DNA from: Gammaproteobacteria bacterium
Lineage (GTDB): Bacteria; Pseudomonadota; Gammaproteobacteria; JASBUN01
Length of the DNA stretch: 64,000 bases
Reading direction: 5' to 3'
NCBI GenBank assembly: GCA_030147845.1
Contig: JASBUN010000051.1
Location: forward strand, 33,146-97,145
The notes below the pieces were generated by a model, which was not told where the DNA came from, did no database searches, and saw only the letters and a program-made list of their open reading frames with translations. Position 1 is the stretch's first letter; each line of letters starts with the position of its first letter. Made by a program: the position numbers and the translations under genes. This document shows, piece by piece, positions 1 to 64,000 of the stretch.

Positions 1-378
1 CTCAGGGGTGCACAACGCTCGGAGTGTTTCGCCCACAGGAAGGTCGATCGACCGTGGGGTAGCTACGATGCCATCGATCGCGGCGAACGGTTTCAAGTCA
101 AGCGCATCGTCGTCAATCCGGGCGCAGCGCTGTCTTTGCAGATGCATCATCACCGCGCCGAGCATTGGATCGTGGTGCAAGGCACGGCGCGCGTGGTGCG
201 CGGCGACGAGACGCTGTTGTTGACCGAGAATCAATCAACCTATATTCCACTTGGCGTCAAACATCGGTTGGAAAATCCGGGCCGCGTACCCTTGGAGTTA
301 ATCGAAGTGCAGTCGGGTTCCTATCTCGGCGAGGATGACATCGTACGCTTCGATGATACCTACGGGCGCCACCGATAA
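1..378 (+). CDS. C-terminal cupin domain of a bifunctional mannose-6-phosphate isomerase / GDP-mannose pyrophosphorylase (ManC/AlgA/XanB-like). The 5' end lies outside the window.
   Basis: Frame 1 is open from nt 1 to the TAA at 376-378. The translation ...[35 protein letters not shown]...[14 protein letters not shown] matches the conserved type II PMI cupin motif. The ORF track only shows fragments (8..223, 136..378). Confidence 0.7.
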
Positions 379-1021
379 CGCTCGGACATAACAACAAGAC
401 GTTTGAGATTGCGCGTGGCGCGCGCGCGGAGTGGCCGACTCGGCCCGATAGGGCGGGCGTGCCGCCGGTCTGGGTTATACGTGTTCGAGTCAGAATGTGC
501 GGTCGCTATGGCCGGCTTACACTTTGTCTATATCGCGTGATCATGTTATTAGTCGTGCCCCGGTTGTGATGTCATTTGCTGCGCGCACCTGTATGCGCAG
601 CCGCGGCCACCGTCGATGTCGTTGCCTGACGACAAAAATCCTAGCATTCTGTGATCATCGTTGCGCTCGTCCTGCGCGGCTATGTGCTGCGCCAAACCAG
701 GTCACATGCGTTGAACCGACGCGCCCGTCCAGCTCATGTGATGTTTGCGCCTGCAACGGTTGAGGCGCCGGCCACCGGGTCGATCGCTCCTCGGCCTGCG
801 CGCGTCGATCTATCCTCAAGGGACGCTGATACTGACCGCTATTACTACCAGGGACGCTTACGTTGGGCGACGCACGTTCGTCGAAGCAACGACGAGTTGT
901 ATGCGGGTGTGGCAAAAACATGGGCCGTGAGCGATTCGACACTGGTCAATTGATAGTCCCGCCAATCGGCCGAATTGCCGCTGCCGGATTCCGGTTTTGC
1001 GAATGATTTTGGAGTGCAGCG

Positions 1022-1564
1022 ATGAATGTAAGGTGGGTAGTTGCTCTATTTTTCTTGGGGTTCGCGCAAGTGAGTTGGAGCGCCGGTTCCGAAACTACGG
1101 TACCGATGGCGAAGCAAGGCGCGGCCACCTTCTATGTGGGTGGAAACGTAGCCGGCTTGGGCGCGACCCACTTCATGGTCGATACCGGCTCAGGTTACAC
1201 GGTCATCAATAAAAAGGTGTTGGAAGAAATTGTTGCAGGCGGCCATGCAACCTATTTGCGTAAGCTGCAAGGCATAATGGCGGACGGTTCGAGCCTCGTA
1301 GTTTCGGTTTACCGCGTCGATGAGATCAATATCGGTGGTAATTGCGTCATACGCGATGTCGAAGTGGCCGTGTTACCGCGCGCGCGTCATCCGATATTGG
1401 GTTTAAGCGCGCTGCAAAAGGTCGCGCCATTTGTGTTTTCCGTTGATCCACCGAATCTCCATCTGAGTAATTGCCAGGCTGTCCGCAGCGCGAGTAAAAA
1501 CCCGAGCGCCTCGACCACCATTGCGCGCGCCGAAGATTCCGATTCGGCACGCGTCGAACCTTAG
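1022..1564 (+). CDS. Secreted retropepsin-like (clan AA) aspartic protease.
   Basis: ATG at 1022 preceded by GGAGTG. N-terminal signal peptide. The active-site motif FMVDTGSG (D-T/S-G) is present. Size and composition are typical of the bacterial retropepsin-like family. Confidence 0.7.
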   Translation: MNVRWVVALFFLGFAQVSWSAGSETTVPMAKQGAATFYVGGNVAGLGATHFMVDTGSGYTVINKKVLEEIVAGGHATYLRKLQGIMADGSSLVVSVYRVDEINIGGNCVIRDVEVAVLPRARHPILGLSALQKVAPFVFSVDPPNLHLSNCQAVRSASKNPSASTTIARAEDSDSARVEP

Positions 1565-1745
1565 CGCTGAATCGGAAGCCGCTCTCCCGTCGTTCCATAA
1601 CGACACGAAGATTATCTATTAAATCCGGAACGTACGGAATCTGCCGGTATTCGCGTAGCCATCGGACAACGCTTTCTCCGGCGTGTTAACCGGCGCTATG
1701 CGATAACCTCCTGATCGTAACCAATTAAATAAATTATCCGGTGAT

Positions 1746-1761
1746 TGGCACGACGGTTGCA
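1746..1761 (+). promoter_or_regulatory. Sigma-54 (RpoN) -24/-12 promoter, TGGCAC-N5-TTGCA, upstream of the EF-hand protein gene.
   Basis: tggcacgacggttgca at 1746-1761 matches the sigma-54 consensus TGGCAC-N5-TTGCA. An AT-rich stretch ccaattaaataaattatcc lies just upstream and could be an IHF site. The predicted transcription start is ~1771, giving a ~80-nt 5'UTR before the ATG at 1853. A sigma-54 activator (GlrR-like) is encoded 2 kb downstream. Confidence 0.5.
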
Positions 1762-1852
1762 CTATCTTTTAGTGTCCAGGCCTTATGCATCTGCCGGGCT
1801 TGTTAAGGGTAGTTCAACGCTTTTAGACATATGGATATCACAGGAGAATATT

Positions 1853-2215
1853 ATGAAAACCAAACTGGCAATCGCAGCCTTCGCTTCCATCGTTTCTGTA
1901 GCGGCTTGGGCAAGCGGTCCGACCGGCTCGACCAGCGGCGCCGCCGAAAGCGGATCCAGCGCATCGAGCGCGAGCGAAAATGCTCAGTTCCAGAAATTGG
2001 ATAAAAATCACGACGGCTATATCAGCAAGAGCGAGGCCAAGGCCAATCGAAATCTTTACAAGGAATGGAAAGAGGCTGATCGCAATCGTGACGGCAAACT
2101 GGACCAATCCGAATTCGCGCAATTCGAGATGGGTGGTGGTGCGAAGGGTAGCACCTCCGACCATATGGGTAACGGCATGAAGGGCAATACGCCGGATCAC
2201 GACCGTACCCGATAG
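1853..2215 (+). CDS. Periplasmic EF-hand calcium-binding protein (two EF-hand loops).
   Basis: ATG at 1853 with AGGAG at 1842-1846. Signal peptide MKTKLAIAAFASIVSVAAWA. Two canonical EF-hand loops, DKNHDGYISKSE and DRNRDGKLDQSE. Confidence 0.75.
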   Translation: MKTKLAIAAFASIVSVAAWASGPTGSTSGAAESGSSASSASENAQFQKLDKNHDGYISKSEAKANRNLYKEWKEADRNRDGKLDQSEFAQFEMGGGAKGSTSDHMGNGMKGNTPDHDRTR

Positions 2216-2253
2216 CACTCCTCCTGCCGACGCTATGTCGGCACCCCCGTTGC

Positions 2254-2291
2254 CCCCTCTGCGTATATGCGTCGAGGGGGCTGTTTTTTTG
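2254..2291 (+). terminator. Rho-independent terminator after the EF-hand gene.
   Basis: Stem ccccctc(2254-2260) / gaggggg(2274-2280) followed by ctgttttttt. An additional small hairpin gccgac..gtcggc lies at 2226-2242. Confidence 0.6.
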
Positions 2292-2513
2292 TGAATAACG
2301 GTTTCTGCCGGCTGCCTGTGCGATGCTCATGCGATGAAATTTGGCCGAGCCGCCTATTGTCGATGACCGGCAAGGCGAAGCAATGCGCCTCACAGGTTGA
2401 AATCATACTCGTATCCGCTAGCCAAGTGATGTGCGGCAGGTTGCCGCGGTGGCAGGCGCTGGTTGGGGAATATCGCGACGGCCGCAAGTTCGACGGCCGC
2501 CGCGATGTTTTCC

Positions 2514-3773
2514 TTAGAACTGCACTCGCACGGTGCCGGAAATCATGTTGTAGTCGTAACTGGCGGTGTTTACGTTAGAATCGCGGATACCGCGTTCATA
2601 AGCGACTTCGAGGCGTGTATTACGCCACGGCATGTAACCGGCGCTCACTGTCGCGGCGCGCACATGATCACGCCGGAGGCTCGTGCCCGCAACCGACAAC
2701 CCGGGGTCGCCGAGGAATTTCCAACGCTCGTCGGTCAAGTTGAGTTGCAGTACGGTACGATAAGTTACCGCCCATGAAGCACCGGCGCTGACGCCGTCGG
2801 TCAATATATAGTTGGCGGCGACATAGGTGTAGGAACGTATTTCGCGGTAGCCGGACAAATGAAAGATAGTGCTCGCCAGCGGCGTCCATTTGTATTCTAA
2901 GTTATAGGTGCCGCCGCCGAAGTCACGCGCCGACACGTCATTGTGGACGCGACGGGTATAGCCTGCACGCCCTTCCACCAAGGACGCGGCCGTGACCGCC
3001 CAATGCACGGTACCGCTGACTTCATATTCGCGATAGCGGTTGTCGATCAATAGGCTGCGTACGACTTCCCGATTGGGGTAACTACCGTCGCTGACCTTCG
3101 CTTCGATACCCGCGGTATTATCCGCCGGTGTCACATACAGCAAGTCGGCGGTCCCAGTCGCGACACGATTGTCCAAAGTCGAACGTGAATCGGCGCTGTG
3201 AGTGTAGTGGTAGTAGTCGACCGCCCCTTGAACCTTCCAACGCGGATGGATCATACGCGCCGCGCTGGCGAAGGCGTGGTTCTCATCGATCAAGTCTTGT
3301 ACGCGGTCTTGCAGAGTGGCAAAACTGGATAGGTAGCGCCGATTTTGGTAGCCGACTTTGCCATTCCAGAGATTGCCTGCTTGCCAGTTCCAGGTTAGCG
3401 TGGCGTCGTGGCCGACGTAGTCGAGAAAGCCGAAACGCTGGAATTTGTGTTGAATGGCAGTGACATCGACGATCACATGTTGGCGACTGATCGGGATGTC
3501 GCCGCGCACGCGGGCGCCGGCACTGTATATGGTATCGGATCGTTCGGACGTACCCAGCACTGAGCGCGTGTCGGTGCTATCCGACAGGCGGAACAGATTG
3601 CTGTCATGAGTCACGTCGCCGATCGCATAAATATGCCACAAGTGGCCGTCCGGCGGCTCGGCCGGATAGGCCGGGAAACTGCCGTCGGCCGGCCATCGCA
3701 ATGGCTCGGCGGCGTGGGCTGAAAATGCAAGCGGTGCAAAAGCCGCTAGCAGGGGAAGTAGCATTTTGCGCAT
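2514..3773 (-). CDS. Outer-membrane beta-barrel protein of unassigned family.
   Basis: Signal peptide MRKMLLPLLAAFAPLAFSAHA. Alternating amphipathic beta-strand pattern throughout. C-terminal ...TVRVQF with terminal Phe, as in outer-membrane barrels. About 419 aa. Confidence 0.6.
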   Translation of the reverse strand: MRKMLLPLLAAFAPLAFSAHAAEPLRWPADGSFPAYPAEPPDGHLWHIYAIGDVTHDSNLFRLSDSTDTRSVLGTSERSDTIYSAGARVRGDIPISRQHVIVDVTAIQHKFQRFGFLDYVGHDATLTWNWQAGNLWNGKVGYQNRRYLSSFATLQDRVQDLIDENHAFASAARMIHPRWKVQGAVDYYHYTHSADSRSTLDNRVATGTADLLYVTPADNTAGIEAKVSDGSYPNREVVRSLLIDNRYREYEVSGTVHWAVTAASLVEGRAGYTRRVHNDVSARDFGGGTYNLEYKWTPLASTIFHLSGYREIRSYTYVAANYILTDGVSAGASWAVTYRTVLQLNLTDERWKFLGDPGLSVAGTSLRRDHVRAATVSAGYMPWRNTRLEVAYERGIRDSNVNTASYDYNMISGTVRVQF

Positions 3774-4069
3774 GTGATGTTCCTTCTTTTTCTGTTAATT
3801 GAATCGGCCACACGCAGCTCACTGAAGCGCGCCGATTTTGCCGACGCTGCGTTGCCATTTACACACTAAAAAAAGGCGTTTGCGGAGCGCAATTACCTCA
3901 ACATAAAAATATAGTCTCATTCATTCAAAATATTAGAGCCTATCGCATGGTCATAGCTGGAGGTGTCTGGCGCCCGCCGCGCGCTGAGATTGCGCGCGGC
4001 GCGAAATCGCGCGTCACGCGGGGGACGTCCTGTGCGCCATGCGCCTTTACATTGTCTTCCAGCGTTGTC

Positions 4070-5437
4070 TTAAGTGCCGCTGTTACCCCGGAATAGTTCT
4101 GGATCGAGATGGTGGCGGTTGAGTAATTTATAAAATTCCGTCCGATTCCGCTGCGCCAAGCGCGCCGCTTGGGTGACATTGCCTTCCGTCATTTGCAGTA
4201 GACGCACCAGGTAGTCGCGCTCAAACCGATCGCGGGCCTCCGCGAACGACAGCAGATCGCCAGGCTTGTCGCGCAACGCCTTTTGCACTTGGGCTGCGGG
4301 AATTAACGAGCCGGTGGCGAGAATGAAGGTTTGTTCGACGACATTCAGCAACTGCCGGACATTTCCCGGCCACGGGGCGGCGACCAATTGTTCCATCGCT
4401 TCGGGAGCAAAAGCTTTTTGGCTTTGCTTATTGCGTGCCGCCAGTTCACGTAAGAAATGCGCTGCCAATAGCGGTATATCTTCCCGCCGCTCGCGCAACG
4501 GCGGGAGTTCAAGCAATACCACATTGAGGCGATAGTATAGATCTTCGCGAAATGCGCCTTCGGTAATGGCGTGCTCGAGATCGCGGTGAGTGGCGGAGAT
4601 TACGCGCACGTTTACCGCTTCTGTATGCGTCGCGCCTACCGGGCGGACCTCCTTTTCCTGCAGCGAACGTAGCAGCTTGGCTTGAAACGCCAGCGGCATG
4701 TCGCCTATTTCGTCAAGAAACAATGTGCCGCCGTCAGCAGCGACGAAAAGCCCTTTATGGTTGCCGGTTGCGCCGGTGAATGAGCCTTTGACGTGGCCAA
4801 ACAACTCCGACTCGAGCAGTTGCTCGGGAATGGCGCTACAATTCACCGCGATGAAAGGCTCGTCGCTGCGTTGACTGGCGCGATGTATGGCTCTCGCCAA
4901 CAGTTCTTTGCCGGTGCCGCTCTCGCTTTGGATCAATATGCTGGTGTCGCTTTCCGCTACCCGGCGGGCGCGGCCGAGAAGCTCTTCCATTGCCGCACTT
5001 CGGCTTACGATGCCTTGGCGCCACTCCGTGCCATCCCCGGTATTGCCATTGTTCGCTCCCGACGCGTGAATCTGCAGGGCGCGCTGAATGCTGTTGAGCA
5101 GTTCCTTGCTATCGAATGGTTTGGTCAGATAGCCGAACACACCGCGCTGAGTGGCCGCTACGGCATCAGGTATGGTGCCATGTGCGGTAAGGATGATTAC
5201 CGGGATCATCGGATTGCGCTCGTGGATCGCTTCGAACAGCGCGAGGCCGTCCATGCCGTCCATGCGCAGGTCGCTGACCACCACGTCCGGTTGTAAACCC
5301 GCGAACTTACCGAGTGCGGCTTCGCCGCTCGATGCGGTGCTGACTTGATAGCCGGCCGCCGTCAATCGCATAGACAACAGTCGTAACAGGCCGGCATCGT
5401 CATCCACCAATAGGATATTCTCTTTTGTTTCGCTCAT
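4070..5437 (-). CDS. glrR: Sigma-54-dependent two-component response regulator, GlrR/QseF-like.
   Basis: REC domain with LLVDDD...D. AAA+ sigma-54 activator core with the GAFTGA-type loop (GSFTGA) and ESELFGH. C-terminal HTH ...GNVTQAARLAQRNRTEFYKLLNRHHL is close to E. coli GlrR. ATG confirmed at 5437. Confidence 0.85.
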   Translation of the reverse strand: MSETKENILLVDDDAGLLRLLSMRLTAAGYQVSTASSGEAALGKFAGLQPDVVVSDLRMDGMDGLALFEAIHERNPMIPVIILTAHGTIPDAVAATQRGVFGYLTKPFDSKELLNSIQRALQIHASGANNGNTGDGTEWRQGIVSRSAAMEELLGRARRVAESDTSILIQSESGTGKELLARAIHRASQRSDEPFIAVNCSAIPEQLLESELFGHVKGSFTGATGNHKGLFVAADGGTLFLDEIGDMPLAFQAKLLRSLQEKEVRPVGATHTEAVNVRVISATHRDLEHAITEGAFREDLYYRLNVVLLELPPLRERREDIPLLAAHFLRELAARNKQSQKAFAPEAMEQLVAAPWPGNVRQLLNVVEQTFILATGSLIPAAQVQKALRDKPGDLLSFAEARDRFERDYLVRLLQMTEGNVTQAARLAQRNRTEFYKLLNRHHLDPELFRGNSGT

Positions 5438-5449
5438 AAGTCTATACCG

Positions 5450-6109
5450 CTAATGCTTGAGGTCACGTCGATCCAGTTGTTCTTCGATCGCCTTTAGCTC
5501 ATTGAGTTTGTGCTGAAGCAGCGCGCGCTGAGCGCGTTCACCGTCCAGCGCTTTTTCGCATGCGCCGCGCGCCCAGCTTCTGTCGTTTAAATTCCAGAGC
5601 AAAAAACGCGCATAAGTTTGCAGAGAATCGCCAAGCTTGTTGTCGGATTGAAGCAAGCCCGTCAATAGGGTGCGTGCCCGTGATTCGTCGCGAAATGGAG
5701 CATTGGGCACGCTTAACAGTATGGCCAAATGCAGTTGGTCGAGTGGTGAGCCGCTGTCTTGCGACAGGCGATCCACCGATGGCTGCATCGATTTCAGGGC
5801 TTCTGCCGACTGGCTCCACAACCATGCGGAATACCGTACCAAGCTGGGTAGGTCATGCCGCACCGCCGGCGCCTTGATCGCCGCCGGGGCAGTCCTTGGT
5901 GCCGCCGCGGCGCCGGAAGTAGCCGTCGGCGTCTTTGTTTGCGGCGGTGGCTCGGACGGCCGCGGCTGTACGACCTCACAGGCACTGAGCGCGGCCAAGG
6001 TTACGCCTATCAATAACCGAACCAGCAGCCTATGACGCTGTATCCGTTTGTTCGTTATCTGCGGGAAGCGAAACCTGCAGCATCGCACCTTGGTCGCGGG
6101 CAAAGACAC
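5450..6109 (-). CDS. QseG/GlrP (YfhG)-like lipoprotein between the kinase and regulator genes.
   Basis: Lipobox LAALSAC. Pro/Ala-rich linker, then a helical and coiled-coil C-terminus, as in QseG. Position between glrK and glrR matches E. coli glrK-yfhG-glrR. The start is uncertain: GTG at 6109 has GGGGAG 6 nt upstream, while the ORF track starts at 6160. The gene overlaps the kinase 3' end. Confidence 0.55.
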   Translation of the reverse strand: MSLPATKVRCCRFRFPQITNKRIQRHRLLVRLLIGVTLAALSACEVVQPRPSEPPPQTKTPTATSGAAAAPRTAPAAIKAPAVRHDLPSLVRYSAWLWSQSAEALKSMQPSVDRLSQDSGSPLDQLHLAILLSVPNAPFRDESRARTLLTGLLQSDNKLGDSLQTYARFLLWNLNDRSWARGACEKALDGERAQRALLQHKLNELKAIEEQLDRRDLKH

Positions 6110-7484
6110 GAATGTCTCCCCGGTGCGATCTGACGTATTCACGTGCGATTGAGAGTCCAAGTCCTGTTCCTTTCACGTGACCCCGCGCCTTGACGCGGCC
6201 TTGGAAGAAGGCCTCGAATACACGATCCCGGTCCTCGGGCGGGATGCCGGGACCTTCGTCCTGAACTTCCAGAATCACCATGTCGCCTTCGCGCCGCAAA
6301 CGCACCCATAGTTGTCCACTAAGAGGCGAAAATTTTACCGCGTTGGAGACGAGGTTATCCGTGACCGTACGTAATTTCTCCCGATCGCCGAGCACGGAGT
6401 TAGGTTCGATTTCTGTAATCAGTTGCAGCCGCTTGCTGCGCATGCCCAACTTGTGGTCGGCCAAAACGCTGCGGATGATCACTTCCATTTGCACCGAGCG
6501 CCGGCGCTCGATGCGTGGGCTCGTTGACTGCGTGACATTGAAGTTTAGCAGATCCTCGATGAGACTCTGCAGCTGCAGGCTATTGGTGCGCAGTAATCCG
6601 ACCACTTCCGCCTGCTCTTCATTTAGGGGTCCGACCAAGCGTTCGTTGAGTAGCTCAGCGCCTTCACGGATGGTGGTCAAGGGTGTTTTGAGTTCATGCG
6701 ATAAATGCCGCAAGAACATAATTTTTTGGTTTTCCAGTTCGAGCAGGCGGGTCCGCATCCAGTCCAGGCGCCTACCCAACTCTTCCAGGTCGCGTGGACC
6801 CTCGACGACTACCGGAGTGGTGAATTCGCCCGAGCCCAGTCGCCGAATCGATTGGTCGATTTGCCGCACCGGACGCGCGATCAAATAGATAAACAGTGCG
6901 CTGAGCGCAAGCGCCGCCGGAACCAGCGCCAGTGTTTGCCACGCCATCAACTGCTGCGCTTGGTTGGCGGCTTGCTGTAAGGTTTCGACGCCCGTGGTAA
7001 CCAGCTCGCCGCTTTCGCGCTGGATCATATGCGCATCCTCCGCCAGGGCGGAGAACTGTTTCATGGTATCGTCAAGCTGCGGATCGGTCGGTTTGGCGGC
7101 CTTGGTGATGCTGTTGTAAATGCGCTGCTCGCCGGCCACCAAGCGTGTCAAGCGTGCGCGTTGGTCGGCGCTAAGCTTCAGGCTCTGTAGCTGTTGAACG
7201 GTGCGTAGAAGTTCCTGGCGGCGGCTAACGTATACCTTAAACAGACTCGCGTCGCCTAGTACGTGATACTGGCGCGCATTGCGTTCCATGGCGGTTAGCT
7301 CTTCGCCCAGCATCTGACTGGCGCGCACGTTACGGGCTGCGTCGTAGACCGTGCGTTGACCCTGCTGAGTGACTCTATCGACATAAAATGCGGCCGTGAT
7401 CAGGGCCACGATAAGCGGCAACGTCGCTAGCGCAAAGCCAAGCAGGATCAGTCGGAGGATGGAGCGGGGCCGGTAGCGCTTCAT
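6030..7484 (-). CDS. glrK: Sensor histidine kinase GlrK/QseE-like.
   Basis: Two transmembrane segments flank a periplasmic domain. HAMP domain. H-box HELKTPLTTI. HATPase with N/G boxes. Probable start is the ATG at 7484 (MKRYRPRSILRLILL...). The track ORF extends to 7700. Confidence 0.8.
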   Translation of the reverse strand: MKRYRPRSILRLILLGFALATLPLIVALITAAFYVDRVTQQGQRTVYDAARNVRASQMLGEELTAMERNARQYHVLGDASLFKVYVSRRQELLRTVQQLQSLKLSADQRARLTRLVAGEQRIYNSITKAAKPTDPQLDDTMKQFSALAEDAHMIQRESGELVTTGVETLQQAANQAQQLMAWQTLALVPAALALSALFIYLIARPVRQIDQSIRRLGSGEFTTPVVVEGPRDLEELGRRLDWMRTRLLELENQKIMFLRHLSHELKTPLTTIREGAELLNERLVGPLNEEQAEVVGLLRTNSLQLQSLIEDLLNFNVTQSTSPRIERRRSVQMEVIIRSVLADHKLGMRSKRLQLITEIEPNSVLGDREKLRTVTDNLVSNAVKFSPLSGQLWVRLRREGDMVILEVQDEGPGIPPEDRDRVFEAFFQGRVKARGHVKGTGLGLSIAREYVRSHRGDIRVFARDQGAMLQVSLPADNEQTDTAS

Positions 7485-7761
7485 ATCGAATAGTGCAATT
7501 CGCGGCCGCCAATGTAATTTAGCGGCGCTTCGACTTACCCATGTTTCATTGGCCGAACGAGTGTGCATGTTAGCATACGCTACGCTGCCATCCGCGGCTG
7601 CCGTCTTGTTGCGGTTGAACCTCTCCGATTCGGCCCACCAGCCTATGCGCATGAAAGCCTGTCGGAGGGGGCAGCGAGTTGGCGTCGCAGTATCGGGCAT
7701 CGGTCATGATTCCGCCCTGCATACCCGCCGAAAGGCGGGCGGCAGGGCTGGCGCCGGTCGG

Positions 7762-7968
7762 TTAGCTGCCCGAGCCATTGTGCGGCTGGCCGGCTGGTGG
7801 TGGCGTGGTGCTGCCACCGGGCGCCATGGGTGCACCACCAGGTGCGGCCGGCGGCGCCTGTTCCTGGGTCGCGCCGCTGCCGTTGGTCGATGGCGCCGGA
7901 TGGTCGTTACAGGCGGTAAGACCGGCGGCAGCCAGGGCGATGGTGAGCGCTATCAGTGGTGTTTTCAT
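7762..7968 (-). CDS. Small Pro/Gly-rich lipoprotein (68 aa).
   Basis: ATG at 7968 with GGAG 8 nt upstream. Sequence MKTPLIALTIALAAAGLTAC contains a lipobox and is followed by a low-complexity P/G/A-rich tail. Confidence 0.55.
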   Translation of the reverse strand: MKTPLIALTIALAAAGLTACNDHPAPSTNGSGATQEQAPPAAPGGAPMAPGGSTTPPPAGQPHNGSGS

Positions 7969-8353
7969 AACGATTTCTCCTCGGTCGGCGTTACTGCTGT
8001 GGCGTGTGGTGAGTGGCTGTTTACTCCCAGCCGGTGAGCGATGAGCAGTGCGTTGCTCGTCCATGTCCTTTCGCTGATTCCCGGCTCCTACGGCCCTTAA
8101 CAAAACGGTTACTCGGGCGCTGTTGGATTGAATATGCTCGCTCCTGCGTTCCTGGTTGTTACCGTGCAGGCTTTGTGCCATAAAATAAAAAGGTATATAT
8201 TTCAGTGGATTAAGCTAGATCGACGGGAAAGGCATTACCCCCGGGCCGAACAAACGTAGCCGATGTTGTCGCTGTCAGGTGACTACGGTCATGGGCGCGT
8301 GGCCTAATCCCATGAATTTGCGTGGCTTTAAATGTGTCGCTGTTGTGCGACGC

Positions 8354-9334
8354 TTATTTGCGCACGGTGTTGTGCGCCAGGCAAGAACGATCTCGGCCCA
8401 GCCGTTTGGCGCGATAGAGGGCCGAGTCGGCGCGTGCGATCAGCGTGTCCGCGGTTTCATCGGCACACCATTCGGCTACGCCGATGGACGCGGTAACGCC
8501 GGGCAGCGGTTCGCCGTGGCGGCCATTGATGCTTTGCTGCCTGATCGCGGTCAAAACACGCTCGGCCACCTGGGTGGCTTCGATTAGGGTTGCGTCAGGC
8601 AGCAGTACAGCGATTTCCTCGCCGCCGTAACGCGCGGCGTGGTCGCCTGGACGCATATGCGCGCGCACTGTTTGCGAGAATGTGCTCAACGCCAAGTCAC
8701 CGGCCAGATGGCCATGGGTATCGTTGTATTGCTTGAAATAGTCGATGTCGATCATCAATAGCGACAAGTGTGCCTCACGGTGCTGACAATGTTGAATCAA
8801 CACGCGTAAGGATTGATCGAACCAGTGCCGGTTGTAGAGACCGGTTAGCGCGTCGACCCATGCTTGTGTCTCCAGTTCATCGCGTTCAACCAGACTGCGA
8901 CCGAGTAGCAAGTTGTCCTTGCGCAGACGTCGGCAGACCATGCGCAGCAGGTTTAGCGTCACGCAACGCGAATGCGACAACACCGTACGTAGCGTCGCGC
9001 CATCGACCAGCAGCAGGCGGCTGCGCACCACGGTAGTGACGTAGGCGGACGGCGGCAGTGCTTCAATGACGGACATCTCGCCGACGCAGTGACCACGCCC
9101 TAGGCGCGCGATAACGCGTTCGCCTTTAGCGTCGAGTTGCACTTGCACTTCGCCGTCTAATACGACATACATTTGGTCTTCGAAACGTTCCGGCGCGAGC
9201 AGTAGTTGGCCGGCTGGGAACTCTTCGATGCGGCAAAGAGGTGGTAACCAGGACAGTTCAGGGGGGGCTTCGCCCTGAAACAGCGGCAATTCAATCAATT
9301 CTTCAGCGGTGATACTGGCATCGACTTTGGTCAT
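8354..9334 (-). CDS. Cyclic-nucleotide-binding (cNMP) domain fused to a GGDEF diguanylate cyclase; the signature reads GGEEI.
   Basis: N-terminal cNMP-binding fold (FQGEAPPELSWL...GEMSVIE). C-terminal GGDEF domain (LTGLYNRHWFD...RYGGEEIAVLL). Start at ATG 9334; the track ORF starts at 9382. Confidence 0.8.
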   Translation of the reverse strand: MTKVDASITAEELIELPLFQGEAPPELSWLPPLCRIEEFPAGQLLLAPERFEDQMYVVLDGEVQVQLDAKGERVIARLGRGHCVGEMSVIEALPPSAYVTTVVRSRLLLVDGATLRTVLSHSRCVTLNLLRMVCRRLRKDNLLLGRSLVERDELETQAWVDALTGLYNRHWFDQSLRVLIQHCQHREAHLSLLMIDIDYFKQYNDTHGHLAGDLALSTFSQTVRAHMRPGDHAARYGGEEIAVLLPDATLIEATQVAERVLTAIRQQSINGRHGEPLPGVTASIGVAEWCADETADTLIARADSALYRAKRLGRDRSCLAHNTVRK

Positions 9335-9757
9335 TGTAAGTATTCGCTTGGCCTGCCGTATCGGCACACAGGCACGAAGCAAAGACCGTACCAGCGCTTA
9401 TGTGAAGCGATGCTGAAATGACGCAAGTGTTGATGCGATGGTTATTTTTTTACGGAAATTAGGCCGATTGAGGCAGCAAATCAGCAGTACGTGAGACGCT
9501 GCTATGTGGATTTCGTGTCGCGTGATGACGACGCTGGAGGGAATACGCGGTAAACATGGATGCCGGACCTATCCACCATCAAGCGGCCCTCGATGCCGGC
9601 CCGAAATCGCCAAACATGATTCTTGTTGCCGCGGTAATGACGATGCCGAAAATCGGTTTGAGGCTTGTCCACGCTGTTTGATCCGGGCGTCAACCGGACA
9701 AGCGCGACCGTCGAAACCGGCGGATTGCCGGTTTACGTGCACTATTTCAACTGCTTT

Positions 9758-10369
9758 TTAGTTGTCGTTAATAAGCTGTTTGAGATCGTGCGTGTACGAC
9801 TTGGCCGGATCGGTGCCGCGACCGAGTAGACGTACATCGCCTTTGCGGTCGAACACGAACACCGCGCTGCTATGCGAGACTTCGTAGTTGCCGTGCGCGT
9901 CCGCCTTACCCAGCCCATAGGTCACGCGATAACGCTTGGTCAGATAGCGCAGTTCCTTTTGATCGCCGCGCAAGCCGATGAACTGTGGGCCGAATGCTTG
10001 CACATAACTTTTCAGTACCGCTGTGGTATCCCGCGCCGGGTCGACGCTGACGAACAAAATGCGCACTGCGTTGGCTTCGGCCCCTAATTTACGCAGCGCT
10101 TGCGCCAGTGTGGCCAATGTCGTTGGGCAGATGTCAGGACAGTTCGTGTAGCCAAAATACAGGACCGGAATTTTGCCGCGTAAATCGGACGCCTGCAGTG
10201 TTTTACCGTCTTGATCGGTCAGTGTAAATTTGAGCTGTGGCATGATGCCGGTGATATTGGTCAAATCCCACTTCTGCGGACTACTGCAACCACTCACTGC
10301 CGTCAGTAACACCAGTACTAGGCCGGCGATGCGTGCTACCCGAGGTGCTCTCGTCTTAGGATGTGTCAT
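9758..10369 (-). CDS. SCO1/SenC-family copper chaperone (thioredoxin fold, lipoprotein).
   Basis: Lipobox VSGC. CxxxC copper-binding motif YFGYTNCPDICPTT plus a conserved downstream His. Overlaps the upstream PCuAC gene stop. Confidence 0.85.
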   Translation of the reverse strand: MTHPKTRAPRVARIAGLVLVLLTAVSGCSSPQKWDLTNITGIMPQLKFTLTDQDGKTLQASDLRGKIPVLYFGYTNCPDICPTTLATLAQALRKLGAEANAVRILFVSVDPARDTTAVLKSYVQAFGPQFIGLRGDQKELRYLTKRYRVTYGLGKADAHGNYEVSHSSAVFVFDRKGDVRLLGRGTDPAKSYTHDLKQLINDN

Positions 10370-10848
10370 CACTGTGCCCCCACCGGCACGACCTTGAATT
10401 CGACCGTGAGTGCGCCGGAGTTTTTGAACTGCAGTTGAATCGGAACCGTATCGCCGACCGATAGTGATTGTTGGCGACCCATGAGCATGAGATGGTAGCT
10501 GCCTGGGCGAAAGTGCACCGATTTTCGCGGTTGTATGGTCAGCTTGGCCACCGGCGCCATTTTACTCATGCCGTCCGATTCGAAACTACGATGCATCATG
10601 ATTTGCTTGAATGAGCCGCTGATGGCGCCGGTTAATGTCACCGGCGCGGAGCCGTCATTGGTGAGCGTGAAGTAGCCAGCCAAAGGCAGGTTGCCCGGCA
10701 GCAGCCGCACCCGCGCCTGCGTGATGACTACGGAGGGTACCGGCGCAGCATTGGCGACAGCGCATGACAGCAGCAACGCCAACATCATACTACCGCGTCC
10801 GTGCGTACCGGAAATACTGACGTGCTTTTGCCAATGTATGCGCTGCAT
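10369..10848 (-). CDS. PCu(A)C periplasmic copper chaperone (DUF461).
   Basis: ATG at 10848 with GAGGAGA upstream. Signal peptide. Met/His-rich copper site (MMH...M...H.M), characteristic of PCuAC proteins that partner with SCO1. Confidence 0.8.
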   Translation of the reverse strand: MQRIHWQKHVSISGTHGRGSMMLALLLSCAVANAAPVPSVVITQARVRLLPGNLPLAGYFTLTNDGSAPVTLTGAISGSFKQIMMHRSFESDGMSKMAPVAKLTIQPRKSVHFRPGSYHLMLMGRQQSLSVGDTVPIQLQFKNSGALTVEFKVVPVGAQ

Positions 10849-10872
10849 GCGTTTGTCTCCTCGTTGTCGGTA

Positions 10873-11730
10873 TCAAGCCAGTTCGGATTTAACCAAAGCG
10901 GCGCCGGGCGAACGCCGTCGTGCGCTGTCGCGCAACCACATACGTAGCACCACCACGGCGGCGATGACGCTCATCATACTGGTTGGGATCCAGGTGATCA
11001 GGCCGCCGATTTCCTGATCGACCAATGGGCTGATCGGCCACGCGCGTCCGCAAACGTTGTAGACGTCGTAGACGATCGAGTGATGCAGCGCAATATAGGC
11101 GCCGAGCACGATTTGCGGCATCGTGATAGCCCACAACAGTAAAATACGCCAACCGAAACCCAGGCCACCGCGCTCACGCGCATTGGGATTTACGATCAGC
11201 CACCAGAACAGCAGACCGTCGAGTAGCATGCTCCAATTCATGACCTGATAACGCGTCAGGCTCAGCATCGCTTTGAAGTGAATTTCGGGCATCAACCAGA
11301 AATAGATTAAGCCGACGAACAGGCCGGCGGCGACGATCGGGTGTTGCAGGAAACGGTAGGCGGCCTGTACCACGCGGCTGCGCCATACGGGAACCAGCAG
11401 GCGATGCGCGAAGTGCGGCAAACCGCGCGCCATGGCCGCTTGTGGTGCAGCCAACATGAGCAGGAACGGCCCGGTATGGTGTAACACCAGATGCTGGGCG
11501 CGGTGAACCCAAAACATATGCTGTGAGTAGTAATCGATACGAGTCTGCATGACTACGTATATGGCAATCAAACCGACGAAGAACGACAACCATCGCCAAA
11601 TGCCGGGGCGCGCCTCGTCCGGCCCCATCGCCAGTGAGCCGCGCACGAATAACACCGCCGACAGTAGGCAAACCGCCAATACTGTCGGCGAGAAATCGTA
11701 CGGCGTCATAAACGCAATGAATGTGGACAT
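10873..11730 (-). CDS. Cytochrome c oxidase assembly factor CtaG (caa3-type CtaG, PF09678), a polytopic membrane protein.
   Basis: About 7 transmembrane helices with multiple conserved His and Trp residues. Lies directly upstream of PCuAC-SCO1 on the same strand, forming a copper-delivery operon. Alternative start at 11760. Confidence 0.65.
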   Translation of the reverse strand: MSTFIAFMTPYDFSPTVLAVCLLSAVLFVRGSLAMGPDEARPGIWRWLSFFVGLIAIYVVMQTRIDYYSQHMFWVHRAQHLVLHHTGPFLLMLAAPQAAMARGLPHFAHRLLVPVWRSRVVQAAYRFLQHPIVAAGLFVGLIYFWLMPEIHFKAMLSLTRYQVMNWSMLLDGLLFWWLIVNPNARERGGLGFGWRILLLWAITMPQIVLGAYIALHHSIVYDVYNVCGRAWPISPLVDQEIGGLITWIPTSMMSVIAAVVVLRMWLRDSARRRSPGAALVKSELA

Positions 11731-11953
11731 CGGTGGTCCGAAACGGTGCGCGAGTCGCAACCGGCGTCAAGCAGCGCGCCGGGTGCTTTCCGGCGCAGAT
11801 GGTAGCAGAGCGTAGCGACCGCGTACACCCGGAGTCCGTCTCGCAACCCGCAAAAAAGCGTGCAAACGGCGTTCTTGAGTATGTATGCAGCCATGCTGGG
11901 TGCGCCGTTTCCGCGTCCGTGGCAGAATCTCCGCTCGACGCCGAAGGCGGTCC

Positions 11954-14900
11954 ATGAATGTGGTGCCCATGTCTAATCATTTTATCCATATAAAAGGTGC
12001 CAGGCAGAACAACCTCAAAGGCTTTGATTTACGGCTGCCGCTGCACGAGCTGATTGTCATCACCGGCGTCAGCGGTTCGGGGAAATCCTCGCTGGCTTTC
12101 GATACCGTATATGCGGAGGGACAGCGCCGCTACGTCGAGACCTTCTCGCCATATGCGCGTCAATTTCTCGATCGCATGGATAAGCCGAAAGTCGAGCGCG
12201 TCGACGGCATACCGCCGTCCATTGCGATTGATCAGACTAACCCGGTGCGTACCTCGCGCTCCACGGTCGGCACCATGACCGAGCTCAACGATCATCTGAA
12301 ATTGCTGTTTGCACGCGCCGCGCGATTGTATTGTCGCGACTGCGCGCAGCCGGTGACGCGCGACGATGCCAATAGTATTTTCGAACAGTTGCTTGGGCTT
12401 GCCGCAAACGCCGACGCCGCAATGGTGATGGTGACGTTTCCAATCACGGTACCGGAAAATTTTTCTGAACGAGAGGTGCGCGAGCTATTGGCGCGTCAGG
12501 GTTACGGGCGCGTACATCGCCGGCACGGAAGTCGACTGGATGTCGTACAGGATCGGGTGCGCGCTTCGGCAGCGCAGCGTGATCGCCTGGTCGAGGCGTT
12601 AGAAGCTGCGCTCAAATATGGCCAGGGCTACGTCAGTGTCTATCCCCTCGACGCCGATCGCAAAGCGGGGAAGCCGTGGCATTTTTCCGCTGCTCTACAC
12701 TGCGCCGAATGCGATATCGATTATGCCGAACCGACGCCGAATTTGTTTTCGTTCAACTCGCCGGTCGGCGCCTGCCCGACTTGCCGCGGATTCGGGCGCA
12801 CCATGGGCATCGATTACGACTTGGTCGTACCCGATGGTTCCAGGACTTTGGCCGGCGGCGCCATCAAGCCGTGGCAGACCGACAGCTATATCGAGTGTCA
12901 GCGTGATCTAACGCGCTTTGCGCGCCTACGTGGTGTTCCGCTCGAGGTGCCGTGGAACAAGCTCTCCAAAGCGCATCAACAATGGGTTTTGGAAGGCGAG
13001 GGCGAGTGGGACGATGGTAAATGGTACGGCGTGCGACGTTTCTTCGCTTGGCTTGAAACCAAAAGCTACAAAATGCACATTCGCGTGTTGCTGTCCAAGT
13101 ACCGCGCGTACGATGCCTGCCCTGATTGCGGCGGCGCGCGCTTGAAGACCGCTGCGCTGTTGTGGCGCGTTGGCGACGAGCACAATGCCGCGCGAGTTTT
13201 ACCCGTGGAACAGCGCTTTTCGCCGGCCGGTATCGGTTGTGCGAGCGCGCGCTTTCGCGCGCTTCCAGGGTTGACTCTGCATGATGTAATGCAACTTCCC
13301 ATCGAGCGCTGTCGCGAATTCTTTGAACATATCCATCTGCCGACACCCATGGACCAGGCGGCCGACGTATTACTCGGTGAAATTCGCGCACGACTTCGTT
13401 ATCTCGGCCAGGTAGGGCTGGACTATCTAAGTTTGGATCGGCAATCGCGTACGTTGAGCGGTGGCGAAGTGCAGCGCATCAATTTGACTACCGCGCTGGG
13501 AACTTCGCTGGTCAATACGCTGTTTGTGCTCGATGAGCCGAGCGTCGGCTTGCATCCGCGCGATATGCAGCGGGTGGTGAGCATATTGCATCAACTGCGC
13601 GATGCCGGAAATTCGCTGTTGGTGGTAGAGCACGACCCGCAAGTCATGTTGGCCGCCGACCGCGTGTTGGACTTGGGACCCGGGCCGGGCGAGCAAGGCG
13701 GTGAAGTGGTTTTTTTCGGCACGCCAAAACAGCTGCTGCGCTCTCGCCGATCGTTGACAGCCGATTACTTGGCAGGCCGCACGACGGTCGGCGGCGATGC
13801 TGGAAGGCGCGCTGAGCTACCGTCTTCGGCGCACGATTCAATACAAATTGTTGGGGCGGCTGAAAATAATCTCAAAGTCATCGACGTGTCGATTCCTTTG
13901 CATCAGTTGGTGTGCATTACCGGCGTTAGCGGTTCGGGCAAGTCGACCCTGATCCAGGACGTGTTGTATAAGGCGCTGCGCAAACTCAAGGGCCGGCCGG
14001 TGGAGCCCGCCGGCGCGCATCGCGCCATCCGCGGCCATGAGAGAATCGACGACGTAGTGCTGGTGGACCAGTCGCCAATAGGCAAAACGACGCGCTCCAA
14101 CCCGGCTAGCTACGTCGGTGCGCTCGACGCTATTCGCAAACTATTTGCCGCGCAACCGTTGGCGCGTGCGCGCGGCTATAGCGCCGGTACATTCAGCTTT
14201 AATTCCGGTACCGGGCGTTGTCCGACCTGCGGTGGGAACGGATTCGAACACGTTGAAATGCAGTTCTTGAGCGATGTCTATATTCGCTGCCCGGACTGCG
14301 ACGGCACGCGCTATCGTCCTGAAGTACTTGAGGTCAAACTACTGCCGTCCGCGGGCGGGATGGCGGCGCCGGTTTCGATTGCCGGCGTCCTAGAGATGAC
14401 TGTATCGGAGGCGGTGACGTGGTTCGCCGATCATGCCGAGATAATACGCGTTCTGGGACCGCTGCAGGCCGTAGGGCTGAGCTACCTGCGCTTGGGTCAG
14501 CCGGTGCCGACGCTGAGCGGTGGTGAGGCGCAACGGCTGAAGCTGGCGGGTCATCTCGCGCGCGCGCGCGGCGCCAAGTCCGACGGCACCACGTTGTTCA
14601 TTTTTGATGAGCCCACTACCGGCTTGCATTTCGACGATATTGCCCGTTTGTTGCGAGCCTTTGATGCATTGCTCGAACAGGGGCATTCGTTGGTGGTCAT
14701 CGAGCATAATCTGGACGTAATCGGGGCCGCCGATTGGATCGTTGATCTGGGGCCAGAGGGCGGCGATGCCGGCGGCAGCGTGGTATATGTTGGTACGCCC
14801 GCGGCGTTGACGCGCACTGGCGTTAGTCATACCGGCGTCGCGTTACGCCAATATCAGCGCGCACGCGGGCTTGCGGCATCGGCGGCTCAGGTGGTCGATG

Positions 14901-17575
14901 ACGGTAAGCCGGCATCGACATCGAGCACGCCCAGAGCCGGCACTGCAATCCGCATACGCAATGCTCGTGAGCATAATCTGCGCGGCATCGATGTTGATAT
15001 CCCACTGGACAAATTTACGGTTATTACCGGTGTCAGCGGCAGCGGCAAGAGTACGCTGGCGTTCGATATTCTGTTCGGTGAGGGGCAGCGGCGTTATCTG
15101 GAATCGCTCAACGCCTACGCGCGTCAGTTCGTACAGCCTTCGGCGCGTCCCGATGTCGACGCGATCACGGGAATACCGCCGACGGTGGCTATCGAGCAGC
15201 GTACCAGCCGCGGCGGCCGCAAGAGTACCGTGGCGACCTTGACCGAGATTTACCACTTTTTGCGGCTCCTGTTCGTCAAGCTCGGAACCCAATACTGTCC
15301 GGACTGCGATATACCGATCGAGGCACAGAGTGCGGAGACCATCCTAGCGCGCATCCTGCAGCAGTTTCGTGGCCGACAGGTCACGTTGTTTGCGCCTCTG
15401 GTGGTGGCGCGTAAGGGCTACTACACCGAGCTCGCGCAGTGGGCGGCCGGCAAAGGCTATGCGCAACTACGCGTCGATGGGGTGATGACGCCGACCGGGC
15501 AGTGGCCACGCCTGGAGCGTTTTCGTGAGCACAGTATCGATTTGCCGGTTGCCAGCATGGTGATATCGGCCAAGACCGAAGCGGAGTTGCGCGCTGTGCT
15601 CGCGCATGCCTTGGAGTTAGGTAAAGGCGTAGTTGAGGTACAGGCCTTGCAAAAGCGTCCGCGCGCCGCCGCTGCAAGCAACGCCGGTTGCGCCGTATTC
15701 TCGGTTCATCGCGCCTGCCCCGGTTGTGGACGCAGCTTCAAGGAGCTTGATCCGCGTCTGTTCTCATACAACTCCAAGCACGGTTGGTGCGAGCACTGCT
15801 ACGGCACCGGACTGCTGTTGACTGGATTCGATGCCGAGCAAAGCGGTGAGGAGATTCAATGGAACCAGTGGTGGGAAGGTGAAGCACGCACTTGTCCGAG
15901 CTGTGACGGTCATCGTCTGCGTGCCGAGGCATTGGCGGTGCGCGTTGACGGTCACTCCATCGGCGAGTATACGCGCTTGACGGTGCAACAGGCCGGAAGC
16001 GCGTTCGGTGCGTTGCGGCTACGCGGGCGCGCGGGTGAAATAGGGCGCGATATCATTCCTGAACTGCGTTCACGATTGTCCTTCTTGGTCGAAGTAGGGT
16101 TGGGGTATTTGTCGCTGGATCGTTCCGCGCCTACCTTGAGCGGTGGTGAGGCGCAGCGCATCCGTTTGGCCGCGCAACTGGGTTCCAATCTACGCGGCGT
16201 GTGTTACGTCCTTGATGAACCCACCATCGGTCTGCATCCGCGTGACAATCGCATGTTGCTGGCGACGCTCGGCAAACTAGCCGCTAAAGGCAACACCATT
16301 GTCGTTGTCGAGCACGACGAAGATACAATCCGCCGAGCCGAGCATGTCATCGACTTGGGACCCGGGGCCGGGGTCGATGGTGGTCGCCTGGTCGCTACCG
16401 GGACGCTCAAATCGATTATGGCGGCGCCGGATTCGGTAACCGGCCGGTTTTTGTCTATGCCGCTGGGTCATCCTCTGCAGCGGCAACGGCCAGTGGCCAC
16501 CAAGCAACCGGCCTTACGAATCGTCGGTGCTGATTTGCACAATTTACGGCGCCTAAGCGCACGCTTTCCGCTGCAACGATTGCTGTGCGTTACCGGGGTC
16601 AGTGGCAGCGGCAAGAGTACGCTGGTACGGCAGGTGTTGCGTGAAAATTTGCAGCGCTTATTGTCCCGCGGCAAACGTCGTAAGGCGGCGTCGGTACCGT
16701 TAGTCGGTTGCCGCGAATTACGTGGTTGGGAGATGATCGACCGCGTATTGGAGGTCGATCAGACGCCGATCGGCAAGACGCCGCGCTCGTGCCCGGCAAC
16801 CTATGTCGGTTTTTGGGACCAGGTGCGGCGTTTGTACGCCGACACCACTGAGGCGCGTATACGGGCTTTCGGTCCAAGCCGATTCTCGTTCAATGTCAAA
16901 GGCGGCCGTTGTCCGGCGTGCGACGGTCAAGGTGTAAAGCGCATTGAGATGAGTTTTCTTCCCGATGTGATCGTGCCTTGCGAGGTGTGTGCCGGCGCGC
17001 GTTTTACGCCGGACACCTTGTTGGTGAAGTACAAAGAGCGCTCCATCGCTGATGTCCTGGCAATGAGCGTAAATGAGGCGACCGATTTTTTTTCCGCGCA
17101 TGCCAAAATTCATCATGCCTTACAACTGCTGCAGGATGTCGGACTGGGCTACCTGCGCCTAGGTCAGCCAAGCCCGACCCTCAGTGGCGGCGAGGCACAG
17201 CGCATTAAACTGGTTACCGAATTGGCCAAGGCGCAACCGATACGCGGCGTCGGGCCGATTGGCAAGCATACCTTATATATATTGGACGAGCCGACCATCG
17301 GCTTGCATATGGCCGATGTCGAAAAGTTAGTGCGCGTTCTGCATCGCTTGGTGGATGCAGGCAATACCGTGCTGGTTATCGAGCATAATCTGGACGTCGT
17401 TGCCGAGGCCGATTGGTTAATCGACTTGGGACCTGAAGGCGGTGACGGCGGCGGCCGCATCGTCGTCCAGGGCGCGCCGCAATCGGTCGCACAGAAACGA
17501 CGCTCGGCGTCACATACGGCATCCGCGCTGGCTCAATTTCTGCGTCAACGCCGTTGCCCTAAAGGCGGTAAGTGA
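11954..17575 (+). CDS. Tandem-duplicated UvrA-like ABC ATPase (about 1870 aa). It consists of two complete UvrA units, giving four nucleotide-binding modules, and looks like a single-chain UvrA dimer.
   Basis: Unit 1 (aa ~30-980) contains ARQNNLKGF, Walker [15 protein letters not shown], Zn modules (CRDC...[18 protein letters not shown]), signature LSGGE twice, and Walker B/D-loops. Unit 2 (aa ~1000-1890) repeats the whole architecture ([48 protein letters not shown] twice, [14 protein letters not shown]). Both units retain a UvrB-binding-domain-like insert (QGYGRVH.../[10 protein letters not shown]...). Start is the ATG at 11954 (AAGGCGG upstream); alternative ATG at 11969. Confidence 0.85.
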
Positions 17576-17746
17576 TTTGAACGAACGCTGTCGTCGATGA
17601 ATTATTTTGCATCAAATGACGCAAATTTTTCTCTTTACATGCGATCGTTGTAATCGTAAATGTAGGCCGCATTTCGACTGGTGCTGGCGGTGGATTGAGA
17701 CCAGCCCGATGTCCGCGACGCTACAATTTTTTTTGGTGAGAAGAGC

Positions 17747-17971
17747 ATGACAGAACGCGACTTTTGCGCTATCGAATTCGACAACCTCGACAACGCTGCG
17801 GCGCGAGCGCAACGCGTCGGCGATTCGACCGGCACCTCGATGAGGAAGGCCGGCGCCCGCTCGATGGCGAACGACGAGCAACGGCAGCGCGTAGCGCGAC
17901 GTCAGTTGGAGCACTATCTCGATAGCAGGCGCCTGGATTCGGCGCTGCGTGACGTGTTCGATGAATCGTAA
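17747..17971 (+). CDS. Small hypothetical protein (74 aa), paralogous to the 60-aa ORF at 29795.
   Basis: ATG at 17747. C-terminal half DEQRQRVARRQLEHYLDSRRLDSALRDVFDES aligns with DQVRQAEARRRLEEYREQQMLRVNISDVFTDDQS of the ORF at 29795..29977. The ribosome-binding site is weak. Confidence 0.4.
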   Translation: MTERDFCAIEFDNLDNAAARAQRVGDSTGTSMRKAGARSMANDEQRQRVARRQLEHYLDSRRLDSALRDVFDES

Positions 17972-18072
17972 TCGCGTATTACGCTTAACGCCGCTTTACT
18001 GCGCGTAAATTGCGCTTGTTGGCCGCGTTCCACCTTGTTGTTATGTCCTAGGCCGAGTCAGTCAGCATTTCC

Positions 18073-18942
18073 CTACTTGGCGGGACTGCCGGCGGCGCCG
18101 CCGTCAGCGGTAAAATAACTGAGTACGCGCACAATTAAATCACATTTTCCGGGGTTGAGAGGATGTGCGGCATAGGCATAGCGCATAATCTCGGGCGCAT
18201 CTTGTACTAGGAACAGGCGTCCATCGGCGATCTCGCGAGTGACACTGGCGCGCGCCAAGTACGCCGCTCCGCCGCATGCCAGCAAGAACGAGCGCGCCAC
18301 TCGGCCGTGACTGACCCGTATCCGTGGCGACGGCGCGTCGGGGAAATGCCGCGCGTGCGCGACCGCGAAAGAGGTTCCCCAGTCCACCAGCACGTAGTCC
18401 GTGGAAATAGCTTGTTGTGCGGTTTGCCCTGGTTGCGTCGATACCATCGCCAACGGCACGGCGAAAACTTCCGTGACCGCTAACTGCGCCATCTGCGGCG
18501 ACTCGAACAGAAACGCGAGATCGATCGCGCCCTCCTGCAGCCGGCGCATGAGCAAGTCCTGATTCATGACTTCCACTTGCAGTGATGCGTCCGGCACGGC
18601 GCTATGCAGCCAATGCAGCCAGTCTTGCAGAGCGACGTCCCACAGACTGGGAACACCGCCCACCGTTAACGGCACCTGAGAGACATCTTCGACCACGATT
18701 TCCTGACGGGCGCGGTTCCAGCTGTTGAGAATGCGTTCGGCGTGGATGACCAACTTCTGGCCGGTTGCGGTCAGTTGTATATCGTTGCGCGTACGTGTGA
18801 ACAGCGGCACGCCGACCAAGTCCTCAAGCTGCCGGACGCGGGCACTAACGGCCGACTGGCTTACGTAAAGATTGTCCGCGGCGTGCCCGAAGTGGCGCGT
18901 CCGGTTGACTTCGAGAAATGTTTTCAGCAGCTCCGTATCCAT
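18073..18942 (-). CDS. hdfR: LysR-family transcriptional regulator, HdfR-like.
   Basis: N-terminus MDTELLKTFLEVNRTRHFGHAADNLYVSQSAVSARVRQLEDLVGVPLFTR closely matches E. coli HdfR. LysR substrate-binding domain follows. Start at ATG 18942. Confidence 0.8.
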   Translation of the reverse strand: MDTELLKTFLEVNRTRHFGHAADNLYVSQSAVSARVRQLEDLVGVPLFTRTRNDIQLTATGQKLVIHAERILNSWNRARQEIVVEDVSQVPLTVGGVPSLWDVALQDWLHWLHSAVPDASLQVEVMNQDLLMRRLQEGAIDLAFLFESPQMAQLAVTEVFAVPLAMVSTQPGQTAQQAISTDYVLVDWGTSFAVAHARHFPDAPSPRIRVSHGRVARSFLLACGGAAYLARASVTREIADGRLFLVQDAPEIMRYAYAAHPLNPGKCDLIVRVLSYFTADGGAAGSPAK

Positions 18943-19466
18943 GTTGGCTCGGCGGTTCGTGAATCGGCGGTGCAGATGGTTACGGGAGCTATGTACATGG
19001 ATTCGGCATAGGGCGCAAGAGGAAACGACAAAAACCAATCAGTGTCACGCCTATGCGTCCCGGTGTCGAATCGATTTTCCTATCAAACCGCGGCGGGATG
19101 CCGCGCCATTGATGCAACGCCGGTACGGCCTCCGTCCACCTGCTGCCGGCTCACGGTTATGCCGGCATGGTTGCCGACGCCGGCGCCAGGGCGGTGCAGC
19201 GCACGGCTAAAACCGCTCGCCGCAGGCCATGGCTCAATCCCGGGCGATGCGCCCGACCGTGATTCCGGCTACCGCTTCCGGTTTGCCCGACCGACCGGCG
19301 CCGCGCTGACTGAGCGGAGATTTGACCCGTCGTTTAAGTGGGGATCGAGCGATACTTCGCCAACCGTATTATGCGGTGCCGCCGTGATGCATCGGTTACA
19401 ATGCCTCAACGCACGTGGGCCCTGTGCATCGCCGGCGCCTGCACTTTCTAGCAAAAGAGTGACGAT

Positions 19467-19769
19467 ATGAAAACGGATAAGCGCTATGTGGGGATAGATG
19501 ACGACGTTGACGGCGCGATGACCCACATCGGCACCATCATTCGCGACGCTTGGGTGTTCGGCCTTATCCCCGAGACCGAAACATGCAAGGACTGGGACCT
19601 GGCACGTATTCAGGCGTTATACGATCAGGTCGACGCGGCATGGGAACCGTACGGGCATTTAGTCAGCCTACTACCGGCCGAACTGCGTGAGCGCCATGCG
19701 CGGATATATGATGCGGCGGTGGCGCGCGCCCGAGGACTGGGCTGGTCGCCGAATATGGAGGAAGGCTAG
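19467..19769 (+). CDS. Hypothetical protein (100 aa).
   Basis: ATG at 19467 with AAGAG upstream. Composition is protein-like. No recognisable domain. Confidence 0.45.
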   Translation: MKTDKRYVGIDDDVDGAMTHIGTIIRDAWVFGLIPETETCKDWDLARIQALYDQVDAAWEPYGHLVSLLPAELRERHARIYDAAVARARGLGWSPNMEEG

Positions 19770-20109
19770 GCGCGCGCGGTATCGTGGTTAGTGGTTTCCG
19801 GCGCGCCATGGCTAAACCTTACGGCAGTCGAGGGCAGTCTGGTCCAGTGATCAGCTTGCCGGCGGCATAAGGTGCCGGACCTGCTTCGATGCGGCTGGTT
19901 GGAAGCCGGGTCCGAGTGTACGGATTCGATACCACGACCGCGGTTACATTCATCTCGATCGGTTGTTCCTGCTTGGCGTCTTCCGGGTGCGATACGATAG
20001 ACCGCGCACGCCGAAGCGCGCGCCACGGTTACGACGGTTGGCGCGGCGCTCATGTTTGTCGGTATGCCGCCGCTGTATGAGCCAAGTCGCACGTTGTTAG
20101 GGATGCGTT

Positions 20110-20261
20110 GATTAACAGGTTGTTGAAAAACCCTCGGGCGGCGCCATGCGGCGTTGGAAAACGGCTCAAAATGCTCATTTACTGATGTGTAAACTGCGCT
20201 TTCTCGCCGTGTTCCGCCTTGTCCGGCATCCACCGGAGACTTTTTCAACAACCTGTTAATC
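20110..20261. repeat. Perfect 21-bp inverted repeat (GATTAACAGGTTGTTGAAAAA) flanking a 110-bp spacer. It sits inside a ~120-bp imperfect direct repeat (about 20148-20236 and 20268-20360).
   Basis: Left arm 20110-20130 and right arm 20241-20261 are exact reverse complements. The direct-repeat copies share gcggcgttgg...tggaaa...tgtg(t/c)aaactgcgctt(t/c)ct(c/t)gccg...ttccgccttg. Confidence 0.6.
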
Positions 20262-20426
20262 CGCGGAGCGGCGTTGGCTATATTGGAAAGCGCGCGGAAT
20301 GCATATTTTCTGTGTGCAAACTGCGCTTCCTTGCCGCTTTGCGCCTTGCCTACGTCCGCATGATCGAATCAATCAGAGCTGCTTTAGCTTGTCGTTATTG
20401 TTGTGGGTTGTTACTGAGAGTTGAAA

Positions 20427-21704
20427 ATGCTTCGGACGCTTCATTCCATTTCGTCGCTGCTGCTCGGTATTGGCGTGCTGTTGGTAGGCGTTGGCTTGCT
20501 TGGTACGTTACTGGGTGTGCGCGCCGGGCTGGCGGGCTTCGGCGATGCCGTCACCGGCGCAGTCATGTCGGCATATTTCGTCGGTTACATCATCGGTACA
20601 TTGGCGTGCCCGGCATTGATCCGTCGTGTCGGCCATATTCGTGCATTTGCCGCTATGGCTGCGGTCGCATCCGCAGCCGCCATTGCCCATGCCATCTGGG
20701 TGGATGCGTTGGCGTGGGCGGCGTTGCGCGTTGTCACCGGCGCCAGCCTGGTCGGATTGTATATGGTCGTGGAAAGCTGGCTCAACGTGCTGGCGCCGAA
20801 AGAGCGACGGGGGCAGGTATTCGCCATCTACATGATGGTCTCGCTGATCGCGCTGGCCGCTGGTCAGTTTTTACTGCTGGTCGGCAATGCCGCCGATTTT
20901 GTACCGTTTGCGCTGGTTTCCATATTGCTGTCCTTCGGGCTGGTACCGGTGGCGCTCACGCGTGTCAGCGAACCCCATCCGGTGGAAACACCGCGCCTGG
21001 GATTGCGCCGCCTGTATGCGATTTCGCCCTTGGCTATGGTCGGTGCTCTTGCGTCCGGATTGGTACTGGGTGCGTTTTGGGGTATGGGCGCGGTATTTGC
21101 CCACGGTGTAAATGTCTCGCCGGCCGGCATCGCCACCTTCATGGGCGCGACGATATTGGGCGGTGCGTTACTGCAGTGGCCAATGGGGCGTTGGTCCGAT
21201 CGTCACGACCGCCGCACGGTGTTGGCGGCGGTGAGTTTTGCCGCTGCGGTGCTCGCCGTGGGACTCTATCTGTCTGTCACTTGGTGGCCGACGGCACTGT
21301 ATGTTTGCGCGTTCGTATTCGGCGGCTTCGCATTTACCGTTTACGGTTTGAGCGTGGCGCATTTGCATGACCATCTCGGCGCCGCGGAAGCGTTAGAGGC
21401 CACTAGTGGATTGTTGTTGGTGTACGGTACCGGCGCCGCATTCGGCCCGCTATTATCGGGAGCGCTTATGTCCGCGTTCGGCGCGGCGATCTTGCCGGCC
21501 TATTTTGCCGTGGTGTTGGGCGGCTTAGGCGCCTATGCGCTGCGGCGTATGGACGCCGGGGCGCCTATGTCGACCGCGCAACAGGGCGAGTTCGTGGCCG
21601 TCATGCGTACCTCCCAGGCGGCTTTGGAACTGGATCCGCGCGTCGAGCCCGGCGCTGACGTGGTTGGCTCGGCGGCGACCTGTCAGGCTTCCACGCGCGC
21701 GTAG
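20427..21704 (+). CDS. MFS transporter, YcaD-like.
   Basis: Twelve predicted transmembrane segments. Conserved VVESWL...[10 protein letters not shown] region resembles E. coli YcaD. ATG at 20427; the track ORF starts at TTG 20421. Confidence 0.8.
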
Positions 21705-22771
21705 AACCGGCGCGTATCGAGCCCCTGCGAAAAATCGATCATACGCTGCGTGGAACGCAATGCCTTGCGTCGGATCGCCTCATCAACATGAATCTCATTG
21801 TCGCCGGACTCCAGCGCCGCGGCCAGATTCTCCAATGCATTCATTTCCATCCACGGGCAATGCGCGCAACTGTGGCAGGTCGCGCCGGCGCCGGCGGTTG
21901 GCGCCTCGAGAAAGGTCTTATGCGGCGCCGACTGCTTCATTTTGTAGAAAATGCCGTTGTCGGTGGCGACGATGAAGGTCGAATTTGGTAGATCGTGCGC
22001 GGCTTGTATCAGTTGCGTCGTGGAGCCGACCACATCGGCCATGTCGATCACGCTTTGCGGCGATTCCGGGTGTACCAATATGGCGGCATCGGCGTGAAGG
22101 GCCTTGAGCGCGGCCAACTCTTTGGCTTTGAAGGTTTCATGCACCACGCAGCTACCTTGCCAAAGCAACATGTCGGCGCCCGTGACTTGTTGCACGTAAC
22201 TACCCAGATACTTATCCGGCGCCCACAGAATCGATTCACCCTGATCCAGCAGATGGCTGACTACACGTACAGCAATACTGGAGGTGACCACCCAATCGGC
22301 GCGCGCCTTCACTGCGGCACTGGTGTTGGCGTAGACCACTACGGTGCGATCCGGGTGGGCATCACAGAACGGCACGAACTGGTCTGCGGGACAGCCCAGA
22401 TCAAGTGAGCATTCGGCTTCCAGCGTCGGCATGAGTACGCGTTTTTCCGGATTGAGGATCTTGGCGGTTTCGCCCATGAAACGCACGCCGGCGACTACCA
22501 GGGTGGTGGCCGGGTGACGGTTGCCAAAGCGCGCCATCTCGAGCGAGTCGGCCACCATGCCGCCGGTTTCGTCGGCAATTTTTTGTATGTCGGCGTCGGT
22601 GTAGTAGTGGGCTACCAGCACGGCATCCTTTTCGCGCAGCAAGTTCTTGATCCGTTCGATCAATTCACGCCGGCGCTCGGTCCCGAGCGGCGCTATCTCA
22701 ACAGCGCCGCCGGGTAGATCGCGCGGATTTTGCACCGGGATGATGGGGATATCGATTTGCGTCATGGTCAT
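21683..22771 (-). CDS. nadA: Quinolinate synthase NadA.
   Basis: Near-colinear match to E. coli NadA ([63 protein letters not shown], [17 protein letters not shown]). GAGGAG upstream of the ATG at 22771. The 3' end overlaps the convergent MFS gene by 22 nt. Confidence 0.9.
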
Positions 22772-22895
22772 AAAACTCCTCGGCGTCGATTATACCCGAG
22801 AGCGCCTTGGGGAAATACGCGCGGAAATCGGCTGCTTCTGTGCCTGGAAATGGGCGCGCCGAGCGTCGTTTTCAAGCGTCTTGGTCGGGTGATTG

Positions 22896-24200
22896 TCATA
22901 AGCCGGGCCGGCTTTCCGCCGGCAGATCACGAATGTGGACATCGCGCTGCGGAAACGGAATGGTGATGTGGTTTTCTTTGAAGGCCCGCCAGACGCCCAG
23001 GTTGACCTCTGAACGTACGTTGTTCACGCCTTGCTCGGGATCGTTGATCCACACGCGCAGTTCCAGGTGTATACCGCTGTCACCGAATTCGAGCAATCGG
23101 CACACCGGCGTCGGGTCAACGAGTACCCGTTTACTAGTGCGCGCCGCCTCCAACATCAGGGCCATAGCGATTTCGGGATCGTCGCCATAACTTATCTGAA
23201 CGGGAATTTTTACCCGTACATTGCGATCGCCGTAGCTCCAGTTGATGACTTGGCTGGTTATCAGATTCTCGTTTGGGATGAGTGTGTCGACGCCGTCGCG
23301 ATCGCGCACCACGACGTAGCGGGCACGCAACTCCTGGACCCAACCGAAACTGTTACCGATGCTGATGACGTCGCCTGGGCCGATGGAACGATCGAACAGC
23401 AGGATAAATCCGCTGACGAAGTTGCTGGTGATACGCTGCAGGCCGAAACCGATGCCGACGCCCAGCGCTCCGCCAAATACGGTAAGCGCAGTGAGATCAA
23501 AGCCGATTGCGTCCAGCGCCACCAGAAACCCGACGGAGACGATGACCACGCGCGCGGTTTTGGCCAAGCCAATGCGCAGACCGGCCGCCAGATTACGCGC
23601 CGCCATCAGGCGTCGCTCCATCAGCGCCGACAACCATAAGGACAGCAAGAGGAAAAAGCCGACCGAAACGATCAATTTGATCGCCCAGAGCAATGATACA
23701 TGGGTGCTGCCGACGTTGAAGGCGACGCTATCGAGCGCCTTGCTGATGCCCGGTAGCCAACCTAGTAGATGCAGCGCCAGCAGTAACCAGATAAACGTTC
23801 CAATTGCCGTTTCACTGGCGCGTAGTGCGCGGCTGGGGGTGAAGGCCTTACGCAGGATATAGATGGCAAAGCGCACCGCGGCCAGCGACAGCAGCAACGG
23901 CACGGCCGCGTCGAGTATCTCGTTGGGCTGGTCTAGGCGTTCCAGTCCGGCGCGTGCCACCAGCACCAACAACAGCATGGTAAACGGGAACAGCAGGCGC
24001 ATGCCGCCGCCGAGAGTCAGACGTTTAAGGTTGGATTTTTCGCGCCGGGCGGCGGCGATTTGAGCGCCGAGATAGTGATGGATCAACCAGGCCACGACCG
24101 CGGTCGCGACTAAGATGGCAAACTGCTCCCATATACCGGGATCCTGGAGCGTCGTCCAGGCGTTGTGCCAGAGCTTAGCAAAATCGATGTTGGAACTCAT
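22896..24200 (-). CDS. Mechanosensitive ion channel, MscS family (YbdG/MscM-like).
   Basis: N-terminal transmembrane helices, then the MscS pore helix and beta domain (VFGGALGVGIGFGLQ...GDVISIGNSFGWVQEL). 434 aa. Confidence 0.85.
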   Translation of the reverse strand: MSSNIDFAKLWHNAWTTLQDPGIWEQFAILVATAVVAWLIHHYLGAQIAAARREKSNLKRLTLGGGMRLLFPFTMLLLVLVARAGLERLDQPNEILDAAVPLLLSLAAVRFAIYILRKAFTPSRALRASETAIGTFIWLLLALHLLGWLPGISKALDSVAFNVGSTHVSLLWAIKLIVSVGFFLLLSLWLSALMERRLMAARNLAAGLRIGLAKTARVVIVSVGFLVALDAIGFDLTALTVFGGALGVGIGFGLQRITSNFVSGFILLFDRSIGPGDVISIGNSFGWVQELRARYVVVRDRDGVDTLIPNENLITSQVINWSYGDRNVRVKIPVQISYGDDPEIAMALMLEAARTSKRVLVDPTPVCRLLEFGDSGIHLELRVWINDPEQGVNNVRSEVNLGVWRAFKENHITIPFPQRDVHIRDLPAESRPGL

Positions 24201-24354
24201 GAGCGTGGTTTCCGCGGACCGACGTTATGGAGTTGTAGACGGCCATCAAGCGTGGCCTTGCTGATCCCGCGCCTCCACCTGTAGTCTACTTGAGCGGCGT
24301 GTAGCGACCAAGTCGCATGTTTTTCGGTCTTGGGTCAGCCATGAGGAGTTCGTC

Positions 24355-24882
24355 GTGCCGATTGATCAGCAAAGCATTTATCGCGGTCACATCATCGAGG
24401 TTACGGTCGATACGGTCGATCTTCCCAACGGTGAACGTGCCGAACTCGAGATCGTGCATCATCCGGGTGGCGCTGCGGTCGCTGCGCTCGATGAGCAACA
24501 ACGCGTCTGCCTGCTGCGGCAGTATCGCTATGCCGCCGGCGGTTGGATATGGGAGTTGCCGGCGGGCAAGATCGACAACCGCGAGGCGCCGTTGCACACG
24601 GCGCAACGAGAACTTGCCGAGGAAGCCGGAGTGGAAGCTACCGAGTGGAGCGCATTGGGTTCGATGGTGAGTTCGCCGGGTGTGTTCACCGAAATCGTTC
24701 ACTTATATCTGGCGCGCGGGCTGCGGCATGGCGCGGTAAATCCCGAGCATCATGAAGTGATCGAAGTGCATTGGAAGCCGTTGGCCGAGGCGGTGCAGTG
24801 GGCGCTGGACGGGACGTTGACTGACGCCAAGTCGGTCATCGCGTTGTTGCGGATACCTGCCGCACTAAACGGATTGATCTGA
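24355..24882 (+). CDS. NUDIX hydrolase (ADP-ribose pyrophosphatase-like).
   Basis: Nudix box GKIDNREAPLHTAQRELAEEAGV. GTG start at 24355 with GAGGAG 7 nt upstream. Confidence 0.8.
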   Translation: MPIDQQSIYRGHIIEVTVDTVDLPNGERAELEIVHHPGGAAVAALDEQQRVCLLRQYRYAAGGWIWELPAGKIDNREAPLHTAQRELAEEAGVEATEWSALGSMVSSPGVFTEIVHLYLARGLRHGAVNPEHHEVIEVHWKPLAEAVQWALDGTLTDAKSVIALLRIPAALNGLI

Positions 24883-24898
24883 TTCCTGACGCGGCTGG

Positions 24899-25375
24899 CT
24901 AAAATCGTCCAGCGCCAACCAGATGCCGGCGCCAATAGATATCTTTCAGGCTGGCATAGGAAACGTGTTGGCCGCTCGATGGCGCGTGTATAAATCGATC
25001 GTGACCGACATAAATGCCGACGTGCGATATTTTCGGCGGCGATAGGCGGAAGAACAAAATATCGCCTGGACGCAGTCGGGATAGCGGCACATGTCGGGCG
25101 TGGCGTCGTTGTTCGTACGTGGTGCGCGGGATTTTGATGCCGGCATGCCAATAGGCATATTGCACCAGACCGCTGCAATCGAAGCCGCGCGGATCGTCGC
25201 CGCCGTAGTGGTACGGTGCGCCCACCTGTTGGCGCGCGGTTTCAACCACGATCCGGCCGGGGTCGGTGGCGCGCGTCGGCAACTCCGGTCGCACCGGAGC
25301 CCCGCCGCACCCTACTAATTGCAAGGCGGTACCGAGCACGAAGCTCACCGCGAGGGCTCGTATCGGATGTCGCAT
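24899..25375 (-). CDS. NlpC/P60 (C40) family peptidoglycan endopeptidase lipoprotein (Spr/MepS-like).
   Basis: Lipobox LVGC. Catalytic Cys in DCSGLVQYAY. Downstream His (SHVGIYVGHDRFIHA). ATG at 25375. Confidence 0.8.
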   Translation of the reverse strand: MRHPIRALAVSFVLGTALQLVGCGGAPVRPELPTRATDPGRIVVETARQQVGAPYHYGGDDPRGFDCSGLVQYAYWHAGIKIPRTTYEQRRHARHVPLSRLRPGDILFFRLSPPKISHVGIYVGHDRFIHAPSSGQHVSYASLKDIYWRRHLVGAGRF

Positions 25376-25641
25376 GTAAAACAGCACAGTATAGTTATAG
25401 TAAATACATTAGTACCACGTCCAGCATTGCTGGTTGCGAACCCGTTCACAGAATTGCCGGCGCCGATGTCGACGGCGTCACAACCGCATCAAGATCGTGT
25501 TCATCGAACACATTATTTGATCGTCATCATTTATTAAATTTTCTTTACAGTCAGTCGGTCGCACCGCAATCTGCGCGTCGAACGCGATGGTAGCAGCCGT
25601 CGCGACATCTCGTCAGTTATCGCTCAGCTAGGGAGATCCAC

Positions 25642-25869
25642 ATGATTACGCAGTTCAAAAAGGCGGTGTTGACCGCGGTGGTTTTGGGTGCTGCAGTCTC
25701 CATGGCCTCGCCGGCATTTGCGGCCGAAGGCGCCAAGAAGCACGTCAGCTGCACGACGGAAGCCAAGCATGCCGGTATGAAGGGCTCCAAGGAGATTCAC
25801 AAGTACGTCAAGGAATGCAAGCACAAGCGCGCTATGGCCAAAAAGCACGCCAAGGAAATGAAGAAGTAA
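25642..25869 (+). CDS. Small secreted Lys/His-rich protein with a single PsiF-type repeat.
   Basis: ATG at 25642 with GGGAG upstream. Signal peptide ...SPAFAAEG. The segment SCTTEAKHAGMKGSKEIHKYVKECKHK fits the PsiF repeat pattern (SC..A....KG..R/K..M..C). Confidence 0.6.
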   Translation: MITQFKKAVLTAVVLGAAVSMASPAFAAEGAKKHVSCTTEAKHAGMKGSKEIHKYVKECKHKRAMAKKHAKEMKK

Positions 25870-25984
25870 GCCCGGAAAGCGCGGTCGTGCGCTCCGCCAC
25901 GCGGACCGCCGACTGAAAAGTCCGCAATGGGGTCGCCGTTACCGGCGGCCCCATTTGCGTATATCGCGAGTGATTGCACGACGT

Positions 25985-26821
25985 ATGCCTATTCGCTCGA
26001 TGACTTGCTACACTCGTATGCGGTTACTCTCGTTCGATATTTTGCGCACGTTGCACCTCCCCGGAGTTCATTCGCTGAAGCCGGACGACTGGTTGCGTCG
26101 CAAGGAAGATATCCGCGCCGCCGACTGGTTGTTGTTTCCCCCTGCGTGGCAGGTCAACATATTCGCCTACGGTTGGCGCAAGCGCTTGTTTCCGAGTTTG
26201 TCGACCTATCATCTGGGCTACGATAAGGTGCAGATGACCCGCGCCTTCATGGCGGTTTGTCCCGACCATGTCCCGCAGACGCTTATTCTTTCCTCGACCC
26301 CGGCTGGCATTGATCAAGTGCTGGAGGAAATGACCTTTCCATTCGTGGTCAAGGCTCCGCGCAGCTCCATGGGCCGCGGTGTGCAGTTACTGGAGCAGCG
26401 TAGCGAATTTCTACGTTACGCGGCGGCCACAGATATCCTTTATGTACAGGAGTATCTACCAATCAAGCGGGACTTGCGCGTGGTCTACGTTGGCGACTCG
26501 GTGAGCACGGCGTATTGGCGTACCGCGCCACCCGGCCAGTTCCATAACAACGTTGCACGTGGTGCGACGATTTCGTTTGAAGATATTCCGTCGGCGGCGC
26601 TCGAGTTGGTCTCGACTGTCGCGGCTGCGCTTGGGATCGACCACGCAGGCTTTGACGTTGCCGAGGTAGACGGTCGTTTTTACTTGCTCGAATTCAATTT
26701 ATTGTTCGGCACCGAGGCGCTCAGCATGCAATCGATCCGAATCGAAGCGATGATTCATGAATACCTGCACCGCCTATGGTCGCGGGATCCGGGCAACACG
26801 TTCGCGTGCCCGTCCGCCTGA
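25985..26821 (+). CDS. RimK-like ATP-grasp ligase.
   Basis: ATP-grasp core aligns with RimK: FPFVVKAPRSSMGRGV, LYVQEYLPIKRDLRVVYVGD, HNNVARGATIS, AGFDVAEVDGRFYLLEFNLLFG. Start is uncertain (ATG at 25985, 26000 or 26018; the track ORF begins at TTG 25955). Confidence 0.7.
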   Translation: MPIRSMTCYTRMRLLSFDILRTLHLPGVHSLKPDDWLRRKEDIRAADWLLFPPAWQVNIFAYGWRKRLFPSLSTYHLGYDKVQMTRAFMAVCPDHVPQTLILSSTPAGIDQVLEEMTFPFVVKAPRSSMGRGVQLLEQRSEFLRYAAATDILYVQEYLPIKRDLRVVYVGDSVSTAYWRTAPPGQFHNNVARGATISFEDIPSAALELVSTVAAALGIDHAGFDVAEVDGRFYLLEFNLLFGTEALSMQSIRIEAMIHEYLHRLWSRDPGNTFACPSA

Positions 26822-26836
26822 GCGGCCGGGGCCGGA

Positions 26837-27316
26837 TCAATACGGTCGCTTACGCAAATGAAGCCTGAATAGCAAACGCGAAAGCGATAGCTCGAGGAGG
26901 ATAAATACGACGACCAGGAGGCCGACATCGAACCAAGTCAAAGCCAATGGGCCGCGCAGAACCAGCAGTGGCAGCAGCGCTTCGGGAATTTGATCCAGCC
27001 CTGCCGCCATGCCGCTGGTATCGACGCCGGCACGGCGTTTGATGAAGCTCGACAGCAGATCGCCGGCCATGGCGCTCGCCGCGACGAGTGCACCAAGTAC
27101 GATATCGAGTCCGACCAGCGGCGCCACCAGCGTGCAGGCAACCGCCGACGCCAGCAGTCCGCGAAACGTTTTACCCGCGCCTAGCAGCGGACGGCCGTCG
27201 CCCAGGCGCAGTCCGCCATCGACGGGCCATTGGCAGCAGGTCCCGAACAGCTTCCATGCCAACACCGGCGCGCCATTGGCGACGAGTAGAAGCAGCAAGC
27301 TTTGGAGCAGATTCAC
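26837..27316 (-). CDS. CarS-like (CDP-archaeol-synthase-like, PF01864/DUF46) small membrane protein.
   Basis: About 159 aa with 4-5 transmembrane segments. Conserved FGTCC.PVDGG...DGRPLLG..KT.RG block typical of bacterial CarS-like proteins. GTG start at 27316. Convergent with the ATP-grasp gene, with a 15-bp gap. Confidence 0.55.
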   Translation of the reverse strand: MNLLQSLLLLLVANGAPVLAWKLFGTCCQWPVDGGLRLGDGRPLLGAGKTFRGLLASAVACTLVAPLVGLDIVLGALVAASAMAGDLLSSFIKRRAGVDTSGMAAGLDQIPEALLPLLVLRGPLALTWFDVGLLVVVFILLELSLSRLLFRLHLRKRPY

Positions 27317-27319
27317 GTG

Positions 27320-27646
27320 CTAGTCGGCTCGCCGCTGGATTTGCGCAAGGCGGTTTCGACCGATGCGGTGTTGATCAGACTTTGGCCGATGACGCGTGGC
27401 TACCGGCGGTATAGCGTATCTAAGGTCATCGGTTGTCGGCTGGCGGCTTTTTCCCAACCGGTGCCCTGGCGGCCCATGGCGGCGCGTACGCAATCGCGCG
27501 CTCCAGTCCGCGGCGAGATCCTCGAATCCCGGACCAACGGCTTCGTACAAGCATTCGAGTTCGTCCATGTTGTAGCCGAGTTCAGCGCTATGATGCAGAT
27601 CGTTGATGCGCGCAGTTACGTGCTCAACATATTGGTATGGTTCCAT
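27320..27646 (-). CDS. Possible small ORF (108 aa) upstream of the CarS-like gene; doubtful.
   Basis: ATG at 27646. The first half (MEPYQYVEHVTARINDLHHSAELGYNMDELECLYEAVGPGFEDL) is protein-like but has lower GC3 than its neighbours. The second half is Arg/Pro-rich, as expected from a noncoding GC-rich frame. Confidence 0.25.
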   Translation of the reverse strand: MEPYQYVEHVTARINDLHHSAELGYNMDELECLYEAVGPGFEDLAADWSARLRTRRHGPPGHRLGKSRQPTTDDLRYAIPPVATRHRPKSDQHRIGRNRLAQIQRRAD

Positions 27647-27828
27647 CAACGAATCCCAGTGTTGCCACGCAACGCTGCTCCATGTGCGAGCGATCAATGT
27701 CTTTAATATCGAACACGCCCCGAGTTCGTCAAGGTGCCGCGATGCTGCTGATATTCGCACTGCAGTGGCTGGCTTTGCGACCGCGCCATGCTATGGTTTC
27801 GCTGGGGAAGACACGAATAGGTGAGCGA

Positions 27829-28389
27829 GTGAGTTTGCGCATCGCATGCATGCTTTTTCTAGGGTTGTCGCTATTCGGCTGTGCTAGCGATCTACCGCGA
27901 GATATTGCTTCTCCGCCACCGCACGGCAATCCGCCGCTGGCTGCGGTGCGTGCCGATCCTGGCCGCTTTTCAGGCACTCCGGTGCGCTGGGGCGGCACGA
28001 TCGCCGCGGTCGAAAATCGTAAAAACGACACCTGGATCGATGTGGTTGGACGCCAGTTGGAGCGGGATGGTCGACCGATCGTGGGCGATCGAAGCGAAGG
28101 TCGTTTCATGGCGAAATTGCATGGTTTCGTCGATCCGGCGGTGTATGCCAAGGGCCGCGAGCTGACCGTTGCCGGAACCATCGCGGGTGAGCTGACGAAG
28201 CGTATTGGGCAGTTTCCGTACCGTTTCGTGGTCGTCGATGTGCACACGCTTCATCTGTGGCAGCCGTTACCCAAATACCCACGTGGACCACCGCCGTTCT
28301 GGTACGATGACCCGTGGTCTCCATTCGGATTTCCCTATGGCTACCCGTACGGTTACCCCTATGGGCCGATGTTCGGGCCGCCGTACTAG
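27829..28389 (+). CDS. Slp-family outer-membrane lipoprotein, paralog 1, with a Pro/Tyr/Gly-rich C-terminal tail.
   Basis: GTG at 27829 with AGGTGAG upstream. Lipobox LFGCAS. Conserved Slp core (VRWGGTIAAVEN...GRF...). Unusual tail PLPKYPRGPPPFWYDDPWSPFGFPYGYPYGYPYGPMFGPPY. Confidence 0.7.
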   Translation: MSLRIACMLFLGLSLFGCASDLPRDIASPPPHGNPPLAAVRADPGRFSGTPVRWGGTIAAVENRKNDTWIDVVGRQLERDGRPIVGDRSEGRFMAKLHGFVDPAVYAKGRELTVAGTIAGELTKRIGQFPYRFVVVDVHTLHLWQPLPKYPRGPPPFWYDDPWSPFGFPYGYPYGYPYGPMFGPPY

Positions 28390-28405
28390 AAAACGGAGAA
28401 CACCG

Positions 28406-28918
28406 ATGAATCGAGGCAGGTTGTTGCGCCGTGCCGCGTGCGGGTTGGTTCTCGCGCTGTTGGTGGGATGCGCGGCCGGTCCGCGTTTCAAGACCGCGCA
28501 GGTCGATACGGCGCTTACCCCGCAGCAGGCCGCGGCTGCCGATAAATCGGTTTGGGGGCGACGCGTTCTTTGGGGTGGCGTCATCGTCAATACCGAGAAT
28601 TTGCCACAGCTAAGCCGCATTGAAGTGCTCGCTTACCCGCTCACGTCGGATCAAGAACCCGATACCAAAGCCACTGCGCTCGGCCGATTTCTCATCAGCC
28701 GGCGCGGATATCTGGAATCCGCCGACTACGCCCCCGGCCGCCTGGTGACAGTGACCGGTGAGATCATCGGCACGCGTTTTGGCAAGGTCGGCGAGGCCGA
28801 TTACACCTACGCGGTGGTACAGCCGTCGGGGCTGTACCTCTGGCCGAAAGAAAGCGAGCGCGGCTATTACGACAATCGACCACAGATTCATTTCGGGATC
28901 GGTGTGATTCTGCATTGA
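28406..28918 (+). CDS. Slp-family outer-membrane lipoprotein, paralog 2.
   Basis: ATG at 28406 with GGAG upstream. Lipobox LVGCAAG. Slp core (VLWGGVIVNTEN...). Lies 17 bp after paralog 1. Confidence 0.75.
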   Translation: MNRGRLLRRAACGLVLALLVGCAAGPRFKTAQVDTALTPQQAAAADKSVWGRRVLWGGVIVNTENLPQLSRIEVLAYPLTSDQEPDTKATALGRFLISRRGYLESADYAPGRLVTVTGEIIGTRFGKVGEADYTYAVVQPSGLYLWPKESERGYYDNRPQIHFGIGVILH

Positions 28919-29057
28919 CCGCGTATGGGCGCGATCGACTCACGAGCGCGAATGATCACCGGCCATCGGCTGCGGATTGCCCGGATTAGTAGTGAAATCC
29001 GAGCCTGGCTGCTCTACTTCGATAGAAGGAGGACAGGTCGCCTCTTGCCGTGACTTC

Positions 29058-29157
29058 CGAGTGATGCACGGATGAATCCGTGCCTACAAAAACATTGCCG
29101 TAATCGCCGCCTACCGCATGCTGTTGTAGCCCCGGCTTTGACCGTGCGCGGACTGCG
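29058..29157. repeat. 100-bp repeat unit, copy 1, containing the hairpin gcacgga-tgaa-tccgtgc.
   Basis: Identical over 100 bp to 29314-29413. Internal 7-bp-stem hairpin at 29066-29083. Contains the ctacaa...ttgtag inverted segment. Confidence 0.7.
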
Positions 29158-29313
29158 CCCAACGGGCACGGGCCCGCTGGAAATACGCAAAGCTTGTTTT
29201 TCTTAGCGTACTTAGCGTCTTTGCGAGAGACTAAGGTTCGGCTAGCTGGAATGAAACTTTCGCGGAGCCACAAAGCATGCCAAGGTGAATTGATCGTCTC
29301 ATGTCGGGACTTG

Positions 29314-29413
29314 CGAGTGATGCACGGATGAATCCGTGCCTACAAAAACATTGCCGTAATCGCCGCCTACCGCATGCTGTTGTAGCCCCGGCTTTGACCG
29401 TGCGCGGACTGCG
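29314..29413. repeat. 100-bp repeat unit, copy 2, followed by an inverted partial copy with the hairpin gcacggc-ttca-gccgtgc at 29455-29480.
   Basis: Perfect 100-bp identity with copy 1. ttttgtaggcac at 29455-29466 is the reverse complement of gtgcctacaaaa from the unit 5' end. Confidence 0.7.
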
Positions 29414-29794
29414 ATATTCCGACGCATCTGCCGTCTTCGAATGTTTCCATCGATTTTGTAGGCACGGCTTCAGCCGTGCACATATCCGCTTCACACCCAT
29501 CGGCACGGATCAATCCCAATAGCCCGCCGCTCACCATCGCCAGAGACAAACTGGCGCAGCCAATCACCGAAACGTGGCTAGCGAAACAAAATTGTAAATC
29601 AGGCGGTTAGCATAGTATCTCGCGTTTCCCTGGCGATCTAGACTGGTTCATGGCGACGATTTGCGGCGAATGCCTAAACCCGTTGGCGTCGCGCGCCGAT
29701 AACCCACTTAGACGTGCAGTGCAGTCGGCCGAGATGAGGTGATTACTCTCATCGCACCTGCGCCGCACCGGTCGCAACGACTAGGAGGTGGCTC

Positions 29795-29977
29795 ATGAAC
29801 CGTGAAATGTATTCCAACACGCTAGCCGCAATTGCCTTACGCGGTCAGCCGCGGCGTGCCGAACGGCGCGAAGATCAGGTACGTCAAGCCGAAGCGCGTC
29901 GCCGCTTGGAAGAATACCGCGAACAGCAGATGCTACGGGTAAACATCAGCGACGTGTTCACCGACGATCAATCCTGA
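29795..29977 (+). CDS. Small hypothetical protein (60 aa) with a strong ribosome-binding site, paralogous to the ORF at 17747.
   Basis: ATG at 29795 with AGGAGG at 29783-29788. Arg/Glu-rich helix followed by a ...LRVNISDVFTDDQS tail that is shared with the 17747 ORF. Confidence 0.5.
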   Translation: MNREMYSNTLAAIALRGQPRRAERREDQVRQAEARRRLEEYREQQMLRVNISDVFTDDQS

Positions 29978-30122
29978 ACGCGGTGGCGCCGCCATCGCCT
30001 CCACTGCGCGCCGGTCGTGTTGCCGGGGTTCGCTGGTTGCGTACGTAGTTTCTGGTTCCCGGCGACGCAACACCCTCCTATAATGCGCGCATCTGTCATC
30101 TTTTCGTGCGGAATTTGAACCA

Positions 30123-30689
30123 ATGCCTAAAGCCAGTGAATTGAAACGTGGCGCCGTGGTTGAACTCAACGGCCAGCCTCACATTGTCCGTAATGTCGAA
30201 TCGCGCAGCCCGTCGTCGCGTGGCGCGTCGACCTTATACAAGGTGCGGTTCAGTAATATGCAAACCGGCCAGAAGCTTGATCAAAGTCTCAAGGGCGATG
30301 ATTTTCTCAAGGAGGCCGACTGCGTCAAACGCTCGGTGCAGTTCCTGTTCCGTGATGGCGATGTTTTCACGTTCATGGATACTGAAGATTACAATCAATA
30401 TACCCTTAGCGCCGATGATCTCGACGATCAGACCGGCTACTTGGCGGATGGCCTGCAGGGCATTGTCGCCCTACTCAACGACGGCCGTATTCTCGCGCTC
30501 GAACTGCCGCAGGCCGTGGAGCTGGAAATCGTTGATACGGCGCCTGCGCTTAAAGGCGCGACCGCCAGTGGCCGTACAAAAACGGCGCGGCTGTCGACCG
30601 GAGTTGAGGTTCAGGTGCCGGAATACCTGGCCACCGGCGAAGTCGTGCGCATCAACACCGCGAACGGGAAATTCATGTCGCGTAGTTGA
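30123..30689 (+). CDS. yeiP: Elongation factor P-like protein YeiP (EfpL).
   Basis: Colinear with E. coli YeiP: MPKASELKRG...TLYKVRFSNMQTG...KGDDF...FMDTEDY...LALELPQAVELEIVDTAP..KGA.ASGR.K.A.LSTG..VQVPEYL. Confidence 0.9.
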   Translation: MPKASELKRGAVVELNGQPHIVRNVESRSPSSRGASTLYKVRFSNMQTGQKLDQSLKGDDFLKEADCVKRSVQFLFRDGDVFTFMDTEDYNQYTLSADDLDDQTGYLADGLQGIVALLNDGRILALELPQAVELEIVDTAPALKGATASGRTKTARLSTGVEVQVPEYLATGEVVRINTANGKFMSRS

Positions 30690-30840
30690 ACCCGCGCGAT
30701 TGGTGGTAACCAATTGATCTCACAGCGATGCCGCGTCGTGACCGCATCCCCTCATACTAAAAAAATGTCTTAAATCAATAAAATATAATTGCTCTTGGCA
30801 GTAACGATATTTATATGTCAATATTTCGTCGCTATTCGGG

Positions 30841-30868
30841 TTGATATATTAGAAAATGCTAATATAAT
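30841..30868 (+). promoter_or_regulatory. Near-consensus sigma-70 promoter (TTGATA-N16-TATAAT) in a locally AT-rich island upstream of the DUF2892 gene.
   Basis: ttgata at 30841-30846, a 16-nt spacer, and tataat at 30863-30868. The surrounding 30.70-30.93 kb is unusually AT-rich for this window. Confidence 0.5.
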
Positions 30869-30930
30869 AGCATAAAGACTTAGGCGAGCTGTGGCTCGTT
30901 ACGTTTCTGTTTTCCGAGGAGGTAATCGAC

Positions 30931-31134
30931 ATGAGCGTTGATCGTATAGTTCTCGCCTTTGCGGGCACGGTTATCCTGTTGAGTTTGATTTTGTCGCAAG
31001 TGCATTCCGTCTATTGGTTGTGGGTGACGGCGTTCGTGGGCGCCAATCTATTGCAGAGCGCCATCACCGGATTTTGTCCGCTGGCCAAAATTCTCAAGGC
31101 GGTCGGCGTCAAGCCGGGCGTCGCATTCAATTAA
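30931..31134 (+). CDS. DUF2892 (YgaP-C-terminal-like) small inner-membrane protein.
   Basis: ATG at 30931 with GAGGAGG upstream. 67 aa with two transmembrane helices and the conserved GFCPL motif. Confidence 0.65.
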
Positions 31135-31299
31135 TTAGACCGGCCTAGCTCGGCCGTAAAGCCGCCCGCCGACGCCGGCGGCGGCGCGCCAAATCACCCT
31201 CGTTGTCGTGCGTAAGCCTCGTGCCGGTATTTCTCGGCACGATAGTTGCTCCGTGCATGGGTGACGCAAAATAATTGACGCCGCGTGGCGGGGAAAAGC

Positions 31300-31767
31300 A
31301 TGACTGAGACGGTAAAAATTCCGGTGTATAGCCTGCAAGGCGGCGTGCATCGTATCGAAATCTACCAGGAGTTGTCCGACGGCACGTTCCGGCGTACCGG
31401 TGAAGAGCCGCTGCGGGCGGTACGCGATATGATTTCCGGTTTGAGCGCGAGCATCGGCGAGTTGGTTTCCATCCAGTTTGATCGCAGTGCGCGCGTCTGG
31501 CGCGCGCCGACCATATTAGCTCGTGGTGAGCGGCCGCAGAGTGTGTATGAATTTCTACGCGGGCGGCTGCGGCGCCGGCGCCTGTTTGTGTTTAGCAAAC
31601 CATCTTTATCCGGGCGGCTGGTGCGCTTCGATGTTCAGGAGCTACAGTTGAAGTCAACCATCGCCACACAGATACTGACCACTATATCGCGGCGTTATTG
31701 TGAGGCCATCGATCTGTGGTTGGAGCATGGCGCCGACAGCGTGCCGGCGAAACGCGCGGCCGGCTGA
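31300..31767 (+). CDS. Hypothetical protein (155 aa).
   Basis: ATG at 31300 with GGGGAAAAG upstream. Coding-like codon usage. No recognisable domain. Confidence 0.45.
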   Translation: MTETVKIPVYSLQGGVHRIEIYQELSDGTFRRTGEEPLRAVRDMISGLSASIGELVSIQFDRSARVWRAPTILARGERPQSVYEFLRGRLRRRRLFVFSKPSLSGRLVRFDVQELQLKSTIATQILTTISRRYCEAIDLWLEHGADSVPAKRAAG

Positions 31768-32182
31768 GCATCGCCGCGATTCGGCTCGCCGAGCCGCTGG
31801 CTGCCGAGGCGGGCGCCCGAACCTATGTGGCGTAGCACGATGACGGTTATTTCGGTCCTAATACCAGACGGTGCCGGCTATCTGTGACGATACGCAGTGG
31901 CGTGATACTGTGCGCAAAGCGGTGCAGTATGCGCTGCGCTTCGTCATGTATAGCCTCGGCGTCGCCGGTCAATACAACGCCGTCTTGCGTGTATTCGATA
32001 CTGCATTCGGGGCTTGGGTTGTTTGCCATGGTGATGGACCTCGTGCGTCCGCGACGGATGCCTCAAAGAGATCGTGACGCATCATCGCTAATGCCGGGAA
32101 GATTGTGCCGTTACCATAAAGTGTATGGCCGGTGAGACCTATTTCGACCTCCCAACTGGGATAGTTGCTCGTAGTTACCCTT

Positions 32183-34354
32183 CTACTTCGGGGTATCGGC
32201 CCCCGCCGCGGCGGGCGGCGCCAGCGGCGCACGGGGCGTGAGATGTAGCGGCGCCAGCGGCGCGTTGCCGTGCGCCAACCGTACTATCAGTGGCGAGTTG
32301 ACCACCGTCCACTGGCCTTTGAGGAAATTGGTTGGCGCATCATCACTAAAGGCCAGATAGCTATATTTTCCGTAGTGCGGCAATTTGCGCGCCAGTCCCG
32401 GTAGCGCGGCCGGATTATCGCATCCGAGCCAAGCCAGTCCGGCCTCGGGGTTGCGCGGCTGTCGGCCGACTAGCACTACGCTGGTGGTCTCGCGCGGCAA
32501 GGTTTGACCGACCGCATGTACCTGCTGATCATCCAGACTGACGCCTCGCGCGGCCAGCACGGCCGCAACGTCGGCGCGAAAGCGGTTACGCCAGCCGAGC
32601 ACCCATACGGGGCGATCAGTCGGTAAAACTTTCAAGTCGGTATCCCATACCACCTGGTCGGCGCGATCGGCCCATTGATCGGCCAAACTGCGATAGCCGG
32701 CGCGCAGATCGGGGGATGCCGCTGCCGGTAGTACGTACAGCGCATTGGTGGCGCCGAACAACTGACCAACCGACGGCGGTAGCTCGTCGCGATCGAGGAG
32801 CCGAAACACATCGAACCCTGGGTCGATCGCCAACCGCAACGGGCGGATCGGTACGTGTAGATCCAGTGTAGCGCGTCGGCCGCTCAAATTAACGCTCGTC
32901 ACCACCGCTGACTCGGCGCCTTCGATCTGCACCGCTACCGGCACACGCAGCGTGTAGTTAGGGCCGCTTTGGCTCTGTTCCAATATGCCGCGCACGCGGT
33001 AACCCGCGCCGTCGGATTGCACGCTTATATCGCGCACGCGTAGTTGCGGCGCTCCGGTGCGTTGCACCCATTGCTGGAAAAAACCGCCCAAGTGCTCGCC
33101 GCTGGCGCGCTCGAAGGCCGCTTGCAACTGGCGAAAGCCGGCGCGGCGGAACTTGTTGTCGCGATAAAAAAGGCGCAGGCCGGCGATAAACTTAGCGTCG
33201 CCGAGGCGACGACGCAGCATGTGGAAGAACATCGCGCCTTTGGCGTAGCCCACCGCCTGGCTGGCGTCGCCATGTCGACCGCGAAAACGCGCCAGCGGAA
33301 AGTCGCGGCCGTCGGCGACATAGTCGGCATACTGTTGCAGCGCGCCGCGCCGGTATTCGGCGCCCTGTCCGCGGCGTTCGGCCATGAGGTAGTCGGCTAA
33401 ATAAGTGGTCAGTCCTTCTGACCAGTTGCCATCGGCAAACTCGACGTAGACGCCGTTGCCCCACCAGTTGTGTAGAATTTCGTGCGGATAGGAGGAATCA
33501 ATGATGAAGGGCATCCGTATCACGCGCGAGCCGAGCAGCGTGAACGACGGCAGTCCGCTGCCGCTCTCCCAGAAATTTTCTACCAGCGCGAATTTCGCGT
33601 ACGGATAAGGGCCGATTAGACGACTGTAGAAATCCAGATATTGCGCCGTGGCGTCGAGGTAGCGTTGCGCCAAACCGGAGTCGGGCTTACGTAGTAGCAC
33701 CATGGCCGTACCCCACGGCGTTGATTGTTGGTACGAGTTGAGTACCGCCGCGCTTAGAACGATATCTTCCTGCGGCTGCGATTCGTGCCAGTGCGCGACG
33801 TTGTTGCCCGCTACGGCGTTGCCGGCGTCGCCGCCACCTTGGCTGACGGCACGCCAGGTGTCGGGCATTTGTACTTGCAGACGGAAGGTGCGCAGATCGT
33901 CGCCGAACCATGGATACCAGTAGCTGGCGCCATCCAAATACACGCCTGTCGTACTGATCCGGCCGTTGCCGGCCGCACTACCATCGGCGTTCCCATCGGT
34001 GTTATCGGCCGAACTGGTGATGCGCCCGCTGTACTCCAGGTCGACACTGTCGGCGCCAGCCGGTAGAGCGAGGCGGTATCGGCGTACCGGAACGCCGCCG
34101 TCCTGGTAGCTGTCGAGAGCGGTCAGGTGGACGTCGTTACCGACGACGTTGACGCGCAAGTGGGCGTGCAGCGCAAAGATCCAGCCGCGCGCCGGCGTTG
34201 GTGTCGGTAAGGTGATGTGATCGCGTACACTCAATTCGCCGCGCGCGGGCTGCAACGAAACGTGCAGATCGTGATTGATGACGGACGCTGCGGAGCTGGC
34301 CGTATACCATGACAAAAGCGCTGCAAGGAGCAACGTTCGGACCGGATTACACAC
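32183..34354 (-). CDS. Secreted M1-family zinc metallopeptidase (aminopeptidase-N-like).
   Basis: Signal peptide. HEXXH-E zinc site (HEILHNWWGN ... NWSEGLTTY). GTG start at 34354. 723 aa. Confidence 0.8.
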   Translation of the reverse strand: MCNPVRTLLLAALLSWYTASSAASVINHDLHVSLQPARGELSVRDHITLPTPTPARGWIFALHAHLRVNVVGNDVHLTALDSYQDGGVPVRRYRLALPAGADSVDLEYSGRITSSADNTDGNADGSAAGNGRISTTGVYLDGASYWYPWFGDDLRTFRLQVQMPDTWRAVSQGGGDAGNAVAGNNVAHWHESQPQEDIVLSAAVLNSYQQSTPWGTAMVLLRKPDSGLAQRYLDATAQYLDFYSRLIGPYPYAKFALVENFWESGSGLPSFTLLGSRVIRMPFIIDSSYPHEILHNWWGNGVYVEFADGNWSEGLTTYLADYLMAERRGQGAEYRRGALQQYADYVADGRDFPLARFRGRHGDASQAVGYAKGAMFFHMLRRRLGDAKFIAGLRLFYRDNKFRRAGFRQLQAAFERASGEHLGGFFQQWVQRTGAPQLRVRDISVQSDGAGYRVRGILEQSQSGPNYTLRVPVAVQIEGAESAVVTSVNLSGRRATLDLHVPIRPLRLAIDPGFDVFRLLDRDELPPSVGQLFGATNALYVLPAAASPDLRAGYRSLADQWADRADQVVWDTDLKVLPTDRPVWVLGWRNRFRADVAAVLAARGVSLDDQQVHAVGQTLPRETTSVVLVGRQPRNPEAGLAWLGCDNPAALPGLARKLPHYGKYSYLAFSDDAPTNFLKGQWTVVNSPLIVRLAHGNAPLAPLHLTPRAPLAPPAAAGADTPK

Positions 34355-34437
34355 AGAAGGCAGTTTTCCTGTAGTCGGGTGTTGGACGCATAGGTAAACG
34401 CGCTGGTGACTATGGAGCGGCCGGCATTTCGTCTACC

Positions 34438-35592
34438 ATGGCCGCTATGATACTGCAAATTGCCCGACTACTAGCGCCGTTTCTGCTGTTTTCTTTGGCG
34501 GCATGCCAAGCCATCGTGAAACCTGCGCCGGACTCCTCGCCGGTCGCTGGCGAGGTGCGCGTGGTGAACCTCGCGCAGCTTCAAACGCTGGCGGAAATTA
34601 TGCCGGCGCTGTCGCAGAAGCGCGTGGTATTCGTCGCCGAAGTGCACGTACAACTTGCACACCACCAAAACCAGCTGCGGGTCATTCGGCGGCTATATGC
34701 CCGGCATCCGGATATGGCGATTGGGCTGGAGTGGTTTCAACAGCCATTTCAGCCGGCGCTGGACGATTTTGTCGCCGGCCGCATCGATGAATCCACTATG
34801 TTGAGGCGTACCCAGTATTTCCGGCGCTGGGGCTACGATTACCGCTTATATGCGCCGATACTCCGTTTCGCGCGCCGACACCGTATCCCCTTGGTCGCGT
34901 TGAACCTGCCCAGCGAAATTACCCGCCAAGTCGGAGCCGCCGGCTTGGGTAGTTTGAGTGCGCAGCAGCGTGCGCAAATTCCGACGCATATCGACCGCTC
35001 CGACGTGGCTTATCGGCAGCGCCTGCGCGACGTGTTCGCGCATCACCCACATGCCGGGAAGGCCGATTTCGAACGTTTTTACGAGGTGCAGCTGCTGTGG
35101 GATGAGGGTATGGCGGCACGCGCCGCGCACTATCTAAAACAACATCCGGCGCGCCGTATGGTGATTCTTGCCGGTGACGGCCATGTGCGCTGTGGCTCGG
35201 GTATTCCCGCGCGCTTGGCGCGCCGCCTGCCGCTGACGCAGGCCATCGTGCTCAATGGCGCGGGCGGTGGGATCGCGCCCGCGGCCGGCGATTATCTGCT
35301 GTTGTCGTCGCCGCAACAGTTGCCGCCGCCCGGTCGACTCGGTGTGGTGCTCACGCGCGACGCGGGCGGCGTGCGTTTGACCCAGATCGAACCCGGCGGT
35401 GCGGCACAGGCCTCCGGACTGCGTGTCGGCGATGACCTGATTCGGCTCAATGGGCGCGCCGTGCGCACACCATCGGACGTGCGCATTGTCCTATGGAACA
35501 AGCGCCCCGGTGACGCGATGGAGGTCGTTGTGCGGCGTGGCGATAGCATCCACGCGAGCGCAACCGTGACCGCGCAGATACGTTTGCGCTGA
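34438..35592 (+). CDS. ChaN-family (haem/iron-binding, PF04187) lipoprotein with a C-terminal PDZ domain.
   Basis: Lipobox SLAAC. ChaN-like core. C-terminal PDZ (GLRVGDDLIRLNGRAVRTPSDV). Confidence 0.7.
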   Translation: MAAMILQIARLLAPFLLFSLAACQAIVKPAPDSSPVAGEVRVVNLAQLQTLAEIMPALSQKRVVFVAEVHVQLAHHQNQLRVIRRLYARHPDMAIGLEWFQQPFQPALDDFVAGRIDESTMLRRTQYFRRWGYDYRLYAPILRFARRHRIPLVALNLPSEITRQVGAAGLGSLSAQQRAQIPTHIDRSDVAYRQRLRDVFAHHPHAGKADFERFYEVQLLWDEGMAARAAHYLKQHPARRMVILAGDGHVRCGSGIPARLARRLPLTQAIVLNGAGGGIAPAAGDYLLLSSPQQLPPPGRLGVVLTRDAGGVRLTQIEPGGAAQASGLRVGDDLIRLNGRAVRTPSDVRIVLWNKRPGDAMEVVVRRGDSIHASATVTAQIRLR

Positions 35593-35728
35593 GCCGCACG
35601 CCACCGCTAAAGACCTGTGAGATATAGGGATAATAGCCGGCGGCATTGGTCGACGGTGGGGCTTCCATGCTAAGCTTGCGCTCCCCCGAAGACGGCATCG
35701 CATGCCCGTGGCGCGGTAGAGGAAACCA

Positions 35729-36043
35729 ATGGCAGACCAGTTCGTAAAGGTGGCGGAGATTGACGCTATTCCGCCCGGCAAAATGTTATGTGTGGCGCTG
35801 CCGACCGGCCGGATGCTGTTGGCCAACGTCGATGGCCGGATTGTCGCCGCCGACGACATGTGCACCCACGAAGACGCGTCGCTGACGACCGGCTCGCTGA
35901 AGAGTCACTATGTCAAATGCCCGCTGCACGGCAGCCGCTTCGATTTATTCACCGGTGAGGCCATGGATGAACCGGCCGAACAGGCGCTGCGTATCTATGA
36001 CGTCAAGATCGACGGCGTAGATATTCTGGTGAAAATCGACTAA
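35729..36043 (+). CDS. Small Rieske [2Fe-2S] ferredoxin-like protein.
   Basis: Both Rieske boxes are present: CTHEDAS (Cys-x-His) and CPLHGS (Cys-x-x-His). 104 aa. Confidence 0.8.
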   Translation: MADQFVKVAEIDAIPPGKMLCVALPTGRMLLANVDGRIVAADDMCTHEDASLTTGSLKSHYVKCPLHGSRFDLFTGEAMDEPAEQALRIYDVKIDGVDILVKID

Positions 36044-36066
36044 CGCACATCGATACAGGAGTTAAC

Positions 36067-37194
36067 ATGAGCACCTCAGCAGAGAACATATCAGCCGATC
36101 CGCGTGCGTTGATGCGTTCGATTATTCAACGCATCGCCACTGGACCGGAGCTGAGTAAGGACATCTCGCGTGAAGAGGCGTACGCCGGCATGCGGCTGAT
36201 CCTCGATGGTGAGGCCGATCCGGTACAGGCCGCGATCTTCCTGATTGCCTTGCGTATGAAACGTGAAACCGATGACGAGAATCTCGGCGTACTGGAGGCG
36301 ATCCGCGACGCGACCGAAACCGTAACCGCGGCGGTCGACGAGGTGGTGATCATTTCCGATCCGTACGACGGTTACAATCGTACTTTGCCGGCATCACCCT
36401 TTTTGCCTTTGGTGCTCGCCGAACTGGGTGTGCCGACGCTGAGCGAGGGCGTCGAGACGGTGGGTCCCAAATACGGTCTGACGCATCGGCAGGTATTGCG
36501 CGCAGCCGGTGTGGCGGTCGACCTGACGCCGACCGAGGCGGCCGCGCGTCTCGCTGACGAGCGCATCGGTTGGGCCTATGTCGATCAGAGTCGATTCTGC
36601 CCGAAGCTGCACGCGTTACTGGATTTGCGCAGCAAAATCGTCAAACGCCCGGCTATTACCACCGTGGAAGTGCTTACCGGTCCCGTGCGGGGCCGCCAGA
36701 AGACTCATCTGATTAGTGGCTACGTGCACAAGCCCTACCCGCGCCTGTACTCCCTATTGGCCCGTCACATGGACTTCGATTCGCTGCTGCTGGTGCGCGG
36801 GGTGGAGGGCGGTGTTATCCCGTCTTTGCGCCAAGCAGGCCGCTGCGTCTATTACCACGATAAAGGTGAAGAGCAGGGTTTGGATATGAACCCGGTAGAT
36901 TTGGGCATCGTGCAAAACGTACGCGCCGCGCCGCTACCGGAAGACTTGCCGAAGGCGGAGCAGAAGGGTGATGAAATCGCCATCGGCGTCGATATGCGCG
37001 CGTTGGCGACCGTCGCCGCTGATGCCGGCCGCGATGCGCTCCAGGGCAAAGCCGGGCCTATATATGATGGTTTGGTCTATAGCGGGGCGCTGATTTTGCA
37101 ACATCTGCATCGCTACGATTCGCTACCGAGCGCCGCTGCTGCGGTACGTCGAGTGCTCGATTCGGGCACCGCGCTGTCGCGCTTGCGCAACTGA
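36067..37194 (+). CDS. TrpD-like (glycosyltransferase family 3 fold) protein with a degenerate PRPP/Gly-rich loop.
   Basis: ATG at 36067 with AGGAG upstream. N-terminal Glycos_trans_3N-like helix bundle (EEAYAGMRLILDGEADPVQAAIFLIALRMK). Core resembles anthranilate phosphoribosyltransferase, but the GTGGD motif is replaced by DPYDGYNRT. Confidence 0.65.
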   Translation: MSTSAENISADPRALMRSIIQRIATGPELSKDISREEAYAGMRLILDGEADPVQAAIFLIALRMKRETDDENLGVLEAIRDATETVTAAVDEVVIISDPYDGYNRTLPASPFLPLVLAELGVPTLSEGVETVGPKYGLTHRQVLRAAGVAVDLTPTEAAARLADERIGWAYVDQSRFCPKLHALLDLRSKIVKRPAITTVEVLTGPVRGRQKTHLISGYVHKPYPRLYSLLARHMDFDSLLLVRGVEGGVIPSLRQAGRCVYYHDKGEEQGLDMNPVDLGIVQNVRAAPLPEDLPKAEQKGDEIAIGVDMRALATVAADAGRDALQGKAGPIYDGLVYSGALILQHLHRYDSLPSAAAAVRRVLDSGTALSRLRN

Positions 37195-37361
37195 TTGTGC
37201 CGGGCGGATCGCTGCGCGGGTGGTGGTTTAGGAGAGTATGATCCGGGCTGTTCGCGTTACTCGATCCAGGCGATGATGGCGCGGCGAGAAGCGGCGAAAA
37301 AGCGCAGTTTACGCGCGTAAATGGACATTCGGCGCCGCCGTGCGGATTAATCAGTGCTTTC

Positions 37362-38117
37362 CTAGGCTTTGGAGGGTGCCGCCGCCTGTTGCTCGACGGC
37401 ATGCTGCGCCGCGCGCACCTGTTCGTCATCGGCTAAATAATAGTGCGTCATCACCCCCAGGCTGTCGTCGAATTCGTACACCAGCGGGATGCCGGTGGGG
37501 ATGTTCAGTTCCATGATGTCGCTGTCAGATATGTCGTCGAGCTTCTTCACCAACGCCCGTAACGAGTTGCCGTGAGCGACCACCAATAGGCGCTTACCTT
37601 CGCGCAAGCGCGGAAGAATGCACTGATCCCAGCATTCGAGCGCGCGTTTCATGGTGTCCTGTAGCGACTCCGTGTAGGGCAGCCGGGTTGGATCGATATG
37701 GGCGTAGCGCACATCATGATGTGGTATGCGCGCGTCGGTTGCGCTCATGGCTGGCGGTCGAACCGCGAAGCCGCGTCGCCACTGGTGTACTTGTTCCTCG
37801 CCGTAGTGTTCGGCGGTCTCGATTTTGTTCAGTCCTTGCAGCGCGCCGTAGTGGCGTTCGTTCAGACGCCAGTCCTTGTCTATCGGGATCCACATCAAGT
37901 CCATGACATCTTGCACGATCCATGACGTACGGATGGATCGTTTCAGCACGGACGTAACGGCGTGATCAAATTGATAGCCATCGCGTTTCAGCGCAGCCCC
38001 GGCGGCGCGCGCTTCCTTTACGCCGCGTGGCGACAGATCGACATCGGTCCAACCCGTGAATCGCTTCTCGCGGTTCCAGGTACTCTCGCCGTGACGAATA
38101 AAAACAACCTTGATCAT
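37362..38117 (-). CDS. gpmA: 2,3-bisphosphoglycerate-dependent phosphoglycerate mutase GpmA.
   Basis: RHGESxWN catalytic His motif. Colinear with dPGM proteins. ATG at 38117 with GGAG upstream. Confidence 0.9.
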   Translation of the reverse strand: MIKVVFIRHGESTWNREKRFTGWTDVDLSPRGVKEARAAGAALKRDGYQFDHAVTSVLKRSIRTSWIVQDVMDLMWIPIDKDWRLNERHYGALQGLNKIETAEHYGEEQVHQWRRGFAVRPPAMSATDARIPHHDVRYAHIDPTRLPYTESLQDTMKRALECWDQCILPRLREGKRLLVVAHGNSLRALVKKLDDISDSDIMELNIPTGIPLVYEFDDSLGVMTHYYLADDEQVRAAQHAVEQQAAAPSKA

Positions 38118-38458
38118 GGAGTTCTCCAGATTACTTAACGATTGCACATACGGCCGCCCGCCGCGGTCTTGGCGCTACCCATATGGTTAAACCATTAGCA
38201 TTAACTGTGCCATGAGTAAGTGGCGCGGCGGCGGCGCGAAAGCGCGGTAATCAGCGCAAGTCCGGCGCATAATACGCCGAATTGATGCGCCGGGGGAGGG
38301 CGCTTGCGACGTGGGCGCGTCCCATTATGTGCATGTCCGGGCTCGAGCTGGAACGATCGGCTACTAGTATAGTGCTTTTTGAATACACAATGTAGGCGGG
38401 GTTTCGGTGGCTGGGAGCTTACACGGTACTGGCGGCGCGTTAACGGAGTAATGGCGCT

Positions 38459-39028
38459 CTACAATGAATCAATCCATTGTTGTATGCGATCGGCTTCCCG
38501 TTGCAAGAATTGCGCATCTTTGTAGGTGTTGGCGATCAGCGCCGCACCTTGTGTGGCAGCGAGCAAATGCAAGGTCAAATCGGCCGCGTCGTCCCGTGTG
38601 TAGCGAAGTTGCTCGAAGTGGCGTTCCAGCCAGTCGCGGTACAGATCAAACATGCGTGTGGCATGCGCGTGCAACTCCGGTTGGGTTTTGCATAGTTCGA
38701 GATTGAGCGAGCCCATTGGACAGCCGTAGCGCACAATGACCGCGTGTTCACGATGGAGCATATCGACAAAACGCCGCAGGCAGTCACGTGCATCGCTTAG
38801 TTCGTCATCCCAAAGTTGTAACTGTGCCTGAATCGCTTGCAGGCGATGCTCCACGACAGCGGCGAGAATGTCGTTTTTACACTTGAAATAGTAATAGAAA
38901 TTACCCTTCGGCACATTGGCGGCAGCGGCAATATCGCTGAACGAGGTTTGATTGAAGCCCCGGCGATAGAACAGTTGATGCGCGGTGCCGACGATGTGCT
39001 TGCGAACGGTTTCGCCCTTACTTTTCAT
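38459..39028 (-). CDS. TetR/AcrR-family transcriptional regulator.
   Basis: N-terminal TetR HTH (FYRRGFNQTSFSDIAAAANVPKGNFYYYF). ATG at 39028. Divergent from rlmM. Confidence 0.85.
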   Translation of the reverse strand: MKSKGETVRKHIVGTAHQLFYRRGFNQTSFSDIAAAANVPKGNFYYYFKCKNDILAAVVEHRLQAIQAQLQLWDDELSDARDCLRRFVDMLHREHAVIVRYGCPMGSLNLELCKTQPELHAHATRMFDLYRDWLERHFEQLRYTRDDAADLTLHLLAATQGAALIANTYKDAQFLQREADRIQQWIDSL

Positions 39029-39152
39029 TGCATCGCTACAGGTAGTGAGATTCGCTGCATGGCTAGCGTACCAAAATACACGACGGCAATCGCCGCGGCC
39101 AATACGGGTACAGTATACCCCGTGATGATCGCTTCGGAGGGGTTCAATTCAC

Positions 39153-40223
39153 ATGAGCGGCATTTTTATCCACTGTCGCGCCGGATTCGAAAAAGAATGC
39201 GTCGCGGAAATTCAACAACATGCCGCATCGTTGGGTATTGCCGGCTATTGCAAAGCAAAGCCCGACTCTGCCTATGTGTTGTTCGAGAGCTACGAGCCGG
39301 GCGCCGCCGATGAACTGTGTCGGCGGGTGCGTTTCGATCAGTTGATTTTCGTGCGCCAGTGGTTTGTGCTCTTGGGTCTGGTGCGCGATCTGCCGGTGGG
39401 CGATCGAGTCGCGGCGATGATGTCCACGCTTGCCGGTTTGCCGGGGCCGGTTGACGACGTTTATTTGGAGACCCCCGATACCAACGCCGGTAAGCAGTTG
39501 TCAAAGCTATGTCGTAGTCTGAAGACGCCGCTGCTGCGCGCATTGACCGATGTCGCCCGTTACGGCAGTGATGTCAGCGGGCGGCGGCTGCATGTCTGTC
39601 TGTTGAGCGGTAGTGCGGCCTACATTGGCTACGCGCCCACGCATAACAGCGCGGCGCAGCCGATGGGCATCGTCCGGTTACGCTTTCCGGGAGGTGCGCC
39701 AAGCCGATCGACTTTGAAACTGGACGAGGCTTTGCTGATCTTGCTGGATGTCGGTGAACGAGAACGTTATCTGCGACCGGGCATGCAGGCCGTTGATCTG
39801 GGCGCGGCACCGGGCGGTTGGACCTGGCAGTTGGTGCAGCGGCATTTTCACGTCACTGCTGTCGACAACGGCGCCATGGACGATAAACTGCTGGCGTCCG
39901 GACTGGTGCATCATCTGCGCGCGGACGGATTTCGTTTTCAACCGAGTCAGGCGGTTGATTGGATGGTTTGTGATATGGTCGAGCAACCGGCTCGAATTGC
40001 CGATCTTGCCTGCCGGTGGATCGAGCAGGGCTGGTGTCGGCACACCATATTCAATCTGAAATTGCCGATGAATAAGCGCTACGCTGAGGTCCAGCGTTGT
40101 CTACACTTGATCAGCGGGCGTATGCAGCAGCGAGGGTTCGGTTTTCGCTTGGCGTGTAAACAGCTCTATCACGACCGTGAGGAAGTCACGGCGTATCTCG
40201 CGCGCCTCGATGCCGAATATTGA
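39153..40223 (+). CDS. rlmM: 23S rRNA (cytidine2498-2'-O)-methyltransferase RlmM.
   Basis: Colinear with E. coli RlmM/YgdE: PSRSTLKLDEA, AVDLGAAPGGWT, WMVCDMVE.PA, IFNLKLPM.KRY, QLYHDREEVT. Confidence 0.9.
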   Translation: MSGIFIHCRAGFEKECVAEIQQHAASLGIAGYCKAKPDSAYVLFESYEPGAADELCRRVRFDQLIFVRQWFVLLGLVRDLPVGDRVAAMMSTLAGLPGPVDDVYLETPDTNAGKQLSKLCRSLKTPLLRALTDVARYGSDVSGRRLHVCLLSGSAAYIGYAPTHNSAAQPMGIVRLRFPGGAPSRSTLKLDEALLILLDVGERERYLRPGMQAVDLGAAPGGWTWQLVQRHFHVTAVDNGAMDDKLLASGLVHHLRADGFRFQPSQAVDWMVCDMVEQPARIADLACRWIEQGWCRHTIFNLKLPMNKRYAEVQRCLHLISGRMQQRGFGFRLACKQLYHDREEVTAYLARLDAEY

Positions 40224-40288
40224 GTGCGTTGACGTCGCAGCGGTACAATGCCGACACGTTGTGCTCACTACCATTTTTCGGGGGCATC

Positions 40289-40849
40289 ATGACCACTCTA
40301 TCCATTTGCGCCGATGACGGCAGTGGTGGCCGTCGCATGTACACGGATTTCGAGGCCATCGCCGAGCATCTGCGGGAGATCGGCGTTGAGTTTGAACGCT
40401 GGGACACCGACCGTCCATTGGCGGCCGACGCCGGTCAGGATGAAGTTTTGGCGGCCTATCAGGCTTCCATCGATCGGCTCAACAAACGCTACGGCTTCGA
40501 ATCGGTGGATGTGGTGGCGCTGCGCCCGGATCATCCGGGCAAGGCCGATTTCCGACAGAAGTTCTTGGCCGAACACACTCATGCCGATTTCGAGGTACGC
40601 TTCTTTGTCGACGGCAGCGGACTGTTTTATTTGCATGTCGGCGCCAAGGTGTACATGTTGCTATGTGAAAAAGGAGATCTGATCAGCGTGCCTGCAGATA
40701 CCACCCACTGGTTTGATATGGGCGCTGACCCTGATTTCAAATGCATTCGCTTGTTCACTCGTGCGGAAGGGTGGGTTGGTAATTTTACCGGTAGCGACAT
40801 CGCTAACCGCTTCCCCGATTTCGATCAATTCGTCGCATTGAACGTATGA
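40289..40849 (+). CDS. mtnD: Acireductone dioxygenase MtnD (methionine salvage).
   Basis: ARD cupin motifs (HTHADFEVRFFVDGSGLFYLH...IRLF). ATG at 40289. Confidence 0.85.
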   Translation: MTTLSICADDGSGGRRMYTDFEAIAEHLREIGVEFERWDTDRPLAADAGQDEVLAAYQASIDRLNKRYGFESVDVVALRPDHPGKADFRQKFLAEHTHADFEVRFFVDGSGLFYLHVGAKVYMLLCEKGDLISVPADTTHWFDMGADPDFKCIRLFTRAEGWVGNFTGSDIANRFPDFDQFVALNV

Positions 40850-41526
40850 TTCGGGCGGTATTGACCGATATCGAGGGTACTACCTCGTCGTTATCGTTCG
40901 TAAAGGACGTATTGTTCCCTTACGCGCGCGAACGCATGTCGAAGTTCGTGCGTGAACACGCCGGTGAGGCCGCAGTCGGCGAGCAACTCGATGCAGTGCG
41001 CGCGGAGCAGGGGCGGCCTATGACCGACATAGACGTGGTGCAGTGTTTAGTGCACTGGATCGATGAAGATAAGAAGGTCACTGCGCTGAAGGTGTTACAA
41101 GGCATGATCTGGGAAGCTGGTTACCGCGGCGGCGATTTTACCGGGCATGTATACGAAGATGCCGTACGGAACCTGCGTCAGTGGCACCGGCAGGGTATAA
41201 AGCTGTACGTATTCTCGTCCGGCTCAGTGTATGCACAGCAGCTATTGTTCGCCCATTCGGATGCGGGCGATTTGACGCCACTGTTTTCGAGCTATTACGA
41301 CACCCGCGTCGGTGCCAAACGACAATCCGACGCGTATGTGGCAATCGCGCATGACATCGGTCTACCGCCCAGCGAAATATTGTTTTTGTCCGACATCGAG
41401 GAAGAGTTGGACGCCGCGCAGGTCGCGATGATGCGCACGGTATGGGTGCGCCGCGATGGCCGGCGACGGAGCGATACTGCTCATATTCAGGTATCGGATT
41501 TCGACGCGGTTCAATTGGCCGATTGA
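40846..41526 (+). CDS. mtnC: Enolase-phosphatase E1 MtnC (HAD superfamily).
   Basis: HAD motif I LTDIEGTT. Conserved MtnC blocks. ATGA overlap with mtnD. Confidence 0.85.
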   Translation: MIRAVLTDIEGTTSSLSFVKDVLFPYARERMSKFVREHAGEAAVGEQLDAVRAEQGRPMTDIDVVQCLVHWIDEDKKVTALKVLQGMIWEAGYRGGDFTGHVYEDAVRNLRQWHRQGIKLYVFSSGSVYAQQLLFAHSDAGDLTPLFSSYYDTRVGAKRQSDAYVAIAHDIGLPPSEILFLSDIEEELDAAQVAMMRTVWVRRDGRRRSDTAHIQVSDFDAVQLAD

Positions 41527-41610
41527 GTTGCGCATGCGGTCGCGTCGCCGCTACGTCACAGCAAGTTCTGTCGAAACGATCTCGCCAACCCGCCAGCGCC
41601 GTTCGAGGGT

Positions 41611-43710
41611 TTACCGATGCAGGCCGCCGGTGGCCGGCAGCAGTGCGTCCAATTCCGTTGACGGTAGCAACTGACCGCGATGGGGCCGCGCGCGACCGCC
41701 GCGCTGCACTAACTCGCTACGCAGCGCGAGCAGGGTGACATTGTCGGGGTCGATGTGCAGCCCGCGTTCGAGGTAGCGCGCCGCGCGTGACAGGTGTCCA
41801 CGGTCCGCGGCTTGTCGCGCCAAAACCGCATACAGACGCAAGATTTCGTGTATACCGCGGGTGGCTTCGGGGTTGTTCGGAGCGAGTGCCAGCGAGCGCC
41901 GATAGTAGCTGTAGGCGCTGTCTTGCGCGGGTACGGTGAAGTGGTAATTCGTCATTGCCATACGCGCGCGCGCCAGCAACGTGGGTACCTGTGCTGCCGG
42001 ATTGTCGGCGCTGCCAGTGTCGGCGGTAGGCGGTGCTGCGGGCCGGCCGTCTGCAGTGGAAGGAGAGTTTGCGCTGTCGGCGCTGGGATCGACATGCGCC
42101 GCCGGCGGCGGCGCCTGCGGGCCAGGCTGCGGTTGCGGAACTGGTGTCTGGGGCGACTGTGCCTGGGACGACGGCAAGGGGGTTATGGCAACGCTCTTGG
42201 ACGCCGGTTTCGGCGCCATCGACGCGGATGCTACGGCGTTGTTGACGTCGTTGTTGACGGTCGCGCCGTTTGGTTGCGGCGACGATACGCCTTGCGCCGC
42301 CGGCCCGGACGGTACGACCACGCGCATGGGTGAAGCTTGCGGTGTGCGGCCTGCTAGCTGCTCGACGGCAATGTGCTTAGCTGTGGCAGCCGACGTCGAC
42401 GGCCGCAATTGCGGCAGCCACCATTGATAGCCGGCGGTTAGCAGCGCCGCCGCCGCGGCGGTTCCAAGCACGGCCAGGAAGCCTTGCCGAAAGCGCCGGT
42501 TGCGTAAATCGCCATCACGTACCGCGGCGTGCAGTTCGCTTAGCGCCGGTTTGTCTTCGTCCCTGAGCGCACTTTCGTCCTGTTTCAATGATGCCGGTCT
42601 AAGATGAAACAGCGCATCGGTGTCTCGATCCGCCGGTGTGTCGGACGGTTCTACGTCCGACACACCGGTAGCAGCGGGTGGAGGGCTGCTTGTTACGTCG
42701 GCATGCGCATCGCCCGGCGCACCAGGTTGAACTGCGTCAAAAATCGCGCTAGCGGATGACCGGGATAACTCGTCGCCGATTTCGGCCGCCCGGACATCGG
42801 ACGGTTGTCGGTGTAGCTCGTCGGCCTCCGCCTGCGCGTCGCGCGCGGTACCCGGCTGCAATGCGCCGTCGTCGTTAAATTCGGTAGGCCAAGTATCCAG
42901 GCGTTCCTGGCGTAACTCTTCGACCACCGAACGGACGTCGGTGCTGGTGAGATGGTGGCGTTGCTCGGCCCAACCATGCACGAGCAGACGTCCACACAAC
43001 ACGTTGATACGCCGCGGTACGCCTTCGCTGAACCGATACAGGTCACGCATGACGGAGTCATCGAGTTGCGGATCGTCCCGCCAGCCGACGCGCTGTAGTC
43101 GATGCAAAATATAGTCACGCGTTTCATCGGCGCTCAGCGCGGTGAGTTCGCACACGGTGGAGCAGCGGGCACGCAATTCGGCCGCGGACTCACTTGCCAG
43201 TAGATCGGAGAGCGATTCCTGGCCGACCAATAGCACCTGCAGTAGTAGGCGTCGGTGATTTCGCAGTGACGTCAGCCGCTCCAACTCCTGCACACCACTG
43301 GCGGTAAGATTCTGCGCTTCATCAACGATCAATAGTGGCCGGCGGCCGGCGCCCAGGTGCCGGCCGAGATACTCGCTCAGGTGCTGTAGCAGACTATCCT
43401 CGTTGTTATCGCTAAAGCGTAAGCCAAACGCATGTGCGCTCATGCGGCGCAGGTCGATGGCGTCCAGTTGCGAACTGACCAGGCGCGCGCACATAAACCC
43501 GCCGGGCTGCAGCTCATTGACCAGCGATTGGATCAGCGTGGTCTTGCCGCTACCCGCGCGGCCGGTGACCACGACAAGGCTTTCGGCATCGGCGAGTGCA
43601 TTGCGTAGTTGCTCGCGTACGCGGGTGTAACCGCGATGGCTGAAACTGAAACGGGCATCTGGCGCCAACCGGAACGGATCGGCGCTGAGGTGATAAAAAT
43701 CTTCGTACAT
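41611..43710 (-). CDS. ExeA/GspA/MshM-like AAA ATPase (COG3267) with a long low-complexity linker, a transmembrane segment and a C-terminal TPR domain.
   Basis: N-terminus FYHLSADPF...F..S..H...REQL......ESLVVVTGRAGSGKTTL with Walker A. Walker B LLIVDEAQNL. Hydrophobic segment LAVLGTAAAAALLTAGY. TPR-like C-terminus (AYSYYRRSLALAPNNPEA...). Confidence 0.7.
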   Translation of the reverse strand: MYEDFYHLSADPFRLAPDARFSFSHRGYTRVREQLRNALADAESLVVVTGRAGSGKTTLIQSLVNELQPGGFMCARLVSSQLDAIDLRRMSAHAFGLRFSDNNEDSLLQHLSEYLGRHLGAGRRPLLIVDEAQNLTASGVQELERLTSLRNHRRLLLQVLLVGQESLSDLLASESAAELRARCSTVCELTALSADETRDYILHRLQRVGWRDDPQLDDSVMRDLYRFSEGVPRRINVLCGRLLVHGWAEQRHHLTSTDVRSVVEELRQERLDTWPTEFNDDGALQPGTARDAQAEADELHRQPSDVRAAEIGDELSRSSASAIFDAVQPGAPGDAHADVTSSPPPAATGVSDVEPSDTPADRDTDALFHLRPASLKQDESALRDEDKPALSELHAAVRDGDLRNRRFRQGFLAVLGTAAAAALLTAGYQWWLPQLRPSTSAATAKHIAVEQLAGRTPQASPMRVVVPSGPAAQGVSSPQPNGATVNNDVNNAVASASMAPKPASKSVAITPLPSSQAQSPQTPVPQPQPGPQAPPPAAHVDPSADSANSPSTADGRPAAPPTADTGSADNPAAQVPTLLARARMAMTNYHFTVPAQDSAYSYYRRSLALAPNNPEATRGIHEILRLYAVLARQAADRGHLSRAARYLERGLHIDPDNVTLLALRSELVQRGGRARPHRGQLLPSTELDALLPATGGLHR

Positions 43711-43867
43711 CTCGCAGCACGTCCTTAGGTCAAAGATTAGGCGGACAACGCAGACGGTCGAACGCCATCTTCGTGCGGGGCGCTATAAGTATAGTCTTAG
43801 TCGGACGACCACTAAAGGCCGAATTCGCTTGCTTAGCAGAACGGTCATGGCCTGTGGCGGAGGTGAC

Positions 43868-45247
43868 TTACGGCTTGCCCTGATTTGGGTTTTGCATGGC
43901 CGTCAGCGGTGCTTGGTTAGTGCTTAATATTTGCTTGCTTAGGATGAGCGCGCTTGCCGACCAGATTTGGTTAAGATTCGCGCGCTGTCCGACCTCGCCG
44001 CCACGGCGGCCGTCGTAGTATTCCGGCCACTGATCGGCGACTAACCGTTTGGCTGCCAGATCAAAGGCGCGTTCGGCGGCTTCACGCCGTCCGATTTTGA
44101 CTGCAGCGCCGGTAAAAGCCCATAAAAGTGCCGGCCAGGAGCCGCCGTTGTGGTAGGACCAGGGCGGATTTTTTGGGTCGCAACCCGTTAATAAACGCCA
44201 ATGTTCGCCTTCCAACGGCGGATGGCAGATTTTCAATGGGGTTTCCCCGATTAGCTCGTTCCAGTGCTCGGCATAAAGATCAAACAAGCATTGTGCTTGC
44301 TTGTCGGTCGCCAGTCCGAACAATACCGCCAGCAGATTACCCAGTGAAAAAAAGCGGAAGTCCATGCGGCCGGGTCCTAAATTGCCGACAAAGTAACCGC
44401 CTTGTTCGGGGAGCCAGTCATCGACCCAGTCGGGTATCGATTCCGGATAAATATTGAGAATATTTTGGCTATCGGCGCCGAACTCCTCGGTATGAAATTG
44501 ACGTATGGCGTTCAACGTCGCCCGGTCGAGCCAATAGTATTTACGTACGTAGGCTTCAAGGGCTTGTTTGCGCTTGGTGACCGTCTCAATCAATCGCTTC
44601 GAGCGATCGTCCGCGGCCAGCAGTTGTTCAGCGGCGCATAAGGTGCCGTAAAACAGCGCCTGAATTTCGAGCGGGTGGCCATATACCCCGAGGCGACGGT
44701 CGATCATAAAGGAGCCGTCGGGGACCAGCAGCGTCGGGAAGACTTCGAACGTATCGCGCACGCAGAGATGCAATATTTGTTCGATGGTGCATTGTATCGA
44801 CTCGCGCTGGGCAAACTCGGTGTCGCCGGTTGCCCGCACATAGGCGCCGAGCAGAATGACCCACCACTTCATGGAGTCGACCGGTGCTACACGACCGATG
44901 GCAAGTTCGCCGAAGTCGGGGACCAAACGATCCTCCTCACCATCGGCGCGCATGACCCGAAAACTGGCCGGCATGACGCCGGGATGCCGTTCGTAGCCCG
45001 GTAACGGTGGTCCGGCGCCGCGTATATCGTGCACGACGTCGAGAAAATTGCGTACGATGTCCGCTTTGCCGTCATTGAGATACACCAGCGCGGCAGGGAC
45101 GAAATCGCGCACGAAGCAATCAAGATAGTTTTCCGCCGCCAAGTCTTTTTGGTCGAGCGCGGCGACGGTACCAACCGGTTGGCCGCGGTAATGTACCACG
45201 GCCCTTTCGAGTAACGCGTAAGCGGATTCGACGGCGCTGTCTGTCAT
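43868..45247 (-). CDS. Glycoside hydrolase family 100 alkaline/neutral invertase.
   Basis: Strong match to plant and cyanobacterial alkaline/neutral invertase blocks (DCFVRDFVPAAL, GVMPASFRV, DRRLGVYGHPLEIQALFY, NPPWSYHNGGSWP). ATG at 45247. Confidence 0.75.
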   Translation of the reverse strand: MTDSAVESAYALLERAVVHYRGQPVGTVAALDQKDLAAENYLDCFVRDFVPAALVYLNDGKADIVRNFLDVVHDIRGAGPPLPGYERHPGVMPASFRVMRADGEEDRLVPDFGELAIGRVAPVDSMKWWVILLGAYVRATGDTEFAQRESIQCTIEQILHLCVRDTFEVFPTLLVPDGSFMIDRRLGVYGHPLEIQALFYGTLCAAEQLLAADDRSKRLIETVTKRKQALEAYVRKYYWLDRATLNAIRQFHTEEFGADSQNILNIYPESIPDWVDDWLPEQGGYFVGNLGPGRMDFRFFSLGNLLAVLFGLATDKQAQCLFDLYAEHWNELIGETPLKICHPPLEGEHWRLLTGCDPKNPPWSYHNGGSWPALLWAFTGAAVKIGRREAAERAFDLAAKRLVADQWPEYYDGRRGGEVGQRANLNQIWSASALILSKQILSTNQAPLTAMQNPNQGKP

Positions 45248-45302
45248 TGATCGGCGATAGTTCTGGTCATTTGGTTCATTGTGCGTCTTAATTGTTAGGC
45301 TG

Positions 45303-45947
45303 TCAGGGGAACAACGGTTCACTTCGCGCGCGCCTACCGGACGGCGCCCGCGTCGTCAGTGCCGACGATTCGGGCATCCACCGTGGTGGTGGCCGTTGAC
45401 GGTAAAAACGCTGCGGCACCTGATAGAGATCCGGTGGTTTTTGATTGCTCGCTGGTCGGCTTAGCAGCTTGTCGGCGTCACGTTGTCGGTGGTGGTCTCG
45501 TCTGCGGTCTCGTTCATGACGCTCGCCATCATCGCGCCGCGCGTGGCGCGCCCTCGGTGGGCGTAATACCACGTACGGCGTTGTTTGCGTTTCATCGAGC
45601 CACGGCGCGGTTTCGTCGTCGACCGTGCCACCAGCGTCCGTTTGCGTCTGTTGCAGCGCCGATTTTTGATCGGCCAATTTGTGCTCGAGCGCGTCTATAC
45701 GCGCCCGCAGACGCGCGTCTGTGGAGCCGATGGCCGGCTGCACCGGCGGCGTGTACGCCGGCGCCGGCACCTTTAGCGTGAACTGTCGCACGCCTGTCGG
45801 GCGTTGCGCCGGTGGTATTTGACTGAACTGGGTAACGCCGTCGCTATCGACCCAAGTATACACGGACACCGATGCGGCGTGCGTCGCCAAGCTGGGCGTT
45901 AGCGCCAGCGTTAGCGCGAAAACAAGCAGATGCGGATATCGAGCCAT
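45303..45947 (-). CDS. DUF4124 domain-containing secreted protein.
   Basis: Signal peptide. N-terminal VYTWVDSDGVTQFSQ motif (DUF4124). Coiled-coil. Basic low-complexity tail. Upstream of the invertase gene on the same strand. Confidence 0.6.
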   Translation of the reverse strand: MARYPHLLVFALTLALTPSLATHAASVSVYTWVDSDGVTQFSQIPPAQRPTGVRQFTLKVPAPAYTPPVQPAIGSTDARLRARIDALEHKLADQKSALQQTQTDAGGTVDDETAPWLDETQTTPYVVLRPPRARHARRDDGERHERDRRRDHHRQRDADKLLSRPASNQKPPDLYQVPQRFYRQRPPPRWMPESSALTTRAPSGRRARSEPLFP

Positions 45948-46198
45948 CTTTGCATGTGCGCCGAACGGTTGCGGTTTGGAACCGAATGAGAGTTATTCTA
46001 GCGCAATCGCGACACTGCTGCCGATCAGCGGACCAGAATTGGTCAATCTCCACTTTCCTGGATCGGGCAAGTTGGGCCGCGGCGGGCCTGGGCTTGGTTT
46101 GCGCGCGATAATGTGCCTTGTTGTGCTGACAGGTTGGACGTCCGACTATTAGACTAGACTAACAATAAACCCTATTTTTCGACCATGCGGCAGGTGAA

Positions 46199-47950
46199 AT
46201 GACCGTTTTAGCCGAGCAGATTGCGCGCACCATTTTGGCCGGATTCGAGAAGCACTTTGCCTTTCATCAAGAAGTCACGAGCGGTGCTCGCGAACGTTTC
46301 GAGCGCATGGATTGGGCCGGAATACAGCGTACCTCAGCCGAACGCATTCATCTTTATGATCGTCGCGTCACCGAGACCATCGATAAAGTCCGCGGTGTAT
46401 TCGAGCTTTCCGCGCTTGACGAATATTTGTGGCGCGACGTAAAGGCCGATTACGTGGCTCGTTTGCGTCACCACTGCCGACCGGAGTTGGCCGAAACATT
46501 TTACAATTCCGTTTTCTGTCGCTTGTTTGATCGGCGATATTTCAACAACAAGAACATTTTCGTCGAATCGGTGGCCGATCGCGACAAGCTAGTCGATCGG
46601 TACCGGGTTTTTATGTCCTTTCATCCCGGCGACGCTGGTTTGCGGGACAGCATTCGGGATATGCTGTCGTCGTTTTATTTTTCCATCCCGTTCGAAGATA
46701 TCGATCGGGATGTCGGTTATATCGAGCGGCATTTCCTGAAAAATTCGCCGCTGCGCAATGCGCCCTTGGATGAAATGCGTATCGATGTGCTGGAAACGCC
46801 GTTTTTTCGCAACAAGGGCGCTTATTTGATCGGTCGTGTGACACGCGGTGAACACTGCTATCCGTTCGTCGTACCGCTAATGAATGACGGCGCCGGCCTA
46901 TACGCCGACGCTTTATTGACCACGCGTGACCAGATCGGGTTGGTGTTTAGTTTTTCGCGCGCATATTTCATGGCGCAGATGCCTGTCCCGGTCGCCACTA
47001 TCGCGTTTCTTCAGACGCTGCTGCCGGGCAAGCCGTTGGCGGAGTTATATATGAGCGTCGGTTTCCATAAACAAGCCAAAAACGAGTTTTATCGCGATTT
47101 TTTACATCATCTGGCGCGTACCAAGGACAAGTTCGTCATCGCGCCCGGCGCGCGTGGCATGGTTATGTGTGTGTTTACCTTGCCGTCCTATCCATACGTA
47201 TTCAAGATTATGAAGGATCGCTTCGATCCGCCGAAGGATGTTACGCACGAACAGGTGGCGAACCGCTATCTTCTGGTCAAACAGCACGACCGTGTCGGCC
47301 GCATGGCCGATACACTGGAGTTTTCTGATGCGGCATTTCCACTGCAGCGTTTCTCGCAAGAATTGTTGGCCGAGTTGCGCGCGGTTGCCGCGGCCTCACT
47401 AGAGGTCGATGGCGAGATGCTATTCATTCGTCACCTGTACATCGAGCGTCGCATGCGACCGCTGGACCTTTTCCTTGAACATGCGTCGCCCGGCGAGGCG
47501 CGTAGCGCGATTGCGGACTGGGGTCTGGCGGTAAAGGAATTGATGGCGGTCAATATCTTTCCGGGCGATCTGCTGTTCAAGAATTTCGGTGTCACGCGCC
47601 AGGGTCGGGTGGTGTTCTACGACTACGACGAAATATCATACCTGACCGACTGCAGTTTCCGCAGGATTCCGCCGCCGCGTTATCCAGAAGACGAACTGGC
47701 TGCTGAGCCGGCTTTCAATGTGGGTCCTCACGATGTGTTCCCGGAAGAATTTTTGACCTTCATTGCGACCAATGCGCAGCGGCGTCAAACGCTGCTCGAC
47801 ACCCATCCCGAGTTGCTGGACTATCGCTATTGGCAACAACGGCAGAAAGACGTTGTTGCCGGCGTATATGCCAATATCTTCCCCTATCCGCGAGAGGCCC
47901 GCTTTCCGCATCGCCGGTCGCCTTCGAGCGCAAAACCAACGCCGCCTTAG
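46199..47950 (+). CDS. aceK: Isocitrate dehydrogenase kinase/phosphatase AceK.
   Basis: Colinear with E. coli AceK: MVMCVFTLPS, FKIMKDRF.P.K, HDRVGRMADT.EF, RHLYIERRM.PL, IFPGD.LFKNFGVTR.GRVVFYDYDEI.Y, PPPRYPEDELA.EP. ATG at 46199 with AGGTGA upstream. Confidence 0.9.
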   Translation: MTVLAEQIARTILAGFEKHFAFHQEVTSGARERFERMDWAGIQRTSAERIHLYDRRVTETIDKVRGVFELSALDEYLWRDVKADYVARLRHHCRPELAETFYNSVFCRLFDRRYFNNKNIFVESVADRDKLVDRYRVFMSFHPGDAGLRDSIRDMLSSFYFSIPFEDIDRDVGYIERHFLKNSPLRNAPLDEMRIDVLETPFFRNKGAYLIGRVTRGEHCYPFVVPLMNDGAGLYADALLTTRDQIGLVFSFSRAYFMAQMPVPVATIAFLQTLLPGKPLAELYMSVGFHKQAKNEFYRDFLHHLARTKDKFVIAPGARGMVMCVFTLPSYPYVFKIMKDRFDPPKDVTHEQVANRYLLVKQHDRVGRMADTLEFSDAAFPLQRFSQELLAELRAVAAASLEVDGEMLFIRHLYIERRMRPLDLFLEHASPGEARSAIADWGLAVKELMAVNIFPGDLLFKNFGVTRQGRVVFYDYDEISYLTDCSFRRIPPPRYPEDELAAEPAFNVGPHDVFPEEFLTFIATNAQRRQTLLDTHPELLDYRYWQQRQKDVVAGVYANIFPYPREARFPHRRSPSSAKPTPP

Positions 47951-47986
47951 TCGCGCTTGGTTCGTCGCGGCGGTTAAGATGGCGGG

Positions 47987-49351
47987 CTAGCGCGTCAACC
48001 AGGATTTGGCTCGTGCCGTCACCAGCGCATAGGGAAAAATCCAAAACAGCGTGAAAAACGAATAGTAGGCGTAGAACACGCCGTAGACGACATCCCAGGA
48101 ACGTTCGCTACGCAGGTAATAGAGCATGGTCAGCATCGACATGGCGCCGATGACGAACAGCAGACGTACGATGGTGAGCGGGTCGTGCATCGACGCATAC
48201 AAAAGCAACGCCATGGCAGCGTAGGCGGCCGGGTAGCGTAGGTTGGTGACGACGGTGTCGATGACCGCGATCAGTCGTGGCACCGCCGGTCGTTTCCAGA
48301 CGATTCCGGCAAAGCGAATTTCTTCGCGCACGTAGCTGCGGTCCCAACGCAGGTACATTTTACACAGCTTTTTATAGGTATTTGGCACGATCGTGTGCAC
48401 TACTGCGGTGCGTTGGTAAACGGTGTCATAGCCACGCGCGAGAATGAAGTTGGTCATCGAGCGATCTTCGCCATAGGTGCAGGCTGCGCCCAAAAAGGTC
48501 TGATTTATCCATGGCTCCAACACTTCCCGAACGACGCTGGTGCGATAAGCGGCCAGTGCGCCGGGACAGCAATAGACCGTACCATAGGTAGACTGTACCG
48601 CGCGTAGGAAGTCGAAGGCGAGGGTGAAGCGTACCCGCAGCATACGCGGTATAAGACCTTGGTGGCAGTTGTAGACTGCCACGCGACCGGCTACGGCGCC
48701 AATACGCGGATTGCGAAATGGCCCGACCACGGCCAACAGAGTGCCGTGATCGATGATGCTATCGGAGTCGATTGTGACTACCACGTCACCACGCGCGCGA
48801 CGGAAACCCGCTGCGAGTGCCGCGCGCTTGCCGCGATTGCGCTCGAAGCGAACCGCCGTAACCAAGTCAGGGTGGCGCCGTGCCGCGCGGTCGATGTAGG
48901 TCCAGGTGTCGTCCATGCTGCCGTCGTCGACCACCAATATTTCAAGGCGCCCGCGCGGATAGTGCGCCGCGGCGACAGAGTCGATCGACTTCTCGACCAT
49001 GAAGCCTTCATTAAAGGCCGGGATGATCACCGTTAACATGGGGGCATCATCGTCTTCGGCCGCTGCGAACGGGTGATAACGGAACCAAAGCGCGGTGCGC
49101 AAGGTCAACATCAGCGTCCCCATGACCGCCCATATGATGCTCGGGCGCGCCAATGTTTGCGTCCACGGTTGGGTGTCAAAGTGGCGATATAGTGGCTGAA
49201 ACACATGCCCTGCGACGGTCAGGTAGATCAGCAGCAATAGCGCCACGGTGATAGCTGCACGCAGTAGGTGTTCCCAGACGTCCGCTCGTAGCGGCGTCAG
49301 AGAACCGCCGCCCGCGCTGTGTGGACGCATATCGGGATTTTGCGAAGACAT
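47987..49351 (-). CDS. Membrane-embedded family 2 glycosyltransferase (processive synthase-like, NodC/HAS/PgaC-type).
   Basis: N-terminal transmembrane helices. GT-A core with VVDDGS, TIDSDS, GEDRSMT and YLRWDRS (a variant of the QxxRW motif). C-terminal transmembrane helices. ATG at 49351. Confidence 0.8.
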   Translation of the reverse strand: MSSQNPDMRPHSAGGGSLTPLRADVWEHLLRAAITVALLLLIYLTVAGHVFQPLYRHFDTQPWTQTLARPSIIWAVMGTLMLTLRTALWFRYHPFAAAEDDDAPMLTVIIPAFNEGFMVEKSIDSVAAAHYPRGRLEILVVDDGSMDDTWTYIDRAARRHPDLVTAVRFERNRGKRAALAAGFRRARGDVVVTIDSDSIIDHGTLLAVVGPFRNPRIGAVAGRVAVYNCHQGLIPRMLRVRFTLAFDFLRAVQSTYGTVYCCPGALAAYRTSVVREVLEPWINQTFLGAACTYGEDRSMTNFILARGYDTVYQRTAVVHTIVPNTYKKLCKMYLRWDRSYVREEIRFAGIVWKRPAVPRLIAVIDTVVTNLRYPAAYAAMALLLYASMHDPLTIVRLLFVIGAMSMLTMLYYLRSERSWDVVYGVFYAYYSFFTLFWIFPYALVTARAKSWLTR

Positions 49352-49636
49352 TAGGACGGTACCGGGATGAGGGAGGGTGGCGCAAATCCGCGCGAGGCTG
49401 AATGTCACCGCAGCGACTGCTACCTAGCCGATCACCGCGTAAGTAATCGTGGCCTACTCGCGGCGTTGGCGAGAGCAAGCATACCGTGTTCGCCCGTCAC
49501 AGTATATCGGCGTTGGTACAGACGAGAAAGTGAGTTATTGGGGTGACTATACCCGTAAATTTAAACTAGTATTGAAGAGCGGTCACTACGAACTAAACGA
49601 TATCCGCGACCGTCTCAAGTCACACTGGAGCTGCCT

Positions 49637-52303
49637 GTGTCGCGCCCTACTTTTCGCTTTCCGCCGTACGTTCCCTCGTTATTGACCAGCGGCGCCATAG
49701 CTCTGCTTGTGCTGTTGTTCGACCACATATTGCAGGAACGTTACCGGACACAGGAACGTGCCGATGTACTGCATCGGTTGAGCGTCGTGCGTGCTCGATT
49801 GGAGGGCGAGATAAACTCGCGCCTGTACATTGCTCGCGGACTGAAAAGCTATGTGGTCACGCACCCCAACCTGACGTCGTCTGAGTTCCGGCGCTTCGCA
49901 CGCAATCTCATCGCCGGTCAGACCGCCATCCGTGGCGTCCGGTTACTGCCCGAGTCACGCGGCGATAGTGCGTCTCCGGCGGCTCAAGAGCAGTGGATCT
50001 TAGGACAGCGAAATTCGGTAGTACCGCTGCATCACTCGGCGGCGCAGCGTGCGCCGGACAACCATGAGCTGGTGGTATCGGCACCGGCCGGTCTAGGCGC
50101 AGATGGCGATGTGTTCGTCGCACGTGTGCCGATCTATCTGCGCGCGGCCGGCGCCGCCTCCGCAGTGCGCTCGTATTGGGGTACGGCCATAATTCTGCTC
50201 GACGCCCGCGTGATTTTGGCCGAAGCCGGATTGAATCATGTGCCGCCCCGCGATTTGCGCGTGGCGCTGCGCCGCATCTCAGGGACGGCTGATCCTGGAA
50301 CGGTCTTTTATGGCGACCCGACGTTATTCGTTGCCGACCCCGTGGTGCTGCCAGTCACGTTTGCCAGCGGCACATGGGAGTTGGCGGCGGAGCCCGCCGA
50401 CGGCTGGGCTGCGCTGGTGCCGAATCGAGAGTTATGGCGCGCGGGGGGCGTCTTGTTAGCATTGTTGGCTGGCGCGCTGACTTGGCTGTGGGCGCGCTAT
50501 CCGGTGCGTTTACGAAACGAGGTGGAGCGTGCCACCGGTGAGTTGCGCGCCGCACAGGACCAACTGGAGTCCAAAGTCGCCGAGCGTACTTCGGAGTTGG
50601 TATCCGCCAACGCCGCATTGCGTGAAAGCGAAACGCGTTTGGCCGAGGCGCAACAGATAGCGCGCATCGGCAACTGGGAATGGAACGTGCGCTCCAACGA
50701 CCTTTACTGGTCGGATGAGGTATTTGCCATTTTCGGTCTTGATCGTAGCACTTTTGATGGCAGCTACGATGGTTATCGTTCGCGGATTCACCCGGAGGAC
50801 CGCGAGCGCGTGGAACAGGCGGTGATGAACGCGCTGCGTACTGGCCGATTTTATGAGATAGAGCATCGGATAGTGCTCCCCGATGGCGGCGTACGCACCA
50901 TTCATCAGCGCGCGCGCGTCGATGCCGACGAGAACGGAGACGCGGCGCGGATGGCGGGTACCATGCAGGACATTACTGAACGCAAACACACCGAGATTCA
51001 ACTCGAACGTATGGCCTATCACGATTCGCTCACGGGGCTGCCTAACCGCCACCTGCTACGCGATCGGCTACGGCACGCCATGGACAACTCCCGCCGTGGT
51101 CGTCACCGAGTAGCGCTGTTATTCCTGGATCTGGATCGGTTTAAAAACGTCAACGACAGCCTTGGACATGACGCCGGCGATCGCTTATTGGTGCAGGTCG
51201 CGCAACGCTTGTCCAAGCATAAGCGCGAAGAAGATACCCTGGCGCGATTGGGCGGCGACGAGTTCACCATGGTCATCGAGGCTCTGGATGACCCCGATCA
51301 TGCGCGCTTGGTGGCGATCAAGCTGCGCGATGCGCTGGCCGAACGGTTTTTGGTCGATGGGCTGGAGGTGTTTGTGTCGGCGAGCATAGGTATCAGCATG
51401 TATCCCGGCGACGGTGAGGATGTCGATTCGTTGATGAAACACGCTGATACGGCCATGTATCGCGCTAAGGAGCTGGGGCGCGACGGACATCAGTTTTTTT
51501 CCGCCGAGATGAGCGAACGCGCCGACGAGCGCCTGCGGATGGAAACATCATTGTTCCGTGCGCAGCAACGCGAGGAACTCGATCTCTACTATCAACCCGT
51601 GATTGATCTTGCCAGCGGACACATTGTCGCGTTTGAAGCATTGGCGCGCTGGCGTCATCCTGCATATGGCATGCTCGGCCCGCGTGACTTCATTCCGTTG
51701 GCCGAGGAAACGGGTCTGGCCGTCGCGATCGGCCATCACATCCTGCGTATGGCGTGCGGCCAGAGTCGGCGCTGGCGGCTGGAATCGTGCCCACCGGTGC
51801 GGCTGCTGGTGAACGTGTCGCCGCGCCAATTGGCCGGTGACACGTTTGCCGCCGATGTCGAGTTATTACTACGCGAGTCCGGACTCGGTCCCGAGTCGTT
51901 GGGTCTGGAGATCACCGAGCACTTGCTGTTGGAAGACGATCAACGAGTGAATGCCGCGCTGCAAAAGTTGCATGACATGCGGGTTTCTGTGGCGATCGAC
52001 GATTTTGGAACCGGCCATTCCGCATTTTCTTATCTCAAGCGACTTGCGATCAGCACGTTGAAGATCGACCGCAGTTTTATCACCGATGTCGCCATCGATG
52101 CGAGCGACGCAGCCATTGTTGAGGCAATCATCATCATGGGGCACAAGCTTGGCTTGAACATCATTGCCGAGGGGGTGGAAACCGCATCACAGGCCGAATT
52201 TCTGCGCGCTGCCGGTTGCGACGCGGCGCAGGGTTGGTTGTACAGCCGCGCGGTTCCGGCCGCTCAGGTGCCGGCGCTACTGCAACGCTACGGGGTTTTG
52301 TAA
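49637..52303 (+). CDS. Membrane-anchored sensor protein: periplasmic sensor domain, PAS, GGDEF and EAL (c-di-GMP cyclase/phosphodiesterase).
   Basis: Two transmembrane segments flank a ~250-aa periplasmic region. PAS (IGNWEWNVRSNDLYWSDEVFAIFGL). GGDEF (RLGGDEFTMVI). EAL (EALARWRH...). GTG at 49637. Confidence 0.85.
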   Translation: MSRPTFRFPPYVPSLLTSGAIALLVLLFDHILQERYRTQERADVLHRLSVVRARLEGEINSRLYIARGLKSYVVTHPNLTSSEFRRFARNLIAGQTAIRGVRLLPESRGDSASPAAQEQWILGQRNSVVPLHHSAAQRAPDNHELVVSAPAGLGADGDVFVARVPIYLRAAGAASAVRSYWGTAIILLDARVILAEAGLNHVPPRDLRVALRRISGTADPGTVFYGDPTLFVADPVVLPVTFASGTWELAAEPADGWAALVPNRELWRAGGVLLALLAGALTWLWARYPVRLRNEVERATGELRAAQDQLESKVAERTSELVSANAALRESETRLAEAQQIARIGNWEWNVRSNDLYWSDEVFAIFGLDRSTFDGSYDGYRSRIHPEDRERVEQAVMNALRTGRFYEIEHRIVLPDGGVRTIHQRARVDADENGDAARMAGTMQDITERKHTEIQLERMAYHDSLTGLPNRHLLRDRLRHAMDNSRRGRHRVALLFLDLDRFKNVNDSLGHDAGDRLLVQVAQRLSKHKREEDTLARLGGDEFTMVIEALDDPDHARLVAIKLRDALAERFLVDGLEVFVSASIGISMYPGDGEDVDSLMKHADTAMYRAKELGRDGHQFFSAEMSERADERLRMETSLFRAQQREELDLYYQPVIDLASGHIVAFEALARWRHPAYGMLGPRDFIPLAEETGLAVAIGHHILRMACGQSRRWRLESCPPVRLLVNVSPRQLAGDTFAADVELLLRESGLGPESLGLEITEHLLLEDDQRVNAALQKLHDMRVSVAIDDFGTGHSAFSYLKRLAISTLKIDRSFITDVAIDASDAAIVEAIIIMGHKLGLNIIAEGVETASQAEFLRAAGCDAAQGWLYSRAVPAAQVPALLQRYGVL

Positions 52304-52506
52304 GCGCCGCGAACCCGGCGCGCTTGGTGGACGGTGAGTTGGCGCTGCCGGGGCGCGTTTCATATCCACAAACAAAACGCGGATTGGGAATAGCGTGGAC
52401 CGGTCAAGCGTCTATTCTATTCTCAGTGTGGACGGCGTAGATTTGTCAGCTTTAGGCTCAGTAGGCCCCGATGTAAACCCATAACTAGATGAGGAGAACT
52501 AAACCC

Positions 52507-52953
52507 ATGTTTCGAGTCATGCATTCTTTTTTCCTGGCTACCGTGCTTTTGGGTATAACCGTTGCGTCGCCCGTGCGTGCGGACGAATCGCATCCGTTCG
52601 CCACGGCACACTATGTGCTACAGGTCAGCCAGGATGATCCGGCGCGTTGGAAGTTGGCCATGAACAACGCCGTCAACTTGCAGCAGCATTATGGTCCAGA
52701 CAAGGTCGACGTGGTTATCGTCGCTTATGGCCCCGGACTGAAAATGTTACTCAAGAACGCCAAGACCTCGAAGCGGGTCGAGAGTCTGTCGGCTGCCGGT
52801 ATCGAGTTCGATGCTTGCCACAACACCATGAAGGCAATGGCCAAGAAGCTTGGTCATATGCCCAAGCTTACGCCGGCGGCAAAGGTGGTGCCTGGCGGCG
52901 TGATCCGGATTGGTGAACTCGAACAGAAGGGCTATTCCTACATCAAGCCCTAA
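52507..52953 (+). CDS. Secreted DsrE/DsrF-like (YchN fold) family protein.
   Basis: ATG at 52507 with GAGGAG 9 nt upstream. Signal peptide ...SPVRA. DsrE-like core with a conserved Cys in a DACHNT-like context. Confidence 0.55.
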   Translation: MFRVMHSFFLATVLLGITVASPVRADESHPFATAHYVLQVSQDDPARWKLAMNNAVNLQQHYGPDKVDVVIVAYGPGLKMLLKNAKTSKRVESLSAAGIEFDACHNTMKAMAKKLGHMPKLTPAAKVVPGGVIRIGELEQKGYSYIKP

Positions 52954-53391
52954 CGCGGATGCGTTGCAGCGGTGGTCCCATGGCGCCCGGTCGTAGGTGT
53001 TGGCGCGCTCGTGGGACACCGCATTTTCGGGTAATTTCTACCACTCCGCGCCGCCTTCGCCTATCGCCAGCCGCGCGCCCGCGCCGGCTGTAATCGGCGC
53101 ACTTCGATTTCACCGGGCAATTGATGCTCTCCTAGTTACACAACGAACCGCATGCCGGCTTCGCCGCCGAGCGCACGCTGCGCCTGCGCCGGTATGCGCC
53201 CGACATGGCGGCACGCGACCGTTACCCCCATCCGCCACAGCGGTGGTACTGCCGAGCGTTTGCCGGTACCGTAGCCACATGATGAGCGAGGAGGCCGTGC
53301 GCGGTTATCATCCGCAAAACAATATTTTTTAAATATATTATTATGTACGCATATCGTTCAACCGAATGCGGCCACGGAATAGACGTTTCCC

Positions 53392-55737
53392 ATGCAAAGT
53401 CAGCAAACCCCAATTTTGAAGGACATTGTTTTGATCGGCGGCGGACACAGTCATGTCGCCGTGCTCAAACGCTTCGGTATGCGGCCGCTGCCGGGTGTAC
53501 GTCTGACGCTGATTTCTCGCGACATCCTCACACCGTACTCGGGCATGCTGCCGGGTTATATTGCGGGTCATTATGGATTCGATGACAGCCACGTGGATCT
53601 TCGTCCACTGGCCCAGTTCGCCGGCGCTCGCCTCATTCACGACGCAATGACCGGCCTCGATCTCGAACGGCGCTCGGTCATGTGTGAGAATCGTCCGCCG
53701 ATTGCTTACGACGTGCTTTCTATCGACATTGGTTCGACGCCGCGAACCATCGAGGCGCAAGGCGCGGCCGAGTACGCGCTTCCAGTCAAGCCGGTGGCCG
53801 GCTTCCTTGCCGGTTGGAAAGACATCGAACGCCGCGCGCGGGCGGCGGGTTCGGGATTTCGCATTGCCATCGTCGGTGCTGGTGCGGGCGGCGTCGAATT
53901 GACGCTGTCGCTGCAAAATCGACTCGCACAGCACGGTAGTGCGGATAATGGCTCGTTGGCGCGCTTCGTATTGGTAACCAGTTCCGCTGAAATCCTACCG
54001 ACCCACAATGCTCGCGTACGTAAAAAATTTACCCGTATCCTTCGGCAGCGGCAGGTCGACGTTTACACCGGCCACTCGGTGGTGGCGGTCGAGCCCCATC
54101 AGTTGCGCTGCGCCAATGGCGAGCAGGTTGCTTGTGACGCAGTGATATGGGTGACGCAGGCGTCGGCACTCGAATGGCTGTCGCGTAGCGGCTTGGACGT
54201 CAATGAGGATGGTTTCATACTGGTTAACGATTTTCTCCAGTCGTCGTCACATGCTGACGTGTTCGCCGCCGGCGATGTCGCCACCATGATCAATCACCCG
54301 CGCCCCAAATCCGGCGTCATGGCGGTACGTCAGGGTCCGCCGTTGGCCGAAAATTTGCGTCGCGCCGTGGTTGGTCGGCGGTTGAAGCGCCTGCGCCCAC
54401 AACGTCACTTTTTGAGTTTGATCAGCACCGGCGACCGCTATGCGGTGGCGTCGCGCACCGGACTTGCGGTCGAAGGCGCCTGGGTGTGGCGCTGGAAGGA
54501 CCATATCGACCGCAAATGGATGGCCAAGTATCGCGAGTTGCCCGAAATGGGTGTGGCCCGCGGTCCCGCTATCGATCAACGCCTGGGCGATGGCGAGACG
54601 CTGACGGCAATCTCAGCGCTGGCCATGCGTTGCGGCGGTTGTGGCTCCAAGGTCGGCAGCACGCTTCTCAGTCGCGTACTGCACCAAGTGCATCCGGTCG
54701 AGCGCGATGACGTGCTGGTGGGGCTGAAGGATCCGGATGATGCCGCCGTGGTTGAAGTGCCGCCCGGAAAGGTGATCATTCATACCGTTGATTTTTTCCG
54801 TTCCTTTATTGACGACGCTTATATCTTCGGTCGCATCGCCGCCAATCATGCCTTGAGCGATATCTACGCCATGGGCGCCGAGCCGCAGAGCGCGTTGGCG
54901 CTTGCGACTTTACCGTTTGGTCTCGAGCGCAAAATGGAGCAGACCTTGTTCGAAGTCATCAGCGGCGCCATGGAAGCCTTGTCCGAGTCCGGCGCGGCCT
55001 TGGTCGGTGGTCATACCAATGAAGGCCAGGAGCTGGTGTTCGGTCTATCGGTCAACGGTTTGGCCGACCGTAACGACATGCTGCGCAAAGTCGGCATGCG
55101 ACCGGGCGACGTATTGGTGTTGACCAAGGCGGTGGGTACCGGCACTATTTTCGCAGCCGATATGCGCGCCAAGGCCAAGGGGCGATGGGTAGAGGCGGCT
55201 TTGCAAAGTATGTTGCAGTCGAACAAGGCAGCGGCCGAGTGCGTGCACCGCTACGGCGCGCGCGCTTGCACAGACGTTACCGGTTTTGGGCTGCTGGGTC
55301 ATCTGGTCGAAATGACCAAGCCATCGGCGGTGGATGCCGAGTTGTTCTTGGAGTCGTTGCCGATATTGGATGGCGCGACCGAAACCATTGCGCAAGGCAT
55401 ATTCAGTTCCCTGCAACCGGAGAACATTCGTTTGCGGCGCGCCATCGCTAATCTTTCCGAGGCAGCCGATCACGCCCTATACCCATTACTGTTTGATCCG
55501 CAGACCGCCGGTGGACTGCTGGCGTGTATCCCAGCCGCGAACGTGTCGGCTTGCATCGACGAGTTGCACGCGCTTGGCTATACGCAGGCGGGCGTGATTG
55601 GTATCGTTCGCGCCATGGGCGCCGGGCTTGAGCCGATTACGCTGCGGTTGCGACCGGCGCCAACGGAATTTGAGGAGCAGGATGACTTGGCGCCGCTTGG
55701 CAACAATCGACCTGCCAAGGCGCGCGCTAAGTCTTGA
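53392..55737 (+). CDS. selD: Bifunctional FAD-dependent pyridine-nucleotide-disulfide oxidoreductase (NADH-dehydrogenase-like) fused to selenide, water dikinase SelD (Cys-type). Candidate SenC of a selenoneine locus.
   Basis: N-terminal ~390 aa carry Rossmann motifs (VLIGGGHSH, IAIVGAGAGG, FAAGDVA). The SelD domain starts ~aa 400 with LAMRCGGCGSKVG (the catalytic Cys of a non-Sec SelD) and has the PurM-like fold (VGG HTNEG..., GFGLLGHL). Confidence 0.85.
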   Translation: MQSQQTPILKDIVLIGGGHSHVAVLKRFGMRPLPGVRLTLISRDILTPYSGMLPGYIAGHYGFDDSHVDLRPLAQFAGARLIHDAMTGLDLERRSVMCENRPPIAYDVLSIDIGSTPRTIEAQGAAEYALPVKPVAGFLAGWKDIERRARAAGSGFRIAIVGAGAGGVELTLSLQNRLAQHGSADNGSLARFVLVTSSAEILPTHNARVRKKFTRILRQRQVDVYTGHSVVAVEPHQLRCANGEQVACDAVIWVTQASALEWLSRSGLDVNEDGFILVNDFLQSSSHADVFAAGDVATMINHPRPKSGVMAVRQGPPLAENLRRAVVGRRLKRLRPQRHFLSLISTGDRYAVASRTGLAVEGAWVWRWKDHIDRKWMAKYRELPEMGVARGPAIDQRLGDGETLTAISALAMRCGGCGSKVGSTLLSRVLHQVHPVERDDVLVGLKDPDDAAVVEVPPGKVIIHTVDFFRSFIDDAYIFGRIAANHALSDIYAMGAEPQSALALATLPFGLERKMEQTLFEVISGAMEALSESGAALVGGHTNEGQELVFGLSVNGLADRNDMLRKVGMRPGDVLVLTKAVGTGTIFAADMRAKAKGRWVEAALQSMLQSNKAAAECVHRYGARACTDVTGFGLLGHLVEMTKPSAVDAELFLESLPILDGATETIAQGIFSSLQPENIRLRRAIANLSEAADHALYPLLFDPQTAGGLLACIPAANVSACIDELHALGYTQAGVIGIVRAMGAGLEPITLRLRPAPTEFEEQDDLAPLGNNRPAKARAKS

Positions 55738-56686
55738 TTAGTTCATCGACGACACCAAGCACGGCGCCGGCTTCGCTCGCAGGCGTGAATCGGGGTGCTT
55801 TATCGGCGCATTGTTGCTGTAGGCGGGTGTAGAACGCAGCATCCTGTTCGGCGCGCCGTAGTAGTTCAGCCAAGGCGCGTTCGTCCTCGAGCGCGTAATA
55901 GCCGGCATAGTCCTCGCCCAGCAGTCCCACCGAGCCGTCTATGCGTGATGCGATGACCGGCAACCCCGCCACCACCGCTTCTGAGATTACATTGGCGCCG
56001 CCCTCCATGCGTGATGACAGTACCATCAGATGACAACGCCCCATCAATCGGCGCACCTGCCAATGCGGAATCTCGCCGAGCCACTGATAACGTGGATTAT
56101 CGGCGACTTCCGCCCGCACGGCTTTGGACCAGTCTTGGTCGTGGGCTTTGCCGGCGTGCAAGACGCGGATGCGCGAACTGTCCGGAAGATGGCGCGCAGC
56201 GAGCGCCGTACGCAGCGGATCTTTTTCTTCACGCAAATGACCGACCACGCAGACATCGAAACCGTGTCCGCGCCGCAGGTAACTGCTAGGCAGCGGCGCT
56301 GCGGACTGGTGGATGACCCGTACTTTGCTCCGAAACTGTGTCGGTAACGCCTCATGCGCCTTGTCATGTAATACCATTAATCGTTGTGCGCGCTCGATCG
56401 AGCCCAAAGTGACGGCGGCATCTGTGTGCATGAAACGGTAAAGATCGGTGCCGGTGAGTGCTACAATCAACGGGCGTTGCGGGTAACGTTCGTGAAATGC
56501 GCGTATGGCCGCTGCGCTACGCCAAGCGTGCAAGGCAATCATGGCGTCGGCATTGCCGCCATCGTAATCGGTGGCAATTGCGACGCGATGGCCGCCTTGG
56601 CGCAGGAAACGCGCCCAACGTACCGCCGTGGCGCGATTGCCGGCGCGAGCGCTCGGCCGCGCCGGTGTGATTAACGCAATACGCAT
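55727..56686 (-). CDS. GT-B fold glycosyltransferase, candidate selenosugar synthase SenB.
   Basis: N-terminus MRIALITPA. C-terminal GT1/GT4-type EX7E-like region (...GGANVISEAVVAGLPVIAS...). Sandwiched between the selD fusion and the EgtB-family gene. ATG at 56686; the stop overlaps the selD 3' end by 11 nt. Confidence 0.65.
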   Translation of the reverse strand: MRIALITPARPSARAGNRATAVRWARFLRQGGHRVAIATDYDGGNADAMIALHAWRSAAAIRAFHERYPQRPLIVALTGTDLYRFMHTDAAVTLGSIERAQRLMVLHDKAHEALPTQFRSKVRVIHQSAAPLPSSYLRRGHGFDVCVVGHLREEKDPLRTALAARHLPDSSRIRVLHAGKAHDQDWSKAVRAEVADNPRYQWLGEIPHWQVRRLMGRCHLMVLSSRMEGGANVISEAVVAGLPVIASRIDGSVGLLGEDYAGYYALEDERALAELLRRAEQDAAFYTRLQQQCADKAPRFTPASEAGAVLGVVDELIKT

Positions 56687-56703
56687 GTTTGAAATTTCAT
56701 TTC

Positions 56704-57993
56704 ATGGCCATTGATCGACAAATTTTACTCGACAATCTAAATGACGCGCGACTGCGTACTTTGGAACTCGTTCGCGGCCTCGATGCCGAGCAGCTGATGG
56801 GGCCGAAGTTGCCGACGGTGAATCCGTTACTGTGGGAAATCGGCCATTTGGCTTGGTTTCACGAGCACTGGATATTACGTCGCCTCGATGGGCGGTCGCC
56901 GCTACTGGCAAATGCGGATGCGCTCTACGACTCGACCCATGTCGCCCACGATACGCGCTGGAGCCTTGCGCTGCCGACGCTCGACGGCACGTTGGCCTAT
57001 ATGAACGCGGTGCATCAATCGCTCATCGATCGGCTCGATCATGAGCCGAGCGCGGACGAACAGTATTTTTACCAGCTTACCGCCTTCCACGAAGATATGC
57101 ACACCGAAGCATTTATCTACACGCGCCAGGCGCTGGCTTACCCGGCGCCATCATTCGCGGCTAGTCATGCCGATGCCGAAGCCGCAGGTGCGCTGCACGG
57201 CGATGTTGCGATCGCCGGCGGTGAACTGCAACTCGGTGCGGACAAGGCGCAGGAGTTTGTATTTGACAACGAAAAGTGGGCGCATCCGGTTGTTGTGGCG
57301 CCGTTTCACATGGCCAGAGCGGCGCTGACCAATGCTGAATACGCCGCCTTTGTCGAGGCAGGCGGCTACCGGCAGCAAGCTTTATGGACTAGTGACGGTT
57401 GGGCTTGGCGCGAAAAAGCGGGTTTGCAGTGTCCAGTATATTGGCGCTCGACGGCTGATGGTTGGCAGGTGCGGTATTTCGACGGCTGGCGAACGTTGGC
57501 GCCGCACCAACCGGTGATACACGTCAGTTGGTACGAGGCCGATGCCTATTGCCGTTGGGCAGGGCGGCGTTTGCCGACGGAGGCGGAGTGGGAGCTTGCG
57601 GCCGCGACAGAGCCGCACGGAGACGGTATTGCGGGAAACAAACGACGTTATCCGTGGGATAACGCACCGCCGACCGCGCGGCATGCCAATCTCGACGGTC
57701 GTCAGCTCGGTTGTGTCGATGTCGCTGCTTGTGCCGACGGCGACAGCGCCTATGGCTGCCGGCAAATGCTCGGCAACGTATGGGAGTGGACCGCCAGCGA
57801 CTTTCAGCCCTTTCCAGGCTTTTCGCCCGACCCGTATCGCGAGTATTCCGAACCCTGGTTCGGCACTCGCAAGGTGCTTCGCGGCGGTTCTTGGGCGACG
57901 CGTTCAAGAATGCTTTGGAATACGTGGCGTAACTTCTTCCCGCCCGATCGCAACGATATTTTTGCCGGTTTTCGTACCTGCGCATTGACCTGA
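56704..57993 (+). CDS. EgtB-family (DinB_2 plus FGE-sulfatase domains) C-S/C-Se bond-forming enzyme, candidate selenoneine synthase SenA.
   Basis: N-terminus aligns with EgtB (LLDNLNDARLRTLELV...LLWEIGHLAWFHEHW). Iron ligands HEDMH are present. C-terminal FGE-sulfatase-like fold (GNVWEWT...RGGSWAT). ATG at 56704, only 17 bp from the divergent SenB-like start. Confidence 0.8.
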   Translation: MAIDRQILLDNLNDARLRTLELVRGLDAEQLMGPKLPTVNPLLWEIGHLAWFHEHWILRRLDGRSPLLANADALYDSTHVAHDTRWSLALPTLDGTLAYMNAVHQSLIDRLDHEPSADEQYFYQLTAFHEDMHTEAFIYTRQALAYPAPSFAASHADAEAAGALHGDVAIAGGELQLGADKAQEFVFDNEKWAHPVVVAPFHMARAALTNAEYAAFVEAGGYRQQALWTSDGWAWREKAGLQCPVYWRSTADGWQVRYFDGWRTLAPHQPVIHVSWYEADAYCRWAGRRLPTEAEWELAAATEPHGDGIAGNKRRYPWDNAPPTARHANLDGRQLGCVDVAACADGDSAYGCRQMLGNVWEWTASDFQPFPGFSPDPYREYSEPWFGTRKVLRGGSWATRSRMLWNTWRNFFPPDRNDIFAGFRTCALT

Positions 57994-58028
57994 CGTGATC
58001 TAGGTGGGTCGCCCCTGATCCTGGTCGT

Positions 58029-58766
58029 TTAAAGTATTTTCCATAGCCCCATGACGCTCACTACCATCAGGCCGGCACCGATCCAGCGGGTAAACACGCT
58101 ATGGTTTTTGAGTATGTAGTCGTGCGTCTTCAGTCCCAGGAAGTGGCCGATGGCGGCGACCGGCAGCAGAATCAAGGCGGCCGCCATATGCAGCGGCACG
58201 TCGAATACAATAAATGTCGCCATCTTGATGGTGACCAAAATGAACCAAAGCACGAACAGCGTATTGCGCAGTTGCGGCAGCGCCACGTTACGCATGAACA
58301 CGGCAATCATGACCGGCGCGCCACTGAGCGAGGTTCCGGTAATGTAGCCGCCGAGCACCAACAGCAGTTTGTCGACCCAGGCGCGGTGGCTGTGGATGGT
58401 CCAGTTCATCAGCCAGAGCACCGAGTAAAACAACGTCACTGAGTAGATGAACAACAGTAGCCACAGCGTCGGCAGTTTGATCAGGCCGAGCACGCCGACT
58501 ACGGCCGCCGGGACGACGTACGGCGAGCTACGGCGGAGAAATCCCCAGTCGACGTTGTGCAGGCGTGTGCGCAGCGTCAGTGTTGAGAAAAATAAAAGAT
58601 GGAGACCGATAATCGGCAGCCATAGCAGCGGTTCATCATTGATCAGGAGTAACAACGGCAAGCCCAAGGCAGCGCCGCCAAAGCCCAAGCCGCTGCGTAT
58701 AAAGCCGCTCCATACGAACAGCAGGGCAACGAGGCCGATTTGAAACGTGCTTAGGTCGTGCAACAT
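58029..58766 (-). CDS. TauE/SafE (TSUP, DUF81) family anion/sulfite-type exporter.
   Basis: Eight predicted transmembrane segments. Two TSUP repeats with the G-rich motifs SGLGFGGAAL and GGYITGTSLSGAPV. ATG at 58766; the track ORF starts at TTG 58823. Confidence 0.8.
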   Translation of the reverse strand: MLHDLSTFQIGLVALLFVWSGFIRSGLGFGGAALGLPLLLLINDEPLLWLPIIGLHLLFFSTLTLRTRLHNVDWGFLRRSSPYVVPAAVVGVLGLIKLPTLWLLLFIYSVTLFYSVLWLMNWTIHSHRAWVDKLLLVLGGYITGTSLSGAPVMIAVFMRNVALPQLRNTLFVLWFILVTIKMATFIVFDVPLHMAAALILLPVAAIGHFLGLKTHDYILKNHSVFTRWIGAGLMVVSVMGLWKIL

Positions 58767-59063
58767 GACATCAAGTAACGGTCGGTGATGTTGTAGTGCC
58801 ACAAGATGGAGCACAGTGCGCAAAAATGGAGCACATATTTATCCGCTGTGGTTGCACACGCGCGCCCCCCGAGTTGCCGCCAAGTCGAAGCGCGAATCGT
58901 ATCGGCTTGGGTGCGCTCAAGCATCTGTTTTTACGGATTTACCGTGACCTGCGAATGTAGAGCGTAGGAATGTTCGGGCAAACGCATCTTGCATTTTCAT
59001 AGCGAACAGCTTACATACGTAACTGAGATATATGAGATAACAAATCAGCGGGGGAATCCTATC

Positions 59064-60065
59064 ATGAATGTAACGCACCTTACACGGCGCACGCTGTTTA
59101 CACTTACGGGCGGCGTGTGCCTGTCTTTGCTGTTGAGCTTAACGCCTTACGCGAATGCTGGAGAAGTGATCAATTACGGTGTTCAGCCGGCGACCCAGCC
59201 GATTTATATCGCCAAGGCTCTCGGTCTTCTGAAACCGATCGAGAAACAATTCAAGGTCAAGATCGTACTGCGAAATTTCTCCTACGGTGCGCCCGAAAAT
59301 CAGGCCATGGCCGCCGGTGAATTGCAGATCGCCTCGGCGGGAATGGGGCCGGCAGTAGTCGCCTCCGCCCGGTTGCCGGCTAAGTTGTTGGCCATATCGA
59401 TCTTGGAACAGACCGCGCTCATGGTGCCTAAGGATTCGCCGATACATTCGGTGAAAGAACTGAAAGGCAAGACGATTGCGTTTCCCGGTGTTGGCTCGCA
59501 GCAATATCCGCTCTTGCTCAAGGCGCTCGCCGATGCCGGGCTGAAGGAAAGCGACGTCAAGCTGTTCAAGACCAAGGGCTCTGAAATAGGTCCGCTGCTT
59601 AAAAGTCATTCGGTCGACGCGGGTATCACGTGGGATCCACACGTATCCTACGCGTTGGCAAACGGCTGGGCGCGCGTGTTATTGAAAGCCGAAAAGATTT
59701 TGCCGATTTTGCAAGGCCACTATATCGGCAATGGTGAGTATGCCCGCATTGATTTTATCGAGAAGCATCCGAAGCTGGTGCAGGCATTGATGGACGCCAA
59801 CGTCAAGGCTATCGACTTCATTATCAAGCACCCGAAAAAAGCGGCGGCGATGTGGGCCAAGGAAGTCGGCATTCCAGAAAAGGTCGCTCTCTACTCGTTA
59901 AAGGAAAACATATCGGTGTATAGCTTGGACGTTGTGCCGCGCGCATCGGCCATGGATGCCTACACCGGGTTTTTGAAAAAGGCCGGTATTTTGCGTCCTA
60001 CCGACAACCCGAAGATCGCACCTTCATTTGCGGAAAAGGCGCTCGATGAGCTCAAAGCCAAGTAG
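59064..60065 (+). CDS. ABC transporter periplasmic substrate-binding protein, NMT1/SsuA/TauA (NitT/TauT) family.
   Basis: ATG at 59064. Signal peptide ...PYANAGE. SsuA/THI5-like fold. Confidence 0.8.
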   Translation: MNVTHLTRRTLFTLTGGVCLSLLLSLTPYANAGEVINYGVQPATQPIYIAKALGLLKPIEKQFKVKIVLRNFSYGAPENQAMAAGELQIASAGMGPAVVASARLPAKLLAISILEQTALMVPKDSPIHSVKELKGKTIAFPGVGSQQYPLLLKALADAGLKESDVKLFKTKGSEIGPLLKSHSVDAGITWDPHVSYALANGWARVLLKAEKILPILQGHYIGNGEYARIDFIEKHPKLVQALMDANVKAIDFIIKHPKKAAAMWAKEVGIPEKVALYSLKENISVYSLDVVPRASAMDAYTGFLKKAGILRPTDNPKIAPSFAEKALDELKAK

Positions 60066-60882
60066 TAGTACGCCGCCGCCGTCGGTCGCGATGGGTCGCC
60101 GTGCGGCCGGCGTCTCCGGCGCCGTGCTGCGCGGGGGTGGCAAGCGGCTGCTGCCGTTCGTCTATGCCGCCGTGACCATTGCGGTAATTTGGGAGCTGGT
60201 GGTTGTGATCACCAAGCCGGACGCGGCCATACTGCCGTCGCCGTGGCAGTCGGCGCAGACGTTCGCGCATTTGGTGGCCAACGGTGAGCTTGCGCGCGAT
60301 GTTTATGCCAGTCTGCGGCGGGTACTGTCGGCTTGGGCGGGTGCTGCGGTTATTGGTATTCCCTTGGGTTTGGTCATGGGGTATTCGCATCGATTCGAGA
60401 AGATCGCCGATCCGTTCATCGAACTGTTGCGTCCGATCTCGCCGTTGGCGTGGATCCCGCTGGCGATTTTGTGGTTTGGTATCGGCGAGATCGGCAAGGT
60501 GTTCGTGGTATTTATCGGCACGTTCTTCCCGATCGTGCTGACCACGGTAGCCGGCGTCAAGAGTATCGACCCGACCTTAATCAACGCCGGTCGTGTATAC
60601 GGCTGCACAAGTGGCATTTCGCTATTCCGTAAAGTAATCCTGCCGGCATCGCTACCCAGCATTGTGGTGGGACTGCGCATTTCCTTCGGTATGGGGTGGG
60701 CCGCTATCATCGCGGCCGAATTGGTCGCTGCACAATCCGGTTTGGGCTTTCTGATCGCCAACGGGATGGAAATACTACGCGCCGACGAAGTGCTGGTGGG
60801 CATGGTGGTGATTGGCGTGCTTGGCGTCATGTTTGATTCGGTTTTTCGCTACGCACACCGGCGTCTCGTCTGGACGGAGTAA
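60046..60882 (+). CDS. ABC transporter permease (SsuC/TauC-like).
   Basis: Six transmembrane segments. EAA-like loop (...LLRPISPLAWIPLAILWFG...). The start overlaps the substrate-binding protein gene 3' end. Confidence 0.8.
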   Translation: MSSKPSSSTPPPSVAMGRRAAGVSGAVLRGGGKRLLPFVYAAVTIAVIWELVVVITKPDAAILPSPWQSAQTFAHLVANGELARDVYASLRRVLSAWAGAAVIGIPLGLVMGYSHRFEKIADPFIELLRPISPLAWIPLAILWFGIGEIGKVFVVFIGTFFPIVLTTVAGVKSIDPTLINAGRVYGCTSGISLFRKVILPASLPSIVVGLRISFGMGWAAIIAAELVAAQSGLGFLIANGMEILRADEVLVGMVVIGVLGVMFDSVFRYAHRRLVWTE

Positions 60883-60885
60883 ATA

Positions 60886-61683
60886 ATGCTGGAATCCATT
60901 GGTAAGGCCCTGCGTATTCGCGGGCTGTCGAAAACATATTTTACGCGTTCGGGCGAAGCAGTGGAGGCGTTGTGTCCGGTGAATATGGATATTCGCGCCG
61001 GCGAATTCGTTGCCGTCGTCGGCCCATCGGGCTGCGGCAAGAGCACCTTGTTGCAGATTTTGGCCGGTATCACCGAGCCGAGCGCAGGCGAAGCCTACGC
61101 CGACGATACACGTATTCATGGCCCGAGCATCGACCGCAGTATGGTGTTCCAGAACTACGCCTTGTTTCCGTGGCTGTCTGTGCGCCGTAATGTCGAGTTT
61201 GGCCTGGAGCATAAGGGCGTACCGAAAGCCGAGCGCCGTGAAATTGCCGAGCGCTATCTGAAAATGGTCGGCTTATCGGCATTCGCTGACAAGCAGACCA
61301 ATGAGCTATCGGGTGGCATGAAACAGCGCGTCGCCATTGCGCGGGCGTTCGCCGTCGATCCGTCGGTCATTCTCATGGACGAGCCGTTTGGTGCCCTGGA
61401 CGCACTGAGCCGGCGCTTACTGCAACGCGAGCTGCTGCGCATCTGGCAGGAGCATCGCAAGACCGTGCTGTTCATTACCCACTCGGTGGTCGAAGCGATT
61501 TACCTGGCCGATCGTATTGTCGTCATGACCGCGCGCCCAGGACGTATTCGTTCCGAGATCGAAGTCGACCTGGAACATCCACGTGACAACACCTCGCCGC
61601 AGTTTGCCGAGTTGGAGCGTGATATTTATGCGCAATTGGATGAGGAATTGACGCGCAGTTTCGGTTTGGATCAGGACGCTTGA
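60886..61683 (+). CDS. ABC transporter ATP-binding protein (SsuB/TauB-like).
   Basis: Walker A GPSGCGKST. Signature LSGGMKQR. Walker B ILMDEPFGALD. H-loop. GGAG upstream of the ATG at 60886. Confidence 0.85.
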   Translation: MLESIGKALRIRGLSKTYFTRSGEAVEALCPVNMDIRAGEFVAVVGPSGCGKSTLLQILAGITEPSAGEAYADDTRIHGPSIDRSMVFQNYALFPWLSVRRNVEFGLEHKGVPKAERREIAERYLKMVGLSAFADKQTNELSGGMKQRVAIARAFAVDPSVILMDEPFGALDALSRRLLQRELLRIWQEHRKTVLFITHSVVEAIYLADRIVVMTARPGRIRSEIEVDLEHPRDNTSPQFAELERDIYAQLDEELTRSFGLDQDA

Positions 61684-61685
61684 GC

Positions 61686-62993
61686 ATGTTGCCGCGAGCG
61701 CAAATCGAGGTATCGTCCGTCGTACAGCAGGCACGCAGTGGCGCCGAGCCGGTCGTGGCTGAAACGCTGCAGCGCATTGGCACGCACGATCCCGAGGTGC
61801 GTGCATTCGTCCAAGTCGACGAGCGCGCGTTGGATGCTGCGCGGTATTGCGATCGCGCTGCAAGCGAACTCGGCCCGCTGCATGGTGTTCCTGTGGCGGT
61901 CAAGGAAGTTGTCGATGTCGGGGGTTTGCGCTGCGAGTGGGGCACTTCGATCCATGCCGGGCGCGTCCCGACGCGCGATGCGAGCGCGGTGGCGGCGTTG
62001 CGTGATGCCGGCGCCGTAATTGTAGGCACCACCGCATCAACTGAATATGCCATCGCCGATGCGCCTCCGACGCGCAATCCGCATGACGCCGCGCGTTCGC
62101 CGGGCGGTTCATCCAGCGGCTCGGCGGCGGCGGTGGCGGCCGGATTGGTGCCTGTTGCGATTGGAACGCAAAGCATTGGTTCGATCATTCGGCCGGCAAC
62201 TTATTGCGGAATATTTGGGCTGAAACCGACGTTTGGTGCAGTAAGCACCCGCGGTGGAATGCCACTGTCGCCGTGGTTGGATCACGTCGGTTTGCTGGCA
62301 TTGCACCTGGAGGATTTGCGCTTAGCCTGTGCCGCGCTGTTTCGCCTCGACCGCGACGATCCACACAGTATCGCCGTTCCACCTCCGCAGCCATATGCGC
62401 TGGCGCTACGCCCGGCGGTGGCTACAGTACTCGGGCCGTTCGATAATCGTGTGCAGGAGCCCAGTGCTACCGCTGTGCGTCGCGCGCAGGCTGCATTTCG
62501 CGACGCCGGCGTCATGACCGCGGACGTTACTTTGCCGCAGCAGGCGGAAGCGGCCATGAACGCCGTCGAAGTGCTGTTGTGCCATGATATGGCGCGCTTC
62601 CATGGCGACGATTACGACCGCCATGCCAACGCGATGAGTGTACGCGTGCAAGGCTTGATCCAAACCGGCCGTGATATAAAACCGTCGCAATACGATACCG
62701 CAGTGCTACAACGTACAACGCTTCGCGAGGCGCTGCTGACCAGTCTTGCCGAACAGGTGTGGTTGGCGCCGGCCACCGACAGCGTCGCGCCGCCGCGGCA
62801 GGAAGGCACCGGCTCGCCGATCTTGCAGGGCATCTGGACCCTGTGCGGCTTTCCCGTTCTTGCGGTTCCGTGCGGCCAAGTCGACGGTTTACCCGTGGGT
62901 GTGCAACTGATCGCCGCTCCGGGGCGCGAGGAGTTACTATTCGGCGCCGCCGCGTGCTTGACCGCAGCCATGCGAGCGTCCGCGTCCAGTTGA
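61686..62993 (+). CDS. Amidase-signature (AS) family amidase.
   Basis: Catalytic K(V)KE context. AS signature GGSSSGSAAAVAAG. The Ser-cisSer-Lys triad region is present. ATG at 61686. Confidence 0.8.
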   Translation: MLPRAQIEVSSVVQQARSGAEPVVAETLQRIGTHDPEVRAFVQVDERALDAARYCDRAASELGPLHGVPVAVKEVVDVGGLRCEWGTSIHAGRVPTRDASAVAALRDAGAVIVGTTASTEYAIADAPPTRNPHDAARSPGGSSSGSAAAVAAGLVPVAIGTQSIGSIIRPATYCGIFGLKPTFGAVSTRGGMPLSPWLDHVGLLALHLEDLRLACAALFRLDRDDPHSIAVPPPQPYALALRPAVATVLGPFDNRVQEPSATAVRRAQAAFRDAGVMTADVTLPQQAEAAMNAVEVLLCHDMARFHGDDYDRHANAMSVRVQGLIQTGRDIKPSQYDTAVLQRTTLREALLTSLAEQVWLAPATDSVAPPRQEGTGSPILQGIWTLCGFPVLAVPCGQVDGLPVGVQLIAAPGREELLFGAAACLTAAMRASASS

Positions 62994-63100
62994 GCTTCTG
63001 ACTTGCGGTTACCGATCGCGGCTTTCCTTGAACACCTCGAATCCGCTACCATGCGCGGGCGGTATAGGCAGCGGGGCTAAGTTGAGCGGCGGGTGATTCG

Positions 63101-63721
63101 GTGTTTGAGAAACTGATCGGACTGATCGCGGGATTCGTCACCGCAACGATTTTACAGCTCGGTTATGGCGGCATCGTGCTGCTAATGGGCATCGAGAGCG
63201 CCTGCATTCCGTTGCCCTCCGAGATCATCATGCCATTTTCCGGCTACCTGGTAAGCACGGGCCAAATGCAACTGTGGGCGGTGGCGGTAGCCGGCGCCGT
63301 TGGCAGCGTCGTGGGTTCGCTGCTTGCCTATGTGCTGGGTGCCTGGGGCGGCCGGCCGTTGGTGGAAAAATACGGCAAGTACGTGCTGATCTCGGCGCAC
63401 GATCTGGATCTCGCCGACCGCTGGTTCCAACGTTACGGCGACATCACGATCTTTCTGGGCCGATTGCTGCCAATCGTGCGCACCTTCATCGCTTTACCGG
63501 CAGGTATCGCCCGCATGCCGTTGTGGCGCTTTAATCTGTACACCTTTTTGGGTTCGTTGATCTGGTGTTGGGCTTTGGCCTGGATCGGTATGAAGCTGGG
63601 CGAACATTGGGATACGCTGGGCGCCTATTTCCATCGCTTTAACGCCGTCATCGGCATAGTCCTGGTGGCGGCACTGGTGTGGTATGTGCGCCGGCATGTG
63701 AAACACCGCTCACCGAGTTAG
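63101..63721 (+). CDS. DedA/SNARE-associated (TVP38-like) family membrane protein.
   Basis: GTG at 63101. DedA-domain transmembrane topology with the conserved G..G...G and re-entrant-loop motifs (GIESACIPLPSE, RLLPIVRTFIALPAG). Confidence 0.8.
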   Translation: MFEKLIGLIAGFVTATILQLGYGGIVLLMGIESACIPLPSEIIMPFSGYLVSTGQMQLWAVAVAGAVGSVVGSLLAYVLGAWGGRPLVEKYGKYVLISAHDLDLADRWFQRYGDITIFLGRLLPIVRTFIALPAGIARMPLWRFNLYTFLGSLIWCWALAWIGMKLGEHWDTLGAYFHRFNAVIGIVLVAALVWYVRRHVKHRSPS

Positions 63722-63738
63722 ACGCCGGCTCCGACCAC

Positions 63739-64000
63739 TCAGTCGCCTGCCACTTCGTCGGCGCGCCGCGGGCGACACGGTTCGATAACCCGGTCAGCGT
63801 CGCCACCGCCGGTTTCGGCTCGAAAGATATCGATAAAGTGTCGGGCGAATTTACGCAAATACTTGCTGCGCACATAGGCTACCTTGGTGATCTCCCACGG
63901 GAACAAATGACTCAGATCGCGCATGCCCAAGTCGTCATCGCGACCAGGCTGATAGGCGAGTCGGGCGATGATGCCAATGCCGAGCCCCTCGCGTACATAA
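63739..64000 (-). CDS. CysB/Cbl-family LysR-type regulator, C-terminal part only. The 5' end lies beyond the window edge.
   Basis: The minus-strand frame is open to nt 64000. The translation ...YVREGLGIGIIARLAYQPGRDDDLGMRDLSHLFPWEITKVAYVRSKYLRKFARHFIDIF parallels the E. coli CysB C-terminus (YVRLGLGVGVIASMA...[37 protein letters not shown]). Confidence 0.7.
   Translation of the reverse strand, partial: YVREGLGIGIIARLAYQPGRDDDLGMRDLSHLFPWEITKVAYVRSKYLRKFARHFIDIFRAETGGGDADRVIEPCRPRRADEVAGD

Follow-up and report, generated by a model that had tools for sequence, protein, structure and literature searches.

A selenophosphate synthetase fused to an NDH-2-like flavoprotein in a selenoneine gene cluster

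Our goal was to understand why, in a bacterial gene cluster predicted to make selenoneine, the selenophosphate synthetase SelD is attached to a flavin-dependent reductase. The cluster lies within 64,000 nucleotides of DNA from a Gammaproteobacteria bacterium (contig JASBUN010000051.1, positions 33,146 to 97,145), hereafter called the window. A preliminary description of this DNA noted the fusion, supposed that the reductase might deliver reduced selenium directly to SelD, and considered the arrangement unusual for the SelD of a sen cluster, SenC. Note that the fusion itself is no new kind of protein. An NADH-dehydrogenase-like/SelD fusion was described in 2008 by Zhang et al. (PMC2432076), is by far the commonest among SelD fusions (Mariotti 2015, PMC4561486), and has its own curated model, TIGR03169. 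In known fusions, matching both TIGR03169 and TIGR00476, the domains, their order and the Cys-type SelD are as found here, with no architectural difference. That the reductase passes reduced selenium on to SelD was likewise suggested by Zhang et al. (PMC2432076), who saw it as the source of the SelD substrate, and the suggestion is plausible. Since 2008, the fusion has been the standing bioinformatic clue to how reduced selenium might reach SelD with no toxic, oxygen-sensitive selenide escaping. The 2008 and 2015 papers predate discovery of the sen pathway, and the fusion was then linked with the traits for selenocysteine and selenouridine. By contrast, the fusion described here, like that of 55 related loci, belongs to a selenoneine or ovoselenol cluster, whose SelD it provides. 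The relevant features of the window are:

53392 to 55737, forward strand: senC, a single 781-amino-acid open reading frame encoding the oxidoreductase-SelD fusion (the end includes the stop codon)
53419 to 54534, forward strand: NDH-2-like FAD/NAD(P)H oxidoreductase domain, amino acids (aa) 10-381, defined by TIGR03169
54535 to 54624, forward strand: interdomain linker, aa 382-411, defined by pLDDT profile and conservation
54625 to 54663, forward strand: SelD glycine-rich catalytic loop, aa 412-424, containing M-R-C414-G-G-C417-G-S-K420
54664 to 55647, forward strand: SelD core, AIRS/PurM-like N and C domains, aa 425-752, defined by domain models and fold
55727 to 56686, reverse strand: senB, selenosugar synthase (TIGR04348, 430 bits, cutoff 300)
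56689 to 57993, forward strand: senA, selenoneine synthase (NF041186, 526 bits, cutoff 420)

The senC reading frame starts with ATG and has zero internal stops across 781 codons. Its product matches the whole of NCBIfam model TIGR03169 (Nterm_to_SelD) at aa 11-380 (model positions 1-365 of 365; 508.6 bits, cutoff 310) and TIGR00476 (selD) at aa 412-714 (307.3 bits, cutoff 125). Reductase and SelD are thus parts of one polypeptide, as first described. Domain mapping with Pfam, which had been suggested as a check, agrees: Pyr_redox_2 (aa 10-315, 3.9e-28), overlaid by Pyr_redox (aa 157-236), is followed by AIRS (aa 449-557, 1.6e-20) and AIRS_C (aa 570-741, 1.1e-14). Logically, the two domains could appear joined if a sequencing or assembly frameshift had merged two adjacent genes. 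We found no support for such an artefact, and give it practically no credence. There is no stop or frameshift between the domains, and the identical 781-aa protein (P0001) is present in both NCBI and Logan. The gene order is the same in two Logan assemblies, each from a separate sequencing run. The architecture is also common to hundreds of homologues; the 120 best are all 718-792 aa in length, with the same domain order, and full-length homologues among the matches listed are 59-76% identical to the fusion. An AlphaFold2 model (pLDDT 88, pTM 0.88), in which both halves are confident, predicts the linker and both flanking domains as one unbroken chain. According to pLDDT and conservation, aa 382-400 of the linker are variable and of lower confidence, and aa 401-411 form a short helix.

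Assignment of the fusion to a sen cluster was also borne out: SenB and SenA are encoded directly downstream, and both score above their model cutoffs. The senB gene is convergent with senC, the 3' ends sharing 11 bp, and its product matches V. paradoxus SenB structures (8e-59). In turn, senA is head-to-head with senB; gene callers place its start at 56704. Residues Y386 and N415-F-F correspond to the published active-site motif of SenA; OvsA has M and Q-A-Y at these positions. Since SenB and SenA adjoin the fusion, and SenA carries the selenoneine rather than the ovoselenol motif, we take the fusion to be the SenC of this cluster. An ovoselenol cluster was considered because the EgtB-like enzyme scores 330 and 321 bits against OvsA crystal sequences, compared with 264 bits against V. 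paradoxus SenA. This was ruled out. The three discriminating residues are Y/NF, as in SenA, and not M/QA, and an engineered OvsA-YNF variant scores above wild-type OvsA. The 64,000 nucleotides contain no OvsM-like gene. Other neighbours were considered as candidate partners in selenium relay or transport: a DsrE-like gene (52489-52953), a 111-aa open reading frame not called by gene finders (52997-53332), a TauE/SafE gene (58029-58823) and an SsuA-like ABC transporter (58989 onward). Each recurs in 0 of 109 SenB-anchored loci and, hence, all were rejected as conserved partners. The match to Pfam 'SCO1/SenC' at 9758-10372 has only its name in common with SenC: it is a copper chaperone and unrelated. 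Within the window there is no egtD, selA, selB, selU or yedE/F, and there are no Rfam matches or tRNAs; promoter and terminator matches occur at chance level.

The SelD half is of the Cys type and, by homology, is predicted to make selenophosphate. The counterparts of E. coli SelD Cys17 and Lys20 in the alignment are C417 and K420, which are kept in 171-172 of 172 fusions. The DDAAV, TVDFF and SD motifs are retained. The SelD half matches the E. coli structure 3u0o (4.5e-49), and has a PurM-like fold in common with the E. coli and Aquifex aeolicus enzymes (3u0o and 2yye; TM 0.76-0.83, ~32% identity). In all of them, a mobile glycine-rich loop bears the catalytic Lys and Cys (or Sec), and the Asp motifs are present. 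In the AlphaFold2 model of the fusion, pLDDT falls below 50 at aa 417-422 of this loop, and a disordered tail extends from the core to aa 781. There are also differences. Only the window protein has the 410-aa N-terminal extension and, in place of CxC, fused SelDs have CxxC. An extra cysteine, C414, invariant in fused SelDs, is found three residues upstream of C417. The loop C-x-G-C-G-[A/S]-K is present in 119/120 and 111/119 fusions; in unfused sen-linked SelDs the loop is GCGCK or GUGCK. A further change is in the sequence A-A-N485-H486-A-L-S-D, where His486 occupies the position of an Asn conserved in E. coli, A. aeolicus and V. paradoxus-type SelDs. The 'NH' pair at 485-486 is invariant within the fused family. 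This His, at a position where canonical SelDs have Asn, counts against the function proposed below.

The same substitution would fit a SelD-related domain that makes no selenophosphate, with the sen cluster relying on a SelD elsewhere in the genome. So would two other observations: the model TIGR04369 ('fusion_not_SelD') aligns end to end, and some fusions, in Geitlerinema and Vaucheria, have degenerate, Cys-less SelD halves. However, the TIGR04369 score (483.2 bits) is below the cutoff of 700, whereas that for TIGR00476 is far above its own. The Cys-less fusions pass TIGR00476 only weakly, at 140-147 bits (cutoff 125), and fall short of the TIGR04369 cutoff too (350 and 332 bits). Moreover, both catalytic residues, Cys and Lys, are invariant, and the fused protein is the sole SelD adjoining SenB in 55 loci. 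We consider loss of selenophosphate synthesis very unlikely. No assay of any fused-type SelD was found in the literature.

What, then, is the attached reductase? Its motifs are GGGHSH (aa 16-21), PYSGMLPG (48-55), GAGAGG (162-167), FAAGD (291-295) and GVMAVR (308-313). Those predicted to bind FAD and NAD(P)H, namely GGGHSH, GAGAGG and FAAGD, are all intact, and show at least 95% conservation in 172 fusions. That description named the domain a pyridine-nucleotide-disulfide oxidoreductase, and only the first part of the name survives. The CxxxxC redox disulfide of class I enzymes is absent, and the only cysteines are C98 (91% conserved), C240 (43%) and C248 (6%), none of them invariant. Models of glutathione, thioredoxin and lipoamide reductases give less than 30 bits on the 781-aa protein. 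Hence, with type II NADH dehydrogenases (NDH-2) the closest relatives, the 'disulfide oxidoreductase' label is misleading. Glutathione and thioredoxin reductases are flavoenzymes that reduce selenotrisulfides by means of redox-active thiols. The domain studied here lacks such thiols, which is a point against its proposed role. Searches of the literature yielded no biochemical evidence on any protein of this reductase family. Note that the second Rossmann strand is followed by Ser197 here, and by Asp or Glu in 126/172 fusions; the alignment at this position is uncertain, and we dropped it as a guide to NADH or NADPH preference.

Among solved structures, NDH-2 enzymes are closest to the reductase half both by sequence (3e-21 and 8e-18) and by fold (YjlD and the C. 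thermarum enzyme; Foldseek TM 0.83-0.85). Both have two dinucleotide-binding domains. Identity is ~20-24%, and the first glycine motif is GGGHSH here compared with GxGxxG in NDH-2. A further difference is in the quinone site. The NDH-2 motif is AQxAxQ, with two known variants, AQxAxR and APxAxQ (PMC5299459). None of the three is found in the reductase domain; the aligned sequence is G308-V-M-A-V-R313, of which G308, V309, A311, V312 and R313 are invariant across 48 fusions. With an invariant GVxAVR in place of AQxAxQ, the electron acceptor is probably not quinone. NDH-2 also has a C-terminal membrane domain with two amphipathic helices. Conversely, the reductase domain is closed by a single Trp/Lys-rich helix (aa 363-381), the only one before the SelD linker, and the chain runs on into SelD.

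The distribution of the fusion, which had been left as a further check, was mapped using two sets of loci. The first comprised 80 SenB-anchored species-representative loci, containing the SenB relatives closest to that of the window. Where a neighbouring SelD could be read, it was fused in 55/58 cases. Hence, fused SelD is the norm in the Gamma/Alphaproteobacteria-rich sen branch sampled, and the architecture is not unusual. The fused form seems so only against V. paradoxus SenC, the sole characterised example. Since the first 80 loci were biased to SenB relatives nearest the window, we added a further scan that took V. paradoxus SenB as its anchor. In this V. paradoxus-like clade the fusion is absent, SelD being stand-alone in 13/13 readable loci. 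Of 150 reductases chosen as diverse representatives of the family, 110 have a SelD half and 32 are stand-alone. In the fusions, the reductase is always N-terminal of SelD, beside the catalytic loop. Fusions also occur outside sen clusters: three true cyanobacterial examples have no sen, selA or selU within 8 kb. Hence, the reductase probably serves SelD in general rather than the sen pathway. By their sequences, fused SelDs appear to be a distinct lineage, marked by the CxxC loop and altered quinone pocket.

On balance, we think it likely that the fusion is a SenC whose reductase reduces selenium for its own SelD half. Preservation of the fusion in 55/58 loci, and of a SelD half in 110/150 reductases, argues that the two activities are functionally coupled. 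The sen pathway also leaves a gap for such a reductase, since its reconstitution required Na2Se, added anaerobically, though cells were fed selenite. The N-terminal domain would act as a soluble NDH-2-like flavoprotein, with NAD(P)H and FAD serving for the reduction of oxidised or thiol-bound selenium. Candidate substrates are Se(0) and selenite-derived species such as a selenotrisulfide or perselenide. Reduced selenium might then pass straight to the mobile glycine-rich loop of SelD, which begins only ~30 residues past the end of the reductase and, in fused SelDs, has an invariant Cys-x-x-Cys pair. In this way, toxic and oxygen-labile selenide would never be set free. The SelD half would use ATP and reduced selenium to make selenophosphate for the selenosugar synthase SenB, and SenA would use the selenosugar to selenylate hercynine. 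The substrate of the reductase, and the selenium handover, are deduced from the logic of the fusion and from conservation; the CxxC loop suggests a handover mechanism that can be tested. Note that the reductase domain can work in the absence of an active SelD, because 32/150 are stand-alone and some SelD halves are Cys-less. Similarly, a dedicated reductase is not obligatory, because in the V. paradoxus-type pathway an unfused SelD suffices.

The main competing possibilities concern what the reductase acts upon. In one, the N-terminal domain would belong with the ordinary quinone-linked enzymes, NDH-2 and SQR, and be either an NADH:quinone reductase that tethers SelD to the membrane or an SQR-like safety valve converting excess selenide to Se(0). 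After NDH-2, the closest solved relatives are indeed SQRs (TM ~0.75), one of which (3sz0) was crystallised with sodium selenide, and in the predicted structure the Trp/Lys-rich amphipathic helix, at aa 364-380, resembles the NDH-2 membrane helix. Against this stand the missing quinone motifs, the invariant GVxAVR and the presence of one C-terminal helix rather than two. Furthermore, the domain has no invariant Cys that could serve as an SQR catalytic cysteine, and scores 45.5 bits with the SQR_III model (NF049943) where 525 are needed. We regard a quinone-linked role as quite improbable.

A different suggestion is that the reductase acts after SelD to keep selenometabolite intermediates reduced, and that fusion serves only for co-expression. 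The targets could be diselenides, of the selenosugar or of selenoneine, or the selenenic acid that selenoxide elimination leaves behind. There are grounds for this: the sen pathway includes a 'reduction or disproportionation' step, DTT is required in vitro and the SenB product was isolated in diselenide form. In addition, SenB at one locus (L045) adjoins a reductase domain that stands alone (TIGR03169, 487 bits), with no SelD nearby. However, such a role does not account for the cyanobacterial fusions described above, or for those of selenoprotein-making protists (PMC4561486). Nor, in our sample, is the domain ever fused to SenA or SenB, and the extra cysteine is located in the selenium-binding loop of SelD. 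Hence, action after SelD is unlikely.

The reading we prefer, in which the reductase reduces selenium for SelD, has a more ambitious form, to which we give only a small chance. Here, fused SenC would be self-sufficient, taking oxidised selenium all the way to selenophosphate. The selenium would be caught, as a selenotrisulfide or perselenide, on the invariant Cys414-x-x-Cys417 pair of the mobile loop. The loop might then swing into the former quinone pocket, for reduction by NAD(P)H via FAD, and back to the kinase site, with no free selenide released. If correct, the mechanism would represent a new means by which a cysteine-less flavoprotein reduces a chalcogen on a partner domain, and would explain how aerobic bacteria supply selenoneine and ovoselenol synthesis. 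The CxxC loop and the altered quinone pocket provide concrete handles for testing the reductase hypothesis.

By gene context, V. paradoxus SenC, a SelD homologue beside senB and senA (Kayrouz et al. 2022), has a like role and is expected to catalyse a reaction identical to that of the window SenC. Nevertheless, the proteins differ. V. paradoxus-type SelDs are stand-alone, ~350 aa long and co-directional after senB, whereas the window SelD is fused and convergent with senB. The loop is SHGGGCGCK, resembling that of E. coli, rather than CGGCGSK, 'ATNA' replaces 'ANHA', and V. paradoxus-type SelDs are only 33-38% identical to the SelD half. Fused SenC is usual in the sampled sen branch and in ovoselenol clusters, and all biochemistry has been done with the unfused V. 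paradoxus type. Therefore, the common natural form of SenC lies outside the characterised enzymes. If the fused enzyme were used in engineered selenoneine production, supplying selenide might become unnecessary.

Finally, the ovs clusters of Halomonas and Marinobacter contain a senB/senC cassette (Kayrouz et al. 2024, PMC11030361). In our loci, the same fused SelD is beside SenB in a Halomonas metagenome-assembled genome (L074), a member of the Oleiphilaceae (L026) and Marinobacter sp. B9-2 (L055). Within the flank of the last, there is no gene resembling senA or ovsA. In L026 and L074, the fused SelD is accompanied by OvsA (motif M/QAY) and an OvsM-like methyltransferase, unlike the window, where the SenA motif is Y/NFF. 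Fused SelD thus also serves ovoselenol clusters.

The reading frame at 53392-55737 (+) begins with ATG and runs for 781 codons with no internal stops. As the preliminary description proposed, a reductase and selenophosphate synthetase (SelD) share one polypeptide. Over its full length, TIGR03169 ('Nterm_to_SelD') aligns with aa 11-380 (508.6 bits, cutoff 310), and aa 412-714 are assigned to SelD by the equivalog model TIGR00476 (307.3 bits, cutoff 125). These NCBIfam assignments are finer than those of Pfam. Note that the 781-aa protein scored 483 bits with TIGR04369 (oxidoreductase/SelD-related fusion), below the cutoff of 700. An AlphaFold2 model, for which the input was 48 fused sequences, was confident (mean pLDDT 88, pTM 0.88). 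The layout is as follows.

Domain layout of the fusion protein
aa 10-315: Pyr_redox_2 (Pfam)
aa 157-236: Pyr_redox (Pfam)
aa 449-557: AIRS (Pfam)
aa 570-741: AIRS_C (Pfam)
aa 10-381: reductase (AlphaFold2 model)
aa 382-400: linker, lower confidence (AlphaFold2 model)
aa 401-411: short helix (AlphaFold2 model)
aa 412-424: flexible Gly/Cys loop (AlphaFold2 model)
aa 425-752: SelD core, then a disordered tail (AlphaFold2 model)

[quoted passage not shown] Foldseek found no solved structure spanning both together. The same protein, residue for residue, is present in NCBI and Logan, with no frameshift or stop between the domains. Furthermore, the surrounding gene order is reproduced in two Logan assemblies from separate sequencing runs, and the 120 best homologues all share the domain order and range from 718 to 792 aa. 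Since separate assemblies and homologues agree, an assembly artefact is excluded.

Genes for the selenosugar synthase SenB and the selenoneine synthase SenA are directly downstream. These, and other neighbours, are listed here.

Genes flanking the fusion
52489-52953 (+): weak DsrE-like gene, upstream of senC
52997-53332 (+): uncalled 111-aa ORF, upstream of senC
55727-56686 (-): SenB (TIGR04348, 430 bits, cutoff 300)
56689-57993 (+): SenA (NF041186, 526 bits, cutoff 420)
58029-58823 (-): TauE/SafE-family membrane protein, downstream of senA
58989-61683 (+): SsuA/TauC-like ABC transporter, downstream of senA

The window SenB matches V. paradoxus SenB crystal sequences (8e-59). For the EgtB-like enzyme, the highest score was with OvsA, which acts in ovoselenol synthesis. 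Hence, we applied the published composite-motif test (PMC11030361). The enzyme has Y386 and N415-F-F, the SenA (hercynine) motif, rather than the M/QA of OvsA. Consistent with this, an engineered OvsA-YNF variant outscores wild-type OvsA against the window enzyme. Hence, this is a sen cluster, in which the fusion protein is SenC, the SelD predicted to make selenophosphate. This identity and pathway assignment is well supported and we consider it very likely.

The senC and senB genes are convergent, with an 11-bp tail-to-tail overlap (55727-55737). The senB and senA genes are head to head, with start codons 2-17 bp apart (56686-56704), and so the promoter of each must lie inside the coding region of the other. 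The remainder of the window contains housekeeping genes; egtD, selA/B/U, yedE/F, tRNA-Sec and Rfam matches were not found in it. The DsrE-like, 111-aa ORF, TauE/SafE and ABC transporter genes recur in none of 109 other sen loci. The transporter permease scored 188 bits against SaoP (cutoff 295). In a cyanobacterial locus (L113), a similar NMT1-type ABC transporter follows the fused SelD (10957-13711).

For a census of SelD forms, we used SenB, rather than SelD, as the anchor, with a 31-sequence SenB alignment as the query and one genome per species. At least 579 loci were detected. The best 80, having 49-63% identity to the window SenB, were kept; note that these are the nearest SenB relatives and not a random draw. 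The state of SelD at each locus was determined by ORF-level BLAST with the window's domains. Fused SelD was found in 55 of the 80, two of which are cut by contig ends yet still show the C-terminus of the reductase joined to SelD in one ORF. An unfused SelD, about 35% identical, was present in three, all Rhodospirillales, and the reductase domain alone adjoined SenB in one. Contig ends made five loci uninformative and 16, among them the Acidobacteriota, had no SelD inside 8 kb. Hence, among these best 80 of at least 579 loci, 55 of the 58 readable sen-adjacent SelDs (95%) are fused. The architecture had been described as unusual for SenC; for this branch of sen clusters, that is wrong.

Fused sen loci occur in Gammaproteobacteria (Thioalkalivibrio, Methylococcaceae, Chromatiales, Amphritea, Marinobacter and Halomonas), Alphaproteobacteria (Rhodospirillales, Xanthobacteraceae and Hyphomicrobiales) and one Burkholderiaceae MAG. 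The compact order of the window, with senA, divergent senB and convergent senC, is the commonest. At seven loci a further gene separates senA from the fused selD; at the one scanned (L022), it is egtD (TIGR03438, 405 bits). In Oleiphilaceae (L026) and Halomonas (L074) loci, an enzyme with the OvsA motif (M/QAY) and an OvsM-like methyltransferase (TIGR04345, 298 bits) are beside the fused SelD. A Marinobacter locus (L055) has SenB and fused SelD with no OvsA nearby, in agreement with the published account of ovs genes in Marinobacter (PMC11030361). The prevalent natural form of SenC is the uncharacterised fused one, which also serves ovoselenol clusters.

Three further observations concern these loci. 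The NCBIfam SenA model does not separate OvsA from SenA, since the L026 OvsA-motif enzyme scores 432 bits with it, above the cutoff of 420. A MAG labelled Candidatus Bathyarchaeota archaeon (L003, JAIVTC010000119.1) has a complete proteobacteria-like sen cluster with fused SelD, and its SenB is 61% identical to that of the window. The cluster is probably there through binning contamination; horizontal transfer is less likely. Finally, nine SenA-like enzymes encoded next to SenB (L023, L024, L027, L028, L030, L040, L048, L076 and L106) have Y/TYY at the discriminating positions, with Thr replacing the Asn of SenA. This matches none of six published composite motifs (SenA, OvsA, EgtB-I/II/IV and OvoA). 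The enzymes mostly occur in loci (Methylococcaceae, Amphritea and other Gammaproteobacteria) where egtD sits between senA and fused selD. They may be a distinct selenoxide synthase subclass.

For a distant clade, metagenomes were scanned with the V. paradoxus SenB sequence from the PDB alignment. In the V. paradoxus-like clade, SelD could be read at 13 loci, and at every one it is a stand-alone protein of ~350 aa. Its gene follows senB in the same direction; the protein carries the loop SHGGGCGCK and shares 33-38% identity with the window SelD half. The same scan gave three loci with window-like SenB and, again, fused SelD. We conclude that sen clusters come in two types, each with its own SelD lineage: the fused one, common but uncharacterised, and the unfused one, which has been studied biochemically. 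In the genome scan, the only unfused sen-adjacent SelDs are those of the Rhodospirillales MAGs (L050:5488-6480, L064:3270-4262 and L071:5469-6461, all -). Their stop-to-stop ORFs begin 'GCKV' immediately after TGA, and so they appear to contain selenocysteine (...G-U-G-C-K). If so, these sen clusters would need Sec machinery.

The SelD half of the fusion retains its Asp motifs, and C417 and K420 align with Cys17 and Lys20 of E. coli SelD. Two features mark the lineage. One is an extra invariant C414, which creates the loop C-x-G-C-G-[A/S]-K; 119 of 120 near homologues have it, as do 111 of 119 homologues of the cyanobacterial type. Unfused sen-linked SelDs instead have GCGCK or GUGCK. The other is an invariant Asn-His (N485-H486, 54838-54843), in place of the (Thr/Ala)-Asn of SelDs from E. 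coli, A. aeolicus and the V. paradoxus type. By alignment, His486 thus replaces a conserved Asn of the active-site region.

In the reductase half, it had been allowed that FAD/NAD-binding residues might be missing. They are not: across 172 fusions, conservation extends to GGGHSH (16-21) for FAD, G(A/G)GAGG (162-167) for NAD(P)H, FAAGD (291-295) and PYSGMLPG..AGHY (48-61), a signature of the family. Among solved structures, NDH-2 enzymes are nearest (YjlD, 3e-21; C. thermarum, 8e-18), and the matches to FSP1 and sulfide:quinone reductase (SQR) are much weaker. Unlike respiratory NDH-2, where the quinone-site motif is AQxAxQ (PMC5299459), the fusion has an invariant G308-V-x-A-V-R313. In addition, a single Trp/Lys-rich helix (363-381) precedes the linker, rather than a two-amphipathic-helix domain, and the chain continues into SelD. 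No cysteine of the reductase domain is invariant across the 172 fusions (C98, the best kept, is 91% conserved), and a CxxxxC is absent. Hence, it is neither a disulfide reductase of the glutathione/thioredoxin reductase type nor an SQR. Loss of the quinone motif and absence of the catalytic cysteines make a quinone-linked or SQR-like role less likely.

The reductase family comprises 2,447 clusters (50% identity) at E <=1e-30. Among the best 150 representatives, 110 have a SelD half and 32 are stand-alone (<=430 aa). Most fused representatives are just 40-50% identical to any sen-linked fusion; the farthest include Geitlerinema (cyanobacterium) and Vaucheria (alga) proteins. Four cyanobacterial fusions (Geitlerinema, Chroogloeocystis, Nostoc and Lyngbya) have no SenA-, SenB-, selA- or selU-like neighbours inside 8 kb, though such genes may be elsewhere in the genomes. 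The fusion is not specific to sen. Hence, the reductase role is tied to SelD and not to a selenoneine-specific step. Fusions from Geitlerinema sp. PCC 9228 (P0294) and Vaucheria litorea (P0359) lack the Cys loop. They score 140-147 bits with TIGR00476, and 350 and 332 bits with the 'fusion_not_SelD' model TIGR04369 (cutoff 700), and are a degenerate subgroup that fits no curated model well. The window protein is different. With 307 bits and the catalytic residues present, the suggestion that its C-terminal half is not really SelD fails.

We propose that the flavoprotein half would reduce selenium that is oxidised or thiol-bound, at the expense of NAD(P)H. The reduced selenium would pass to the adjoining SelD loop, and selenophosphate would form without selenide release, serving SenB and SenA. 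This substrate and handover are tentative, falling a little short of probable in our estimation. A rival reading is that the reductase acts downstream, for example on a selenosugar diselenide or selenenic acid. This fits sen pathway chemistry, and in an Alphaproteobacteria MAG (L045:8954-10177, -) a 408-aa stand-alone reductase (TIGR03169, 487 bits) abuts SenB, with no SelD inside 8 kb. The protein terminates exactly at the usual linker, as if the fusion had split naturally and the sen cluster had kept the reductase instead of SelD. Against a downstream role, fusions exist outside sen clusters.

Delivery of substrate to SelD by the reductase was proposed by Zhang et al. (2008, PMC2432076), who described the fusion. 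According to Mariotti et al. [quoted passage not shown] A curated model, TIGR03169, is dedicated to the domain. Hence, the fusion and the mechanistic idea of the preliminary description, which was right about the fusion and its sen context, were already published; the window protein belongs, as an ordinary member, to a family long known and curated. Our literature coverage, which was incomplete, turned up neither an experiment that tests the reductase domain nor a paper connecting fused SelD to sen clusters. In published work, the sen pathway was reconstituted anaerobically with V. paradoxus SenC and Na2Se. In an engineered SenC, the mutagenesis sites go no further than about residue 316, in keeping with a stand-alone enzyme the size of SelD. 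The invariant CxxC loop and altered quinone pocket provide specific handles for testing a hypothesis that has stood since 2008.

Two other window genes should be mentioned. The Pfam 'SCO1/SenC' protein (9758-10372, -), adjoining a Caa3_CtaG assembly factor, is a copper chaperone unrelated to selenoneine SenC, and may mislead keyword-based annotation. At 11885-17575 (+), a 1,896-aa protein has UvrA DNA-binding and interaction domains with several ABC ATPase modules, and is about twice the normal length of UvrA.
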